Source of the DNA: an uncultured Methanosarcinaceae archaeon
GTDB taxonomy: Archaea > Halobacteriota > Methanosarcinia > Methanosarcinales > Methanosarcinaceae
Direction: 5' to 3'
Length of the DNA: 64,000 bases
NCBI GenBank assembly: GCA_963733675.1
Contig: CAVTET010000004.1
Span: 32,001-96,000 of the forward strand
Below are positions 1 through 64,000 of this stretch, in pieces; position 1 is the stretch's first letter; every line of letters begins with the position of its first letter. The notes under the pieces were generated by a model. The model was not told the origin of the DNA and did no database searches. It saw only the letters and a list, made by a program, of their open reading frames with translations. The translations under genes and the position numbers were made by a program.

Positions 1-720
1 ATTTTTATTTATTGTTACTACTCTCAGTATATGAGGTGAAAAACATCGGCAACGTTTCGAGATAAATGATGATAAAATTTTAGTCCTTGAAAATTGGATT
101 ATATCAAAAAATGTAACGTTGTTACATGCGAATCAACAAGTGACTTTTGGATTCCTATTTATGATCAATTGATGAGACATTTACCTGTTCTAATTGGAAA
201 TGTAAGAAGTATGGGGCATTTACACACAAAAAAGCAGATGAGATATATTCAGAAGTCATTGCACAACTTGCACGGGATAAATGAGTTATTCATTCAGATT
301 TTTCCAATAAATCATAGAGAATTCCGTTCCTGTCTAATGTTCGGCTTCGACACAAACTTGTGCAAAAAAAGCAAATATCAAAAATGAAACTCACTCTATT
401 CTCACACCTTAAATGTTTAATCGAAGTTATGTGCTGAAAGATATTATTGACAAAAACAGTATCTCAATTACTAGCATAAATTTATTTAGGTAAGACTCTT
501 GACTAAATTTTAGAAAGCTTTCTACAAATATTCGTAAAAAGTGTTCAGATAGAAAGAATTTGTCAACAGAAATATCTCACAGAGTTGTAGCGTGAAAACA
601 ACATATTGGACTAAAAAATATGTTTAAATGAACCCAGTGGGAAGAAAAAAGCAAACAAGTAAAGAGAAACAAAGATAAAACTTTGACTTTGAATTTACAG
701 CAAATTTGCAATACAATCTA
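1..720 (+). pseudogene. IS110-family transposase remnant (boundaries approximate)
   Basis: ORF 94-387 contains CNVVTCESTSDFWIPIYD..LPVLIGNVRSM, resembling the N-terminal DEDD region of methanogen IS110 transposases; similarity continues in shifted frames with stops. Confidence 0.65.
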
Positions 721-758
721 CCCATTTTATAAGCGTGATTAAGTCGCTGGTTTACTAT

Positions 759-850
759 AAGCAATTTCGATAAATCTCTGATTTTCACGAATTATTTCTA
801 TACTATTATATAAGCATATGACGAAATTTAGGAATCTATCAAAATCTCCC
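759..850. mobile_element. ~92-bp MITE-like element with IS5-type TIR (copy 1 of 5)
   Basis: Ends match the ATTTCGATAAA...TTTATCGAAAT(T/C)CTCT-type inverted repeat; related copies at 38788, 41403, 46116 and 51256. Confidence 0.6.
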
Positions 851-944
851 ATCATATTACTTCTCCTCTAAATATGAAAATCTCCTTTCAACATAAAAAT
901 TAAAATATCATATTATTGATTCGAAAGCAATACTTTTTCTTCAT

Positions 945-1703
945 TTATGGCTTATTTTTTTCAGAAGTATCATACTCAGGTTTTCCTTTTTCAGTCTCAC
1001 TTGCCTCCTTCTCAAGAAATTCTTCTTCTGTGAATTCCTCATTAGGACTACCCGCATAACCTACTGGCTGAATATTCTGAACTTCTGCAAATTGGCTTAC
1101 ACTATTGGCAATAAGTTGAGGGTATTTTTCGATCTGTTCTCTTGGAATGAAACCTTCTGCTTCTGAAGATTTTATGATCTTTTCTCTTGCATCTTTTGCT
1201 GCTTTGCTTAAGTCTTCAAGCTGCTGCCTGCTTGCAATATAACCTATTTCTTCAAGTGCCAGAGCCGTCCAGAGAGTTACAACCTCCATCCTATTTGTAA
1301 CAGCACCTGACCCTATGATCTCAAGAGTGTCAACAGCACTTTTTGCAGCATCGAGCATCTGAAATTGTGCCGCCCCTTTTCCTATTTCCTGTAAAGCTTT
1401 TGAAAAAGATAAGAGTGCAGTTGAAAATTTTTTCCCTAATGTAAGTTCAGCAAGTGTTTTAAGAGCTTTCACATCAACGGATGCAACATTCTCAAATTTT
1501 TTCTGGATAGCTTTGTTCCCTATATTCCGGAGTGAAATTATGACTCCCTTTAAGTCAGTCTCCAAATTTGCCCCGAGTAACTCTTCCCCGAATTCCCTAA
1601 GGTATTCAACAACTTGAAGCGCATCGTAATCATTTTGTTGTCTTATTGCTTTCTCTCCAGTTTGTCCAAGTTCGATAGCTTTCTGTTGATTCAGTGAGAA
1701 CAT
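945..1703 (-). CDS. hypothetical alpha-helical protein with acidic tail
   Basis: 252-aa intact ORF, Ala/Leu-rich helical repeats, GGGG RBS-like sequence upstream. Confidence 0.75.
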   Translation of the reverse strand: MFSLNQQKAIELGQTGEKAIRQQNDYDALQVVEYLREFGEELLGANLETDLKGVIISLRNIGNKAIQKKFENVASVDVKALKTLAELTLGKKFSTALLSFSKALQEIGKGAAQFQMLDAAKSAVDTLEIIGSGAVTNRMEVVTLWTALALEEIGYIASRQQLEDLSKAAKDAREKIIKSSEAEGFIPREQIEKYPQLIANSVSQFAEVQNIQPVGYAGSPNEEFTEEEFLEKEASETEKGKPEYDTSEKNKP

Positions 1704-1843
1704 ATTAAAACCCCTTTACAGTAAAATTATATCAAAGATGCTTGAATTATGAGACAATAATTACTTATATAGTTTTGCTATGATATTAGTCTTACTGCTT
1801 TGTGAAAATTAATTGGTAACTGTCAATGACTGGAAATAATTCA

Positions 1844-2988
1844 GGAGGATTCCGATTTACCTTTAATTTTGCTCTTTGTGGGATTCCTGTCTAACTCTTT
1901 CTCGCTAATTTATGTTTTTGACCCGATTTTTTCTTTTCTGGGTTATCATTCTTTGATTTTGAATACAGCTCCCGCTATCCTAAAGATACTCTTTTTATTT
2001 CCAACCTCGTAAAATAATAGACATTATGAAAAAAAGCTATACAAAATCTTCAGACTCACTCTTTGAACAGTAGTAACAAGAATTTTCTCTACTTTAAATA
2101 TCTTTTTAGTTACTACATAAACTCGTTCCACTTTAGCTTTTTTTGAGCTGATCCTCTGGTTTCTTAATATATCATCCATTCACTTAGGATGTACTTTTAA
2201 TGCTATTTTCATTGTTGAATTATAACTTTTGATTTTGTTTCAAAGTATCCTTTATCTCTGTAAACCACTTCATTTTTGTCTGATGAATTTACCTGAGAAT
2301 CATAAAGTGCTGATAGCGTTGTTTTGAATCTTCTGATCAACTCATGATCCCTGTCTATTATGCTATAAAATTTAAACCTAAAATGTAACTTACCACCCTT
2401 TTTTGTGTAGGTTTTAGCTCTTTACCTTTTTATTTTTGCCTCATTTTCCCGAGGTCTATCCTCTTTTGCATGTTCAGGATCTGAATAAATAAAAACGGCG
2501 TCCTAAATCATTCTCGTTTTTATTTTCAAACCAAGGCAATTAATTGGCTTTGCAACTGTCTCAATATTATATTTCCTTGCAGTTATCAATAATCTTATCT
2601 CTTAATGACCAAACTATGGTAATGTCTTGTATATACTCAGGAAAACCAATAAAATTGTTGAAAAAAATTCAATCAATAAATTAGTTCTCAAGTTCAAAGT
2701 CTGAAAGACCATGCAATTGCTGTAAAAAAGTATCTTAAATATAATGACTACTTCAGATTCAGGTCTGTCTCAGAAAATTATTTTGTTAAAATATATGAAC
2801 TTAAAAATGATACGAAAAGATTTTCAATCATTTAAGAAAATTAATTTTAGCAGTTTGTCTCTATGACTGAAGACCGTTATATTTTTCTTAAGACCAAAAG
2901 CAGTATAATTTCTTATGAGTAAAAATTATTACGAAGAGATTTAAACTTTCCATTGCTCAAATGAATAGAAGTTTAATGAAAATTCTCT
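1844..2988 (-). mobile_element. decayed IS5-family element
   Basis: Minus-strand translation gives RPESEVVIIFKILFLQQLHGLS (IS5 N-terminal motif) with many stops and frameshifts; end TTTAATGAAAATTCTCT; homologous to 56590-57415. Confidence 0.75.
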
Positions 2989-3908
2989 CATCATTATCGG
3001 TGGATTAAAATTTCTCCGTTTCAATCATTGGAAAAATTTGAGAATTTGGAATACTGCTGAAAAAAAGTAAGTCTTTTTGATACAAGATTTAAGTTAACAA
3101 AACTTGAACATCAGTGAAATCGTCAAACAAACAGGTTTTGACAAAAAAACTGCATGAAAATACCTCCAGCTGAAAACCTCGCCAGAAACACAGAAAAGTT
3201 CCGGAAGAAAAAGCAAGTATAATCCTTTCAAGCTCACCTTTCTGAGAAATTTGATAAAATTATATATATTTCTTTTTGACTTTATAGAAAATCAAATAAA
3301 TTAGTCTTGGAGAGGAAAAACTACTTCAGAAAACTTCATAAAATGGGTTAGACCTATACAAAACGTCTCTGCCGTACTTCGCTATGAAACCAAAACAGGA
3401 AATTAAGGTATGTATTGACTGGATAAAGATGGCAGCAGTTTAAATGGACAAAAAGATAAAGAGATTTATTGCTTCAACATTATTCATAATTATTCAGGGG
3501 AATAGTTTGAATTTACACCGAGCATAGATACCTTCACTCTAATCAAATATCACTAGAATTCATTTGAGTACTTTGGAGGATATACACAGGACATCAACAA
3601 AACCTTCAAAAACGATGACATTTCGTTTCTTGGGGAGAGTATTCTATTCCTTACAGATTTGAAGGAAGAATATCCGAAATTCAAATATTTGAAGAAAAAT
3701 CAGAGGTTTATTTAGATTACAATAACTTACGAAATATTAGATCTCCCAAGAAACGAGAGTTTCGAGAAAGAAGAAATATTTTCAGAATATACATAGTGAA
3801 GTTTATAAAAGAAAATTCAAATTCATGAAAAACTCACCGACACAATTGAAGTTATCAGGTAATGAATCTGAAAAGAGGCTTATTGCAGTCTATTAAACTA
3901 TTATTGAC
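2989..3908 (+). mobile_element. decayed IS21-family element (istA remnant); left tip probably at 1821-1843
   Basis: Fragments translate as NISEIVKQTGFDKKTA..YLQLKTSPETQKSSGRKSK and AVLRYETK (IstA HTH and core); TGTCAATGAC at 1821 and TATTGAC at ~3902 resemble IS21 TGT/ACA ends. Confidence 0.65.
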
Positions 3909-3924
3909 GGAGGTTTTGGATACG

Positions 3925-4062
3925 ACATTTTGCAGATGTGCACATATATAAAATTTATTTACCTGTTTGGCCATTATTCCTCATTGAAAGTTAGAGTAAT
4001 ATTTAAGCTACTGTTATATTGAGAAAATAAATGATATTTTTGTGCACATCTGCGAATGTAGG
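3925..4062. mobile_element. ~135-bp MITE-like element
   Basis: Inverted ends ACATTTTGCAGATGTGCACA / TGTGCACATCTGCGAATGT; diverged second copy at 62253-62391. Confidence 0.65.
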
Positions 4063-4063
4063 G

Positions 4064-4666
4064 TTAAACAGCAGTTTGTGTTTTTTTGTAATTTCTGGAG
4101 ATCTTCAGGAAATTTTCAATTATTTTCAATCCCTCTGGAGTAAGTACGGATTCTGGATGGAACTGCAAGCCATAGATAGGATACTGCACATGTTCGACTG
4201 CCATGATACTCCCGTCTTCCGCACGCGCAGTAACCTTAATTCCAGGTGCAGGTTCGCCGATCTCAAGGGAGTGATAACGGCCTGCCTCAAATTGGTCTCG
4301 GAGGGCTGTAAACAATGCAGATTCGGTATGAAGAATCTTTGAACTTTTACCATGCACCGGTCCGACTTTACTCCTTCTTACCAACCCACCGAAAGCCACG
4401 TTAATTGCCTGGTGCCCTAGGCAGACTCCAAGAAGAGGAATTTCTCGACCCATTTCTCTGATTATTTCCAGGCAATTGCCTATATCCTTTGGGTCAGAAG
4501 GACTTCCAGGTCCTGGAGAAATGACCAAAGCATCAGGTTTTATCTCCCTTAGTTCATCTAAGGAAACCGTGTTAGGAAGGACCAGTGTATCTTTTTCAAA
4601 GTAAGAAATGTAGTCTACGAGGTTCCATACAAAGGAATCCTTGTTATTTATGAAAACAACCTTCAA
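4064..4666 (-). CDS. trpG: anthranilate synthase component II (glutamine amidotransferase)
   Basis: ISPGPG, GVCLGHQ, RYHSL and QFHPES motifs. Confidence 0.95.
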   Translation of the reverse strand: MKVVFINNKDSFVWNLVDYISYFEKDTLVLPNTVSLDELREIKPDALVISPGPGSPSDPKDIGNCLEIIREMGREIPLLGVCLGHQAINVAFGGLVRRSKVGPVHGKSSKILHTESALFTALRDQFEAGRYHSLEIGEPAPGIKVTARAEDGSIMAVEHVQYPIYGLQFHPESVLTPEGLKIIENFLKISRNYKKTQTAV

Positions 4667-5026
4667 CTTAAAATGCCTCCTAATCTTATTTATTTACAAA
4701 CCCAAATTAAGTAGAATCATAAACTTGATTACGCATGGATGGGCTTTATGCTTCTGTTTTTCCTACACAATTAAAAGTTAGATCTTATGTTCTTTGACTT
4801 CAACATTTTTTACTTGATACATTCTATTGATAAATACGTTTTTTGTAATAATAATACTGTGTCAGTTGGCAGAATTAATCTAATTTGGGTTACGAATCAT
4901 TTCCTCTGATTTTGTTCTTGTCTTGTCTTTTTTTTGAATTCTTTTATCTGAACTTATCTTCTCTAAAATGCTCCTATCTAAAAATTAATTAATACATCAC
5001 ATCCCAGGTTTATTGACTATAATACC

Positions 5027-6682
5027 TCAAAGTTCTCCGGTAATAGCCGCCAACATTGCTGCCATCTTTCGTTCAGTTTCCATAAATTCGTATCCTGGAT
5101 CTGAATCTGCTACAATTCCTGCCCCTGCCTGCACTGAAGCTTTTTTGCCTTGTAAAACCACGGTACGGATCACAATTGCAAAATCTGCATCTCCGTTCCA
5201 ACTGTAATATCCAACTCCACCACCGTAAATTCCCCTTGGAGTGGGTTCAAGTTCGGAAATAATCTCCATGGCACGAATTTTCGGAGCTCCAGAAAGAGTT
5301 CCTGCCGGAAATACTGCCCTGAAAGCGTCGAACTGATCACATTCTGGCCTTAAGGTTCCTGAAACTGTGCTTTCTATGTGCTGGACATGGGAATACTTCA
5401 AGACTTCCATGAATCCTGAAACCCTCACTGACCCACTTTCAGCAACCATTCGTACATCATTTCTCCCTAGGTCGACAAGCATTACATGTTCAGCCCTTTC
5501 CTTTTCATCATTTAGCATATGAGAAGCCAAGGTACCATCCTCTGCATCGGATTTCCCACGCGGACAAGTGCCTGCAATTGGATTTGTGATTACCATCCTT
5601 TTATGTACAGTCAGTAAAGTTTCAGGACTTGCACCGACAATTGCCAGTTCTCCAAACTCGAATATGTACATGTAAGGACTCGGATTTATTTTTCGAAGCT
5701 GAATATAGAGTTCAAAAGGAGACTTTTCAAGGTTGAATTCACATTTCCTGGAAAGAACTACCTGGAAGATATCCCCTACAAAAATGTGCTCTTTTGCCTG
5801 AAGTACAGAAATCTCGAACTTTCTTCGATCAGTATCACAGACAGGAGCAAGTGAGCCTAAAGCTGTTGATACAACCGGAACTATTGTTTCGATTGACTCC
5901 CCATACTGGGCAGCTTCCTTGAGTGTGAAGCTAAGTCTTTCTGCCTCCATAAGTGCCTGTTTATAAATATCTCCGGTATCTGAATCCGGATTTACTAAAG
6001 GAGTTACTACTATGTAGATCTCATCAGTCAGATGATCGAACACAAAAGTTTTTGAGACTAATAAGTACTGAAGTTCAGGAATCTCGGACTTAAAGCCTTT
6101 TTCAACCCCAAGCCAGCTTTCGTAAATTGCATCATAAGCTGTATAACCGATAGCTCCACCCAGGAAAGTATGCCTATCAAAACGTTTCGCATTTAAGAGT
6201 TCAATTCCATTTGCAGTAGGAAAAGCCAGGCGAAGTGCATCGAATGCATCTTTCCCTTTGGGAATTGAAGCCATAAACTTTTCTTTATTCAGTTCTGCAG
6301 CATCTCTCCCCTGATTCTCTGTTCTCATGGTTTCAGGGCCGCAGCTACTCTCTATTTTCGATCGGATGATTTCAAAAAAAGCGGAAGCTTTTGGGTTTAA
6401 GAGTTCAATTGAAATTTTTTGATCACTTATTTTAAGCACTGCGTCAGGGTCGTTTCCAACAAATGAGTATCTTGCCTTGATTGCTTGTTTTTCCACGGAT
6501 TCCAGCAGATAAGAGTATCCTGAAGTCCCTGAAGCTCGCAGGGTGCTGTAAAGATCTAGAGGAGAGCAGGTCATAGAGCCTGTATCAACTCTTGCAAGTA
6601 GTTGGATAAGGCAGGGTTGCTTTATCCCTGAAACGAGATTTTCGAATTCTTCTTTTCCAAGATCAAAGGAAAGCATTAGCAC
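5027..6682 (-). CDS. trpE: anthranilate synthase component I
   Basis: YLLES, NPSPYM, KERAEHVMLVDLGRND and GAPKIRAMEII motifs. Confidence 0.95.
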   Translation of the reverse strand: MLMLSFDLGKEEFENLVSGIKQPCLIQLLARVDTGSMTCSPLDLYSTLRASGTSGYSYLLESVEKQAIKARYSFVGNDPDAVLKISDQKISIELLNPKASAFFEIIRSKIESSCGPETMRTENQGRDAAELNKEKFMASIPKGKDAFDALRLAFPTANGIELLNAKRFDRHTFLGGAIGYTAYDAIYESWLGVEKGFKSEIPELQYLLVSKTFVFDHLTDEIYIVVTPLVNPDSDTGDIYKQALMEAERLSFTLKEAAQYGESIETIVPVVSTALGSLAPVCDTDRRKFEISVLQAKEHIFVGDIFQVVLSRKCEFNLEKSPFELYIQLRKINPSPYMYIFEFGELAIVGASPETLLTVHKRMVITNPIAGTCPRGKSDAEDGTLASHMLNDEKERAEHVMLVDLGRNDVRMVAESGSVRVSGFMEVLKYSHVQHIESTVSGTLRPECDQFDAFRAVFPAGTLSGAPKIRAMEIISELEPTPRGIYGGGVGYYSWNGDADFAIVIRTVVLQGKKASVQAGAGIVADSDPGYEFMETERKMAAMLAAITGEL

Positions 6683-7379
6683 ACCTCACTTCTTCAATAA
6701 AGCTTTTGATTTTCAGAGAATCTTTTTTCCCGAAGACCTCTACCCCTGAGGCCGTGTCTACAGCATAAGGGGAAACAGCCTTTATAGCTTCCTGTACATT
6801 TTCAGGCTTTAGCCCTCCTGCAAGGATAATAGGAAGCCTGGTTTCGTCAGCAATTCTCCTGCTCAGGGTCCAGTCGTGCACACAACCAGTTCCACCGGAT
6901 TTTCCTGACTTTTCTGTATCGAGGAGGATGGAATCTACAACCGCTGTTTCTTCCAGCAGGCTGACTTGCTCTAGAAGATCAAAAACAAAGGTAGAATTCT
7001 CTAATTTTTCTAATGAAATCTCATCATGTGCGGCTACGTAAAGAGTCTTTATGATGGGAATGTCGATATTTTCCTTTATTAATTCAAGTTCGGAAAGTGG
7101 AAGCTTGGAATGAATTTGCACAATATCGGGTCTTACTTTTTCGATAAGTTCCAGACACCTAGCTGAATTTTCTGGCATAATAACAAGCACTGAATCTAGG
7201 CACCTTGGAACTTCAGAAACGAGGAAATTAGCAGTGCTGTAATCAAGATTTCTTGGGCTTTCAACAGGAACTTCCGTTATAAAGCCAACTGCATCAGCTC
7301 CATAACGAGCTGCGAGCTCTATTTCCTCTGGGGTACGGATTCCACAGATTTTTATCCTGGTTTTTGGTTTCGTTTTCAT
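6663..7379 (-). CDS. trpF: phosphoribosylanthranilate isomerase
   Basis: KICGI, GGTG and LAGGL..ENV..AVDTASGVE motifs. Confidence 0.95.
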   Translation of the reverse strand: MKTKPKTRIKICGIRTPEEIELAARYGADAVGFITEVPVESPRNLDYSTANFLVSEVPRCLDSVLVIMPENSARCLELIEKVRPDIVQIHSKLPLSELELIKENIDIPIIKTLYVAAHDEISLEKLENSTFVFDLLEQVSLLEETAVVDSILLDTEKSGKSGGTGCVHDWTLSRRIADETRLPIILAGGLKPENVQEAIKAVSPYAVDTASGVEVFGKKDSLKIKSFIEEVRCANAFL

Positions 7380-8476
7380 ACTTTTTTCCCCGAATTCTGG
7401 CTTGATATGGAAATGATGGGAGATGCAAAACTTTTTTCCCCCTGGGAAGTACCTTCAAAATTTTGTCTGTAAAGCCCGGGTATAAAAGTCCTGAATTGAT
7501 TGAACTTGACCATAACCTTCCCACTGTCAATAGCATCTTCAGCAATAGGAATTGCTTGCCTGATTGAACCTACTATTCCACTCACATAAAGAGCAGCAGC
7601 TGCATTAATGACTACCAGATCCCTTTTCGGACCTTTCTGCCCCTTGAAGATGCCCAATAGATCCCTGGCATTTTCTTGAGGGGACCCACCGATAATATCT
7701 CCTGGACTTGCTTTTAGAATACCAAGAGACTCTGGGGTTAGAGTATAAGTTGAAACAATACCGTTTTTTAATTCCGCAACAAATGTCTCACCTATGTTTG
7801 AGATCTCGTCCATCCCATCTCCATGCACTACCAGCGCCTGCTCAATTCCAAGTTCTGCAAGAGCATATGCTATCGGTTCGCATAGTCTTTTATCAAAAAC
7901 TCCTATTACCTGGCCTTTAACGCCTGCAGGATTTGTCAAAGGCCCAAGGATATTGAAGACCGTACGGACCCCAAGTTTTTTTCTGATTCCAGCAACTCGC
8001 TTCATTGTAGGGTGGAAGACTGGAGCAAACATGAACCCTATACCTATTTCTTCTATTGCCCTTCTGACATGTTCCGGAGCCTGGTAAACCATGATACCCA
8101 GGGCTTCAAGCACGTCCGAACTTCCTGACATTGATGAAACAGCCCGGTTTCCGTGTTTAGCTATCGGAACACCTGCTGCCGCGGTCACGATTGCTGCCGC
8201 TGTTGACACATTGATAGTATTAAGACCATCTCCCCCAGTCCCGCAAGTATCCACAAGCCTGAAAGTTACTCTGGGTTTGATTGTATGAGCTGCTTTCTTC
8301 ATGCCCCTCACAAAACCTGTGATTTCTTCGGATTTTTCACCTTTTGCCTTCAAAGCAAGCAGAAATTCTCCAATCTCGTCATCCTTAGCCGTACTTAGAA
8401 TTAATCCTATTGCATTTTCAGCTTCTTCAGAACTTAGATCACGTCCTTCGTTCAATTTTTTTATGTATCTTTCCAT
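7376..8476 (-). CDS. trpD: anthranilate phosphoribosyltransferase
   Basis: DTCGTGGDG, KHGNR and FNILGPLTNP motifs. Confidence 0.95.
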   Translation of the reverse strand: MERYIKKLNEGRDLSSEEAENAIGLILSTAKDDEIGEFLLALKAKGEKSEEITGFVRGMKKAAHTIKPRVTFRLVDTCGTGGDGLNTINVSTAAAIVTAAAGVPIAKHGNRAVSSMSGSSDVLEALGIMVYQAPEHVRRAIEEIGIGFMFAPVFHPTMKRVAGIRKKLGVRTVFNILGPLTNPAGVKGQVIGVFDKRLCEPIAYALAELGIEQALVVHGDGMDEISNIGETFVAELKNGIVSTYTLTPESLGILKASPGDIIGGSPQENARDLLGIFKGQKGPKRDLVVINAAAALYVSGIVGSIRQAIPIAEDAIDSGKVMVKFNQFRTFIPGLYRQNFEGTSQGEKSFASPIISISSQNSGKKV

Positions 8477-8580
8477 TTTCCCGCCACCTTTAGAAACCCA
8501 TATTCACCTTCTCTAGTTTTTTCCAAATATATTCGCTTTTATGAATTTTCTTATTTTTCTGTATTTCACCTTTTTCAGCT

Positions 8581-9372
8581 TTAGCTGGCATTCAGTATAC
8601 TATATTTGAGATCTCTTGCAAGAGATTCCAGCTTTTCATTCACATTTTGTCCTTCTTCGATAATCCTAACAAAAGCCGAGCCGACTATGACAGCATCTGC
8701 TCCTGCTTTTATAACTTCATTAGCCTGCCTTCCCGTGGATATCCCGAATCCCACCGCTTTTGGAAGTTCTGTTTCTACTCTAGAAAGTAATTCATTAGTA
8801 GAAGATGAAACATCTTCCCTGGTTCCTGTGACTCCAAGCCTTGAGACAAGGTACAGGAAACCAGAGCCTCTTTCCAGAATCTTCCCAACTCTTTCATCAG
8901 TTGTCGTGGGAGCAATCAAAAAAATTAGGTCAAGACCATTCTTTTCACAACTATTCTTCAGATCAGCTGTCTCTTCTACCGGAATATCTGGTATGATCAA
9001 GCCGCTAATCCCAGAGTCTGCGGCTCGTTCTATAAATTTTACTACCCCGTACCTGAACACAGGGTTGTAGTAGGTCATGCACACAAGAGGAACCGTAACA
9101 TCAAGATCTTTGATAAGATTAAAATAGCGCTGGATGCTCATGCCTGCTGCAAGCGCTCTTTGACCTGCTGCCTGGATGGTTAAGCCGTCGGCTACAGGAT
9201 CCGAAAAAGGAAAACCAATTTCTATGATATCTGCGCCTCCATTTACCAGGGCTTTTACAATCTCACCGGTTGCCTCCACAGAAGGATCTCCTGCCATTAC
9301 ATAGCAGATTAAACCTCCTTCCTTTCTTTCCCTGAGCTCGCCGAATTTTTCTGAGATCGTTTGCCTTCTCAT
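8581..9372 (-). CDS. trpA: tryptophan synthase alpha chain
   Basis: GFPFSDPVADG, GVTG and VGFGIS motifs. Confidence 0.95.
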   Translation of the reverse strand: MRRQTISEKFGELRERKEGGLICYVMAGDPSVEATGEIVKALVNGGADIIEIGFPFSDPVADGLTIQAAGQRALAAGMSIQRYFNLIKDLDVTVPLVCMTYYNPVFRYGVVKFIERAADSGISGLIIPDIPVEETADLKNSCEKNGLDLIFLIAPTTTDERVGKILERGSGFLYLVSRLGVTGTREDVSSSTNELLSRVETELPKAVGFGISTGRQANEVIKAGADAVIVGSAFVRIIEEGQNVNEKLESLARDLKYSILNAS

Positions 9373-9373
9373 T

Positions 9374-10642
9374 TTAGATTCCTCTCTTCAAGTTCAGGAC
9401 GGTTTCCAGATCTTTGTCCCCTCTTCCGGAAAGATTTACAACCACAATATCCCCTAATTCTCCGTTTTCCGTCGCCTTTTTCAGGTAAGCAAGAGCGTGA
9501 GAAGATTCCAGAGCAGGAATGATTCCTTCAAGCCGGCTCAGTTCATGAAAAGCCTCAACTGCTTCATCATCAGTAGCGTAAAGGGCTGTAACCCGATGGG
9601 TTTCAGATAGGTAGGCTAGTTCAGGCCCAACCCCTGAATAGTCCAGTCCGGCAGAAACAGATTCTGATTCAAGGATCTGTCCATTTTTATCTTGTAGCAC
9701 CTTTGTTAGAGCTCCATGTAGGATTCCTTCTTCTCCAGCACAGAGGCAGGCCGAGTGAAAGGCTGCTTTTTCTGTACATTTCAAGCCTTTTCCTCCGGCT
9801 TCAACGGCAATGAGTTTAACCTCTTTATCGTCGACAAAGGGATGGAAAATTCCCATTGCGTTGCTTCCGCCACCAGCGCAAGCAATAATTGAATCAGGCA
9901 TACGTCCTTCCTTTTCCAGTATTTGTTCCTTCACCTCGCGTCCAATAACGCTTTGAAAATCCCTTACTATCATAGGATAGGGATAAGGCCCCACAACCGA
10001 ACCTATTAGGTAATGAGTATTGACTATATTTGTGACCCAGTCCCTGAATGCCTCATTGATCGCGTCCTTGAGAGTCTTTGAGCCTGTATATATGGCTTTT
10101 ACCTCAGTGCCCATGAGTTTCATTCGATATGCATTCATCTGTTGACGTTTGACATCTTTAGCACCCATGTATACAATAGTTTCAAACCCAAGGTTTGCCC
10201 CTACCATGGCAGTTGCAGTTCCATGCTGGCCTGCACCGGTTTCTGCGATCAGCCTGGTCTTACCCATATATTTTGCGAGCAAGGCCTGTCCAATGGCATT
10301 GTTTAACTTATGAGCCCCTCCGTGAACCAAATCTTCGCGCTTTAGATAGATTTTTGACCCGTATTTTTTGCTCAGGTTTCGGGCAAAATAAAGGGGTGTT
10401 TTCCTACCTGCAAAGTCTCGCAGATAATGATCAAGCTCTGCAATAAATTTGATGTCATTTTTGTACCGTTCGTATCCCTTTTCAAGTTCCTCTAGTGCCG
10501 GCATGAGGACTTCAGGTACGTACTGTCCCCCGTATTTGCCATATTTTCCTCTAACCTGGGTTGTATTGCCGGTTTTCGAACTTGCAAGTTCATTTGAGTA
10601 AGAACCCCTTGTATGCGATTCTGAAACGTTAGTTTCTGCCAA
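9374..10642 (-). CDS. trpB: tryptophan synthase beta chain (start uncertain)
   Basis: [20 protein letters not shown] and NLSGRGDKD motifs. Confidence 0.95.
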
Positions 10643-10844
10643 TTCAACTACCTCTTGTCTATAAGTGTATTAAATATAGCTTGATTTATGATCTCTTGAC
10701 TTCTGGTATCAAAATTTCTGTTATCTTAATTTCTTGTAATGTGATTGTATGATATTTATGAAGCAGAATTCAATTTTAAAGTGGAGGCGAATTTTTCAAT
10801 CTTGATTCCACCAAGAGGCAGATTTCAGAAAATTAACAAAACAG

Positions 10845-11651
10845 TTATTCACGCCAGCAAAGACTCTGAACTAATTCTTCAGTTGTTTCAAAAACAGAGT
10901 CGCTTTCCATAATCGCAGACCCTATCAATACAGCATCTGCTCCAACCTGGATAACTCTCCTAATATCTTCTGCGTTATTCATCCCGCTCTCACTTATAAT
11001 GAGATGTCTGGTCCCATGGTTAACGTCGTACTCTCGGATGAGGGGGGCAAGCTCTTCTGTAGTAGCTAAATCGATTTTAAGTGTCTCAAGACTTCGGTTG
11101 TTAATCCCAATAATCCTTGTGATGGTTTTCAGTGCAAGCTCAAGCTCGGCTCTGTTATGAACTTCAACCAGCGGTTCAAATCCCTTTTGAAGAGTAAGTT
11201 CGACAAAGGTCAGTAGCTCTTTCCCAAGGATACCTGCAATTAGGAGCACCAGATCGCTCTCTACTTCCTCAAGCTGCCTTCTGTCAATAATAAAATCCTT
11301 CCTAAGGACAGGCAAGAATATATTTTCTCTCACTGCATTCAAATTTTCAAGTGAGCCCCGAAAAACTCCTGGCTCTGTTAAAACCGAAATTGCAACAGCT
11401 CCAGCCTGTTCCATCTCCCGTGCAAGCCTTACAGCTGTTGCAGGCAAAATATCTCTGAAAACTTTACCCGGAGATGCAGGTTTGATCTCCGCAATTACTG
11501 GTATTAACCCTTCAGCCTTTGCACTTTCAACCGCAGAGAGGAAATTCCTTTTCTCAAATTGTATTCCAATATATTCAGAGCATTTATGCGGTCCTAAAGC
11601 CTGAAGGCGTGTTTTTGTTGTGGTTAGGATGTGGAGGATAGTGGCGTGCAT
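10845..11651 (-). CDS. trpC: indole-3-glycerol phosphate synthase
   Basis: IAEIKPASP, LRKDFI, GINNR and ISESG motifs; ATG at 11651. Confidence 0.93.
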   Translation of the reverse strand: MHATILHILTTTKTRLQALGPHKCSEYIGIQFEKRNFLSAVESAKAEGLIPVIAEIKPASPGKVFRDILPATAVRLAREMEQAGAVAISVLTEPGVFRGSLENLNAVRENIFLPVLRKDFIIDRRQLEEVESDLVLLIAGILGKELLTFVELTLQKGFEPLVEVHNRAELELALKTITRIIGINNRSLETLKIDLATTEELAPLIREYDVNHGTRHLIISESGMNNAEDIRRVIQVGADAVLIGSAIMESDSVFETTEELVQSLCWRE

Positions 11652-11663
11652 TAACAATCACTG

Positions 11664-11720
11664 ATGTATATTTAAGTACAATGATGCATAATACAGCACT
11701 TCTTATAAATAGGTTTTGGA
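11664..11720 (-). promoter_or_regulatory. putative trp operon promoter with TGTA-N8-TACA operator-like palindrome
   Basis: Minus strand CAAAACCTATTTATAAG resembles BRE/TATA; TGTATATTTAAGTACA lies at 11665-11680 between TATA and trpC start. Confidence 0.45.
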
Positions 11721-11779
11721 TCAAACAGCATTTCCGAATAAAAATAAATAACATGTAGCCTTTAAGGATAATGATATTA

Positions 11780-11801
11780 ATGGTAATAGGATTTACAATG
11801 A
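11780..11801 (+). pseudogene. detached 5' end (MVIGFTM) of the Lrp/AsnC gene
   Basis: ATG GTA ATA GGA TTT ACA ATG joins in frame to ORF 23726-23938 across the shared ACAATGATAAAT. Confidence 0.8.
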
Positions 11802-11930
11802 TAAATATGTATATGGAGTCTGGTAGGTTACGCCAGCTGAATTAGCAGCAAGAGTATACGTCAATCCAAGCGATACACTATCACCGATTTTCTGTTGAAT
11901 TTCAGGAGTTAATTTAGTAGGTCTTGCCAT
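11793..11930 (-). pseudogene. truncated HTH protein, terminase-small-subunit-like N-terminus (45 aa)
   Basis: MARPTKLTPEIQQKIGDSVSLGLTYTLAANSAGVTYQT...; GGTG RBS; reading frame runs into attL and stops. Confidence 0.55.
11795..11816. repeat. attL (ACAATGATAAAT direct repeat plus element arm TAAATATGTATATGG)
   Basis: 12-bp exact repeat of 23723-23734; arm is an inverted repeat of 23709-23723. Confidence 0.8.
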
Positions 11931-12623
11931 TGATAACACCGTTTTTTACTATTTAAAATAAATATCAATTAATGTTGTATTTATATTTTCTTAGTTCCCT
12001 TTGACACAACGACGGGGTTTATGTGCATAAAATCAAAAATGAGCTATTCTAGAGCGTTTAGACCAAATTAAATGCCCACAATTTTGTTGACAGACGACGG
12101 TGGGTGACCACGAGATATATTTCATATACGTTTTATTACTCTTAAAGTATAGAACTTATGTTATACTTATTCGTATTTGGTCTTTAGATAGGAAATGCAC
12201 TTTTAGATATAGTTGGGTTAAAAAATAAAGCGTAGACTTTATGGGAGAACTGATTTGGGCTGAGTTTTGGATATATAGTTTAGCGACCGTGGTGCATATA
12301 ACAGAGATACTATAGTATAATCTTGATCCTGACAGAGCCCCTGAAAGGATTACGACTGTTTCAGTGTACTGTTTAGCTTTGGCAGTTTGTTCGGTTGCGG
12401 TGGTTTTTGTGATCTATGTTTATCTGGAATTAATTAAAAAATAGTAAATAGCGAATTTATTTGATATTTATTTGATGATTTTCGCTAATTTAAGGAATTT
12501 TATTTGAATTATTTGATTCATTTCAGTAGTTTTTGTCACTTTTATTTAATAATTGAATTGATCTTAGGATTTATTCGTCAATTTATGACTAACATCGGAG
12601 ACGTCAAAAACGTTTATATTCCG

Positions 12624-13400
12624 TTATAACTCAGCCTTCCACTCATTAGCCTGGAATTGCTTCATCATATTCGCATTCTCATCTGGCTTTACAGTACGGT
12701 AAAGATGATGGTCAGATGGAATCACTTCAACCATAATATCGATCATTTCTTGTGGATCGTTCTGATGAGAAAAAATATCTTTGAAGTAAGGGAATTTTAT
12801 TAAATTTTTATCAGGATCGTACCACTGAGATACACTTTCTGCTCCAGTATCATTAAAACCAGTTAGGAATGCGCCTGGATTAATAGTCGCGACTTTCACA
12901 CCATAGGGCTCTAGCTCTTCTTTCATTGCCCAAGCAATGGCTTCGATAGCATGCTTAGTAGCGCAATAAGTTCCTACAAACGGTACCTTAAAAATTCCAG
13001 CCACCGATGAAATCCAAATAACCTTACCATCGCCTTGTTTTATCATTTTACGCGCAAAGCCCTGCGACAGCTCTAGATGACTGAAAACATTTGTCTCAAA
13101 GGATTCACGTACCCTTTCCAGAGGTATATCGACCATTGCACCACTTTCCATAATTCCGGCATTATTAACTAGAATATCAATGTCATAGGTCAGCGCACGC
13201 TGCTGATCGATATAATCTCGAATATCGAGCTTAACTACTTCAAGTTCGATAGCTTGTTCTTTGGCTTCACATCTTAAATCCCAGACCTGGGACCAGATTT
13301 GTGCAGCAGCAATAACTTTATGACCTGCCTTTGCCAAACCAAATGCTATCCCTTTACCAAAACCATGTCCAGCACCAGTAATAAGAATTGTCTTGCTCAT
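12624..13400 (-). CDS. short-chain dehydrogenase/reductase
   Basis: TGAGHGFG, NNAG and YCATK motifs. Confidence 0.92.
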   Translation of the reverse strand: MSKTILITGAGHGFGKGIAFGLAKAGHKVIAAAQIWSQVWDLRCEAKEQAIELEVVKLDIRDYIDQQRALTYDIDILVNNAGIMESGAMVDIPLERVRESFETNVFSHLELSQGFARKMIKQGDGKVIWISSVAGIFKVPFVGTYCATKHAIEAIAWAMKEELEPYGVKVATINPGAFLTGFNDTGAESVSQWYDPDKNLIKFPYFKDIFSHQNDPQEMIDIMVEVIPSDHHLYRTVKPDENANMMKQFQANEWKAEL

Positions 13401-13508
13401 AATTTCGTCCTTCTTTCTAATTCATTAAATTCATTCCTCCCCCTTTTAGTCTCACAATCTGTCTCGTAGGAGATAGCCTGTGTGTTCACATTCGATCCTA
13501 TTTCAATT

Positions 13509-15863
13509 TCACTGCCGGACCATGGCAATACGCATCTCAGCTTCCTTATCTTCTATCAGTTGGCCGCTTACATCCACAGTCACGCTACGGATCTTGCCTG
13601 TGAACTCAAAGGGAGGACGGTAGTCTGGTGTGACTGGTGATCTATGAGCTGACCCACAGGTTACTCCACCAGTTAGTCCTAATGCAAACGGAGTAGTCAC
13701 AGGTACATCAACTTGACCGACTAACTTTCCATCTATAAATAGCTTAGCAATTCCAGGTGAACCCTTACCATTAGCAAAATCTGGCTTACCTGTTACCTCG
13801 AACTCAAACCCGAGTTGATGTCTCCCTTCAGGAACATTCTCATTGGACTCTACATGATAGAAAGCCCTAGATACGTAGTTGTATACCCAGTGAAGCTTTC
13901 CGTATTTGACATAGAATGAATATCCGCCATCGATACCACCATGAGAGAGTAATATCCCTTCAGCTCCTCCTGCAGGGATCTCAACATCGGCTAAAATACT
14001 ATGCGAGCGGTTGAGAACGTTGACTGCTACAGTTGCGGGGATCTCCTGAGTTCCGGGATAATAGGTGTAGTGCGTTCGATTAATTGTAATACTTGGCCGT
14101 TCATCAGTAATACGCAAAACTCCGCGACCATCAATAGGTAGCACATTATATTTTCCGGCTTCTGCATACCATGTGGAGATCATCTCAATTAATTTCGATC
14201 GATTCTCAGCAGCCACGTTAAAATTCTCTGCCCAATCCTTCTCAATATGATAAAGCTCCCAGCCTTTTGCGTCTAGCTCAGTTAATGTATCTGCAGAAAT
14301 AGGTTCGCCGAATGGTTTTCCTGCTTCAGTGAAAGAAAGGCCAGGCCATGGACATACGGCACGCCAGCCATCATGATACAGTGAGCGGTGTCCCATCATC
14401 TCGAAGTACTGTGTATGGTGCTTGGTTGGCGCATTGACATCGGCAAATGTATGTGCAAAACTTACCCCTTCGATAGGTGATTGACTTACACCTTTGATAA
14501 TAGTAGGAGGTTCAATTCCCAGGCATTCCAGAACTGTAGGTACCATATCAATAGCGTGAGCATACTGAGTGCGAATCTCTCCTTTAGCCTCAATTCCTCT
14601 GGGCCAGTGGACTATAAATGGATCACTTATACCTCCGCGATAAGTCTCTCTTTTCCAACGGCGGAAGGGTGTATTTCCAGCAAATGTCCAGCCCCAGGCA
14701 TAATGGTTGTAAGTCTCTGGACTCCCTAGTTTATCTAGAGCTGCGAGATTCTCCTCGAGAGATTCGAGCACATTATTGAAAAATCTGGATTCGTTAATTG
14801 ATCCCGTGGGACCACCTTCAGCACTTGCTCCGTTATCGGAAATTACCATGATCAACGTGTTCTCAAACTCGCCAATATCTTTCAGTAATTGCAACAGCCG
14901 ACCAATATGGTAATCGGTGTGTTCTAAGAACCCTGCAAAGACCTCCATCATACGGGCATAGAGTTCCTTTTCTTCAGGTGAGCATTTGTCCCAGGTCTTG
15001 ACATCCGGATCATGCCGAGATAGCTCTGTTTCTTTTGGAACTATACTAAGTTCCTTCTGCCGAGATAATGTAATCTCCCGGTAAAAATCCCAGCCGTCAT
15101 CGAATTTGCCTTTGTATTTGTCTGCCCATTCCTTCGGAACATGGTGAGGAGCATGCATGGCTCCTGGACAGAAGTACATGAAAAAGGGCTTGCTAGGTGC
15201 GACTTGTTTGGAGTCAGCAATGAACTGGATTGCCCTGTTCACTATATCCTCATTTAATGTGTAACCCTCTTCTGGAGTTTTGGGAGGGTCTATGGAATGA
15301 TTATCATATATAAGCTCAGGATAATACTGGTTTGTCTCACCTCCTAAGAAACCGTAGAAACGCTCGAAACCCCGTCCCAAAGGCCATCTGTCATAAGCCC
15401 CCGCTGCCGATATCTGTTCTGCAGGGGTCAGATGCCATTTACCGATAGCATAGGTGCTGTAACCATGTTGCAGAAGCATCTCTGACAAAAAGCCATTCTC
15501 AAAAGGTATATAACCATTATAGCCTGGATAACCAGTCGAGCCTTCGGTGATGCAGGCCATGTTGTTAGAATGATGGTTTCTGCCGGTAAGCATGCACGAG
15601 CGGCTAGGTGAGCATAGTGCAGTAGTATGCATATTGGAATAGGCAAGCCCCCCAACAGCTAAACTATCAAGGTTGGGTGTATGGATAGGGCTACCATAGC
15701 ATCCAAGTTGTCCAAATCCTGTGTCGTCCAGGATGATGAACAGTACGTTAGGAGCGCCCTCTTTAGAGCGCAGTGGTTCTGGCCAAGCTGGCTCTGACTG
15801 ATCTTCTGTGCGGGCGATTACACCTGGAAAAGTAGTTCCTGGTTTGTATTCTTTCATTGACAC
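13509..15863 (-). CDS. arylsulfatase (Cys-type, CxPxR)
   Basis: LDDTG, LCSPSRSCMLTGR, GKWHL and SDNG motifs; probable GTG start at 15863 after GGAGG. Confidence 0.92.
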   Translation of the reverse strand: MSMKEYKPGTTFPGVIARTEDQSEPAWPEPLRSKEGAPNVLFIILDDTGFGQLGCYGSPIHTPNLDSLAVGGLAYSNMHTTALCSPSRSCMLTGRNHHSNNMACITEGSTGYPGYNGYIPFENGFLSEMLLQHGYSTYAIGKWHLTPAEQISAAGAYDRWPLGRGFERFYGFLGGETNQYYPELIYDNHSIDPPKTPEEGYTLNEDIVNRAIQFIADSKQVAPSKPFFMYFCPGAMHAPHHVPKEWADKYKGKFDDGWDFYREITLSRQKELSIVPKETELSRHDPDVKTWDKCSPEEKELYARMMEVFAGFLEHTDYHIGRLLQLLKDIGEFENTLIMVISDNGASAEGGPTGSINESRFFNNVLESLEENLAALDKLGSPETYNHYAWGWTFAGNTPFRRWKRETYRGGISDPFIVHWPRGIEAKGEIRTQYAHAIDMVPTVLECLGIEPPTIIKGVSQSPIEGVSFAHTFADVNAPTKHHTQYFEMMGHRSLYHDGWRAVCPWPGLSFTEAGKPFGEPISADTLTELDAKGWELYHIEKDWAENFNVAAENRSKLIEMISTWYAEAGKYNVLPIDGRGVLRITDERPSITINRTHYTYYPGTQEIPATVAVNVLNRSHSILADVEIPAGGAEGILLSHGGIDGGYSFYVKYGKLHWVYNYVSRAFYHVESNENVPEGRHQLGFEFEVTGKPDFANGKGSPGIAKLFIDGKLVGQVDVPVTTPFALGLTGGVTCGSAHRSPVTPDYRPPFEFTGKIRSVTVDVSGQLIEDKEAEMRIAMVRQ

Positions 15864-16176
15864 ATCTTTTCCTCCAATCGCTAATTGACATTTTGTAAAG
15901 CTCTGAAAGAGAAGGCTAAATAGGGGAAAAAACTTTATTATTTTGACCACTTTTTGTTAGAATTCGTAATTTGGCATGTCCACGAGTTTTTGAAAATTAT
16001 AACCATAAGGCTCGTCCTACATTTCTCTAAAAATGGGAAAAGCACTTGTTTTTCATATTTTATCAATGACTCAAGGATATGACTCACAATTTCTTGCCTG
16101 AAGATCAATTATTAAAAAAATAAAGTGGTTTCCAGAGAGTTTATTCCCTGGTAAAAATCTGCTTTCCCGACTGACT

Positions 16177-16665
16177 TTATTCTTCGGCAAAAGTTGCACG
16201 CAGTTGGCTTTCTTCTTCCTTTGACAGGTTGGTAGCAATTATTTCAAACTTGGACTTTTTCATAACTTCTACTACTCTATCCTCAACAGCATCGCTAGTC
16301 ATCAGGAAGAGAGCTGAAGTGCCTTCAGTCACTTTGTTGCGAACAGACTTTATGAAATCTTCATTAATACCCACGTGGGTCATGGAACCGGCAAATGCGC
16401 CTATTGCTGCACCAGCAACCAGGCCAACCAAAGGAATGAAGAAGAGGATACCAAATAGTAGACCCCAAAAAGCGCCGCTCAGTGCACCTTCACCGGTCAA
16501 ATTAGTCAAGTGCTTTGTTTTTGGTTTAGTTTTTCCTTCAGGCCAAGTGACTATAGCCGCATCATGTAGTTTTATCATTTGTTGCTTACTTAAGTCCTCA
16601 ATCACTTCAAGTTCATTTTCTGCACCATCAGCAGTGTCAAACTTCAAAACTGTTAAAGTTGCCAT
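16177..16665 (-). CDS. DUF1269-family membrane protein
   Basis: MATLTVLKF...GALSGAFWGLLFGILFFIP...GTSALFL pattern. Confidence 0.85.
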   Translation of the reverse strand: MATLTVLKFDTADGAENELEVIEDLSKQQMIKLHDAAIVTWPEGKTKPKTKHLTNLTGEGALSGAFWGLLFGILFFIPLVGLVAGAAIGAFAGSMTHVGINEDFIKSVRNKVTEGTSALFLMTSDAVEDRVVEVMKKSKFEIIATNLSKEEESQLRATFAEE

Positions 16666-17133
16666 TACTCAATCTCCTTTCATGCGTTCATATTTATTTC
16701 GCAGTTTTTTGGGTAGCATGCCGATCAAAGCTACACGTCTTTTTGTAATCTTCAACCTGAGAACTGCTACGATTTAGAAGAGCCGAAACAAGTCGTTTTA
16801 TCAGCTGGTAATCTAAAAATTGACCATGCGCTAGGTTGTTATCGGCAGCGTTGCAATCCATTGGTTAGGTGATCCATTAATAAGTATTATGCTTTTTTCC
16901 AATTTAAGGTCCATTCTCTCGCTCAAAATTTTCCCATATAACCGCAACTCTAGGACTTTTACCAGTCCACGGGTTTCTAATACATTCTTTTTTCGCGAGT
17001 CAAATTTTAAATGAATTTATGGGACACGTTGTTGTTTTTCATAATATCGGTTTATAACGATGTAGCTTTATCTGATACGACATATTATCTAAAATGAGAT
17101 ATATATTTGCATTAATTTTATTATCTGAAATCA

Positions 17134-17487
17134 TTATTTGGTTATTAAGGCGTGTGTTTTTAAAGTGGGGTACTCTTCATAACAATTGTCACATAAAACA
17201 GTTACAGTAGGGCTTTTACCCCGTTGTCTTACAGTTTTTATCATCCCACATTTTTCTAACTCATCCAATGCTTTCGGAAAAGCCCAACCTGGGATAGGTA
17301 GAAATAAGTTTATGCCCTTTAGGGTGACTACTAAGTCTTTAGATTTCTTAACTCCTTTTAAATGCCAAATATACATAGCCATCCTGTATGTATGCCCCAC
17401 CGAATTGGAAGGTAACTTTATAATCCATTCTGAAGGCATTTGCGATATGAAAGAGCCTTTTATTTTATCTTTAGAATTCACTAGCAT
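17134..17487 (-). CDS. small winged-helix protein, candidate origin-binding/Rep protein
   Basis: C-terminal KALDELEKCGMIKTVRQRGKSPTVTV wHTH-like signature; adjacent to repeat array and polA. Confidence 0.7.
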   Translation of the reverse strand: MLVNSKDKIKGSFISQMPSEWIIKLPSNSVGHTYRMAMYIWHLKGVKKSKDLVVTLKGINLFLPIPGWAFPKALDELEKCGMIKTVRQRGKSPTVTVLCDNCYEEYPTLKTHALITK

Positions 17488-17499
17488 ACTTTACCCCAG

Positions 17500-17725
17500 T
17501 TAATATTATCATTAAATATTAAGAAGAAATAAAGAAGATATATTAAAGAAATATAAGTAGTAAAACAGATATCATGAGACGTTAGAATTTAGCTGCACAG
17601 CTAATTAATTTTAGCTGCAGAGCGAAATATATTTTGCTGGGCAGCTAATTAATATTACTCCACAGTTAAATTGGAATTTGGCTCTACAGCTAAATAGAAA
17701 AGTTTGTCCAGAGGCTTTGAGCCTC
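17500..17725. repeat. candidate replication origin: AT-rich tract, five palindromic boxes (consensus TTAGCTGCACAGCTAA) and hairpin
   Basis: Boxes at 17589, 17611, 17633, 17654 and 17678 (spacing 22, 22, 21, 24); AT-rich 17500-17570; GAGGCT-TTG-AGCCTC hairpin at 17711-17725. Confidence 0.7.
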
Positions 17726-17739
17726 ATTTATGGTGGGTT

Positions 17740-19509
17740 TTACTCTTGTTTTACTTCTGTGAGGATTCGCATAATAAGCTCCCAAGTTTCGGCACCTTTC
17801 TCATCTATATACCTGTCAGGATAGCGGACAATATCGACATCTGTTTTCAATCTGTTACCTGCACCCAAAACGATCTCGGATGCATCACACACCAACTTTC
17901 TCGCTATCTCTATCTCTTTGTCTACCGCCTTTTCGTCGCACTCAATCGTCAACGCATCGTGAACTGGAGCAACAATTTTAATTTTATTTTTTGAGAGAAG
18001 GATGCATGCCACTCTAAGAATTTCAGCTCCAGTAGCTTGGATTGGGAAATTTTGAACGGTCAACATTTCCTTATTACTGGAGCCTGAAACAATCATTTTC
18101 CATTTGTAGCAGGTTTCGATCCTTTTCATTAAACAGGCTTGAGTCCACGTCATATCTACCCAACGCCAATAATTTTTGAAGACTCTTTTGTGATGACTAA
18201 GCAGTTCTTTTGCATAAGGTGTAGGCTTATCAATTTTAAGACCAAGTGATTCTGCACCCAAGCCATACTGAACGCCTAGTACACAGGATTTAAAAAGCTG
18301 CCTCATACTACCATGCGTTTCTTTTGTAGCGTCTGCTGGAACTGCACCTGCCAGTTTTGCAAAAGCCAGATATGGATCCCTACTTCTATATGCCTCAATC
18401 ATATTGGGGTCATTAGAGAGAACTGCCGCAATAAAGAACTCTTGCTGCGCATAATCAATATATGCAAGCACTTTTTCTTCAGTAGGTTTTATTAAACTTC
18501 TCAGACTAGCAGGAAGTCCAAACATAAACCTAACTCTTAATTCTCCTCTATTCTTTTTTTCTTCGTCATCCTTAGGGGCATTTCTACCTGTCTTAGTCCA
18601 GAATGGGGAGATTAAGGTTCGACTCCTGCCATCTGAACCAGCCATAATAGACTTAAAGTTTAACCCACCGATAAGAGCTCTTAATTCCTTTAAAGGCCTG
18701 ATTTCGATATGGATTTCTGCCATTTCCTTAAAAGTTTCCGTGTCTATTTTTGGCAAATCCGTATAAGTTCTTGGCCACACCCAATTATGGACTTGAAGTA
18801 ATCTCACAAAATTATTTATCTTAAAACTTGTACCTTCATAAATTCCAAACTTGTCAATATTTTTGATTAACTTTAATTTTATTTTTTCCCAGTTTTCTTG
18901 TAACTTGTTAAGTAGATCGGTATCTATTGGTATACCATTATACTCAATTTCTGCCACATATTTCATATACTCCCCCCGATATAGAGAAGTTGGTATATCA
19001 AAATCAGGGACTTTAATCATTTGTTTGAATAACTCTGCTGTTTCAAGCACGTCAGATTCACAATAACGCATAATGTATTCTTGATCTTCTTCAGAGTCAG
19101 GACCGCCAGCTAAAATACGATCTCTTGCAGCGTCTTTCTCCACTTTGCTAATGGTCTCTATGCCAAAAGCTTCACACGCATCCAGTAGATTTGCGCCTCT
19201 TCGTTCATAAGAATGATTAGAAAAGCACCTGTACTCCACGAAAGTATCAATGATATTGGATGGTAAAGGCCAGTTTAAGATCAGGTGACGTCCCCACTCC
19301 GCTGAACTCATATGAGCAACAAATAAGTCATTCTCACCTATCTAGTAGGGTGGCTGTGGATTACTTTCTTCAAAAAGCCACATTTTTTTAGTTTCTCCAG
19401 AATTTATCTCATGGGAAGCAACACAAACAGGTATTGGATGTTCGCTCGGTTTCGCGATAAACTCAAAGTCTATCACGTAAATGTTATCAAAAAATTGTAG
19501 GGGGAGCAT
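17740..19509 (-). CDS. family A DNA polymerase (3'-5' exo + polymerase, 589 codons) with in-frame TAG at codon 56
   Basis: ExoI DFEF; motif A DYAQQE; motif B RQLFKSCVLGVQYG; motif C VHDAL. ATG 19509 is in frame with ORF 17740-19311 through a single TAG at 19342-19344. Confidence 0.88.
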
Positions 19510-20078
19510 TAAAGCTCGCCTCTGAGTCTCTTTAAAATAGGGTGGTTATAGTCATCTATAAACCGGTCCTTGAAAGCTATCTCGATAGCTTTGACTATGT
19601 TTTCCGGTTCGTCAGGCCATTCAGGTTCAGGAAGTTTACTTATCGCTAAGACGATATCGTAAGCTCCGATTGAGTAATTCCTTTGCAGCTTTACCCATTG
19701 AGTTTCCCCTGTGGTGTATGCGATCCGTCGGGTACGATTGAACTCATTGTCCTTACCTTCCGCGTCAGGTTGGGCTATTTCTGAGAGAAAAATTTCACCT
19801 GACCCGTAGGTAATTCCAACGTGAATTCTGACAAGCTTTAGCCTTTTTGTCTCCATCACCTTAGGATACAGATCTGGATTGAGGAGGTCTTTTCCTTCCC
19901 CTTCACTGTTGCCACCTAAATCCAAGAGAGAAGTGTCGAATTTCCATTCTGGCCCTGGCCTGATCCTGAAAAATTCCACACCAGTGTTGGGTTTTTTAAG
20001 AGGAATTGAAGTCACCACGCGCTTTATAAGGATGGGGGTAACTTCGGTAACTCGGAGAGCCTCAAAGTTAAAAGGCAT
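19509..20078 (-). CDS. polA-coupled hypothetical protein (possible ssDNA-binding or accessory factor)
   Basis: 189 aa; GGAGG RBS; stop overlaps polA start (TAATG); ends PILKRLRGEL. Confidence 0.8.
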   Translation of the reverse strand: MPFNFEALRVTEVTPILIKRVVTSIPLKKPNTGVEFFRIRPGPEWKFDTSLLDLGGNSEGEGKDLLNPDLYPKVMETKRLKLVRIHVGITYGSGEIFLSEIAQPDAEGKDNEFNRTRRIAYTTGETQWVKLQRNYSIGAYDIVLAISKLPEPEWPDEPENIVKAIEIAFKDRFIDDYNHPILKRLRGEL

Positions 20079-20227
20079 CTAAAAAACCTCCATACTTGAA
20101 GTAAAAGTTGCTAGACTATACATGCAACTGCTAGATGCAGAGCTAAAAAAGAAACTATATTTGATATGAAAACTCTATCATTCATAATGCATCACTCTTT
20201 GTTTATGGGTTGATCTGTTCTCGTGGG

Positions 20228-20569
20228 TCACTCGTGCGAAAGTAAGCATCTTTCAGTGGTGTTTTGCGAAATTTCCGACTGCTTGGCCGCTGTGGACATT
20301 CGCGAATCACTAACTGCAACGTTTTTAATTAAGATGGCTTGTACTTTATCATATACATATCCTGTTTTGAGTATCAAAGCAACCTCTACTCTCGTTTTAC
20401 TGTTTCCAGAGTTGCTTCTCCTCTTATCGATGGATGCTCTTATTGGCAGGAGACGTACCTTAGCCATTTTCTCGATTTTGATCATTGTTTTATGTACTTT
20501 GGAAAGATGCTGATCAAGTTTTACATCTATCGTTAAAGTTTTATTTTTATAATATCTATTATTCATCAT
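20228..20569 (-). CDS. hypothetical basic protein
   Basis: 113-aa ORF co-oriented with the element's operon. Confidence 0.45.
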   Translation of the reverse strand: MMNNRYYKNKTLTIDVKLDQHLSKVHKTMIKIEKMAKVRLLPIRASIDKRRSNSGNSKTRVEVALILKTGYVYDKVQAILIKNVAVSDSRMSTAAKQSEISQNTTERCLLSHE

Positions 20570-20638
20570 GATGCCCTCGATATTTTGATAGCCGGCAGTA
20601 TCTTGATCCGTATGCCGGTTACAATTCTAAGTATATTT

Positions 20639-20881
20639 TCATTTTTCAATTTTACTGTTGTTGTTTTTATCTCTGGATTTACTGATTTCATCCAAAGCAT
20701 AGGCAAAGCTGTCATAAAAGCACCCTGCTTGCAACTTATGGAAGATACAAAAAAAATCAGTATTCAGAGCCAAGTTAAGTTCGATCAAATACCTTAGCTG
20801 GGATAGCTTCTTCTTATCAGGAGTAACTTTCCATTGGATTTGTGGAAGTTTGATACTTCCTACAATCTTGTTTTTAAGCAT
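20639..20881 (-). CDS. hypothetical protein
   Basis: 80-aa ORF with GGAG RBS. Confidence 0.45.
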   Translation of the reverse strand: MLKNKIVGSIKLPQIQWKVTPDKKKLSQLRYLIELNLALNTDFFCIFHKLQAGCFYDSFAYALDEISKSRDKNNNSKIEK

Positions 20882-20947
20882 TAATCTCCACTCCTGCTGT
20901 TTTTAATATATCCTTCGCAATAACCCTATTTAACGGATTATCACTTT

Positions 20948-21253
20948 TCAACATGAGCAATAAAACTTCGTTATTTTGCTCACTAACAAGTCTTGCCCAT
21001 TCCGAAAACGAAAAAAATTATCTTTTCTGGTTATAGAGTTCATTACATTCACCTTCTTCCAGATGGTTGTGTTAATCTCGGTTCTGCGGGCCCGGTAAGA
21101 TTCTACAGGAACTGGGGTTATGATAATTCTTTGTTCATTGTCCATTTCGATCTTTACGTTTTCAGGATTCTCTGACCTGATCCACTGTATCGGCAGACTA
21201 ATTAAAAAGCTGCCTCCTTGTCTAAATATTGATCTTTTACCGATATTGAGCAT
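20948..21253 (-). CDS. AbrB/MazE-type DNA-binding protein
   Basis: RSIFRQGGSFLISLPIQWIR...VKIEMD..IIITP swapped-hairpin pattern; GAGGT RBS. Confidence 0.7.
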   Translation of the reverse strand: MLNIGKRSIFRQGGSFLISLPIQWIRSENPENVKIEMDNEQRIIITPVPVESYRARRTEINTTIWKKVNVMNSITRKDNFFRFRNGQDLLVSKITKFYCSC

Positions 21254-21424
21254 TTATGTTACCTCAATTTGACTTCGATATGACTAATGTTATAATTTTA
21301 TATATAGTTTTATATATTGATAAATAGATTTATTAGAACAACATATTGTGAGATAATAATATACATCCAACATGTTGGTAAAATATCACTATTATTTAAT
21401 AGAAGTTACAATTTGTCTTATAAC

Positions 21425-22228
21425 ATGGAAGAAAAACCTATCAAGAAAACAATAAAAGACAAAATTTTAGAAAGCTTAGTATATTATCCGAAAACAAACA
21501 CTCAACTGTTGCAAGAGCTGGGTTATAGTAATAAACAACATGGTAACATTTCTAAACAATTAAATCAGCTAAAAACAGATGGGTTTATTGTTGATGGAAA
21601 AGAAAAATCTCCAAATATAGATGACTATGCTACATCATGGTCAATAGTTCCAACTCTAGAAAATTTTAGGTATATAGGAAAAGATCCAAATTTAGTACCA
21701 GTGTTGCAAAAAAAAGATGTTGTTCTCGAAATTATTGCGGAGAACATGCGTGTTTCAATTATTCAAGATGTTATTCTGGATATAGACGCTACTAGTTCTC
21801 TTATAAGTAAGAAAATAATTAGAGGAGATCAGGAAGAATTATATTCACTTCTTGAAAAGCCTAAAAGAAAATTTAAGGAAATGTTAAAATTATCTCCTGT
21901 ATTCTTCAAATTTCATCTACTTCATGAAGATTACAACACGGACTCATGGAGTGATTTTGAAAGGGATATTGAAGAATTAGGACATATAGCTAAATTTCAA
22001 CTTATCCCTCCTCGTAATATAGTACGGTATTATCTATTTCTGAATTCATATGATTTTAAATTTTGTGTTGGTATAGATATGTTATATGGAAAATTAAGTG
22101 ATGAGGCAAAGAACTACTGGATTGAAATAAAAAATTATTTGAAAGAAGAAGAAATAAATATTAAGCCCATCACAGAAGCCGTCAGAAAAGCCATCACAAA
22201 ACAAGAATATAATTCTGCATTGAAATAA
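21425..22228 (+). CDS. wHTH-domain protein, putative element regulator
   Basis: KILESL...TQLLQELGY..QHGNISKQLNQLKTDGFI wHTH pattern; probable start MEEKP. Confidence 0.7.
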   Translation: MEEKPIKKTIKDKILESLVYYPKTNTQLLQELGYSNKQHGNISKQLNQLKTDGFIVDGKEKSPNIDDYATSWSIVPTLENFRYIGKDPNLVPVLQKKDVVLEIIAENMRVSIIQDVILDIDATSSLISKKIIRGDQEELYSLLEKPKRKFKEMLKLSPVFFKFHLLHEDYNTDSWSDFERDIEELGHIAKFQLIPPRNIVRYYLFLNSYDFKFCVGIDMLYGKLSDEAKNYWIEIKNYLKEEEINIKPITEAVRKAITKQEYNSALK

Positions 22229-22337
22229 ATTTTCTCTAAAGATCTTTTACCTAAATTTCTAAAAATATTAAAAGAATTTGTATTACAATATTATTGTCTA
22301 ATTGAGGAATTGGTTTCGTTTTAGACAACCATTAAAA

Positions 22338-23640
22338 TTACTTTTCATTTTTAAGCATGGCCTCCTTCAATTTAGAAATTTCGTCAAGCTCCCTTTTTAA
22401 TTCGTTCTTCATTTCCCATATTTTTTCAAGGTCTGCATATTGCATATAGTCAGCTTTGATAGATTCGGTGGCCTTCATTTTTTCTATCTCTGCCTTGAGT
22501 TCCTGCAGCTCCGATCTTTCCACAACATGCCTGGCTGTTTCAGCTTGTAAAATCTGATTTTCCTGTTTGATCCGCAGGTACTCAGGACTTTCTGAGATAT
22601 CCATCTCTTTTTGAATTGTAAGATAAGGCATATATTTTCCAATATCTTTGCTAAAGAGTTTTGATCAGATCGAAAATAAGCGGCTTTAGTTCTATCAATT
22701 TTATGTCCCATTGTAAACTCAACAAAGAAAGAGTCACAACCAACATTTAACAGAGCAGAGTCATAGTATTTCCTTATATTGTGACTTCGCATGATATTCC
22801 ATTTCCCTTTAGGTGTTGATTTACTGGCTTTCTCATTAAGCATTCTGTATATCTTGAGGAACGAATTCCTTTCAAGCTTCCTTAGAGACTCATCTTTTTT
22901 ATCAAGCCATTCAGCAGGTATTTTTCGACCAATGAAAAGGTAATCGTTGTCAGAGTAAACATGTTGCTTCTGTAATTGTTTTTGTTTCCTTATATCGGTT
23001 GAGTCAGATTTCCTATTTCTAAAATCTAAATAATCAATTACTGCTTGACTAGTTTCTGGCGTCAGAAATGTGATAAAATCTACCTTAGTTTTACCTCTAC
23101 GTAGTTTTAAAGTTGTTATTCCAGTTGTGGAATCATATCTATCCTTGAAGTTTCCAACTTTTAAATTTATGATCTCATTTGAACCTAATCCACTGCTTAA
23201 ACCTACTAAAACTACAGCTATTTCTAGCGGATCAGCCACTTTTAATATTATTTTAATATCATTTTTTGAAGTATCTCAATGTTACTTTCTAATACTGTGG
23301 ACTCAAGATTCCTTTGTTTAGGAAATTGAATATTATAATATGTATAAAATGACTGAATAGCCATTATATAACCTCGAATAGTGTTTGGAGCAAGATTCTT
23401 GTTTTTTAAATGCTGTTTAAATCTAGGAATATCAACGAAGATCGATCTTTCATCCATTAGCATTCCTGCTTTAATCTCAGCTTTAGCTTCAGTTATAAGT
23501 TGATCTGGGATTTTGGACAGAAACTCACAGTAAGCATTTATAGAATGCGTATAATTTCTTCTGGTATTAGATGAAGCTTCAATAGCTAACATCCAATTGT
23601 CTACCTTGGTAGACAATACAAAGTTAATATCAACAGTCAT
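22338..23640 (-). pseudogene. tyrosine recombinase/integrase, split by two frameshifts
   Basis: SAM-like N-terminus (23248-23640), catalytic core SSGL..EI, HNIRKY, MGH, AYF (22484-23239) and coiled-coil tail (22338-22631); single-base shifts near 23270 and 22640. Confidence 0.85.
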
Positions 23641-23708
23641 AAGTAATTACCTCTATCATTTCATCCATTTTAAAATATTCGTTTTCCAAAAAATTTAGGG
23701 TTGTGTTA

Positions 23709-23734
23709 CCATATACGGTATAACAATGATAAAT
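23709..23734. repeat. attR (arm CCATATACGGTATAA plus CAATGATAAAT)
   Basis: Direct repeat with 11795-11806; ~70 bp from integrase start. Confidence 0.8.
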
Positions 23735-23938
23735 GTGCTGCCAAGCTATGAAAAGGCAGCATATAGGGAATTTAGGACTATAGAAGGAATTAAAGACGTT
23801 TACCATGTCTTTGGAGAATATGATTTTGTAGTAATTATTAATGTCAAAGACCTTAGCACACTTAATTCAGTAGTGGACAGGATAAGGGAAAGCGAAACAG
23901 TAACCGCTACCCAGACAATTGTTGGGGCAGATCTTTAA
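23726..23938 (+). CDS. Lrp/AsnC ligand-binding (RAM)-domain protein, missing first 6 codons
   Basis: IEGIKDVYHVFGEYDFVV..V..L..VVDRIR....T.T pattern. Confidence 0.85.
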   Translation: MINVLPSYEKAAYREFRTIEGIKDVYHVFGEYDFVVIINVKDLSTLNSVVDRIRESETVTATQTIVGADL

Positions 23939-24289
23939 ACTGGAAGTCTCAAAATAAGATTAGGCCGTTTGATGTAAATGAAAAACATATATTTTTTAAA
24001 AAAATTCTGGATTTTTATACTTTAAACTTTTATCGACATCAATCTCTTGCTTCCAAAATTCTCATAAATAATTCGGTTTGAATAATCACCACAAAAAACT
24101 ATATTGAAATTTATGCCGAAGAAGAGACATTGATAGAAAGAATATTTTATCGTTGCGAGAAAATACTACTAATAAAAGCATCTATAATCTAAATTCCTGC
24201 CTCAAATATTTATAAGGTAAATAATAAGAGAACATTAGTTTTATTCTAAGGAAATGTTAGATTAATTTTTCAACCTGAGGTAAAATTCT

Positions 24290-26155
24290 ATGGAAGTCCC
24301 TATTGCAGAAGAACTTGCCAAAAAACAAAAGTCTATAAGTGTCGCCGAATTTTTTGAAAAAAATAGGCACATCCTAGGTTTTGACTCTGCACCACGAAGC
24401 CTTATCACAACAGTAAAAGAAGCCGTTGACAACGCTTTGGATGCCTGTGAAGAAGCAGGAATCCTGCCTGACATCCTTATCCAGATCGAAAGGGTGGAAC
24501 AGGACTATGTAACCGTCATTATAGAAGATAATGGACCAGGAATCATAAAAGAGCAAATACCAAAAGTTTTTGCAAAATTACTGTATGGTTCGAGGTTTCA
24601 TTCCCTCAAACAGAGCAGGGGACAACAGGGAATCGGAATCTCTGCAGCCGTGCTCTATAGCCAGATGACCACAGGCAAGCATACGAAAATCCTCTCCAAG
24701 ACAGGACTTAATACCCTGGCCCATTATTATGAGCTCATGATCAATACCAGCACGAATGAGCCCGATATCCTGAAAGACGAAGTAAAGGATTGGTTTCGCG
24801 CCCACGGAACCCAGATAGAGCTGGAGATGAAGGCTGCTTACGTAAAAGGAAGACGGCAATCTATTTATGAGTACCTCAAAGCCACAGCAATTGTAAACCC
24901 TCATGCAAGGATTACCCTGGTCGAACCTGACGGCAACGAGGAAGTTTTTGAAAGGGCTACAGATAAAATGCCGGACCTTTCAGAAGAAATATTGCCCCAT
25001 CCAGAAGGTATCGAGCTAGGTACTCTTATGAAAATGCTGCATCACACAGAGCGCCAAAAACTTGCCTCTTTTCTTAGATACTCTTTTTGTAAAATCGGCC
25101 TACTCACTGCCGAAGAAATATGTAAGGCTGCAGGGCTTGACCCTGAAATAGACCCTCATTTTCTTAGCCATCATGAAGCAAGAAAACTAATTGAGTCATT
25201 TGAGAAAGTAAAGATCATGGCGCCTCCCACAGACTGTCTTTCCCCAATAGGCGAAGAGCTGATTTACAGGGGGCTTGAAAAAGAAACAAAAGTGGACTTT
25301 ATTGCTACAAGCACACGAAAACCGGCTGTATATTCAGGAAATCCCTTTGTAGTAGAAGTGGGGCTTGCTTACGGGGGAAATTTATCGAAAGAAGAAAAAA
25401 TTAGCATAATGCGTTTTGCTAACCGTGTTCCTTTGCTTTACCAGCAAGGAGGATGCGTGACCACACACGCAGTTGAAGATATTAAGTGGAAGCAGTACGG
25501 CTTAAACCAGCCCGGAGGAGGAATTCCTGTAGGTTCAGCCCTCCTTCTAATTCATGTAGCTTCCATCAATGTGCCTTTTACATCAGAATCAAAGGACGCT
25601 ATTGCTGACATTCCTGTGATAAAAGAAGAAGTGAACCTTGCAATCAAAGATGTTGCCAGAAAACTTAAACACTATTTGAGCAAGCAAGACAATCTCAAGA
25701 AACGCCGAGAAAAAGAAATAATTATCACAAAAGTGCTCCCAAAAATGGCATTGAAGGTTGCAAATATCCTGGGCAAAGAGGTTCCTGACATAAATCCTGT
25801 TGTTGCAATGATTATGGGGAATCTGCTTGTGTACAGAAAAGTGAAAAAGAATGAGGAAGGGACTGCACATATTGTAATCAAAATCAAAAACTTTGGGAGC
25901 TCAACCCATTCCTTCAGGATACATGAGATGCTGCCCTGGACAATCAGCAGGGCAAAGCCTGAGCCAAAAATGGTTACTATAGGCAACGATTATGACTATA
26001 TATGGGAAGTTTCGGCAGCAGTAGGGTCTTCAAAGGTGCTCAGCTACATAATAGAACATGCAACAGACAAAGAGCTAGGAAAACTCCCTGATCTCATTGT
26101 AGAAGGGATCGAAGAAGAGCTGGTTACAGGAGCAAAGGCCTTTAAGGAGATATAA
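24290..26155 (+). CDS. top6B: DNA topoisomerase VI subunit B
   Basis: [33 protein letters not shown] and PFTSESK motifs. Confidence 0.97.
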
Positions 26156-26156
26156 A

Positions 26157-27266
26157 ATGGCCAGAGAAATAAATAGCAAAAAAACATCGGGAGATGTCAT
26201 AGCAAGAGATAGACTTCTTGAGCTTGCAGGAAAAATTTATGACCAATTTGAAAATGAGGTTATCCCAAGCGTCAGCCTCCCAAGCCGAACAAAGGCAAAT
26301 ATAGAATATTCCGACGAGAGTGAGGTATGGGTCTATGGGGATAGAGAAAGTGAAAGGAGTGCAAAAACAGTAAAAGGTGCATTTCAGCTCCTGAAGACGA
26401 CTTATGCGACAGATTTTCTCATAAAAGAGCACCTGACCCAGAATCGTGGTTCGACACTTCGAGAACTGTACTATATATCGGAGGGCTGGGACTCCGCCAA
26501 GTTTAAGGAACAAACTGAAAGCGACCGTCTAATCGAAGATCTGGAACTCCTAACCAGTCTTCAGAGAGAGTATTTCCACATGCGCCCTGAAGAAGATGGA
26601 GCTACGATGTTTGGACCTATTGAGATATCAGAAAAGACAAAGAGAGGAGAGCGGGATATCCACTGCCAGAAAGATGTAGGAGAAGGAGGATACCAGATTC
26701 CTTTTAACGTGGAAAATATAGAGTTTAAGGGCCATGAAGCCAATATGATTATTGCTATAGAGACAGGAGGAATGTATGCACGGCTGATGGAAAACGGTTT
26801 TGATGAGGCCTACAAAGCAATACTTGTTCATCTCAAAGGCCAACCTGCAAGGTCAACCCGCAGAATCATCAAGCGGATGAACGAGGAATTAGGCATACCC
26901 GTAGCTGTTTTTACTGACGGAGACCCCTGGTCCTATAGAATTTATGCCTCTGTAGCCTATGGCGCTATAAAAAGTGCGCATCTATCGGAATTTATGGCCA
27001 CTCCTGCAGCCAAATTCCTGGGTCTCCAACCCTCGGATATAGTTGAATACGAACTCTCTACCGACAAGCTCACAGAACAGGATATAGGCGCATTACGCAG
27101 TGAACTTTCAGATCCACGTTTTGAATCCGAATATTGGAAGGAGCAAATCCAGCTACAGCTTGATATAGGGAAAAAGGCTGAACAACAGGCCTTTGCCGGA
27201 AAAGGTCTGGATTTTGTAACCGATGTATACCTACCTAACCGGCTCAGAGAACTGAGTATAATATAA
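26157..27266 (+). CDS. top6A: DNA topoisomerase VI subunit A
   Basis: [19 protein letters not shown] and KAEQQA motifs. Confidence 0.97.
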
Positions 27267-28302
27267 AAAATATAATTTGCAACGTTAGAAGACGCTTTAA
27301 AACCTACTCAAATAGGAAGAGCTTATTATTTGATATCACTTATGAGTAATAAAATAACGGGTCAGCTTATTTTTGTTATGTGGCTTTGTAACTGCTGAAA
27401 GCAGACCGTCGAAATACCTTCAAAGCGTAGCCATAAGCCGTATTAAGGTCTTATCAAGAAAATTTTTACAAAGCCAATGCAAAAATACATGGATGAGAAG
27501 TTCCAAGTCCTTAGGATGTCTAGAAATATACTTTTTGAAGTTAACACCATATGTCAGTATCTAAAATCCTGACAAACAATATATTGTGTAATATATCCGA
27601 TGTCTGGAAAAAGTATGATATTTGAAACGAAAGGCGGCATAGAGGCCGCATTCGGTAGCTCAGGTGACACGTCTTAGGTGGACATTTTGCAAGCTGCATC
27701 TGCGGATGCGTCGGCGAATCAGGTGTTCCTATAGCTAAGTATTAATGCAGAATAACGTGGATACACTAGATGATAAATTTACACAGACAGTTCCATAAAC
27801 CATGTAAATAATTAAAAGAAAACTCCCCTATGTGGCTTTCTTTTCCTCATTTTATACATGGTTGTTTACTGCAAGGGTCATCCTAGTAAACAGCCTTTTT
27901 GTAGATAGAATCTGTAACTGACTCATATTTAGCAGTTACTATATCTCTCTAATTTGTGCTATCACTTCAGCAGTGTACCAAAAGTTCGTAAAATATGGTT
28001 GAATCTGTATCCTTTTTCTTTCACTATAAAAAATAGGGTATAAATCTACATTTATACCAACAAAAATTATGTCATTATTGTTTTCATTGATGCATAGTTT
28101 TTGTGACAAAAACTAGGCATTTAGCAATTATATATTGAATAGAACCCATGCGACCGAACGAAGAATCTGAATTTTTATACCTGAAATACACAAGATCTTA
28201 ACTTGTAAAACAATAATTTAAAATAAAAATGTATGTTGCATTTGATTTTTGATTTCAAGTGCTTAAGCTTCAAAAATTAAAAGTAGGAATGGTATGAAAA
28301 AT

Positions 28303-28455
28303 TTACATCCTTTTATCCTTGTCTTTGTTTTTATAAATAGCGTAGTATTCTTTCATCTTACTAGCTGCTGCTGCTGTCACTGCTGCCGAAGCTGTCAATG
28401 TTGCTATAATCACTAACAACAAACCAGTGAGCATCTTTTGAATTTGTTTTGCCAT
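28303..28455 (-). CDS. 50-aa signal-peptide-bearing small protein
   Basis: MAKQIQKMLTGLLLVIIATLTASAAVTAAAASKMKEYY...; AAGGAG RBS. Confidence 0.5.
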   Translation of the reverse strand: MAKQIQKMLTGLLLVIIATLTASAAVTAAAASKMKEYYAIYKNKDKDKRM

Positions 28456-28666
28456 AGAGTCTTAACTCCTTAATTTTTACTTTTTTGGAAGACGAGGTTG
28501 TGCATAAAAAGCGTTAGCCTTCAATATATGGATTTAATCAATATGCAATATCTACCGAAAAAAATTGTAGTATTTGAAAGGCTATTTGAATAGCTGCTAA
28601 ATCTTCTATTTCAGATGATTCCTACAGAGCCTGAATTTCATTATCGTTTTTCTGTCGAACTCATTT

Positions 28667-28883
28667 TCATTGTTTGAGCATTTCCTGAGTTTTTCGCATA
28701 CCAGCTATAACTTATTTTTTTAACGCGATCCTTTTTTTTCATATCACTTAGTTTTAATTTTATTATTTTATTACTTTATCCATTCTCATTACTGCAACTT
28801 TCTTTTTCTGTTCTACAGTCAGAAGTTCCACATCTCACCATCGCAGTCTGTATTACTGACCCTTTTCCTGCTAAATCGTGCAT
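28667..28883 (-). pseudogene. frameshifted paralog of the 40749/41071 small coiled-coil proteins
   Basis: MHDLAGKGSVIQTAM/EMWELLTVEQKKKVAVMRMD aligns with ...GPAMQTAMTETWGLLTEEQKKKVTHMRMD; AGGAG RBS. Confidence 0.7.
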
Positions 28884-29589
28884 GTTTCAGTATCTCCTTT
28901 GAGCGATAATATTCTTTAAAAAATAAGGGTTATCAAAAGAAAAAAGAATGAATGTTGTATTTAAACAGCCTTAGCAGAATTAACTGAAGATTCTGTTTTT
29001 ACAACCGGTTCAGCTGTATTTTCTGCATTAAAGTCACCCGCTGTAGGTAATACTTTTGAATCTGACTTTATCATACTATATATCTCCTCATATTTCGATA
29101 TATGTAATGCAGATTTATTTGTAGTAATTGCTATAAGATATAAAGATGTTGCAACCTATAAGTAACAATGTATTTTTTAATTTCTTTGCAGAGTTTCACT
29201 ACTAAATTTAAAAATAAGCTCACAAAAATTTGTCATTGGGTCTAGATAATGATGTCTATAGATGCTTTTTATCTTGGCTGAATCGTAAATATTACTGTTT
29301 TCCTGGATTAAGCTTTGAATATGGACAGCTTTATTATGCATAGATCTTTGGTAGTAAAACGTATGTATTTTTTCCAAATTTCAGTGGCAGTGTGATTAAT
29401 GTATATCTGATACTGCACCGAAAATCTGAAACCTTCTACCCTGCAAGAAAGTAATTGGAAAAATTCAGAAAATTGCTTATTTATACCAAATATGTGTTAG
29501 TTTGTCACCATAACTTCCAGCATATTTTTTTAATTGAGCGGCTATATGTGATATAAAAGCTATAATATATGTTATATATTATGCCTATT

Positions 29590-30044
29590 ATGCCTGAAAC
29601 AACAAATATCCAGATAACAAAGCAAACCTACGAAGAGTTACGGAAAATTGGAATAATGGGGGACAATTATAATAAGCTTATTAATGAACTGATAGTCAAA
29701 CAAAATCTAAATGAACTAAGTGAGTAGGAGAGAAATTTATAAGAAAACATAAAGATGAGTTTGTGAGTATCGATAGCCTTTAAAGTTTTTGTGCAACCCC
29801 CTCTCTTAGCTAAGGTTTCTATGGAACGAAAAGGACATATAAAATCTGCAATAAAAGAGTTTACAAATCCATTTCCAAATAATTACGAAGGCAAAAAGAA
29901 CTCAATGGAACTCAAATCTTTATATACTGTCTGGGAGTTGGAGATTATCGGGTTTTCTATCAAATTGATGAAGAAGAAAGGAAAGTGTACATTTTTGATA
30001 TTTTGACCACTGAACAAGTGCATTAAAAATATGGAAGAATTTAA
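29590..30044 (+). pseudogene. decayed antitoxin plus RelE/ParE-like toxin pair
   Basis: MPETTNIQITKQTYEELRKIG..GDNYNKLINELI (RHH-like), then a frameshifted toxin ending GVGDYRVFYQIDEEERKVYIFDIL. Confidence 0.65.
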
Positions 30045-30399
30045 GATTAATTATCAAAACTTCCACTAGTGCTTTCTTATTCTAAAATTTTTAGGAAGTG
30101 ATTTACTGTTTAACCTTCTGCTCCTTGAATTAATAGTTGAATCTTAATCCATGGATTATGCATATTTTTTACTATAAAACATATGTATTATCTCAAATTC
30201 AAATTTTCATTAATATTTATCACTATTACCTACTCACAAACTTAAAAGCATAGAAAAACGCATACACAATTGATGTTGAACAAACTAGTTAATTTATAGT
30301 CCAATTTACTTTTCTGCTCACAAGGCTAATACTAAATATTGTGTCATCTTTATGAGTATAATGTAAGAAGCTTGCTGCTTCAGATACGAGTCCACGATT

Positions 30400-32049
30400 T
30401 TATAATCTTAATTTTGTCCGTATGAAACCGCCAACTACTGTAGCAATAATAGCACAAGCGACTGGAAATAATGGGTGATGAAATATTGACTCTTCTTTAA
30501 CTGTTAGAGTAAATGCAGGTGATGTGCTAGGTTTGAAGTGATTATTACCTATATATTGAGCTGTGATCGAATGTGAGCCAACTGAAAGCGCTGAAGTAGT
30601 CAAAATTGTCTGTCCCGAATTTACAGCTTCAGCTCCGATTTGCGTTTTTCCGTCTAGGAAAGTAACTGTACCTGAAGGTTCTTCTGTTTCTTGTGATGTC
30701 GTATCAACTTTGGCAGTAAATGTTATTAGCTGGCCAGATACATACTCAGTAGCAGTAGAAGTTAACCCAGTCTTTGTATCTACCATAGGATTATCTAGGG
30801 ATCCAGGTCGTTGATCTGGACCAGGCTTATCTAGAACTATTAATGTGAAAATAGATGATGTGCTAGGTTTGAAGTTATTATCACCGCTATATTGGGCTGT
30901 GATCAAATGTGAGCCAACTGAAAGCGCTGAAGTCGTCAAAATTGCCTGTCCCGAATTTATAGTTCCAGTTCCTATGGCCATGGTCCCATCCATGAAAGTA
31001 ATTGTACCTGATGGCTTTTTCACTCTTTGTGACGTCGTACCAATTGTAGCAGTAAGTGTTATTATTTGGCCAAATGTATATTCATTAGCTGAAGAAGTTA
31101 ACTTAGTCATTGTGTCTGACATTGGGCTAGAATTCTTACTAGGAATGTTGGGATTAGGAGTTTGACTAGGGATAGTGAGATTCGGAGTTTGGCTAGGAAT
31201 GTTGGGATTAGGAGTTTGACTAGGGATAGTGAGATTCGGAGTTTGGCTAGGAATGTTGGGATTAGGAGTTTGACTAGGAATAGTGAGATTCGGAGTTTGG
31301 CTAGGAATGTTGAGATTAGGAGTTTGACTAGGAATAGTGAGATTCGGAGTTTGGCTAGGAATGTTGGGATTAGAAGTTTGACTAGGAATGTTGGGATAAG
31401 GAGTTTGGCTAGGAATGTTGGGATAAGGAGTTTGACTAAGAATGTCGGGATAAGGAGTTTGGCTAGGAATGTTGGGATAAGGAGTTTGACCAGGAATGTT
31501 GGGATTAGGAGTTTGGCTAGGAATGTTGGGATTAGGAGTTGTGCCTAATTTAGCTAGAACAAGTCTTTTATCAGCCCAACCATTTGAATTATGTGGATTA
31601 ATTTCAACTGCTTTGTCATATGCTTTTTTTGCGTCATTGAACTTACCTAATTTGGTTAGAGCATTTCCTTTATTGAACCAAGCATATGAATCCTGCGGGT
31701 TAATTTCAATTGCTTTGTCGTATGCCTTTATTGCTTCATCAAATTTATTTAAAGAACTTAGAGCCACGCCTTTGCCTGTCCAAGCCATTGAATTATGTGG
31801 GTTAATTTCAATTTCTTTGTCATAAGCTGTTATTACTTCCTCGTACTTGCCCGAGTCTTTAATGAAGTTTCCTTTTATATACAAAGCATTATTAAAATCG
31901 ACGCGATTGTTGCTGTCGGAGTTTGGAATCTCTGAAGGTAGCAACGCACCTGCGGTATTCACTAGAATTAGAAGTATTAGCACAATAATTTCTAAAACCT
32001 TTATAGTGGGATACCTGCGACTTGCTTTATCAGATGTCGCTTTTTTCAT
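30400..32049 (-). CDS. cell-surface protein: signal peptide, TPRs, Pro/Thr/Asn linker, two Ig-like domains, C-terminal TM anchor
   Basis: AYDKAIEINP TPRs; two PSGTxTFxDG...LSVGSHxITAQY Big-like repeats; hydrophobic C-terminus. Confidence 0.88.
   Translation of the reverse strand: MKKATSDKASRRYPTIKVLEIIVLILLILVNTAGALLPSEIPNSDSNNRVDFNNALYIKGNFIKDSGKYEEVITAYDKEIEINPHNSMAWTGKGVALSSLNKFDEAIKAYDKAIEINPQDSYAWFNKGNALTKLGKFNDAKKAYDKAVEINPHNSNGWADKRLVLAKLGTTPNPNIPSQTPNPNIPGQTPYPNIPSQTPYPDILSQTPYPNIPSQTPYPNIPSQTSNPNIPSQTPNLTIPSQTPNLNIPSQTPNLTIPSQTPNPNIPSQTPNLTIPSQTPNPNIPSQTPNLTIPSQTPNPNIPSKNSSPMSDTMTKLTSSANEYTFGQIITLTATIGTTSQRVKKPSGTITFMDGTMAIGTGTINSGQAILTTSALSVGSHLITAQYSGDNNFKPSTSSIFTLIVLDKPGPDQRPGSLDNPMVDTKTGLTSTATEYVSGQLITFTAKVDTTSQETEEPSGTVTFLDGKTQIGAEAVNSGQTILTTSALSVGSHSITAQYIGNNHFKPSTSPAFTLTVKEESIFHHPLFPVACAIIATVVGGFIRTKLRL
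31135..31539 (-). repeat. 15 x 27-bp coding tandem repeat (TPNPNIPSQ)
   Basis: Counted in translation. Confidence 0.9.
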
Positions 32050-32553
32050 TTTTAGTCTCCGGATATTTATTTATATATTAATAATGGAAAATAACTACAA
32101 AAACATAAATTGATACTACTTCATTTTACGAAGAAAACTTTCTATTCGAAAATTATATTTGTTTGATTAATAAAAATTGATATTATATTCCATTTGGTTT
32201 TTAAATTTATATAATTTTTTGTATTATCATCAAAAAGCCATTCTGAATAAAAAATTAACCTAATTTCGATACAAGACCCAAAAAAAGATACTTTAAGGTA
32301 GAACATAACTCTATAGAAATAACAATGCACAGTTTTTTTGTGTATAAACCTATGTATTTTCTTATTTTTCAGCCGAAATTTTCGGACATTTTTAACTGAT
32401 TGTTCTGAGATAAATAAGTTTCAGTCAAACATATGTTATTGTGGGAAGCAAAAAGTGATTATGTTTATCTCACAAAGAATAAAAATAAATGAAAATTAAG
32501 TAACTATTCAATCTACAAATCGGATTTGTTTAACCTATTTAGATAAATTACTT

Positions 32554-34518
32554 TTATTGTGCCAAGCTTCTGAGTTGCGAGTCAATTTCAATTGCTTTCT
32601 CATGTGCTTTTATTGCTTCATTGGACTTACTTAATTTATTTAAAGCAAATCCTTTGCCATCCCATGACATTGAATCCTGCGGGTTAATTTCAATTGCTTT
32701 GTCAAATGCTTTTATTGCTTCATCGTATTTGCTTGATAGACCTAAAACAGCTCCTTTACCGTACCAAGCTTTTGAATCCTGCGGGTTAATTTCAATTGCT
32801 TTATCATACGCTTTTATCGCATCATCGTATTTGCCTAATTTCGCTAAAGATGCACCTTTTCCATCCCAAGCATCTGAATTCTGCGGGTTAATTTCGATTG
32901 CTTTGTCAAATGCTTTTATTGCTTCATCGGATCTATTTAGTCCAATTAGAGCAAGTCCTTTATAGTCCAAAGCTATTGAATTCTGCGGGTCAATTTCAAT
33001 TGCTTTTTCATTTGCTTTCAGTGCTTCATCGGATTTATCTAATTTAGTTAGAGCAAGTCCTTTACAGTCCCAACCATTTGAATTATGTGGATTAATTTCA
33101 ATTGCTTTGTCAAATGCTATTATTGCTTCATCAAGCTTGTTTAAATTACCAAAAGCAGCTCCTTTATTGCTCCAAGCATCTGAATTATGCGGGTTGATTT
33201 CAATTACTTTATCATATGCTTTTATTGCTTCATCGAATTTGTTTAATCGAGCTAAAACAGCTCCTTTATTGCTCCAAGCATCTGAATCCTGCGGGTTAAT
33301 TTCAATCGCTTTATCATACGCTTTTATTGCTTCATCATATTTATTTGATTTATATAGAGCAATTCCTTTATTGTTCCAAGCATTTGAATATTGCGGATTA
33401 ATTTCAATTGCGTTGTCATATGCTTTTATTGCTTCATCGTATTTATTTGATTTATATAGAGCAACTCCTTTATTGTTCCAAGCCAATAAATTATGCGGGT
33501 TAATTTCAATTGCTTTGTCATATGCTTTTATTGCTTCATCGAATTTGTTTAAATTACCAAAAGCAGCTCCTTTATTGCTCCAAGCATATGAATTATGCGG
33601 GTTAATTTTAATTGCTTCTTCAAATGCTGCCATTGCTTCATCATATTTATTTGATTTATATAGAGCAACTCCTTTATTGGTCCAAATCATTGAATTGTAT
33701 GAGTCAATTTTAATTGCTTTGTCAAATGCTTTTATTGCTTCATCGAATTTATTTAATTTAAATAAAGCATTTCCTTTATCTTCCCAAGCCATTGAATTCT
33801 GCGGGTTAATTTCAATTGCTTTGTCATAGGCTTTTATGGCTTCATCGGATTTATTTAATTTATTTAGAGTATCCCCTTTCCCATCCCAAGCTAATGAATC
33901 CTGCGGGTTAATTTCAATTGCTTTGTCATATACTGTTATTGCTTCATCGGATTTATTTAATTTATTTAGAATCGTGCCTTTGAATGTCCAACCTAATGGA
34001 CCATGTGGGTCAATTTCAATTGCTTTGTCAAATGCTTTTATTGCTTCATCGTATTTGCCTAATTCCCCTAAAGCTATGCCTTTTCCATCCCAAGCATATG
34101 AATCCTGCGGGTTAATTTCAATTGCTTTGTCAAATGCTTTTATTGCTTCATCGTATTTGCCTAATCCCCCTAAAGCTATGCCTTTTCCATCCCAAGCATA
34201 TGAATCCTGCGGGTTAATTTCAATTGCTTTGTCAAATGCTCTTATTGCTTCATCGTATTTATTCAAGTTATCCAGAGCAAGTCCTTTGCCTGTCCAAGCG
34301 TCTGAATCCTGCGGGTTAATTTCAATTGCTTTGTCATAGGCTTTTATTGCTTCGCTGGATTTATTTAAATTATCTAGAGCAAGTCCTTTATTGAACCAAC
34401 CTACTGAATCCTGCAGGTTGTCTGATGTAGCAGCAGCACTTCCTAGCGTAAGAATAAAGATTATGACAGTTGTCAATGCAAATTGATTAAGGGTAATTTT
34501 TGTCATGCTTTTCTCCAT
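32554..34518 (-). CDS. secreted protein with ~18 tandem TPR repeats
   Basis: Signal peptide followed by 34-aa repeats W..KG.AL..L.K.DEAIKAYDKAIEINP. Confidence 0.92.
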   Translation of the reverse strand: MEKSMTKITLNQFALTTVIIFILTLGSAAATSDNLQDSVGWFNKGLALDNLNKSSEAIKAYDKAIEINPQDSDAWTGKGLALDNLNKYDEAIRAFDKAIEINPQDSYAWDGKGIALGGLGKYDEAIKAFDKAIEINPQDSYAWDGKGIALGELGKYDEAIKAFDKAIEIDPHGPLGWTFKGTILNKLNKSDEAITVYDKAIEINPQDSLAWDGKGDTLNKLNKSDEAIKAYDKAIEINPQNSMAWEDKGNALFKLNKFDEAIKAFDKAIKIDSYNSMIWTNKGVALYKSNKYDEAMAAFEEAIKINPHNSYAWSNKGAAFGNLNKFDEAIKAYDKAIEINPHNLLAWNNKGVALYKSNKYDEAIKAYDNAIEINPQYSNAWNNKGIALYKSNKYDEAIKAYDKAIEINPQDSDAWSNKGAVLARLNKFDEAIKAYDKVIEINPHNSDAWSNKGAAFGNLNKLDEAIIAFDKAIEINPHNSNGWDCKGLALTKLDKSDEALKANEKAIEIDPQNSIALDYKGLALIGLNRSDEAIKAFDKAIEINPQNSDAWDGKGASLAKLGKYDDAIKAYDKAIEINPQDSKAWYGKGAVLGLSSKYDEAIKAFDKAIEINPQDSMSWDGKGFALNKLSKSNEAIKAHEKAIEIDSQLRSLAQ

Positions 34519-34853
34519 CTTTTCCCATTTTAATTTGTATTGATATCATTATTTGTTTTCAGTTCATTAATTGTCAAGAATCCATATTGTAAGTGGTAAG
34601 CGGATAATCTTCTGAAAAAGTTTCACTGAAGCATTTTTTTCATTTACTTTACACTTTGTGATTTTTTCCCCTGCTGAGGTAGTTGGAGTTCTTTTTTTGC
34701 TTATGTTTACTCAACGACGCTTTAGATTTAGAACGACTCAATTTAGCCTTGGAACCTTTGGCCGAAGAAACCTTAGCTTTCAGCTATGAGAGTCTGAATT
34801 TGATACTTCTGTTGTTCCAGAAGGTTCACTGCCATACCAATAAAGGTATACTT

Positions 34854-35402
34854 TTATACTACAGGTACAAAAGCACCGCCATAACAGCCACTGTTGGGTC
34901 CGCAATGATTAGGTCTAAAATTCCTGCCATGGGTTGGACGGCCATGAATAACATTGATCGAAACACTCGCTGATGCATTGCTGTAATTTTTAATATCCTT
35001 AGGTGTGAAATATGCCTGTAATATCTGCACACCTACGCTCAGTACAGTTCCTAGGGATGGGGTATATACAAAGGTTCCATGTACTGAAGCTCTAGATACT
35101 GGATCTGAAGCACTTGCATTCAGCTGAGTGCTGCTCAATGGTGTTCCATAGACTATGTTAGCGGGTTTACTCCAGGTAATTGTAGGGGCTGTTTTTCCTA
35201 TAAACTGGCCTACTGCTATAGGACTGTTCCCTACATTCACAGTGGATGCAACCGTTTTTGTGGCTGTGTCAATTACAGAGACATTGTTGCTGCCCAGGTT
35301 TGTAATATAAGCAAATTGCGCTGCACCTGCAATACTTATCAGCCCTAAAATAATAGCTACTGAAACTAAGGCTATATATTGCAACCTTTGTTTATTGATC
35401 AT
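34854..35402 (-). CDS. short surface protein with a single YVTN-type blade and Ig-like domain (likely truncated)
   Basis: Signal peptide, AYITNLGSNNVSVIDTAT, PTITWSKPANIVYGTPLS. Confidence 0.7.
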   Translation of the reverse strand: MINKQRLQYIALVSVAIILGLISIAGAAQFAYITNLGSNNVSVIDTATKTVASTVNVGNSPIAVGQFIGKTAPTITWSKPANIVYGTPLSSTQLNASASDPVSRASVHGTFVYTPSLGTVLSVGVQILQAYFTPKDIKNYSNASASVSINVIHGRPTHGRNFRPNHCGPNSGCYGGAFVPVV

Positions 35403-36225
35403 GCATGTTAACTCTTTGACCTATGTTATTAATAAGAATAATTCGAAGATCGTTCCATTTTATGAGGGAATTAAGTGAAAGTTAAGTATAATATATTTAT
35501 GACAGATAATTATAAAATATTTAAAACTATCATTGATTTAGTTACTATTATTCATTGTATATTGCTACTGGCACTACTTGTGGGGGTAATAAATATCCTT
35601 CTGAGTATCAAATCAGTTTTATTGGTACTCTTGGGGAGGTTTGGGTCAAATAGTACCCAGCATAATAACTATTTTTTAGTCTGATAAATCTTTTCAAGAT
35701 TTTTGCTCATTTTCACGAACATGAAGAAATAAAATTTACATATATAAGCTAGTAAAAGGTTGCTACTATACTGCTGTAAGGCATAAAGCAGCATGAGATT
35801 CACACTATCATCTATTCACCTAGTATCTCCTAGATAAGGTCTTGAAATTGTTACATTAGTTTTATTTAATTAAATATCTCCAATATAATACAGAAAACTA
35901 GATTGTGATTTTACAGAAATTATACTACACTGAACGCTGGATCCAGATTAATTAAATAAAAAATGAATGATTTTAGGGCGTTTTATGGCATTTTCTTGAG
36001 TTGGATAAGATAATCACGAAGTGGGAATCTAAAAGAATTATCGGGGCTGAGATTAAGTCATTTATTGACTAATGGGAAAAGACGTACATCTTTTGTAATT
36101 CATGAAGTCAGAACCAAATAAGTTTCATAACATTTAGTTTGAGTTAGGAATATTTAGACTATGTATAAGATATATATAATAAATTAAGTCTAATTATTAT
36201 TTAAAGGTATTCTGGTGCCTAATAG

Positions 36226-37078
36226 GGTTCCATTGCAAAAAATTCAAAAAAATATGTAAATCTATAGGTAATGAATAAAAATCAGAATATTCAAAGAAAA
36301 TGCACTAACATTATAAAACTATACCAAACAATTGATTAATGTATTTGACTTCATTAAGAACAGAGTAATTTAAATCATTTACTTATCTTTTTTGATCATA
36401 TTCATAGCTTCAATTCCTTTTAAAGTCTTATTAGCAGATTGAAAAGACTGAAATCCTAACATTGGATTAACGATTCGCTTTATAGATCTGTGATCTTGTT
36501 CTATAATGTTATTCAAATACTTGATTTGTCGAATGCCTACGTTTTTAGGTAGTATTTTATCATTTTTCAGTTTACCTATAGCAGGTGGATAAGCTGGATT
36601 CTTATCAACTGTTATTACTCTTGGAATTTGATTATGATTAGAACTCAAAGCTTTCTTAAAAAATCTCTTCGCTGCATTTAGATTTCGTTTTGCACTTAAC
36701 ATGAAATCAATTGTATCTCCATTTGAGTCAACTGCTCGGTAAAGATATTTCCATTTACCTTTAATTTTGATATAGGTTTCATCAACTTTCCACGAATAGT
36801 TTGTTAGTCTTAAATGTCTTCTTATCTTTTTTTCTAGTTCAGGAGAATATTGATGTACCCATCTCATTATAGTACTGGGATCAACTTGAATTTCTCTTTC
36901 TATCATCATTTCCTTTAAATTTCTACAGCTCAATGGATATTTTAAGTACCATCTTACATTCAATAGGATAATTTCTCCTTCATAATGCTTCCATTTAAAG
37001 GAATTAGATAGCATATTACTATCTTTGGTTTTCTTTTTATTCTATTGTATCATTAGAAAGGATTTTTGCAACGGAACC
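36226..37078 (-). mobile_element. IS6-family element (transposase 36379-37014, C-terminal frameshift)
   Basis: TIRs GGTTCCATTGCAAAAA / TTTTTGCAACGGAACC; WKVDETYIKIKG, YLNNIIEQDHR. Confidence 0.93.
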
Positions 37079-37143
37079 GTTTATTGTACTTAATTTTACA
37101 TCTCAAGTGTGTAGGTCCAAATAAGTATATTTCAACGACATGA

Positions 37144-37237
37144 AATTCCACTGCAAAAATGAAAATCTCATAATTTATGGTTGTGGTGCAAAAATAATAT
37201 TTCTGCAGTTTGATACTATAATTTTTGCAACGGAACC
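37144..37237. mobile_element. IS6-derived mini-element
   Basis: Ends in TTTTTGCAACGGAACC; internal GGTTGTGGTGCAAAAATAATATTTCTGCA shared with 54248-54397. Confidence 0.55.
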
Positions 37238-37647
37238 CTAAAACTTACCATTAATTTCACTGGCAATTGACCAAAATCAATCAAAAACCAAAAAATGATA
37301 AAAAGTTTCAAGATTTGAGATTCAAAAAATAGAACAGTCATTAAATAATTTGAAGCAAAGTTGAGCATTAAAAGAAATGCTTTTAATCAATTTCTAAAAA
37401 AGCCAAAGTATTTCTTAGTATAAAATTGTCGAAACCCAACAGTTGACTGCAAATCAGTCAACTACATAAGTTCTAAGATCAAAAGATAGTTCTCGGATTC
37501 AAGATGTATAAGAACCGATCCAATCTCGTACTTATTGAATTACAGGGCTATATAGATATCTACAGCATTATATACCATAGGGATTTTAAATAATATCAAT
37601 TATTATAGAAGTAATTCACTACTCCTCTGACTGCAGGTGAGATTAAA

Positions 37648-38139
37648 ATGGCTATATTTGACACGATAAAGGACAGAAGAAGCATAAGGATTTATAAAGA
37701 CGAGTGCATACCGAAGGACAAGCTCGAGAAACTACTGGAGGCTGCAAGATTCGCGCCATCTGCTGGGAACCGGCAGAACTGGAAGTTCATTGTTGTCGAG
37801 AATGAGCAAATAAAAAACCAGCTTGTTACTGCTTCCAATAACCAAGCCTTCGTAGGTACCGCCTCTCATGTCATCGCAGGTATAGGTGACTCCGCTCAAA
37901 AGTGGCACCAGGTAGACCTTGCCATTGCCCTAGAACACATTGCTCTGGAAGCTGTCGAGCTAGGACTGGGCACCTGTTGGATTGGCGCTTTCAACGAAGA
38001 AGAAGTCAAAAAAATACTCAAGATACCGCAGGACAAAAAAGTCGTCGCTTTACTGACTGTGGGATTCCCTGCCGAGTCTCCCGTTTCCAAGCCAAGGAAA
38101 GCTCTTGAAGAAATCGTAGCTTACAACGAATATACATAA
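37648..38139 (+). CDS. nitroreductase-family protein
   Basis: RRSIR, APSAGNRQNW and LGLGTCWIG motifs. Confidence 0.92.
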   Translation: MAIFDTIKDRRSIRIYKDECIPKDKLEKLLEAARFAPSAGNRQNWKFIVVENEQIKNQLVTASNNQAFVGTASHVIAGIGDSAQKWHQVDLAIALEHIALEAVELGLGTCWIGAFNEEEVKKILKIPQDKKVVALLTVGFPAESPVSKPRKALEEIVAYNEYT

Positions 38140-38787
38140 AGACCGATATCTTATTTTACTCTCTTAGAACTTACGCATTTCTGATGCAAAACCAAGTACA
38201 TTAAACAGAATATTTAAAATTTGAATTGTAGAAAGGTATTCTCTTAATGTAGTTGATTCTGTACTTCTAGTGCTTAAGTCCTAAACTTAAATTATTTACT
38301 AAATACAATAGTGAACTACCAATCAGCTGAAGACTAAGTGGCTTGTTGGTTCATTCCTTTCTCTTTTGAAAATTCGAAAATTAAAATCGTGCATAAATCC
38401 TAAAAGATCAGCGTCGCCATACTACCAACACGTTGAATTTACATTCATCGATATAACATGTTCCAATGCAGAAGAGAAAGATCCAGAGACGATTAAGCAT
38501 TCGCTAGTTATTTTGAACATCTGATCTATCTTGACAAACTTCAAGATATCTATCATCTATCGATTCTCTTAATTTTTGTTTAATATATTTATAGTAATTA
38601 CATTATTTTAAATTTAAGTATGTTTGATTATGGAACAGTAAGTATTTTTTTCATAATTTCTAAAATCGATCAAGGCATCCAAAATAGCTATATTCATTCA
38701 TAAAGATATTTGTTGTTCCTTATTATTCAGTCTTGGAGGGCCTTAAAAGTCTTGCAGACGCAGAGATCCAGCAAATAAATATGTTTT

Positions 38788-38877
38788 CACACTTTCGATA
38801 AACATCTGCTTTTCACGAATCTTTTGTGTATCATTCATAATCATATGGCGAAATTAAGGGGTTTCTCGAAATCCTCT
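38788..38877. mobile_element. IS5-type MITE copy
   Basis: Aligns with 759-850. Confidence 0.6.
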
Positions 38878-39013
38878 TACACATGTTGCTATTTCCCGGG
38901 AAATCAAGGCCTGAAATTTTTTTAGTAATTTAGTGAGAGGATAGTAACACTTTAAAGTTAAAAAATAACAACTGATTTTGTAGTTGTTGAGAAACAAGCT
39001 CAAACTCGAAAGA

Positions 39014-39730
39014 TCACTCTTTTTCCAGCTCTCGGACTTGCTCTTCCAGACTATTGAGCGCCTCATGTTTTCTGGCAATATCTTCTTTCAGCTTCTGTAA
39101 TTTCTCTTCCTTTTCCAGAACTTTCTCTGTTTTTTTAACTTTCAATATGCCTTTAGTAAATATGTCAATAAAATTTTCAACTTCCTTGTAGTTATAGCTC
39201 AAAGCGTAGTCAACAAATATTCCTCTTAAGAAAGCTGAGCAGCTGAAATAACTGACAAAAGTTAATGCTGCTGATTGAGCATTGATATTACGTATTTTTC
39301 CATTTTTCATTTGTAGCTCAAAATATTCGCTCAGCCGCTCTATATTTGTTTTAAAAACATATTCTAGAATTTCAGCGAGTTCGGGTCTTCGTCGTCCTTC
39401 TTCGAACAGCATGAACATAAACATATAAGATATACTATCCTTTTTTTCATCCTGCATATCTTTTGCAATTTCTTTGCCTAGGATACAAAGATCTCTTTCA
39501 ATGTCTGCATTTTTATTTACGTTTAATAACTGATTCAGTGTTGAAATAGCATTCCGATGTTTGATAAGGACCTCTTTCAACAGGTTCTCTTTTGATTGGA
39601 ATTTTCGGAACAGCGTCACTTCGGTAACATTTGCTTCCTGTGCAATTTTGCGGGTAGTTGCGCCAGCGTATCCATCGCTGGAGAATACCTTTACAGCTGC
39701 ATCCAATATTTTTTGTTCCGTATTTTTCAT
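39014..39730 (-). CDS. TetR/AcrR-family regulator
   Basis: KILDAA..FS..GY.GATTRKIAQEANVTEVTLFRKF.SKENL. Confidence 0.92.
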   Translation of the reverse strand: MKNTEQKILDAAVKVFSSDGYAGATTRKIAQEANVTEVTLFRKFQSKENLLKEVLIKHRNAISTLNQLLNVNKNADIERDLCILGKEIAKDMQDEKKDSISYMFMFMLFEEGRRRPELAEILEYVFKTNIERLSEYFELQMKNGKIRNINAQSAALTFVSYFSCSAFLRGIFVDYALSYNYKEVENFIDIFTKGILKVKKTEKVLEKEEKLQKLKEDIARKHEALNSLEEQVRELEKE

Positions 39731-40748
39731 AATATTAAGTCGTTACTCACATATATTTAAGGTTTTTGCGCAACTTGGCTTTGAGTATAAATAAATGCAT
39801 GTGTAAAACGAGCATTTAAACAATTTAGTTATTTGTCATGTTAATAAGCTTGAATCCATTTACACCATACATCTTACAGATATACACAGATGTAGAATTT
39901 GTTTGCCTAGATACTACTATTATATTGTGAATTATAGGTATAAAGGCAAATTAAATCTCTCTGAAACATATATTTTATTTTTTGGTTGCTGGAAAAAACG
40001 CAGCTATGTTATATCTAATTGCTAAATAAAACTAAAAAGATTCGATCTGGTTTTGAAATTATCGCTTACGAGTTAGTGAAGTCCAAAAAAGGCTCAAAAA
40101 CTATATATATTATGTAACAACTAACTTTCATTTAAGTAGCTCTAAATATGAACGAGGTAATCATTCGGCCTATATATACAGTTGCATAGCATCTATGTCG
40201 ATGTAATTCATATTTCTGATTACCGACTTCTAACAAATAAAAAACTTGGTGATAGTTAATAATTGAATAAAGTAAGCCCACTAAAATTTTCTCCTTAAAT
40301 CTTAATAAAGATGGCTAAATATATTGTTTTCTCTAAGCTGGATCGTTACTAAAAAAAGTAAGTATTTCATACATAAAAAGTGAAGTACTACATCAACTCA
40401 AAAATTATATATACACCTAATAACATATAGTATGTAACCACTAACTTATAATTATAGTGGATCTGGAATAAAAGAAATAACTATTCAGCCTACACAAAAT
40501 CAGTTGAATAATAACGATTTAGATACAATAAATGCTTATGATTTCCAACTGATTAAAAAATAAAAAACTTATTGATAGCCGATTATTACATAATATAAAC
40601 CCACTGAAATTTTGCTCCGTGAATCTTCGTGCATCAGTGGATTTTTGTAAAGATGGTTATTAATATTGTTTTTCCCAGGGTGAATTGGTACTAAAAAAAT
40701 TCAATGTATTAATTTAAATAATAAAAACTGATCAATAAAAGGAGATTT

Positions 40749-40979
40749 TTGAACATGAATCATTTCACAGACTTCGGTCCAGCAATGCAAACTGCAATGA
40801 CTGAGACATGGGGACTTCTGACTGAAGAACAGAAAAAGAAAGTTACACACATGAGGATGGATACAGCAATAAAAGGTATCGAACTGAAAATAAGTGATAT
40901 GGAGCAGAGGATTTTGATAGCGAAAGGGCTTATTGAAAATATTCAAAAATTTAAGGAAATGATCAAACTAGGTAAATAA
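40749..40979 (+). CDS. small coiled-coil protein (paralog 1)
   Basis: AGGAG RBS; paralog of 41071-41295. Confidence 0.75.
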   Translation: MNMNHFTDFGPAMQTAMTETWGLLTEEQKKKVTHMRMDTAIKGIELKISDMEQRILIAKGLIENIQKFKEMIKLGK

Positions 40980-41070
40980 GTTCGACAGATGAACACTATC
41001 TAAATTTGTTGTTATCCGGATTTGTTATTAGGATATAATAAATAAAATAGATGGAAGGAGACATTTAAAC

Positions 41071-41295
41071 ATGAATGATGATATTTGTTTTGCAAACCTA
41101 GGGCCAGTTGTGCAGACTGCACTGGCTGAGACATTGGAACTTATGACTGAAGAACAGAAAAGGAAATTTACAGAAAGAAAGCTGGATAGGGCAATAGAAT
41201 TTATCGAACTAAAAATAATTGACATGGAAAAGAGGGTATCGATAGCGAAAGAGTCTATAGCAGATATTCGAAAAGATAAAGAACTGATAAGATAA
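41071..41295 (+). CDS. small coiled-coil protein (paralog 2)
   Basis: AGGAG RBS; paralog of 40749-40979. Confidence 0.75.
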   Translation: MNDDICFANLGPVVQTALAETLELMTEEQKRKFTERKLDRAIEFIELKIIDMEKRVSIAKESIADIRKDKELIR

Positions 41296-41402
41296 TGAAC
41301 TGATTAAACTAGACAAGTATCCACATCGATAACTTACAAAATATACTTCTTTAAATATCACAATGGATATCACCATAGATATCCCAAAGAACTTAGCAAC
41401 AA

Positions 41403-41493
41403 AGAGGATTTCGAGAAACTCCAATTTTTGGCTGGTTGTTTATAAAGCTTATATATGTAATTTGTTGAACTCGGGTGTTTATCGAAATTCTCT
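41403..41493. mobile_element. IS5-type MITE copy
   Basis: AGAGGATTTCGAGAAAC...GTTTATCGAAATTCTCT; close to 51256-51348. Confidence 0.7.
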
Positions 41494-41565
41494 ATATTTT
41501 AATGTGTTATTAATTTGAACAATATAAACAAAGTGAAATAAATGTTGAAACAAACATCTAGTAGA

Positions 41566-41863
41566 ATGAAAAAAGTACTTGCTATTTCGTTAGCAGCCCT
41601 TTTCGTAGCATCTTTGACAGCAGTGTCAGTTAGTGCACATCGCTGGGGTGGCCACGGTGGCGGCTGGGGTTGGGGAGGCGGGGAGCTGGCCTGTTAATGG
41701 CTATGGGCTCTTGGCCTTGGAGGAGGCTATCCCTACTACGGATACGGTGTTGGCATTGGTTACCCGTATGATCTTGGATACAGTCTTGGATATCCATACT
41801 GGGGGTGGCTACGGCGGCTGGGGTAGACATGGCAGACACGGCGGAATAGGGGATAATCAGTAA
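41566..41863 (+). pseudogene. secreted Gly/Tyr/Trp-rich protein, frameshifted
   Basis: MKKVLAISLAALFVASLTAVSVSA-HRWGGHGGGWGW...GYPYYGYG...; frame changes at G runs. Confidence 0.65.
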
Positions 41864-41978
41864 CGTCGGTGTCAACCCTCCAATAGATTATTCGGAAACT
41901 ACGAATCAAATTGCTGAGCTGCGGTAACAACAAGACCCGAAGTCTTTAGTTGGGGTATTTGACTTATATAATCTACAA

Positions 41979-42987
<1,009 letters not shown>

Positions 42988-43311
42988 TCGCCGAGGATAT
43001 TGTAGAGGGAATACCTGCAGTTTTGAGAGAAATTTTGGACTTGCAGCATTCCAGATTCAAATCAGATGAAAAGAACAATGGCCTGGAAATTTAAAATAAC
43101 AGAAGTTTTGCCATGGGGATGGAACAAGGCGGAATATAATGCCATGTTCGCTTTCTCAACAGCTACTGTATATAAACCAAGCGCTGCCAGGGTGTGTAAT
43201 CGCTCAAGAAAATATTCAACAGTAACTAAATCTTGGACGAGTATTGTCATTTGAATTATGAATGTGAGGCGAGAATTAGGAGTACTCTTTTTGGGATAGG
43301 CTCATAGTCAA

Positions 43312-43530
43312 GAGAATTCCGATTTATCTTGGATTTTTTCTTTGCAGAAATCTTACCCAAATTTTTCCTGCGAATTTTTGTATTTGATCTTAGTTTTTCT
43401 CTTCCCGTTCATGATCCTTTGATTTCAAATATAGCTCCTGTTATTCTTAAAATATTTATTTTGTTTTCATTATTATCAACTGATAGCATTTATTGTAGTA
43501 TGATATGTGCTTTTTCCTTTAAATAAGTGT
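43312..43530 (-). mobile_element. 3' end fragment of IS5-family element
   Basis: Aligns with 1844-2040. Confidence 0.55.
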
Positions 43531-43876
43531 ACAAATGCTTTCAAATTTTGGCTGAAACTAAAAAAATATGTAGGTGTATTGTAGCTATAAATCCTAAAAT
43601 ATATTAAAAAATATATAATAATCTAAAACCAGAAAAAAGAAGTTTTGGAAGCATAAAATTTAACTTTTCGTCTTATATTTTACAGATCCTTCGGTAAGAT
43701 GCCTTAATCTGTTTTAGATGTGTGCTTTTCATTATCTGTATTACTTTCTATTAAGACTATAGTTGATTTTAATGTTGATGCTTTTCATTTTGTGTTTTAA
43801 CATACAAATTTATTATAAGATAACTATCATACAAGATTTAGGATTAGGCAAAACAGTATCTTTTCGGGAATAGATT

Positions 43877-44353
43877 ATGGAAAAAATTCTTAAAGTAAAT
43901 GAGAAAGAAAGTTCAACGAAATATATCACCGATGAGGAGCGAAGGCAGTTGCTTACAGCTTTACATTCGCGCCTTTTCTGGGTAGGACAATACGTCCCAA
44001 ATAATATAGAAATCGGGGGAAAAAATTTTCATCTGCACGATTATGTATGGGAATTGATCCAGAAAGAAACGATTACTCAGACAGAGAAGGCGAGTATAGA
44101 TAAATGTATTGAAATAATTTCGACAAAGGAAAAGGAAGATGAGAAGAAGCTGGAAGGACAATCCCTTACACAAGATGAAGCAAAGGCTTTATATCACGAA
44201 ACTGCAGGCCTGCTGCGTGCAATAATGGATCTAAAGGAAATAGAGGACGGAACCCTTAGGGAAAATACAAAACATTTTCAAGAGCAGTTTGGTGAACAAA
44301 GAGTCAAAGATGCTAAGCTCTGGCTTGAATTTATCAAAAAGGTATCCAAGTGA
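43877..44353 (+). CDS. conserved methanogen helical protein (DUF5788-like)
   Basis: ER.QLL..LH..LFWVG..P...GL.RA..DL pattern. Confidence 0.75.
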   Translation: MEKILKVNEKESSTKYITDEERRQLLTALHSRLFWVGQYVPNNIEIGGKNFHLHDYVWELIQKETITQTEKASIDKCIEIISTKEKEDEKKLEGQSLTQDEAKALYHETAGLLRAIMDLKEIEDGTLRENTKHFQEQFGEQRVKDAKLWLEFIKKVSK

Positions 44354-44779
44354 AGTGTTGCCAATGAGTAATAATAGGTTTTAATTTACGCTTTACTTAC
44401 ACAGATTTTGTCAAAAATTCTAAAGCTGTTTTACTCACATGGATAAGTGGTCTCTATTACGGCAACTGATGCAACAGAATTTATGAGTTCCTATGCAAGT
44501 TATATCACAGATTTCTGTCGTTATCTATGGAAACATAATCTGTATCTGATTATTTAGTAACTGCACATACAAAGTGCCTATGTTCATATACGTGATATCC
44601 ATCCGAGCTCCTTTGAAATAACGTTCTTCGACGTTTTCTGGGCTCAATTATCTTGGAGACTAAATCCTAAACTTGCGAGTTCTTCGGCCAAACTTGACGG
44701 ATTGAAGCCATGATTTTACATTTGTTCACCAATTTTTTGCAAAAACTCCAATGATTTTTGCATTTGTGGAGATACTTTC

Positions 44780-46078
44780 TCAGGTTTTTGATCTTTCTAC
44801 AAGTTCTTCTGCAGCTTTTTGCGCATCTTCCATTACTTTTTGCTCATCAAGAACCAGCACCTTGTAATTATCCATTAGTACTTTTCCGTTCACAATTGTT
44901 GTCCTTACATCGCTCCCTTTTGCTGAATACACAATATGGGATCGAACATCGAAGCAGGGGGTAAGGTGTGGCTTTTTCATGTCAAGGATTATCAGGTCCG
45001 CCTTTTTACCAACTGTTAGTATACCTGTTTCCGGATCAAGAGCCTTTGCTCCATTTACTGTCCCCATCTCAATTACCTGCCTGGCAGGAAGGATAATCGG
45101 ATTTAAAGTATTTACTTTATGTAGAAGAGCAGTGGTTTTCATCTCCTCGAAGAGATCGAGGTTATTGTTTGAGGCGCAGCCATCAGTGCCAAGGCTTACA
45201 TTTACACCTTTTTCGAGCATCTTATGTACAGGTGCAATTCCAGAAGCCATTTTCATATTACTCACAACATTGTGGGAAACATTGACTCCTCTTTTTCTCA
45301 AAATCTCTATATCTTTGTCCGAAAGCCATATACAGTGAGCTGCAAGTACGTCAGGGCCAAAAAATCCGATATCATCCAGGAGGTGTACAGAACATTTCCC
45401 ATACTTTTCCTTCATTAATACAAGTTCTGCCTCTGTTTCAAGTACATGGATATGAATTCCAGCTCCATCCTTAGTGGCTTCTTCTCTAACCTTTGCAAGA
45501 AACTCCTCAGAGCAGGTATTAGGGGCATGAGGCCCATACATTGTTTTTATCCTGCCGTCTGCTGCTCCCTGCCATCTTCGGACAAAGCGTTTTCCTTCTT
45601 TAAGGTCCATCTCTCCTTTTTCTTTGTTCCAGAGCTCTATTAGGCCGTGGGAAAGCGAGGCCCGAAGTCCGGATAGCTCAACAGCTTTTGAGGTTTCGTC
45701 CATAAAAAAGTACATATCTGCAAAAAAAGTAGTTCCTGACTTTATCATTTCCAGGCATGCAAGTAGGCTGCCTTGGTAGACATTTTCTGGTGTGAGCCTG
45801 GCTTCAGCAGGCCATATATGTCCATCAAGCCATTCTGAAAGTTGCAGGTCGTCAGCATAACCTCGTAAAAGAGTCATTGCTGCATGAGTATGTGTATTTA
45901 TAAGGCCTGGCATTACTACAGAATTTTTTGCGTCAATTACTGTCTCTGCCCTTTCATTTGTCTTTTCCCCAACTTCCGTAATTCTACCGTCTTCAATAAC
46001 AATGGTTCCATTTTTGAGATCACCAAGATCTAGATCCATCGTTAAAACATAAGCATTTTTTATGATTATGTCAGCCAT
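44780..46078 (-). CDS. mtaD: 5'-methylthioadenosine/SAH (5'-deoxyadenosine) deaminase
   Basis: PGLINTHTH, HIHVLET, AAHC and LGTDG.ASNNNLD motifs; true start MADIIIKN at 46078. Confidence 0.88.
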   Translation of the reverse strand: MADIIIKNAYVLTMDLDLGDLKNGTIVIEDGRITEVGEKTNERAETVIDAKNSVVMPGLINTHTHAAMTLLRGYADDLQLSEWLDGHIWPAEARLTPENVYQGSLLACLEMIKSGTTFFADMYFFMDETSKAVELSGLRASLSHGLIELWNKEKGEMDLKEGKRFVRRWQGAADGRIKTMYGPHAPNTCSEEFLAKVREEATKDGAGIHIHVLETEAELVLMKEKYGKCSVHLLDDIGFFGPDVLAAHCIWLSDKDIEILRKRGVNVSHNVVSNMKMASGIAPVHKMLEKGVNVSLGTDGCASNNNLDLFEEMKTTALLHKVNTLNPIILPARQVIEMGTVNGAKALDPETGILTVGKKADLIILDMKKPHLTPCFDVRSHIVYSAKGSDVRTTIVNGKVLMDNYKVLVLDEQKVMEDAQKAAEELVERSKT

Positions 46079-46115
46079 ATGATCATTTCCATCAGGTATT
46101 GAGCTAAAGCTTATA

Positions 46116-46207
46116 AGAGGGGATTTTGATAAATCCCTAAATTTGTCATATGCCCATTTATGGCATATCAATGACCCTTGAAAATCAAAAGTTTATCGAA
46201 ATTCTCT
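46116..46207. mobile_element. IS5-type MITE copy immediately upstream of mtaD
   Basis: AGAGGGGATTTTGATAAA...GTTTATCGAAATTCTCT. Confidence 0.65.
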
Positions 46208-46251
46208 ATATTAAATGACTATTATCGATATATGCTCATCGCTGTTTTGTA

Positions 46252-47103
46252 GGTCCCGTTGCAAAAAATTCAAAAAAATATGTAAATCTATAGGTAATTA
46301 ATAAAAATCAGAATATTCAAAGAAAATGCACTAACATTATAAAACTATACCAAACAATTGATTAATGTATTTGACTTCATTAAGAACAGAGTAATTTAAA
46401 TTATTGACTTGTTTTTTTGATCATATTCATAGCTTCAATTCCTTTTAAAGTCTTATTAGCAGATTGAAAAGACTGAAATCCTAACATTGGATTAACGATT
46501 CGCTTTATGGATCTATGATCTTGTTCTATAATGTTATTCAAATACTTGATTTGTCGAATGCCTACGTTTTTAGGTAGTATTTTATCATTTTTCAGTTTAC
46601 CTATAGCAGGTGGATAAGCTGGATTCTTATCAACTGTTATTACTCTTGGAATTTGATTATGATTAGAACTCAAAGCTTTCTTAAAAAATCTCTTCGCTGC
46701 ATTTAGATTTCGTTTTGCACTTAACATGAAATCAATTGTATCTCCATTTGAGTCAACTGCTCGGTAAAAATATTTCCATTTACCTTTTATTTTGATATAG
46801 GTTTCATCAACTTTCCACGAATAGTTTGTTAGTCTTAAATGTCTTCTTATCTTCTTTTCTAGTTCAGGAGAATATTGATGTACCCATCTCATTATAGTAC
46901 TGGGATCAACTTGAATTTCTCTTTCTATCATCATTTCCTTTAAATTTCTACAGCTCAATGGATATTTTAAGTACCATCTTACATTCAATAGGATAATTTC
47001 TCCTTCATAATGCTTCCATTTAAAGGAATTAGATAGCATATTACTATCTTTGGTTTTCTTTTTATTCTATTGTATCATTAGAAAGGATTTTTGCAACGGA
47101 ACC
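46252..47103 (-). mobile_element. IS6-family element, second near-identical copy (transposase 46401-47039)
   Basis: TIRs GGTCCCGTTGCAAAAA / TTTTTGCAACGGAACC; almost identical to 36226-37078. Confidence 0.93.
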
Positions 47104-47239
47104 AATTCATTAATTTAAGAGGGTATATTTTCAAAAATAGTGAAGTTTACGAGAACCACAAGTCTTTTCCTGTATTCCTCTGGTGAGAAAATCTGATCGG
47201 AAACAACATTTATTATGCAATCACCTGAAAATGATTTGC

Positions 47240-47608
47240 TTACTTCCAATAGGGTTGAATCCCACAGCGCTTATAAACAGATACTAATTCATCACGAGTC
47301 AGATTCCATGCTTCTTCGTCGAAACCTTCTGCTTTTTCTAGGATAGATTTGTCCAACCTCAGAATATAATCACCGCGGTTATACTCAAGAGATTCCCAAG
47401 GGATAGCAAACAATTTGTTACCCATACCTAGCAAGCCGCCAAAAGAAAGTACAACGTATGCTATTCTTCCCTGTTCAGAGTCAATCATGACTTCTTCAAT
47501 CTTTCCGAGGTTTTCCTCTTTGACGTTGACAACCCTATATCCCTTTATTTCAGTTGTCGGCATGAAAGCCATGTTCTTCGAAGCTTGTGTTTCTTCAACT
47601 ATTCCCAT
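47240..47608 (-). CDS. PRC-barrel domain protein
   Basis: LGKIEEVMID...GRIAYVVLSFGGLLGMGNKLFAIPW; GAGGT RBS before ATG 47608. Confidence 0.85.
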   Translation of the reverse strand: MGIVEETQASKNMAFMPTTEIKGYRVVNVKEENLGKIEEVMIDSEQGRIAYVVLSFGGLLGMGNKLFAIPWESLEYNRGDYILRLDKSILEKAEGFDEEAWNLTRDELVSVYKRCGIQPYWK

Positions 47609-47761
47609 ACACCTCAACTACTAATTTAAATTAAGGGAAATTTGAGAAAATTGTTTTATAAAATTTGGGATATAAATCCTTCATCCAAAGGTCAAGTATT
47701 AAAATTCTCTCTTCAACTACGTAAGTCCTAAATTTAGATCTATACTTTATAGAAGTTTCTG

Positions 47762-47920
47762 TCACTTGAAGAAAAACGTGATAATTGCAAGTACAATAAA
47801 AATTATGACAAGCCACTTCGCAATCTCCATAGAGAAACCAGCAATTCCCCGTGCGCCTAATATAAATGCAATCAGCGCTAATACTAAAAATGTAACCGCA
47901 AGTCCTATCAAATCCGCCAT
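47762..47920 (-). CDS. UPF0391/DUF1328 small membrane protein (52 aa, not in ORF track)
   Basis: [52 protein letters not shown]; AGGAG RBS. Confidence 0.85.
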
Positions 47921-48489
47921 ATTTTACTCTCCTTATTGTAACTAGACTTTGTCATATCAGACAGTTACTCCAGTTATGATCATCGATTTTACTATGAATA
48001 ACATATTTGGCATTCAAAATCAATAGATTTTGTTTTCAAATTCACTTTTAAGACAGTTTGAGGTTTGAAGCTTATCTATTTCTCAGTTCAACCGCGTATA
48101 ATCCTGTATATATCTTCGAATTCTATTATCTCGAATGTGATGCAATCGTTAATATTGCAATGTGTAAAAAATCTTCATGCTTCTGTTTTCTTCGTAATAT
48201 TCAAAGTTATATCTTGTTTTATGGACTATGTTAAATCCTTTTAAATTAGGGATATCCATTAATTTGAGCTGAACGGTCTGATAAATATTTACTTACCTAT
48301 TTTTAGCCTCATGAAGCTGATTTAGATTGGTTCTCTGTAATGTCGGTTTTTTACAATTTCGTTGTTTGAATATAGATTGGGGCGTGGGAGCAAGTTACTG
48401 AAAATAGTAAGCATAAGAATTTCTCAAAATTATCCTAAAAAGGGTAATGTCCTTTTTATCAATGACCCACCTACACTACCCAAGCCTAC

Positions 48490-49050
48490 CTACTTGCAGG
48501 TATCCAAAAGGCCTCTCTTTTTACCTCCCCTATTTTCAGAGGGGTGTATGGGCTCAACTTTACCTTCTTCTACATCTTCTTTTTTTGGTTCTGCCTTCTT
48601 TTCTGTCTGGGCCGTCTTTTCTGATCCTATCTCTACAGGTCTCTCTTTTTCTGTTTGCTCTAAAACCCCTGTCTGCCAGTAAGGCTTGCACCCGTAGCAA
48701 GTATAAATATTGGCGAGCCACTCACGAGTTGAAGTGGCGAGCTGCTCACAAGTTACAGGCCAGTCGTCCTTATCAAAGCCTTCTGCTTTTTCCAGGGTTT
48801 CCTTGCTAACGTTAAGGACGAAAGCGTGCTCATGAGGTCTCACTGTAAGAGCTTCCCAGGGTACAGCAAACAGTTTATTTCCAAGACCCAGGAACCCGCC
48901 AAAAGAGAGTACTGCATATGCTATTCTACCATTTTCTAGATCAATCATTAGGTCTTCAATCTTTCCCAGATGTTCTTTAGCCGTATTGATGACTTTGTCT
49001 CCGTTTATCGTTCTTGCTGTCAAAAATAAAGGAATATTTGCAGTTACCAT
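48490..49050 (-). CDS. PRC-barrel domain protein with charged tail
   Basis: LGKIEDLMID.ENGRIAYAVLSFGGFLGLGNKLFAVPW. Confidence 0.88.
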   Translation of the reverse strand: MVTANIPLFLTARTINGDKVINTAKEHLGKIEDLMIDLENGRIAYAVLSFGGFLGLGNKLFAVPWEALTVRPHEHAFVLNVSKETLEKAEGFDKDDWPVTCEQLATSTREWLANIYTCYGCKPYWQTGVLEQTEKERPVEIGSEKTAQTEKKAEPKKEDVEEGKVEPIHPSENRGGKKRGLLDTCK

Positions 49051-49226
49051 AATTTTAACTCCCGATACTTAGCTCTATATATGATAGAACTTACGTACTT
49101 GATGATTAAAATAAAGTGCATAAGACAATGTGGTCAAATTTACTATTTTGATAGTTTGAGATCTTTAAGCTTATTGATTTCTCAGTCCAATCGATCAAGT
49201 CCTTTCGGATCCCTATATTTTTGATT

Positions 49227-50606
49227 TTATTTCAAATTAAAATCACCTTTTTTCGGATCACTGGAAAACCCTCTGATCCCATCATCAGTGCTGTACCCAT
49301 GATGGAGAGTCGACACATCCAGATAGGTGCGTTGTATAATGGCCACATTATCATTCAATAGCTTAAGGTGGTCAACTTTTACTTCAGGCAACTTATTTGG
49401 AAGGAAATTAACGATGTTTCGTATTTTGGGATAGGTAGTGTAGTTGTTTAAAGCTTCATGGAAGACAGTAGTATATTCGTTACCTACATTTCTCCATATC
49501 ATTTTTCTGCCAAAATCATATACATTTTGACGCATAATATTACATTTTTCTGGATTTTCAATTAAGTATAAGAGAGATTTTTTAAAGCCTTCAGTGTCTC
49601 CAAAATCTACAAGTAACCCACGATTATCGGAAAGCATTTCCTCAGCATACCAATAAGGAGTGGAGATGATCGCTTTTCCCATGCCTATGGCATAGGTCAG
49701 AGTCCCGCTTACGATCTGTTCTCTGGAAAGGTAGGGAGATGCATAAATATCACTTGCAAGAATATAATTGCAGAGTTCTTCTTTTTCAACAAACTTATCA
49801 TGGAATACTACATTATTCTCAATCTCAAGTTCGGAAACAATACTCTTAAGATATTGCCTGTATACTTCTCCCTCTTTCTTTTTGATCATAGGATGCGTGG
49901 CGCCCAGAATAAGGTAAACAAGGCCAGGATATTGAGTTATAACATCAGGAAGGGCTTTGAGCAAACTTTCGATACCTTTGTTTTGGCTCAGCAAACCGAA
50001 AGTGAGGATAAGTGGAGACCCTTTGAGATTCAACATCTTTTTATATCTAACACAATTGCTAAACGGATAGTCCGGCATCCCATGGAAGATAACTTGGATT
50101 TTGTCTTTAGAAACTCCATAACTATCTTTTAGTATGTCGACTGCAATCTGGCTCATTACAACAAGTTTGTCGGAATACCTTGCGAGCTTTTCAGTGGATA
50201 CTCGATACTCATCAAGTTCAGGCTCCCGGGTTACAGTGTGCATTGTTGTTATTACAGGCTTGCTTATTCCTGATAGGAGAGCGAAAATGTAATCTCCTGC
50301 GTCCCCCCCAAAAAGACCGAATTCGTGTTGAAGACAGATAACGTCTGCATCGGAATGATTTATAAAATCTGCAGCTCGGTAGTAATCTTCGAGCTTGTTC
50401 CTTTCAATTTGAAAAACAACTTCTTCTGGATAATTACAATTTTCAGAAGGATCGCTCACAGCAATAACTTCACAATGAATGTCGTTATTTTCTACAGAAA
50501 TCGAATTTAAAAGATCAGAAGTAAATGTAGCAATCCCACATTCCTTTGGAACATAGGTTCCTATAAACAATACTCGCAATTTCCTATCCAATCGATCCCT
50601 CCACAC
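49227..50606 (-). CDS. GT4 glycosyltransferase, C-terminally truncated
   Basis: GTYVPKECGIATF, QHEFGLFGG, SGTLTYA.G.GKA..STPY; ends just after GYSTDD, where longer homologs continue. Confidence 0.8.
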   Translation of the reverse strand: MWRDRLDRKLRVLFIGTYVPKECGIATFTSDLLNSISVENNDIHCEVIAVSDPSENCNYPEEVVFQIERNKLEDYYRAADFINHSDADVICLQHEFGLFGGDAGDYIFALLSGISKPVITTMHTVTREPELDEYRVSTEKLARYSDKLVVMSQIAVDILKDSYGVSKDKIQVIFHGMPDYPFSNCVRYKKMLNLKGSPLILTFGLLSQNKGIESLLKALPDVITQYPGLVYLILGATHPMIKKKEGEVYRQYLKSIVSELEIENNVVFHDKFVEKEELCNYILASDIYASPYLSREQIVSGTLTYAIGMGKAIISTPYWYAEEMLSDNRGLLVDFGDTEGFKKSLLYLIENPEKCNIMRQNVYDFGRKMIWRNVGNEYTTVFHEALNNYTTYPKIRNIVNFLPNKLPEVKVDHLKLLNDNVAIIQRTYLDVSTLHHGYSTDDGIRGFSSDPKKGDFNLK

Positions 50607-51255
50607 TTATATAATTGTAATTTTACTCCCCATTTTAGCCTTAGATTTTTTATAATAAATTTAGAATACCGTTTAATAATTCACTGGTAAGTTCTACTCA
50701 CACATTCATCACACATTATACGATCAAGATACAATTTGTAAAAAATGGGTTACTTTTGCTGCGTTTTTTGTAAACCTATTTTTGTAAATCTATATCCGGA
50801 TGGATTGATAATTTCAGTAGTCATTTTAACGTTTACAGTATTACCTTATTCAGACACAACTGAAAAACGATTGGAAGAAAGCCCGGAAATTATATTCCTT
50901 ATCCCAATTCCAAAGGTATATTCTCTGAACAACAATATTTCCTGAACATCATCTCGGGGCAATCATTTCTTTTTATCCGCTAGCTCATAATTTATTAGAT
51001 ATAACCTACAAAATAGAATATCCATCTACTTTATTTCTAATTTTTTATATGAAAAAATGTTTATGAACACAAATTATGTTCACGTAGCTAATTATAAAGA
51101 GAAACAATATTTTGATATTAATTATATAATCTTTCATTGTTTTTGGTAATTTTTATAATTTAGTACCAAGTCCATCCCTAAAATGATCTCTACTTTAACA
51201 ACAATGTTTAAAATGATAAAAAAATCCAGAAAATAATAAAAAATCTCAAATTAAT

Positions 51256-51348
51256 AGAGGGTATTTCGATAAACCCTAATTTTTGGCTTGTTGATTATAA
51301 AGCATATCTAAGTAATTTGTTGAAATCGGAAGTTTATCGAAATTATCT
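51256..51348. mobile_element. IS5-type MITE copy
   Basis: AGAGGGTATTTCGATAAAC...GTTTATCGAAATTATCT. Confidence 0.7.
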
Positions 51349-51529
51349 ATTAATACAATAGCAAATAATGGATATGGAAATTGAACTAGACAATCACGAT
51401 CTATTTCGAAACACTGAGATTTTTGAAAAAAGTCTTAATTTCGCAAAAGAGCATAGAAAAAGTTTCTCCAATCGTTAGTCGACACTTTTGGAAAAAAATT
51501 TATTGACTGATTCTCAATTCTGAAAAAAC

Positions 51530-51662
51530 TAAAAGTGGTTTCCAGAGAGTTTACACCCTGTTAAAATCCGGTTTCATTTCGGTGGAGTGTTCTTCTGCAA
51601 AGGCTGCACGCCTCTTATCTTCGTCTTCCTTTGACAGGTTAGAACCAATGAGTTCAAACTTC
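51530..51662 (-). pseudogene. 3' fragment of DUF1269 gene plus downstream flank
   Basis: Aligns with 16120-16250, including non-coding AAAGTGGTTTCCAGAGAGTTTA. Confidence 0.7.
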
Positions 51663-51699
51663 AGATTCTTGAAAATCCTGTTTGTTCCACCCTACTTGT

Positions 51700-52061
51700 C
51701 TAGTAAGGCTCATAGCCATAGTGATTATATACTTTAAATAGCTCCTCATGAGTTAGAGGCAATTTATCCTTATCAAAGCCTTCAGCTTTTTTTAGGACTT
51801 CCTTATCGACATTAAAAGTGATTATCAATATGTGCTCGTAGAGCTTCAATTCAATGACTTGCCAAGGAATAGCAAAAAATTTATTGCCCATACCTAGGAA
51901 CCCACCAAAAGAAAGTACTGCATATGAAGTACTGCATATGATATTCTATCATTTTCCAAATCAATTATTAGGTCTTCAATCTTTCCTAGCCCCTCTCTAG
52001 CCACATTAACAACATCATGTCCTTTGAGCGTGTTTACTGATAAAAATATTGGATTAGTCAT
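51700..52061 (-). pseudogene. PRC-barrel pseudogene
   Basis: 14-bp tandem duplication AAGTACTGCATATG (51913-51940) shifts the frame; TAG where paralogs have Trp. Confidence 0.8.
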
Positions 52062-52099
52062 ATTTCCAACTCCCTAAATAATTTATTTATAATTTGGTT

Positions 52100-52470
52100 A
52101 CAACCCTTTAATTATTCACCAGCATCAAAACTGGCTTTAAGTTTTTCATCATCTTCATATGAAAGATATGCAGATATTATCATTGCTTTGCACTTGTTTA
52201 GTCTCTCTAGACTAATCTCTAGTCCTATCTAGTACTTTGTCTTCTGTCCATTTCTGACTATTTACCTGTAATTGTCCCTGTAATGACACCAATTGTCATC
52301 TCCAGCCAAGGTCCCCAGAAAACTATTCCTATTAACATGCCCAAAAATGAATCGCCAATCATGCATGTACCCACAAGATATGATGCCTACTTCACCTTGA
52401 TTTTGCCATTGGGATTGTGAATAGGAACCGCTGTATCGTCGAGGTCATCACCCCCTTCTTTTTAAGCTGA
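52100..52470 (-). pseudogene. second decayed DUF1269-like gene
   Basis: Fragments DLDDTAV, SFLGMLIGIVF and LSYEDDEKLKASF resemble 16177-16665. Confidence 0.45.
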
Positions 52471-52672
52471 TGGATAGTATATGCAAAAGTAAAGATTTGT
52501 TTATATTTTCTGAGTTTTTGATTAATTGCAGTCGATTGCCAGCTGAATTAATGGTAAGTTTTGACGATCTCATAATATATCAAATCGACATCAACAAACT
52601 GATTCTCAGTAGACATAATAGTTACAGTGCATTCATATTTAGGAATTTTAAACATCAATAGTATAATAGCGG

Positions 52673-53539
52673 ATGACCCAATTGATAAAGGGCATAAAAT
52701 TCGTGGTAAAGGAAAGGGATTATGACATGTCTGACCTCAAAGAAAATAATTTTAAAGTGGTTAACCTTGAAAAACCTAACCTTGAAAAACCTAACCTTGA
52801 AAAACCTAACCTTGAAGGGGCTAACCTTGAAGAGGCCAACCTTGAAGGAGCCAACCTTGAAGGGGCTAACCTTGAAAGGGCTAACCTTGAGTGAGCTAAC
52901 CTTAAGTGGGCTAACCTTGTGGGTGCTAACCTTGAGTGGGCTAACCTTAGAGTAACTGGCCTTAAAAGAGTTAACTTTAAAGGAGCTGACCTTAAAAGGG
53001 CTAACCTTGAGTGGGCTAACCTTGAGGGAGCCAACCTTGAAAAAGCTAATCTTGAAGAGACTCACCTTGAAAGCACTCATCTTATAGGAGCTAGCCTTAA
53101 AGAAGCTAATCTTGGAAAGGCTAACCTTCAAAAAGCTAACCTTGAAGGTACAGACCTTGAAGTGGTTGATCTTAAAAAAGCTGACCTTACAGGAGCTGAT
53201 CTCAAAGGAGCGAACCTCAAAGAAGCTGATCTTGGAAGAGCTAACCTTGAAGGAGCTAATCTTATAGAGGCTCACCTTGAAGGAACTAACCTCATCGGAG
53301 CTTACCTTCGAGGAGCTGATCTTAAAGGAGCTAACCTTAGAAGGGCTCATCTTGAAGGTTCAGACTTTGAAGGGGTTGACCTTAAAGGAACTGATCTTCA
53401 AGGAGCTAACCTTGAAGGAGTTCGCAATTTATCATTTGACCAGCTCTCTAGGGTTAAAACACTTTATTATACAAAATTAGACGAAGAGCTCCTTAGATCA
53501 CTAAAAGAAAAATACCCTGCCCTTTTCGAAGTACCATAG
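52673..53539 (+). pseudogene. pentapeptide-repeat protein with one in-frame TGA (52892-52894)
   Basis: A(N/D)LxG repeats; ORFs 52673 and 52919 share a frame; GAG TGA GCT versus GAG TGG GCT in sister repeats. Confidence 0.8.
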
Positions 53540-54247
53540 CTGCGGTCCTTAAAGATCGATATCTTTAGAGCGTGTAGAATCAGAGAACTGGAAGACCTCA
53601 AAGATCAAGACTTTCCAGTACTTCAAGAATCAGGAATGACAACAAATCTTCACCCTATAAAGTTGTTAGCCTATACAATTCTTTAAGTGTGAAATTTTCT
53701 ACTTAATTCCTTTCTGAGATTTTTGATTTTACAGACAAATTAGTACTCTGCCTGATGCGGCAATGTACATAGTTTTCTGTAAAATTAAAAAAGTCATAGA
53801 TCCAATGCAGTCAATAACCAAAACGCTTGGATAAGGATACGGTCACTATGCTGAAGTGAAATTTTTCTATGCACAGTTTTTGTGCTAAAAGCTTTGAATT
53901 TTCAAAGTTCCACCCAAAATAAGAAAACATTATTACTATTACTCATGGAGTTTATGGGACTCTTAGAGCATATGAAGCTCCTGGAACACTTGGAACTAAT
54001 TAACCCAAACAACCATTGTAAATAGAATATTATGAAAAAAATAATTAGATAGTGCTCTAACCAAAATTAAGAATATGAATAAACTGAATTAAAAACTCAT
54101 TTTTTCAATATCATAGTCTCAATTAATAAATTTCGAATAAATTTCTCAATCTTTTTATTTTCAATAATAAATAAATTTTTAATATGTTTTACTATGCCGT
54201 TTACGTTTATATATCTGGATATCAGTGGATATGAATAAACTGAATCA

Positions 54248-54397
54248 GGTTGTGGTGCAAAAATAATATTTCTGCATTTTGACACTATAATTTTCACCTT
54301 TATGTATCATTTTCTTTCTAATGAAAATGATTAACTTTCCTAATTGTGAAGGTTTTTTCTGATTTTGCAAGAAAACCAGATTTTTTGCAACGGAACC
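54248..54397. mobile_element. IS6-derived mini-element
   Basis: GGTTGTGGTGCAAAAA...TTTTTGCAACGGAACC. Confidence 0.6.
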
Positions 54398-54399
54398 AG

Positions 54400-54920
54400 A
54401 TTTTTTGACGAAACTTGTAAATCGATGTTTAATCTCCTTGAATCCTTATATCGTTATTTCTATGAATAATTGAGCAATAAAGGCTAAGAGAATAGCCCAA
54501 TAAATGCTGCTTATTTTACCATACTCTCTATGACTTAATCTGATTTTTTTCAACGAGTTGAATACTTTCTCAAAAAAGATTTTTTCCTACATATTTGCAA
54601 TCCCCTTAAGAATGTAAAATCCTTGTAGTCTAACAAAATCAAATTTAGTTAGACTATAAAGATCACATTTCAGATATTATGTAGTCTCTGATAACTATTT
54701 ATATTCATTTGCAATTTTCCCTTTAAAATGAACAAATAAAAACTTCATCTATAAATCTTAATCCATTCTCACCAATGTACTTCCCACAAATTTCTCAATT
54801 TTTCGGTTGGATTTAGCTGCAATTACAAATTAAGCTCTTCCTCATACATTTTTGAGATAACTTCCAAGTTGAAAAATTTTCTATCCATTTATATAAGGTT
54901 CCCAATTTTTCTCCCATTAT
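54400..54920 (-). pseudogene. IS1634-like transposase remnant
   Basis: EKVFNSLKK and SIYWAILLAFIAQLF fragments. Confidence 0.5.
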
Positions 54921-54994
54921 TTAAATCCTATCGAATAATTATTTTGTAAGGGTTGAATATTCTTTGCTTAGCTCATTTATGTGAATAAAATTAA

Positions 54995-55735
54995 GTATTA
55001 TTTTAGGGCAACTGAGACTTTTAGATATTCTAATTGGATATGACGGACTGAATAGATTTTTACTATCACTTTTTGGGACAAAAACTGGACGAAACGCTCC
55101 AAGCACTTCTAAGTTTATGTTTAGGCCTGCAATATGGCTTAGAAACCTTATCAAACCTGAAAAACGAAAAGTTCTGGCTTCATTGATTATTATCGATAAG
55201 AATTTATGATAGAGCTGCTTTTTCAAATGATCCAGAAATGAAAGCCGCATATTTCACAGGTGATCCTTATCTAGCGTTTGCAAAACAGGCGGGAGCAGGG
55301 CCACTGAATGCGACAAAATCAATTCATTAAGCTGCAAGAGAGCTTTTTAAAACGTTTGTATTGGGCGTTCGATATGGTATGCTGTCAGATAATTTGGCTT
55401 TGCGTATAGGCAAATCTACTCCATACGCGAAAGAACTACTAAGGTACCATAAACGGATTTATAAAACATATTGGAACTGATGCGAGCACGTATTAGACAC
55501 AACCCTGTTGTTTAAACGCATCACGACCTGTTTTCGTTGGCAAATGCATATTTTTGGCGGGGAAAAGAAAGAAGACAGAACTATCACAAATCTCCCTTGT
55601 CAAGCAACAGGTGCAGAAATTCTCAGAGTTGCCTGTATCCTCTTGTAGAGAATAATATCAAAATCATTGCTCCTATACGTGACACAATTCTTATCGAATG
55701 CGACGAAGAAGAGGCAGATGAGATTAAAGAGGTTT
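54995..55735 (+). pseudogene. second family A DNA polymerase remnant, homologous to 17740-19509
   Basis: GTKTGRNAPS..FMF..LRNLIKP..KVLA; SNDPEMKAAYFTGDPYLAFAKQAGA; RELFKTFVLGVRYG; TPYAKELL; QATGAEILRVACILL; IIAPIRDTILIECDE. Confidence 0.85.
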
Positions 55736-56060
55736 ATCCCGATGCCTAGGTCATTGATCGCACGACTGTAAACGCGTGGGAGGATAGCAGCATCATAGCC
55801 CACATCAATAAATACGGGGAAGGCAAAATAGTTATGGTTGGACCGTGAACCTCAGTTTGCGTTGTGGATCCTGCGCTTTCGGCAATCGATCAAGGTTTCG
55901 AAGTGTATGTAGTAACCGATACCTGTGGTGATATCACCGACAAAACGTATGAGCTGGCTATGGAACGTATGATCCAATGCGGCATAAGGCCGATGACATC
56001 GATGCAATATTTGCTAGAGTTACAGCGGAATTGGGCACACGTTGATACTTACGAAACCTT
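55715..56060 (+). pseudogene. isochorismatase/YcaC-like hydrolase fragment
   Basis: IDRTTVNAWED, SVCVVDPALSAIDQGFEVYVVTDTCGD and LELQRNWA. Confidence 0.7.
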
Positions 56061-56220
56061 TAAAGGAGTTGTTGCCATTTGCGGCAAACAGATACGTGGG
56101 GTGCAACAGGCCGGCAGCCATGAGACAGCACTGCAAGTTATTTCTGCCTATGCTAATGAAGCAGGATCGGTTATCTATCAGCGCTGTGTTGATGGAAAAA
56201 AACAATGAAATCGAGATAAC
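56060..56220 (+). pseudogene. ISAs1-family transposase fragment
   Basis: VVAICGKQIRG...ALQVISAYA..G.V..Q..VDGK/NEI matches the IDGK..RG...VSAF...KSNEI pattern. Confidence 0.6.
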
Positions 56221-56589
56221 CTGAATCTGGTTTTTGCACCCCAAATTGCGTCCTAAATGTATGAGACCTCCTGATTTAATATGAGACCATAAGAATTAGA
56301 AGATTTAGAACACTGGCGTAAAATCGGGGCTTCTGCTAATGTCTAGAGCAAGATATCGGGACATTGAATCGAAATAGAATTCCCAAAGGGGCTGGAGTGT
56401 GATTCAAACTACTGACTGGGATGGGAGCCAGCAAGGATGCAGCCCTATTCAACAGATTTTTATCTTCATAAGATGATACAATAATTTAGAATATCTATCA
56501 TGAGGGATAAACTGATAGTTTTCAGAATAGGTTGCTGAAGCTAAAATATTAGTACCATAATGGATTGGATATTTCATCGATTCAGGAAA

Positions 56590-57415
56590 AGCAGCTTTAT
56601 TAAATATTCTACAATAAAAAAAGGTTTTCATAAAACTTTGAGCTTATCCTCTTGTTTCTTAATATATCACTCATTTCCAGGAAATGTTCTTTTACTGTTA
56701 TTTCATTGTTCCATTATAACTTCTTGATTTTGCTCCATAGTATCCTTTGTCTATTAAAAACACTTTATTTTTGCTGATAAATCTACCTGCGAATCATGAA
56801 GTGACGTAGTTGTTGTTTTGAACCTTCTGATTGGCTTATAATCTCTGGCAATTATTCTATGAAGTTTTTATCCGAAGTGTGACTGATCACCCTTTTTTAT
56901 TCAGGTTCCGTCTCTGCTTCTCTATCTTTTTGCTTCGTTTTCTCGAGGTTCAGCAGCTTTTGAAGGTCCAGGATCTAAATGGATAAAAGTAGCGTTCTGA
57001 ATCATTCTCGGTTTTATTTTAAAACCAAGGCAATAAAGTTGAATTTAAAAACTGTCCCTATATTTAATTTTCTAAACCAAAAATTACCTGAAAAAAATCA
57101 ATAAAATTGTTTTTCAAGTTCAAGATCTGAAAGACCATGCCTTTGCTTTAAAAAAATCATTTTAAAAATAATGATTACTTTAGCTCTGTGTCTTTCTCAA
57201 AAAAATTTCCTATTTAATATATGGCTCAAAAATGATGTGAAAAGGTTTCTAATAAATTAAGGAATCAATTTCAGCAAGTTTGTCACCAACTTACTTGAGA
57301 TTTATTTATTTTCCTATAAAAGTAAAACAAGTAAAAGTCTTCATGAGTAAATATTATTGTTCGGGATTTAAACTATTCAATAATCAAATGCAAAGGTTTT
57401 TTATAGAAATTCTCT
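56590..57415 (-). mobile_element. decayed IS5-family element, second copy
   Basis: Aligns with 2100-2988; RMIQNATFIHLDPG, TTTSLHDSQVDLS; end TTTATAGAAATTCTCT. Confidence 0.75.
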
Positions 57416-57735
57416 TAAGTCTCTAGTGTAACCCAAGTTTGGGTTTTCATGCACTGAGATATATCTTATCCAAATAGTCTCAATGAAGTGAAAACAAAAG
57501 AACTGGAACATGACACCAAGTACATTTTGGAAATAAAATAAACCAAATGATAGAAAGCGATCAAAAACTAAGAACTTTTTTTATTTTACTAATGCGCAAT
57601 ATATTTCTAGATAGTCCTTTATTAGTAGCAATACTCATTGATCCTTCGCCTTATAATATTATTGTTCATATGCTTGGTTTATACTTACGAGTTTGAAGTA
57701 TGATAAAGTCCCTCTATTTATCAGGTGGAATAAGC

Positions 57736-58563
57736 ATGCTTGAAGTATACTGCGATTCTTCTTATTACGAAAATGAGGACTCATATATTGGCTGTACGGT
57801 GCTTCGAAACGGGAGGCAGATCCATCAATCCACCACTAAAGCCAAGAATTGCCTTGGAAGCAATCTTAATTGCGAACTTGAAGCCCTTGATTTCGCAGTC
57901 ACCCTGGCTAACATTTTTTCTGAAAATGACAAGGAGATAATTATTTATAACGATTCCACAGAGGCTGTAAAGTTTTTTCAGGCTAAAAGGGAAGAAGTTG
58001 AAAAGAAGTTTTTGGGATTCAGTGTCAGCTTTGAATACATACCCAGAGAAAAAGTAAATCAGGTAATTGCTGATAGCCTTTCTAAAAAGTTTCCTATCTT
58101 TTTCCTGAATGTTCCTACCTTTAAAGTTGAATCTTTTTCACGGCGCGTAGACATTCTATCAGATATTGCCAAAAACAGACGTAGTGTTCTTTATCTAGAA
58201 AAAGATGAGGAATTGTCTACGAAAAAAAAGATCTGCTACAGGCTAGTAATCCGCACAGTGGATAAAATCCTATCAGATGAACTACTTTATATTGTAAAAA
58301 AGGGGGGCTTAGGCGCTCAGGTCAAAGTTGGAGAGGAAATAAAGAGAAATCTATCTGATCCAATGGTCATTTCTGTCCTGAAAGCAAAGGGTATAAGTCT
58401 TGAAGATTCTTATTTCCTGATAACAGATGATACATGGGGTCTACGAGGTACCGATAATCAGGCATACTCCATCTTGCCCTTTTCTGTTCCTCACAGAATT
58501 ATCTGTGATGAAGTTGACAGATCTTCTCAAAATCTTTTTAGGCGAGTCGAGCGCTTTAAATAA
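57736..58563 (+). CDS. RNase H-like domain protein
   Basis: EVYCDSS, CELEAL, IYNDS and IPREKVNQ.IADSLS acidic RNase HI-type motifs; GGTGG RBS. Confidence 0.75.
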   Translation: MLEVYCDSSYYENEDSYIGCTVLRNGRQIHQSTTKAKNCLGSNLNCELEALDFAVTLANIFSENDKEIIIYNDSTEAVKFFQAKREEVEKKFLGFSVSFEYIPREKVNQVIADSLSKKFPIFFLNVPTFKVESFSRRVDILSDIAKNRRSVLYLEKDEELSTKKKICYRLVIRTVDKILSDELLYIVKKGGLGAQVKVGEEIKRNLSDPMVISVLKAKGISLEDSYFLITDDTWGLRGTDNQAYSILPFSVPHRIICDEVDRSSQNLFRRVERFK

Positions 58564-58934
58564 TTTTCCTTTCCGACGTCGTCTACTTTCCTTATCAAGA
58601 CATTTTTGACTTGATAATTCTTTTTGTTATTTTGTTCACTACATAAAATTTCTATGAATAAAATATACTCCGCTATAGACGTGAGAAGTAAATGTGACAA
58701 AGTCAAGGTAATTGTAATGATAATATAAGATAGTGTACCGATTTTTCTGTAAAATCATAAATCTTAATAATTTAGGGGGATGGAAATCTCACATCAAGAA
58801 AACCAAATTATATCTATTATGTATAAATTTTACATGCTATTTAAGGCAAATTTGCGACACTGCTGAATTTCCACATATTAAGTACATTCAAAAATGTAGG
58901 ACTTCTTCGGATCTAGATCCCCTTCGTACAGATT

Positions 58935-59415
58935 AAGAATGTCGTACATATATGTCTATTATTCGGAGTCAATAGTCTGAATGCACCACAAGCTTCTCAA
59001 AAAGGACTTAATTTTGCGTTTTTTAGAATAAGCTTGATGTTATCATTGTTTGTTGCTTCAATCTTTTTTCCTCAGTTTTTCAATAAATAGTGTAATCTAT
59101 CACTTCTTGATCCTATCGGACGGACTTATATATTTTTTAGCTACTGTTTCTGTAACCTGCTTCTCAGTGTATTTTCTAGGTTTATTAGATATTTGTTAGT
59201 TCAAAAAGCACTTTAGATTCCTTCTTCCAAGTGTCTTTTAGATTATCAAAACAGAATTCCTACAAAAACCTGATGTTTTCTTTATCTTTTTGTTCCATTT
59301 TTGCTGCTTTTTCAGTATTTAAGATACTTATTCTTGTGAGTTCTTTTGGTTTTTTGTCGCTTTTTTACAAAGTCCATAAGAAAATTTATTTCATCATCTT
59401 CAAGTTTTGTTTATG
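58935..59415 (-). pseudogene. probable transposase remnant (family unclear)
   Basis: Lys-rich broken frames ending NRHICTTFL. Confidence 0.3.
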
Positions 59416-59480
59416 AAATGAAGATGTGAAGGGATTCATAGATTAGTGTGACAATTAATTAAATTGTTGAGACAATAGGC

Positions 59481-61355
59481 TCAAAGCTTCTTAACGTGCC
59501 GAATATCCACAGCAACTCCTCTATTGGACTGTATCATTTCATTTCCGTTCATAAGTGACCTGCCTACGCAGAGGGCTCGATCTCCAAGAACAATCACTTC
59601 ATCATTAGGTCTTATTTGCGGATCTGCTTTCAGTATTCCCGGAGCAAGAATGGAATTGCATGGGACAAAATCATCTATATTTACCACGTATTTCCCATTT
59701 TTTGACATAAGTTCCCCTCCATCAAGCGAAAGAGCAAGCATACCATACTGTGGAACTAAAGTTGCAAATTGTTTTTTCCCAACAAAGAGCTGGTACTTTG
59801 GGAAATGGCCTTTGATAACAAGCTTTTCTGCTTTTTCATCGAAGAGAAGTCGGCTAGCTTCTCCGAACTGATAAGTTGCAATTGCCTTCATAATATTCTT
59901 CTTTTTCTCTTCTGCATTCAAGCTTTTCTTGCTAAAATCTCCAGCTGTGCAAAAAGATTCAACAACATTTTTTAGATTTGAAAGAGCTTCTATCGACACA
60001 AGGTTTTCTTTAGCTGTGTAGATGATTTTAATTTCAAGTTTATTTGCTACCCTCTCGCAAATTTCTTTGTATGCCCCTTCTACATGTGCTATCACTTTTT
60101 TATAACTATATTTTGAGAGATAAGTTTCAAGACAGCCGGAAACCCAACTTTTTTCGCCTTCGTCCCAATGTCCCGTAACCGCAGTATCGTAATGGGCTGC
60201 AGGGTAGGTTAATTCTAGTTCTCTGGGCACTATTCCAAGGGGTGAGGTTAATATTACTTCATGAATAAACTTGCGATGATTTCCAAGGGCCAAAATGAAT
60301 TTCTGATGGGATTGAGAGGTTGAATAGGGTTTTTTGGCTGCACATGGGAGAATCAGGAGGATATCAAGATCTGGAGGGTTATATCTTTCATGTACACGCT
60401 TTGCGAACCTTGTCACTTCTATTCGAGATAGCGCTTCCGAAGTATTTGCAAGGAGCTGGTTTTGCCGGAAAGCAGGAACTTTTTCCTCAAGATAATAATA
60501 TTCAAAATCTCCAAGGCGTAGCAGGGCTGTGAGCCAGGGCCTGACCCTACACTGGCCTTCAACATATTCCCGCAGTGTTCCTGTTCGTATTCTTTCACGG
60601 ATAAGGGAAAGCTCTGACTCAAGGGCAGTTCTATTGTGCGCGATTAAGAATTTTGCTCTATCATTTTTCGGAAGATTTCTTAGCTCTGCTGGCCTTGTGT
60701 GAGCACATACCCTGCATCTACAGGGAAATTCGGTCAGGTTTTCAAGATGAAAACTGCCTGAAGTTATGAGATAAATGTCTGAATAGGCTGCAATTACTGT
60801 CCGGGTATCGTCTAGAATATCGATTCCAAAATAGATCAGCATTGCTACATTTTCAGGAAGTGCTAGGTTTGGAGCATATAATGCCGTATCTGGGGGAATG
60901 CGGTCTTTCAGCTTAAAAAGGATTTCGAGAAACTTTCGAGCATTGTTTTCAAAGATACCTGCACCTTCCATTATATAAAGATCACTTTTCAGAGTATCTC
61001 CTTTTGTCCTGAGAAGGGAACCTATGGGGCCTTCAGTTTTTTTCCCACAGTCAGTGGTTAATGTTCTGATCTTTCCCCTTGATTCGGTTGAGATGGAAAG
61101 GGGGTAAACCTGATGTGGTAGGATTATAAGAGTTCCATTTTTTGTTTTTTCCCGGATTTGTTTTACGCGTTCTTCAAGCTTTACATCGGATTCAACACCC
61201 CAAAAGCTACCTACATCTATAATGGAGCCAGGATTTTTAATGTTCCCGAGCTCTGAAGTATTTATAATGCAGGGAGTACGAAGTTCTGGTACTAACATAA
61301 GTTTCCCGATTCTGGCTGCTCCATCTCTTTTTTCTATCTCAAAGTACTGTGTCAT
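59481..61355 (-). CDS. arcS: archaeosine synthase subunit alpha (TGT-like + PUA)
   Basis: RDGAARIG, CRCRVC, LPCAAKKPYS.SQSH, TSPLGIVPRELE and C-terminal PUA; start MTQYFEI. Confidence 0.9.
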   Translation of the reverse strand: MTQYFEIEKRDGAARIGKLMLVPELRTPCIINTSELGNIKNPGSIIDVGSFWGVESDVKLEERVKQIREKTKNGTLIILPHQVYPLSISTESRGKIRTLTTDCGKKTEGPIGSLLRTKGDTLKSDLYIMEGAGIFENNARKFLEILFKLKDRIPPDTALYAPNLALPENVAMLIYFGIDILDDTRTVIAAYSDIYLITSGSFHLENLTEFPCRCRVCAHTRPAELRNLPKNDRAKFLIAHNRTALESELSLIRERIRTGTLREYVEGQCRVRPWLTALLRLGDFEYYYLEEKVPAFRQNQLLANTSEALSRIEVTRFAKRVHERYNPPDLDILLILPCAAKKPYSTSQSHQKFILALGNHRKFIHEVILTSPLGIVPRELELTYPAAHYDTAVTGHWDEGEKSWVSGCLETYLSKYSYKKVIAHVEGAYKEICERVANKLEIKIIYTAKENLVSIEALSNLKNVVESFCTAGDFSKKSLNAEEKKKNIMKAIATYQFGEASRLLFDEKAEKLVIKGHFPKYQLFVGKKQFATLVPQYGMLALSLDGGELMSKNGKYVVNIDDFVPCNSILAPGILKADPQIRPNDEVIVLGDRALCVGRSLMNGNEMIQSNRGVAVDIRHVKKL

Positions 61356-62252
61356 GTTTGTCCTCTTATGTCTATTATGATGTAAAGGTTTATCATCTTC
61401 TAATTCTGGAAATTTGTTCATTCAGTGTGATTTTGTTTTAAATTTGAAAGCTCTCTTGCATATTTTTCTTTCTCCAGATCATTTAAGTTCCTACATTTGC
61501 ACTATTGGGGCATGATAGCTCACAATGCAAGTTGAATACACTGTGCTAAATACTGTACTGCTATAAACTATGTTAGCGACCTGAAAATGGTTCCTGCGGA
61601 TGGGGCAATAATCTACACAGGCTCAATAATGCTGAAATCTGCTGCATGCTATTATCTGATGCATTTTATTATAGGGATTGAATGTATTCTCGGAATTGTC
61701 ACAAAAGCTGCCTAAAGGTTGCTCCTATCCTTAAAACTCGCAAACTAGTTATCTCCCCTCCTTTGAAAATGCAAAAATTATAGGACAGGCAGTGTTAAAA
61801 GACTTTTTCAAATTGGGTTCTTCTCTAAGCCTGCGGGGTCCTGAACATAGTTTCCCTGCAGGTTCTCAAAAGCTGCTACCAAAGATTGTGCTTCCTCCAG
61901 ACGAATATATTTTTCTCTTCGAGTTGAAAAACACTGAAAATTCAGCACTTGGAGCTAACGAGCAAATAATACATGTACGTTCTTCTCTTGCTCCAAAAAT
62001 TTATTATTATTTTCTAACATTTAGACTGATTTGAAAACCAAAATTAGAACAAACTTCTTGCTCAAAATAACAATTGAGTTAATGTTCAAAAAAAGTAAGG
62101 TGGATAAAACTTTCATTTATTTGAGCCTTTTATTCAAAAAATTTCATAGCTGTTTTTAAAAATGGTTTAGAGTTGATGAGATTCGGAAATACTGGCTGAA
62201 AAATATTTTTTCTTTTGTCTGATCTCACAATAGTAATTCTCTCTAATACCAA

Positions 62253-62391
62253 CCTACATCCTGCAGCTGTACACGGATGTATAATTTGTTTGCCTATTTG
62301 CCCACTATTTTCATTGAAAGTTGAATTAATTTTGAAGCTACTGTAATATTGAGAAAATAGATGGTATTTTTGTGTGCATCTATGAAAGTGG
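62253..62391. mobile_element. diverged copy of the 3925-4062 MITE
   Basis: Shared TCATTGAAAGTT...AAGCTACTGT.ATATTGAGAAAATA.ATG.TATTTTTGTG core. Confidence 0.6.
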
Positions 62392-62487
62392 ATGCCAACA
62401 TAATGTTTTTATTTTCGAAAAACTACTTTTGTTTACTGAACTCTAAGTAGGGTATAAATCTTAGATGTAAGTTAGGAGAAGCGAATT

Positions 62488-62747
62488 GTGAGTTGTAAAC
62501 CTATTACTTTTTGTAACGTTTCGCTTGACATTTTTAAGTACATGAAGAAAAAGCTTCCGGATACAGAGATACATATACCACCTGGAAATAAAGGAGAGCC
62601 TTCATGGGCTGGAATTGTGGCAGATTTTGAATGGGATGGGGAGTCTCTAAGCTTACCATCAAAATCACGAAAAAACCCCTTTTCATCAGTTGTGATGTCG
62701 CAGCTTATAAAATAAAAAAATTCGTGATAGAACGCCAGGGTTCATGA
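62488..62747 (+). pseudogene. small Cys-containing protein, frameshifted paralog of 62770-63051
   Basis: GIVADFEWDGES then shifted LTIKITKKPLFISC...FVIERQGS. Confidence 0.65.
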
Positions 62748-62769
62748 AGAAAGATTTAGGATTGAGAGC

Positions 62770-63051
62770 ATGAGTGGTAGGAAACTGGATAGTGAAGGTT
62801 GTCAGGGCATTAAGCTTAATAATGTTACTCTGGAAGTGTTTTCCTGTGTGAAGAAAAAACTTAGTAGCTACGGGCTCGTAGTTTTATCTGGAAATTCCGG
62901 AGTATTTAAAGGAGATGGAATAGTTGCTCACTTTATTTGGGATGGTGAGTCAAATTTTGTGATTGAAATTAAAGAACGTTCTCTTAATACTTACTGTGGG
63001 CAGGTAAGCAGAAAACTGAGGTCTTTAGTGCGTGAATGTCAGGGATTATGA
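62770..63051 (+). CDS. small hypothetical protein (4 Cys)
   Basis: Intact 93-aa ORF with adjacent paralog. Confidence 0.7.
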   Translation: MSGRKLDSEGCQGIKLNNVTLEVFSCVKKKLSSYGLVVLSGNSGVFKGDGIVAHFIWDGESNFVIEIKERSLNTYCGQVSRKLRSLVRECQGL

Positions 63052-63151
63052 AAGAAAATCCGACTCAGGGATCAAGAAGATATATATTGTATAGCACAAT
63101 ATTTCAAAATTTAATCGTGCTTTTCTAAGAATTTGAGCTATTTTAAGTGCT

Positions 63152-64000
63152 TTATCTATTTTTCCTTTTTATCAAACAGTTGTGTGCATTTCCCACAAGA
63201 TCAAATCTTCCTGCTTTTTCAAGAGCTTCATAAACAAGTTCGTAATTATCAGGACTCTTGTAGTGCATAAGGGCCCGCTGCATCACTTTTTCTTTTTTAG
63301 TTCTTGCAACGTACATTTTTTTGCCTGTGAATGGGTCAAGCCCTGTGTAATACATGCAGGTCGCTACTGTCATGGGCGTTGGGGTAAAATCCTGTACATT
63401 TTCTGTATAGCCCCCATGGTCTCGCACATATTCTGCCATTTCGATCATATCTTCAAGGGTGCAGCTAGGATGTCCTGACATCAGATAATTTACTATATAC
63501 TGTTCTTTGCTGTATTTTTTGTTGAGGGTAGCAAATTTATCGGCAAATTTTTCGTATGTTTCTCTACCGGGTTTGCGCATCGAACTCGTGACCCGCTTTG
63601 AGAAATGTTCCGGTGCAATACGAAGTTGTCCGCTTATATGGTGAGCACAGAGTTCTTCAAGATATTCTTCATCCTCAAGAGCCAAGTCGTAGCGCACTCC
63701 ATAGCCGGTAAATACCTTCTTGACTCCTGGAAGTTCGCGTATGTGGCGCATGAGTTCTAGTAACTTTTTGTGGCTAGTATCCAGAGCAGGGCATATGTGT
63801 GGGTAAAGGCATGATTTATCAAGGCAAGCACCTTTTTTCATCCAGATTTTGCACTCCATTCCATACATATTAGCACTTGGACCTCCAACTCCGGTTATAA
63901 TTCCTTTGAAGTCTGGTTTTTCTGTAAGTTTTTTCGCCTCACGCAGGATGGACTCGGTGTTGCGGCTTGAAATCATGCGTCCCTGGTGCTGAGTAATAGC
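63152..64000 (-). CDS. YgiQ/UPF0313-family radical SAM protein, C-terminal part (runs off window)
   Basis: GGPSANMYG, GVRYDL, SGQLRIAPEH and QDFTPTPMT..TCMYYTG motifs. Confidence 0.9.
   Translation of the reverse strand, partial: AITQHQGRMISSRNTESILREAKKLTEKPDFKGIITGVGGPSANMYGMECKIWMKKGACLDKSCLYPHICPALDTSHKKLLELMRHIRELPGVKKVFTGYGVRYDLALEDEEYLEELCAHHISGQLRIAPEHFSKRVTSSMRKPGRETYEKFADKFATLNKKYSKEQYIVNYLMSGHPSCTLEDMIEMAEYVRDHGGYTENVQDFTPTPMTVATCMYYTGLDPFTGKKMYVARTKKEKVMQRALMHYKSPDNYELVYEALEKAGRFDLVGNAHNCLIKRKNR

Follow-up and report, generated by a model that had tools for sequence, protein, structure and literature searches.

An 11.9-kb mobile element inserted at the start of a RAM-domain gene beside the topoisomerase VI genes of a Methanosarcinaceae archaeon

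A 12-base sequence, ACAATGATAAAT, occurs twice on the forward strand of the 64-kb stretch of DNA analysed here (the window), at 11795-11806 and 23723-23734. Do these copies mark the exact ends of a mobile element, what did it insert into, and can it still move? An earlier, sequence-only reading had taken the two copies for the ends of an integrative element, and the count bears this out: there are exactly two, where 0.02 are expected by chance, and two or more copies were found in none of 100 shuffles. When up to two mismatches are allowed, 25 matches are found against 19.8 expected, which is no excess over chance. A third, internal copy, which would have meant two elements in tandem, is therefore ruled out.

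G019 is the genome most closely related to this one. In it the RAM-domain gene is intact, with 76 codons (MVIGFTMINV...), and is contiguous with trpC on one side and top6B on the other; the left and right flanks of the window overlap there by exactly 12 bases. The same empty site is found in metagenome run X2, where a 546-nt contig joins position 11794 to 23723 with 12 bases common to both sides. Compared with the window, this contig has 13 differences in the 346 nt of its left part and 2 in the 200 nt of its right part, i.e. 96-99% identity to the flanks. The comparison of relatives for an empty site, which the sequence-only reading had suggested, thus returns the same breakpoints to the base. 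In total, contigs from four runs (X1, X2, X5 and X6, from two studies) were compared with the window. In those of X1 both junctions are present as in the window; X1 may be the sample that the genome came from, and is therefore not independent support for the junctions. It is confirmed that an 11.9-kb mobile element is inserted, with base-exact ends, at the start of a RAM-domain gene beside the topoisomerase VI genes.

From the 12-mer count, the empty site of G019 and the metagenome contigs, the left copy (11795-11806) is assigned as the attL core and the right copy (23723-23734) as the attR core. The element-side arm of attL (P' arm) covers 11807-11830 and contains GTATATGG at 11809-11816, while the integrase-proximal arm of attR covers 23641-23722 and contains CCATATAC at 23709-23716.

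The insertion point would correspond to codons 6-9 of a stand-alone RAM-domain gene located between trpC and top6B. No tRNA gene is found in the 64-kb window, and the proposed protein-coding target is indeed one. To the right of the element an open frame of 70 codons (23726-23938, plus strand) matches the Pfam family AsnC_trans_reg (PF01037) with 44.3 bits against a cut-off of 25, covering 65 of the 70 residues. The gene encodes a stand-alone Lrp/AsnC ligand-binding domain without the DNA-binding HTH domain, and intact relatives are 76 aa long. Its displaced 5' end, nine codons read in the sequence as MVIGFTMIN, lies at 11780-11806 on the plus strand with the ATG at 11780. This fragment has the native promoter region upstream, and its frame continues for 12 codons into the element before a stop. 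The layout is identical to that of the intact G019 gene and of the 76-aa genes of G015, G017 and G006.

Integration would have shifted the promoter and the first six codons 11.9 kb away from the rest of the gene. However, the attR core holds an ATG (23726) that now starts the gene, and the integrase-proximal arm forms its new upstream region; with both supplied, the 70-codon gene would therefore survive. Judged from this arrangement, the truncated gene is probably expressed from the integrase-proximal arm. In all nine occupied genomes the 70-codon frame is open, and eight of them retain the ATG.

A separate observation concerns G015, where two copies of about 75 bp of the 5' end of the RAM gene are found within a duplicated block upstream of the gene. 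As copies of an att site they were rejected, since the homology begins at the gene start and not at the 12-bp core; they stem from something else that left remnants at this RAM gene.

When the ends of the element are joined, CCATATAC (23709-23716) and GTATATGG, the reverse complement of it (11809-11816), each stand 7 bases from a central CAATGA. The 8-bp inverted repeat of the proposed attP can thus be read directly in the sequence, as had been described. A perfect inverted repeat of at least 8 bases centred inside the 12-mer is obtained in 1.2% of 20000 random joins of the window, in 1.35% when the joins are drawn from its AT-rich part, and in 0.85% of arm shuffles. The same repeat was to be looked for beside homologous integrases, and it is missing in G073: the element at the same site in that genome, which has an 83%-identical integrase, has a best inverted repeat of 5 bp, and in the G073 attB no inverted repeat reaches 4 bp. 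The inner, element-side left arm also differs between the window element and G073, G045 and G012. The repeat itself is therefore real, with about 1% expected by chance, but since G073 does not keep it the typical core geometry attributed to it is an interpretation, and a symmetric core is plausible but unproven. Strand exchange would have taken place inside the 12 bp common to both partners, most likely in the central CAATGA.

The integrase gene is a pseudogene in three frames (22338-23640, minus strand), identified by Pfam and DNA alignment. Its pieces, all on the minus strand, contain the N-terminal SAM-like domain (23640-23248), the catalytic domain (23239-22484) and a C-terminal coiled tail (22631-22338). 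In addition to the SAM-like domains it matches Phage_integrase (PF00589) with 37.4 bits against a cut-off of 27.1. The start codon, at 23640, is 83 bp inside attR, so that the att site is upstream of the gene. According to the DNA alignment the frame is broken by two 1-nt deletions. One is at about 23271, the other at about 22641/22642; the changes are CC to C and ATATATG to ATATTG, both outside long homopolymers. Both breaks are reproduced, with no indel relative to the window, in contigs of all four runs. An intact 414-aa homologue adjoins the same RAM gene in G073; it is the 83%-identical integrase mentioned above.

The clade has an unusual active site. At the position of the first catalytic arginine (Arg-I), 16 of 20 full-length homologues have Ser and 4 have Ala, while the window copy has Gly; the first catalytic Arg of XerA aligns with a Ser of the G073 integrase. 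The window pieces have the RxK, (S/A)HxxR, GH and aromatic-Tyr motifs, as do nearly all of the 20 aligned homologues, the L042 homologue being without a clear AY motif. An Arg two residues before the hairpin Lys is invariant in all 20, and this arginine of the hairpin Arg-x-Lys may substitute for Arg-I. With Ser, Ala or Gly in place of the first catalytic Arg, we therefore infer the activity of the clade from genomic outcomes only.

Much of the rest of the element is a plasmid-like backbone of about 7 kb, with a family-A DNA polymerase, three 22-bp iterons and small DNA-binding proteins, that has many copies in this genome. A second copy, L066, serves as comparison: 11845-11996 and 17044-20490 of the window match 7887-8038 and 8514-11953 of L066 (77% and 82%). 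Next to attL there is a stub of an HTH protein gene (11793-11939, minus strand, about 45 codons, MARPTKLTPEIQQK...) that is cut at the att junction. Its homologue in L066 (7556-7972) has the full 138 aa; it matches no Pfam or PHROG family, and its Atlas look-alikes are phage HTH and small-terminase-like clusters, which is a lead only. A 117-aa protein (17134-17487, minus strand) shows 85% tblastx identity to its L066 copy and belongs to no Pfam or PHROG family. The three iterons, TTAGCTGCnCAGCTAA-like palindromes found by repeat search at 17587-17657, recur as the same array at 9054-9123 in L066, and could be a replication origin or an operator.

The polymerase gene (17740-19509, minus strand, about 590 codons, with an N-terminal 3'-5' exonuclease-like part) matches DNA_pol_A (PF00476) with 90.9 bits against a cut-off of 34.3 and phrog_17 with E=7e-51, and shares only 22-26% identity with PolA of phages and plasmids. 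Among the 59 genomes of the genus, 8 carry it; the genome studied here gives 17 matches. Its frame has one in-frame TAG, at 19342-19344, where the ten homologous locus rows have Ser (8) or Pro (2), two of the rows being the same place in G019. The TAG is therefore not a conserved recoding site, and a conserved pyrrolysine position is rejected. TAG can be decoded as pyrrolysine in Methanosarcina. As this organism presumably reads some TAG codons in this way, low-level synthesis of the polymerase might continue.

Further along, a 189-aa protein (19509-20078, minus strand), whose stop overlaps the polymerase start, has a homologous stretch in L066, no Pfam or PHROG family and no Atlas match. It is followed by three small ORFs of 113, 80 and 101 aa (20228-21253, minus strand; ORF-level calls only), the last with a weak AbrB/MazE-like N-terminus (Pfam MazE_antitoxin, E=0.0036, below the cut-off). 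Adjoining the integrase gene, a 303-aa protein (21317-22228, plus strand) has a counterpart of 336 aa in the same position of L066, with 26% identity (E=1e-13). It has no Pfam family, and its N-terminus resembles a winged helix when judged by eye. The integrase of L066 is only 49% identical to that of the window. Searches for the boundaries of L066 with flanks in five genomes were swamped by repeats and gave none, and a direct-repeat search gave no convincing pair.

Within this backbone a cargo block is inserted (12000-17040, minus strand), delimited by Pfam, composition and comparison with L066, where only about 480 bp separate the stretches homologous to the window. It is this copy that documents the cargo-less state; a weak joint of 11932 to 17560 in X2 would also fit such a variant, but one side has 28 letters, too short to count. 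The cargo has a G+C of 0.43-0.46 compared to 0.30-0.38 in the rest of the element. From Pfam matches it encodes, all on the minus strand, an SDR oxidoreductase (12624-13400), a sulfatase (13509-15950) and a DUF1269 membrane protein (16177-16665). The last two are also neighbours at three other sulfatase loci, in G020, G074 and G044, with 78-81% identity. The sulfatase is found in 28 of the 59 genomes, most of them with 1-2 matches, while G019, G066, G067 and the genome studied here (G000) have 6-8. When coordinates are compared, several of these additional matches share a contig with polymerase matches and lie no further than about 12 kb from them. The window sulfatase is the only full-length open frame in G000 (query residues 2-813); none of the other six matches there spans more than 635 query residues.

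Is the site used by other elements? The arm and core motif of attR occurs in 9 of the 59 genomes, with no control matches. In eight of the nine, an integrase gene or an N-terminal stub of one is found just upstream of the RAM gene; in the ninth the contig holds only 231 nt upstream. An attL was found in four of five further genomes searched and also in G073. Remnants of 0.9-3.5 kb with both att sites are present in four other species, and old integrase/attR remnants are found at the RAM gene in G013, G018 and G012. The G073 element is 33.7 kb, compared to the 11.9-kb polymerase element here, and its contents are entirely different: in the examined part we read by eye a 669-aa ORF as a primase-polymerase and a 320-aa ORF as transposase-like. 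A top6B tree of seven occupied and seven empty genomes, based on one 849-nt gene segment, requires at least four changes of state, and its closest occupied/empty neighbours are G000 and G019, and G017 beside G012, G045 and G073. The RAM-domain gene is a genus-wide integration hot spot.

It is our firm though not unreserved view that a circular, plasmid-like mosaic was integrated site-specifically by a tyrosine integrase, and has since decayed. The segment 11795-23734 would then combine the backbone of about 7 kb, replicating with its own family-A polymerase and iteron array, about 5 kb of captured cargo, and an integrase/attP module that is unlike that of the sister backbone copy and has repeatedly hit the same gene in the genus. 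After insertion the integrase would have been lost by the two deletions and the polymerase by a Ser to TAG change, while the cargo stayed intact. A different history, with a single ancient insertion in the common ancestor of the genus, vertical descent from there on, and precise excision at the empty sites, appears improbable. It would fit with the integrase DNA identity between G000 and G073 (78.7%), which differs little from the 80.2% of the adjacent top6B/top6A DNA, and with the decayed stubs that are all that most occupied genomes retain. However, the changes of state on the tree, the close occupied/empty pairs and the completely different contents of the G000 and G073 elements argue for recurrent targeting. 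Moreover, precise excision itself needs an active integrase, and therefore again implies activity over time.

Equally hard to favour is an element built in place, by recombination of a polymerase-type element and its cargo into an old integrase/attR remnant, so that no 11.9-kb circle was ever integrated whole. Such remnants do exist in the four other species, the left arm differs from those species, the HTH gene breaks off precisely at the junction, and the sister backbone copies have a 49%-identical integrase; the left arm and the cut HTH gene could reflect recombination after an older insertion. Against this, the empty sites of G019 and the X2 strain are clean, with native promoter and N-terminus, and the lineage was therefore most simply empty shortly before. 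Further, neither 12-mer has a mismatch, and the core common to G073 is where the breakpoints fall. Least credible of all is an intact element that still moves, its breaks being sequencing errors or bypassed by frameshifting and by TAG as pyrrolysine. The X2 empty-site contig is so close to the flanks that occupied and empty alleles coexist in closely related populations, and TAG is decodable, as noted above. However, the deletions lie outside homopolymers and recur in four runs, two separate +1 shifts would be required, and the TAG replaces Ser or Pro in every homologue row.

No circular or attP junction is found in the contigs of the four runs, although contigs drop rare forms. The exact 26-mer from the right end of the window has no match in metagenome and viral contigs, while a degenerate arm pattern finds 11 metagenome loci, all 11 of attR type. 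With the integrase in three pieces and a nonsense codon in the polymerase, the integrated plasmid-like element is probably immobile and is therefore a genomic fossil, well documented yet fairly ordinary, which would carry the only intact copy of the sulfatase in the genome.

How does it compare with known systems? The sequence-only reading had presented a protein-coding target as a departure from the usual tRNA genes. The target is as described but less unusual than implied: the literature already has cases of integration into protein-coding genes of archaea, and the review PMC8371274 lists att sites within such genes. As far as described there, the non-suicidal archaeal elements of pNOB8/SNJ2 type are alike in the short direct repeats that flank the insert, in an integrase gene beside and not across the att site, in a host target gene that keeps its function, and in an empty site in relatives. 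In contrast to them, the target here is the 5' end of a RAM-domain gene instead of a tRNA gene, and the integrase belongs to a clade without the first catalytic Arg, with the present copy inactivated. The suicidal integrases of SSV type (PMC7253208) are likewise archaeal tyrosine integrases of small plasmid- or virus-like elements. However, their att site is inside the integrase gene, which is split, whereas here it is 83 bp upstream of the start and cuts the neighbouring HTH gene stub instead. The bacterial dusA-specific integrases and islands (PMC4482086) resemble our case in that a dedicated clade repeatedly brings varied islands to one position at the 5' end of a single conserved protein-coding gene; here the system is archaeal and the target gene unrelated, and the likeness is one of description. 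In IntDOT, of Bacteroides conjugative transposons, the first Arg of the RKHRH pentad is absent at its usual place and a downstream Arg takes over, according to PMC8138268. Arg-I is absent in both, and here the invariant Arg before the hairpin Lys may play a corresponding part.

In a limited literature search no paper was found on polymerase-A integrative elements of Methanosarcina or on the RAM target gene. A reading in two parts, neither of them found in print, can tentatively be put forward, although as a pair we hold it to be rather doubtful. The first part would be an archaeal integrase clade that lacks Arg-I and has an invariant Arg-x-Lys in the hairpin, with at least four insertions, on the 14-genome tree, of unrelated elements into codons 6-9 of the conserved RAM gene upstream of topoisomerase VI, each replacing promoter and N-terminus of a gene that remained under selection. 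The second would be a family of self-replicating integrative plasmids of about 7 kb, built around a divergent family-A DNA polymerase, that acquired a sulfatase module, known also from other species of the genus, and brought it to several copies within one subclade of Methanosarcina.

The current understanding of site-specific recombination is unchanged by this case. Methanosarcina is a genetically tractable genus of methanogens, and the base-exact set of attB, attL and attR, together with the intact G073 enzyme, provides starting material for a site-specific integration tool there. The case also illustrates how such elements move host genes, here a sulfatase-DUF1269 pair that was captured and amplified, and how a target gene can persist once it has been separated from its native promoter and first six codons.

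The insert at 11795-23734 is bounded by two copies of ACAATGATAAAT, at 11795-11806 (attL) and 23723-23734 (attR), on the same strand. These are the only exact copies of this 12-mer in the 64-kb window, against 0.02 expected by chance, and two or more copies were obtained in 0 of 100 shuffles. When up to two mismatches are allowed, the window contains 25 matches against 19.8 expected, and none inside the insert is suggestive. At the left junction, read directly in the sequence, an ORF starting at 11780 (MVIGFTMIN) extends across the left copy, beyond which it diverges. In the right copy an ATG at 23726 begins a frame of 70 codons, a stand-alone RAM (Lrp/AsnC ligand-binding) domain (PF01037, 44.3 bits, cut-off 25). 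This small Lrp/AsnC-type gene, the target of the insertion, lies between trpD/A/B/C on the minus strand to the left (IGPS, 208.6 bits) and top6B/top6A on the plus strand to the right (ORF and Pfam scan). There is no tRNA gene in the window. GC is about 0.42-0.45 in the flanks and 0.30-0.38 in most of the insert; at 13000-16000 it rises to 0.43-0.46.

The sequence-only reading had placed the boundaries exactly at these repeats and had pointed to related genomes as the place to look for an empty site; both proposals hold. Relatives of the right flank are found in 33 of the 41 genomes searched, and the closest one, G019 (about 90% DNA identity), has a contiguous, intact gene. Here window 11000-11806 aligns with 2980-2173 of the G019 locus L002, and window 23723-24400 with 2184-1501, so that the two flanks overlap by exactly 12 nt. 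In a three-way alignment the left junction fits G019 up to the repeat, and the right junction from the repeat onward. The native 5' end adjoins the RAM gene in seven more genomes (G017, G003, G005, G006, G015, G014 and G010). Independent evidence comes from a 546-nt contig of metagenome run X2, in which 11794 is linked directly to 23723 and the 11928 nt between them are missing; 12 letters fit both sides. Its left part (346 nt) carries 13 differences from the window and its right part (200 nt) carries 2, which indicates a close, non-identical strain with an empty site. Both junctions are reproduced without differences in contigs of run X1, possibly the source sample of the genome. The boundaries of the element are thus real to the base.

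All genes of the insert but one are on the minus strand. A tyrosine integrase with a SAM-like N-terminal domain (PF00589, 37.4 bits against 27.1; phrog_216) adjoins attR. It is followed by the exception, a 303-aa protein on the plus strand, and then by three small ORFs, one weakly AbrB/MazE-like, a 189-aa protein and a family-A DNA polymerase (PF00476, 90.9 bits against 34.3; phrog_17). Three 22-bp iterons at 17587-17657, each an imperfect palindrome (TTAGCTGCnCAGCTAA), separate the polymerase gene from that of a 117-aa protein and are a candidate origin or operator. Beyond it lies a cargo of DUF1269, sulfatase and SDR genes, identified by Pfam, and at attL a 45-codon stub of a helix-turn-helix protein. 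No capsid, packaging, conjugation or Cas1 family was matched by Pfam or PHROG among the insert ORFs scanned.

A second copy of the backbone, the plasmid-like part with the polymerase, is found 120 kb away on the same contig (L066, C4:160000-179999). Window 11845-11996 and 17044-20490 match 7887-8038 and 8514-11953 of this locus at 77% and 82%. Since only about 480 bp separate the two stretches in L066, window 12000-17040 is cargo inserted into a backbone of about 7 kb. L066 also has the iteron array (9054-9123), a full 138-aa HTH gene, a 336-aa protein homologous to the 303-aa one (26% identity, E=1e-13) and an open 429-aa integrase that is only 49% identical to that of the window. In the same locus a 683-aa frame fuses the polymerase to the C-terminal portion of the 189-aa-type protein encoded upstream, and the copy adjoins a nifH-like gene. 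Its borders could not be set, as the flanks are full of repeats.

The polymerase is found in 8 of the 59 genomes of the genus, with 17 matches, many of them fragments, in the genome of the window. A wider search gave 1277 proteins at E<=1e-10, some labelled Methanosarcina mazei, M. barkeri, Methanosalsum or Methanoperedens and some from bacterial MAGs; many are on contigs of 3-10 kb. Identity to phage and plasmid PolA is only 22-26%. The sulfatase is present in 28 of the 59 genomes, mostly with one or two matches and with 6-8 in G019, G066, G067 and the genome of the window, where the copy described here is the only full-length open frame. By coordinates, several of the additional sulfatase matches share a contig with polymerase matches and lie no more than about 12 kb from them. 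At loci of G020, G074 and G044, DUF1269 adjoins the sulfatase (78-81% identity). Two segments of the insert, 11827-12253 and 16097-18658, reach 2-5 times the summed contig depth of the remainder in the four soil-metagenome runs and show many variant letters, a pattern that fits the presence of several related backbone elements in these communities.

The window integrase gene is split over three frames, while its full-length relatives have 402-507 residues. A DNA alignment with the intact 414-aa gene of G073, a genome with an occupied site, shows two single-base deletions, CC to C at about 23271 and ATATATG to ATATTG at about 22641/22642, neither in a long homopolymer. Contigs from runs X1 (22255-24157), X2 (22329-22749), X5 (23152-23476) and X6 (22657-23045) contain no indels at these sites; the only ones listed nearby, at 22285-22313, are downstream of the gene. 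The polymerase frame has a single in-frame TAG at 19342-19344 (minus strand). A conserved recoding site is ruled out here, because homologues have serine (8 of 10 locus rows) or proline (2 of 10) at this position, which makes the TAG a nonsense change. This kind of organism probably decodes some TAG codons as pyrrolysine, and the codon may be partly read through in this way. The cargo genes are open. This copy of the element is dead.

The two halves of a perfect 8-bp inverted repeat, 23709-23716 and 11809-11816, lie symmetrically about the midpoint of CAATGA. Under three null models, 1.2%, 1.35% and 0.85% of random joins, about 1%, have a core-centred repeat that is at least as long. An inverted repeat of 5 bp (ATTTA/TAAAT) is present in the rebuilt attB; its length is ordinary, but the centre that it has in common with attP is suggestive. 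In G073 the best inverted repeat of attP is 5 bp long and its centre is slightly shifted; attB lacks any inverted repeat of at least 4 bp. The element-side arm common to G073, G045 and G012, TTGTGAAnnTnnAnAAGGAAG, differs from that of the window; the conserved parts are the integrase-proximal arm (GGTTGTG...CCAT...CGGTATA) and the core. Of the symmetric attP proposed from the sequence, the repeat is real, but as it is absent from G073 and the arm differs, a geometry of 15-bp arms around a 6-bp spacer is unproven. CAATGA is likely the overlap region.

The active site was compared between window 22484-23239 (minus strand) and loci L015-L042. In the column of the first catalytic arginine, 16 of the 20 full-length homologues aligned have serine and 4 alanine, and the window copy has glycine. 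HMMER confirms the column by aligning the arginine of the XerA GVR motif with the serine of the G073 GLS motif. An arginine two residues before the beta-hairpin lysine (Arg-x-Lys) is invariant in all 20. IntDOT-type integrases lack the first arginine, and one further downstream takes over its function (PMC8138268); by analogy, a similar replacement may have occurred in the window integrase clade. The C-terminal coiled tail of the window integrase (22338-22631, minus strand) is nearly identical to that of a homologue at L038 whose catalytic part has about 48% identity with the window query, which hints at module swapping within integrase genes.

Integrase homologues occur in 30 of the 59 genomes. 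In the closest one, G073 (83%), the integrase, arm and RAM gene/top6B/top6A are collinear with the window (78.7% and 80.2% DNA identity), and the rest of the window element has no match in this locus. The attR core of G073 is CAATGATAA, attL is 33.7 kb away, and the two sites have in common a 9-bp repeat that lies inside the window 12-mer. This 33.7-kb insert (C1:1119971-1153668; L044, L045) is at the same site. About 15.5 kb of it was inspected and contains the intact integrase, a 669-aa ORF that by eye is primase-polymerase-like, and a transposase-like ORF (320 aa, by eye) between a 238-aa ORF and the 669-aa one.

The arm and core pattern is present in 9 of the 59 genomes, in all nine directly upstream of the RAM gene; the reversed control gave no match. 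An integrase gene or stub is found just upstream of the arm in eight of the nine, the G072 contig having only 231 nt there. The gene is full length in G073, in three pieces in the window, and a stub in G069 (residues 1-159), G012 (1-106), G018 (1-67), G013 (1-63), G020 (1-40) and G045 (16-49). attL was located in four of five further genomes searched, delimiting remnants between about 0.9 and 3.5 kb in size. The arm has 11 matches in metagenomes, and every one is of attR type (two with a full integrase, seven with stubs, two without integrase).

Such a distribution could stem from a single event, or from repeated integration or repeated precise excision. A maximum likelihood tree of 849 nt of top6B from seven occupied and seven empty genomes (G069 and G072, with loci too short, and G005, with a locus lacking top6B, were left out) requires at least four state changes, and its well-supported branches force four. 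Judging from this one gene segment, repeated integration, or repeated precise excision, would be more likely than a single event. Two copies of about 75 bp of the RAM gene 5' end are seen in L013 (G015:C1) at about 8160-8267 and 12010-12117, 3.2 and 7 kb upstream of the intact gene, within a duplicated 3.85-kb block. There is no integrase among the L013 ORFs of at least 70 aa, and the copies may have been left by another type of element, one with a longer att in the RAM gene.

The 70-codon RAM remainder is open in all nine occupied genomes and in the four metagenome loci checked (of 11), and its ATG is kept in eight of the nine, indicating that the truncated gene is still under selection. It is presumably expressed from the arm, which contains an A/T-rich box.

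In kind, the element is a site-specific insertion of an ordinary sort. A review (PMC8371274) already reports protein-coding genes as locations of archaeal att sites, and the 5' end of dusA is the target of a bacterial integrase family (PMC4482086), a close analogue in logic to the RAM-gene insertion. Within the literature searched, nothing was found on polymerase-A integrative elements of Methanosarcina or on this RAM-gene target. What is added here is a genus-wide integration hot spot, an arginine-less integrase clade, and a polymerase-A plasmid family with captured sulfatase cargo.

What the first reader, a model, noticed from the sequence alone, without database searches (positions are those of the whole stretch)
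17134..20078. Candidate undescribed system: PolA-based replication module in an archaeal integrative element
Seen: a co-oriented cassette of a 189-aa unknown protein, overlapping (TAATG) a Klenow-like family A polymerase with ExoI and motifs A, B and C, then an iteron-like array and a 117-aa wHTH gene, inside att sites with a tyrosine integrase. Known: archaea replicate with PolB/PolD; PolA is mainly bacterial, phage or organellar; pipolins pair a primer-independent PolB with tyrosine recombinases. Inference: a self-synthesizing, pipolin-like element built on PolA. No primase, helicase or terminal protein is recognisable, so priming may be unusual (the polymerase itself, the 189-aa partner, a hairpin, or host primase). 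I cannot confirm novelty without a search.
Basis: partly seen in the sequence, partly recalled or inferred. Interest (0 to 1): 0.92.

Follow-up and report, generated by a model that had tools for sequence, protein, structure and literature searches.

The report
Archaeal mobile element with own PolA
A small DNA element inserted in a methanogen's chromosome carries a bacterial-type DNA polymerase flanked by two conserved partner genes, a three-gene copying module also found in bacterial viruses, though this copy is already broken.

Summary
Window 17134-20078 (minus strand) encodes a 189-aa protein (p189), a family A polymerase with exonuclease and polymerase motifs, a repeat array, and a winged-helix gene. 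They form the core of an 11.9-kb element (about 11807-23734). It is bounded by a 12-bp direct repeat, and a same-genus genome shows the empty site.

This copy is defective. polA has an in-frame TAG at codon 56, where six sister copies have Ser (TCA). The integrase is in three frame-shifted pieces. No pyrrolysine machinery was found in the genome.

The trio is a conserved module:
- A PolA gene follows the p189 homologue in 68 of 68 loci with room.
- The winged-helix gene follows polA in 29 of 39 loci.
- The pair also occurs in tailed-phage contigs.

p189 belongs to a large family (1992 clusters) with no Pfam, NCBIfam, PHROG or PDB match. The winged-helix protein resembles phage DnaD/O-type initiators. 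Its 22-bp repeats change sequence with it between clades.

The polymerase fits the published CHEAP subfamily ("no known partners"). The nearest worked-out analogue is CcPol-MP-Cch2 of SCCmec.

Verdict: an element replication module, and a new variant of a known kind. The priming mechanism is untested. Earlier notes of this scan describe the same module in bacteria.

The parts
11795..11806 (.). attL core, ACAATGATAAAT. This is the left end of the 11.9-kb element, inside the 5' end of a small RAM/AsnC-type gene.
   Evidence: The exact 12-bp repeat recurs at 23723-23734. The empty site in G156 (L032) joins both flanks across one copy of the core.
11805..11930 (-). A 42-codon fragment of the 'F3' family gene. 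In relatives F3 is the last gene of the element, downstream of the winged-helix gene.
   Evidence: tblastn with F3 of L010 gives 71% identity over residues 1-42. F3 follows the winged-helix gene in 11 loci.
12624..13400 (-). Cargo: short-chain dehydrogenase.
   Evidence: PF00106 at E 3.7e-41. An 89%-identical copy sits in the same position in L011.
13509..15950 (-). Cargo: sulfatase, 813 aa.
   Evidence: PF00884 at E 5.6e-68. A sulfatase-like gene follows the winged-helix gene in L011, and a 93%-identical fragment follows it in copy D.
16177..16665 (-). Cargo: DUF1269 protein.
   Evidence: PF06897 at E 7e-37. Two copies at 80-83% identity follow the winged-helix gene in L011.
17134..17487 (-). 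Winged-helix protein of 117 aa ('F1' family). It is the likely origin-binding initiator.
   Evidence: AF2 model: pLDDT 79.4, H-b-H-H-b-b. Foldseek best hit is the CodY winged-helix domain, E 2.8e-3, TM 0.51-0.62. PHROG hits: DnaD-like helicase loader in 13 of 26 family members, best E 9.4e-5, plus replication-initiation families. The gene follows polA in 29 of 39 loci.
17488..17587 (-). AT-rich spacer upstream of the winged-helix gene. It is a possible promoter and unwinding region.
   Evidence: Read from the sequence. The stretch is conserved in 8 of 8 aligned copies. The function is inferred.
17588..17695 (.). Array of five related boxes (TTAGCTGnnnAGC-type) spaced 21-24 bp apart. These are candidate iterons or operators.
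   Evidence: Other clades carry different 22-23-bp tandem repeats at the same place.
17711..17725 (.). Short hairpin (6-bp stem) just after the polA stop codon.
   Evidence: Read from the sequence. It was not tested further.
17740..19509 (-). Family A DNA polymerase with 3'-5' exonuclease and polymerase domains. The frame has 589 codons and is interrupted by TAG at 19342-19344.
   Evidence: Sister copies have Ser (TCA) at the TAG position.
19509..20078 (-). p189, the obligate upstream partner of the polymerase. It belongs to a large family that has no name.
   Evidence: 1992 clusters at E<=1e-3. No Pfam, NCBIfam, PHROG or PDB-sequence hit. AF2 model pLDDT 92.6. PolA lies directly downstream in 68 of 68 loci.
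20228..21253 (-). Three small ORFs of 113, 80 and 101 aa upstream of p189. The 101-aa one has a weak AbrB/MazE-like hit.
   Evidence: PF04014 at E 0.0036, below the cut-off. Homologues of the 113-aa and 101-aa ORFs occur in L009 and in copies B and C.
21317..22228 (+). Divergently transcribed 'F2' protein. It has an N-terminal winged-helix domain and an unknown C-terminal domain, and is a likely regulator.
   Evidence: The family occurs in 19 of 53 loci. The profile hits PDB 2d1h, a transcriptional regulator, at E 7.6e-4. No Pfam family was found.
22338..23640 (-). Tyrosine integrase pseudogene in three frame-shifted pieces: 23248-23640, 22484-23239 and 22338-22631.
   Evidence: PF02899/PF13495 and PF00589. 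All three pieces align in order to the single 443-aa ORF of L009.
23723..23734 (.). attR core, ACAATGATAAAT. This is the right end of the element.

Best explanation
The region is the replication core of an 11.9-kb integrative element in a Methanosarcina-genus archaeon.

Shown:
- The element is inserted by site-specific recombination at a 12-bp core in the 5' end of a small RAM-domain gene.
- It encodes a tyrosine integrase, small regulators, cargo genes and a three-gene module: p189, a proofreading family A polymerase, and a winged-helix protein.
- The module is conserved as a unit from archaeal elements to bacterial prophage-like contigs.
- This copy has a nonsense codon in polA and frameshifts in the integrase.

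Inferred:
- After excision, the winged-helix protein binds the 22-bp repeats between polA and its own gene. Its wHTH domain resembles those of phage DnaD/lambda-O initiators. Binding marks or opens the adjacent AT-rich DNA.
- p189 binds the polymerase. It acts as its accessory subunit on single-stranded template, as MP does for CcPol in SCCmec or gp2.5 does for the T7 polymerase.
- The polymerase then copies the circle.
- Helicase activity, and possibly priming, come from the host, unless p189 lets PolA start chains itself.
For: 1. Mobile element.
- The 12-bp repeat and the empty site in G156 bound the insertion.
- G000 holds about ten polA loci or relics.
- p189 is patchy: 10 of 177 genomes of the family and 7 of 401 sampled genomes of the phylum.

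2. Module conservation.
- I examined 83 loci (3 viral and 80 metagenomic). Of these, 68 had at least 300 bp after the p189 homologue. All 68 have a PolA homologue on the same strand, starting within 1500 bp and mostly within 0-27 bp.
- An F1 winged-helix ORF lies within 600 bp after polA in 29 of 39 loci with room. Two more overlap polA by more than 50 nt.
- Integrase families F4 or F5 occur in 19 of 53 loci.

3. Polymerase competence.
- Exo and pol motifs are invariant in a 55-sequence alignment.
- Intact 589-590-aa genes exist in L009, L010 and L045.

4. Initiator and origin.
- The F1 model has the winged-helix fold.
- F1 members hit the PHROG families DnaD-like helicase loader (13 of 26) and replication initiation (6, 6 and 3 of 26).
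- The five-box array is conserved in 8 of 8 copies.
- Diverged clades keep 22-23-bp tandem repeats at the same place, but with different sequence.

5. p189-PolA contact.
- The genes overlap as TAATG.
- Complex prediction gave weak support. The score was 0.43 (runs 0.43, 0.51, 0.40) and the best of 3 controls was 0.00.
- In the tool's calibration the mark was reached by 58 of 80 solved complexes and 2 of 110 mismatched pairs. At 0.60 or under it was reached by only 7 of those 80, and by both mismatches that passed.
- The runs agree in at least 37% of contacts, and the partner's pLDDT is at least 78. I used my own alignments, so these counts hold only roughly.

6. Precedent.
- CcPol-MP-Cch2 of SCCmec is described as a replication module in which a small partner gives a PolA priming activity. 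I saw this in the abstract start of PMC7581432, sections 3 and 4 of PMC10061031 and section 26 of PMC10201439.
Against: - No biochemical or in vivo evidence exists for any step.
- The window's copy cannot work as it stands. It has a TAG at codon 56 and a broken integrase. Both are reproduced in short-read contigs that differ in no letter. No copy in G000 has all genes intact.
- p189 has no significant structural match. The best PDB hit has E 0.14. The best BFVD hits have E about 2e-3 and TM up to 0.48; most of the top ten are uncharacterised phage proteins. The 'ssDNA-binding accessory subunit' role is therefore a guess.
- p189 has no conserved acidic residues that would suggest catalysis.
- The complex score is only 'weak support'.
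- The repeats lie directly upstream of the winged-helix gene. They could be plain autoregulatory operators.
- In the bacterial versions the winged-helix gene abuts polA with no intergenic array. The origin may therefore lie elsewhere.
- No helicase or primase is on the element, so autonomous replication is unproven.
Confidence: 0.6

Rival explanations
1. The module does not replicate the element vegetatively. It may make the second strand, or repair the element's DNA, after transfer or excision. Or it may serve in conflict with other elements, as a defence or counter-defence polymerase.
For: Rice (PMC10061031, section 4) lists these same alternatives for the PolA-SSB operons of Bacillota elements. 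The element has no helicase or primase. The polymerase is a proofreading, repair-like Klenow type.
Against: The winged-helix partner resembles replication initiators. It sits beside tandem repeats that vary with it between clades. That pattern is typical of an origin with its initiator. In phage contigs the trio sits where replication genes sit, before the terminase.
Confidence: 0.17
2. The element is the stump of a tailed provirus. The trio is a phage replication module left behind after the structural genes were lost.
For: Homologous p189-PolA pairs lie next to terminase, portal and capsid genes in 3 of 3 viral contigs. These contigs came from a viral collection, so that is partly expected.
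Against: The window element is att-bounded at 11.9 kb and has no structural gene. I scanned only a few ORFs of the related archaeal loci L009-L012, L034-L036 and L045. Those showed the same compact order, integrase-F2-small ORFs-p189-PolA-F1-(cargo)-F3, and no terminase, portal or capsid family. Labelled archaeal PolAs (5 of 5) form a clade apart from the labelled bacterial (4) and phage-contig (3) rows. This comes from a quick, midpoint-rooted tree.
Confidence: 0.1
3. The polymerase is a domesticated cellular auxiliary or repair enzyme of the host, as the name CHEAP (Cellular Highly Efficient Auxiliary Polymerases) implies. The element context is incidental.
For: Czernecki et al. describe the subfamily as cellular enzymes that do not replace Pol I (PMC10201439, section 26).
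Against: The gene lies inside an insertion that is absent from a same-genus genome. It is multi-copy and mostly decayed in G000. p189 was found in only 10 of 177 family genomes. The module travels with integrases.
Confidence: 0.05
4. The in-frame TAG is read as pyrrolysine, so this copy makes a full-length polymerase.
For: The host genus is one in which PylS is common: 51 of 58 other genomes have it. TAG ends only 92 of 878 long open frames in G000.
Against: PylS, PylD, MtmB and a CUA-anticodon tRNA were not found in G000, which is 92% complete. Six sister copies have Ser (TCA) at this codon. The integrase of the same copy is also broken.
Confidence: 0.05

Closest known systems
CHEAP subfamily of family A DNA polymerases (cluster #15 of Czernecki et al., NAR 2023, PMC10201439; sections 11 and 26 and found passages read)
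   Same: About 580-600 aa with a 3'-5' exonuclease and a polymerase domain, and no 5'-3' exonuclease. All catalytic motifs are kept. Leu stands at motif B position B3 (L411 here). The paper reports the subfamily in Proteobacteria and in archaeal Methanomicrobia. My relatives are named Methanosarcina, Methanosalsum, Methanoperedens, Deltaproteobacteria and Nitrospinae.
   Different: The paper calls them cellular and lists 'no known partners'. Here the gene is element-borne and always preceded by p189 (68 of 68). I could not compare directly with the paper's reference enzyme from I. dechloratans, so membership rests on shared features.
CcPol-MP-Cch2 operon of SCCmec and the 'PolA-SSB primases' of Bacillota mobile elements (PMC7581432, listing and abstract start only; PMC10061031, sections 3 and 4 read)
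   Same: A family A polymerase is carried by an integrative element and paired with a small partner protein encoded next to it. The operon was proposed as the element's replication module. [quoted passage not shown]
   Different: There the order is Pol, small OB-fold SSB, helicase, then large serine recombinases, and all examples are in Bacillota. Here the partner lies upstream. It is 189 aa and has no detected OB-fold or MP similarity. No helicase is present. The third gene is a winged-helix protein, and the recombinase is a tyrosine integrase. Priming activity has not been tested for this module.
Pipolins and casposons (self-synthesizing elements; recalled, plus the mention of piPolB in PMC10061031)
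   Same: A small integrative element carries its own DNA polymerase together with a recombinase.
   Different: Those elements use family B polymerases (primer-independent PolB or PolB) and, in casposons, Cas1. This polymerase is family A and has two obligate partner genes.
Phage lambda O / DnaD-type initiators with iteron origins (PHROG families 186, 8102, 270, 428, 678)
   Same: A small winged-helix protein is encoded beside tandem repeats about two helical turns apart, with an AT-rich stretch next to them.
   Different: The matches are weak (best E 9.4e-5) and cover only the winged-helix domain. The 117-aa protein has no C-terminal helicase-recruiting domain.

Membership tests
Family A DNA polymerase (PF00476) | Pfam match above the gathering score, and motifs A, B and C with the catalytic Asp residues | tested here: met
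   90.9 bits against a cut-off of 34.3. D352, R403/K407/Y415 and H517-D518 are invariant in 55 sequences. Their positions in the window are given.
Family A DNA polymerase (PF00476) | Uninterrupted reading frame in this copy | tested here: not met
   TAG at codon 56. It is reproduced in contigs X1 record 4 and X2 record 10, which differ in no letter.
CHEAP subfamily (cluster #15, PMC10201439) | Leu at motif B position B3 with intact exonuclease and polymerase motifs | tested here: met
   K407+4 is L411. The ExoI D14/E16 and ExoIII Y149/D153 residues are conserved.
CHEAP subfamily (cluster #15, PMC10201439) | Clusters by sequence with the reference enzyme (I. dechloratans) | not tested
   The reference sequence was not at hand in any tool. 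The best PDB match is only 8jrb_A at E 1.9e-16.
CHEAP subfamily (cluster #15, PMC10201439) | Found in Proteobacteria and Methanomicrobia | tested here: met
   Named hits are Methanosarcina mazei and M. barkeri, Methanosalsum, Methanoperedens, Deltaproteobacteria and Nitrospinae.
PolA-SSB primase operons (CcPol-MP-Cch2 type) | Small OB-fold SSB encoded between the polymerase and a helicase | tested here: not met
   The partner lies upstream of polA. No helicase was recognised on the element. p189 has no PDB fold or sequence match.
PolA-SSB primase operons (CcPol-MP-Cch2 type) | The partner binds the polymerase | tested here: inconclusive
   Complex prediction gave weak support: score 0.43, best control 0.00.
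PolA-SSB primase operons (CcPol-MP-Cch2 type) | De novo primer synthesis by the complex | not testable with these tools
   This needs biochemistry.
Pipolins | Primer-independent family B polymerase | tested here: not met
   The polymerase is family A.
Tyrosine-recombinase integrative element | Integrase with the PF00589 catalytic domain, flanking direct repeats, and an empty site in a relative | tested here: met
   The integrase of this copy is frame-shifted.
Iteron-type replication origin | Tandem repeats of about 20 bp next to an AT-rich stretch and the initiator gene | tested here: met
   Five boxes lie at 17588-17695, conserved in 8 of 8 copies. Repeats specific to each clade lie at the same place.
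Iteron-type replication origin | Initiator binding and origin firing | not testable with these tools
   This needs binding and replication assays.

The most novel reading that the evidence does not exclude
p189 converts a proofreading family A polymerase into a replicase that starts DNA chains by itself at an origin marked by the winged-helix protein. This would be a second PolA-based primase-polymerase, evolved independently of CcPol-MP. The three-gene module would be the minimal replicon of a very large, undescribed family of small integrative elements and temperate phages spanning Bacteria and Archaea. It would also be the first PolA-driven replicon known for archaeal mobile elements.
Probability: 0.25. 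Interest if true: 0.85.

Novelty: new variant of a known kind. Interest (0 to 1): 0.62.

Why it matters
By my recollection, known archaeal mobile elements replicate with family B polymerases, primase-polymerases, MCM helicases or rolling-circle Rep proteins. A family A polymerase replicon in Methanosarcina elements would add a new type. It would also show direct sharing of a replication module between bacterial phages and archaeal elements.

The work re-reads a published polymerase subfamily ("cellular", "no known partners") as element-borne. It has an obligate partner from a large unnamed family whose predicted fold matches nothing solved.

This gives a concrete, cheap experiment: do PolA plus p189 prime, or gain processivity? 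It may also yield a small replicon for methanogen genetics.

Tried and rejected
I studied neighbourhoods with the search for related loci and the genome search instead, as the closing message advised.
- p189 gave nothing in Pfam, NCBIfam, PHROGs or PDB sequences.
- tblastn found no p189 homologue in PLSDB plasmids or INPHARED phages. A bacterial-type homologue (L037) also found nothing in phages.
- PolA against phages gave only distant hits at 24-27% identity, plus one 45% fragment at the end of CP017838.1.
- The protein atlas gave no usable hit for p189. For the 303-aa F2 protein it gave only scores under 0.9.
- Foldseek of p189 against PDB found nothing (best E 0.14). An earlier scan note calls the partner 'truncated beta-clamp-like'. 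No clamp appeared among my top 50 PDB matches, so I do not adopt that.
- Hot Spring 1/apicoplast-type PolA was rejected. Prex polymerases match worse (E about 6e-6) than Taq, and that cluster keeps Phe at B3 whereas this family has Leu.
- Pyrrolysine reading of the TAG was rejected as unlikely.
- F2 as a hidden primase or helicase: no Pfam family, and only a winged-helix match in PDB.
- Sequencing runs: no RNA holder was listed, so nothing can be said about expression. I laid only 17134-23740, so the element ends and any circle junction were not examined.
- The careful tree search did not finish. Only the quick tree was used.
- Literature searches found no paper that describes p189, the trio, or PolA-bearing elements of Methanosarcinales. 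The supplements of PMC10201439 and PMC12926913 (cluster member lists, neighbourhoods) might bear on this.
Full report
**What is in the window.** On the minus strand, three genes lie in a row.
- A 189-aa ORF (p189) occupies 19509-20078.
- Its TAA overlaps an ATG as TAATG. That ATG opens a 589-codon frame, 17740-19509.
- The frame is a family A DNA polymerase: PF00476 at 90.9 bits, E 1e-25, and phrog_17 at E 9.6e-51.
- All the expected motifs are present: ExoI DFEF 14-17, ExoIII YCESD 149-153, TGR 306-310, motif A DYAQQE 352-357, motif B 403-416 and motif C VHDA 516-519.
- The frame is interrupted once, by TAG at codon 56 (19342-19344). ATG-to-stop ORFs are therefore 55 aa and 523 aa.
- Downstream come a short hairpin and five related boxes at 17588-17695, spaced 21-24 bp apart.
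- An AT-rich stretch and a 117-aa gene (17134-17487) follow.

**The element.**
- Upstream of p189 lie three small ORFs and a divergent 303-aa gene (F2).
- Next is a tyrosine integrase (PF00589, PF02899/PF13495), split into three pieces in different frames. All three pieces align in order to a single 443-aa ORF in relative L009.
- An exact 12-bp repeat, ACAATGATAAAT, stands at 11795-11806 and 23723-23734.
- In same-genus genome G156 the two flanks are joined across one copy of this core, inside the 5' end of a small RAM-domain gene next to topoisomerase VI.
- The insertion is therefore 11.9 kb.
- Between the winged-helix gene and attL it carries a DUF1269 gene, a sulfatase and a short-chain dehydrogenase.
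- The same cargo follows the winged-helix gene in L011, which is from another genome. A sulfatase fragment follows it in copy D.

**This copy is decaying.**
- Six sister copies (B and C of G000, and L009, L010, L012, L044) have Ser (TCA) where the window has TAG.
- Contigs of soil-metagenome runs cover the TAG with no differing letter: X1 record 4 and X2 record 10.
- Other contigs cover the first integrase frameshift site without gaps: X4 record 32, and X2 record 16 with one other letter.
- These runs may include the sample the genome was assembled from. They rule out a consensus error but are not independent.
- PylS, PylD, MtmB and a CUA tRNA were not found in the 92%-complete genome. PylS is present in 51 of 58 other genomes of the genus.
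- I read the TAG as a nonsense mutation.
- G000 has about ten polA loci or relics. None has all genes intact. Intact sets exist in other genomes, for example L009.

**The trio is a conserved module.**
- p189 has 1992 relatives at E<=1e-3 among 1.84 billion cluster representatives.
- It has no Pfam, NCBIfam, PHROG or PDB-sequence match, either for itself or for 35 family members.
- I fetched 3 viral and 80 metagenomic loci with p189-family patterns.
- Of these 83 loci, 68 have at least 300 bp after the p189 homologue. All 68 have a PolA homologue next on the same strand.
- I clustered the ORFs of the 53 loci of at least 4 kb.
- The winged-helix (F1) family appears in 34 of these loci. It lies within 600 bp after polA in 29 of 39 loci with room, and two more overlap polA.
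- Tyrosine-integrase families F4 or F5 appear in 19 of the 53 loci.
- In the three viral contigs the pair lies before terminase, portal and capsid genes. The module is therefore shared with tailed phages.
- p189 occurs in 10 of 177 genomes of the host family and in 7 of 401 sampled genomes of the phylum.

**What the parts look like.**
- The p189 model is confident (pLDDT 92.6), but it matches nothing solved. The best PDB hit has E 0.14.
- It matches predicted phage proteins only weakly: E about 2e-3 and TM up to 0.48. Two of these are named DNA- or ssDNA-binding.
- Its invariant residues are aromatic or structural: W128, Y140, P152, P155 and G187. It ends in a conserved DHPVLxRLRGE tail.
- A complex prediction of an intact PolA with p189 gave weak support. 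The score was 0.43 against 0.00 for the best of three controls.
- The calibration counts are quoted in the For line. Scores at this level are more often wrong than right unless the pairing was already likely.
- The 117-aa protein folds as a winged helix (pLDDT 79.4). The best PDB matches are CodY and ArsR winged-helix domains, ORC/Cdc6 winged helices and a plasmid RepA N-domain.
- Its family hits PHROGs named DnaD-like helicase loader (13 of 26 members, best E 9.4e-5), replication initiation protein and O-like.
- The box array is conserved in 8 of 8 aligned copies.
- Diverged clades (L051, L055, copy D) have different 22-23-bp tandem repeats at the same place. That is what cognate binding sites would do.
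- F2 has an N-terminal winged helix only.
- No primase, helicase or terminal protein was recognised.

**Comparison with what is known.**
- The polymerase has Leu at motif B position B3 and intact exonuclease motifs.
- This fits cluster #15 (CHEAPs) of Czernecki et al. 2023, which the paper reports from Proteobacteria and Methanomicrobia. The paper calls these enzymes cellular, with 'no known partners', and names CcPol of SCCmec as their closest kin (PMC10201439).
- It does not fit the Hot Spring clusters.
- CcPol-MP-Cch2 and the PolA-SSB operons of Bacillota elements are the nearest worked-out analogue (PMC7581432 abstract start; PMC10061031 sections 3 and 4).
- They differ in gene order, partner fold, presence of a helicase, recombinase type and host range.
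- A quick, midpoint-rooted tree puts 5 of 5 labelled archaeal PolAs in one clade of 41 rows. The 4 labelled bacterial and 3 phage-contig rows fall in the other clade of 14. Both clades have SH-aLRT 100.
- Six literature searches found no description of p189, of the trio, or of PolA-bearing Methanosarcinales elements. Supplements could not be read.
- Earlier notes of this scan (e1-4701739, e1-4129997) describe the same kind of module in bacteria and reach the same comparison. They are unverified AI notes. I reached CHEAP and CcPol from the papers before reading them.

**Verdict.**
- The best reading is a replication module of an integrative element: an initiator with iterons, plus PolA with an accessory subunit.
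- It is a new variant of a known kind.
- How synthesis is primed is open. The boldest reading not excluded is that p189 makes PolA self-priming.

Noticed in passing
whole genome G000; genus-level search: PylS, PylD, MtmB and a tRNA with a CUA anticodon were not found in G000, which is 92% complete. PylS is present in 51 of 58 other genomes of the genus. It is missing from G128, G129, G134, G152, G155, G157 and G159, and four of these also carry p189/PolA elements. This may be a pyrrolysine-less soil or peat lineage of the genus.
   Followed up: partly
window 11805-11930 (-); about 50 places in G000: The 'F3' family (138-165 aa, N-terminus MPRPSKLT..., no Pfam hit) has about 50 tblastn matches across G000. 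It follows the winged-helix gene in 11 loci. In the window only its first 42 codons remain, right at attL. It may be a separate multi-copy element or the terminal gene of these elements.
   Followed up: partly
G000:C4:160000-179000 (L034); L045; L012: In copy B and two related loci the element is followed by nifH, two P-II genes, nitrogenase D, an AnfG/VnfG delta subunit and K. This is an alternative-nitrogenase operon. Whether it is host flank or cargo was not settled.
   Followed up: no
window 54988-55722 (+): A second, older polA relic, about 50% identical and full of stops and frameshifts, lies 35 kb from the first.
   Followed up: partly
G000:C8:7486-8193: A distant PolA-like open frame, 24-28% identical to the window's, sits on a 9.8-kb contig.
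   Followed up: no
p189 and F1 families (alignments A1, A5): The N-terminus of p189 and the N-terminus of the bacterial winged-helix proteins share a short [FL]DxxxLRL motif. It may be a common docking peptide.
   Followed up: no
window 20091-20463: Contigs in three soil-metagenome runs skip 371 bp here, the region of the 113-aa ORF. The polA/winged-helix part has 3-5 times the contig depth of the rest of the element. This is consistent with several related copies in these samples.
   Followed up: no
window 11783-11806 and 23726-23938: The insertion separates the first codons of a 75-aa RAM/AsnC-type ligand-binding gene from the rest. A possible in-frame ATG remains in the att core on the right side.
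   Followed up: partly
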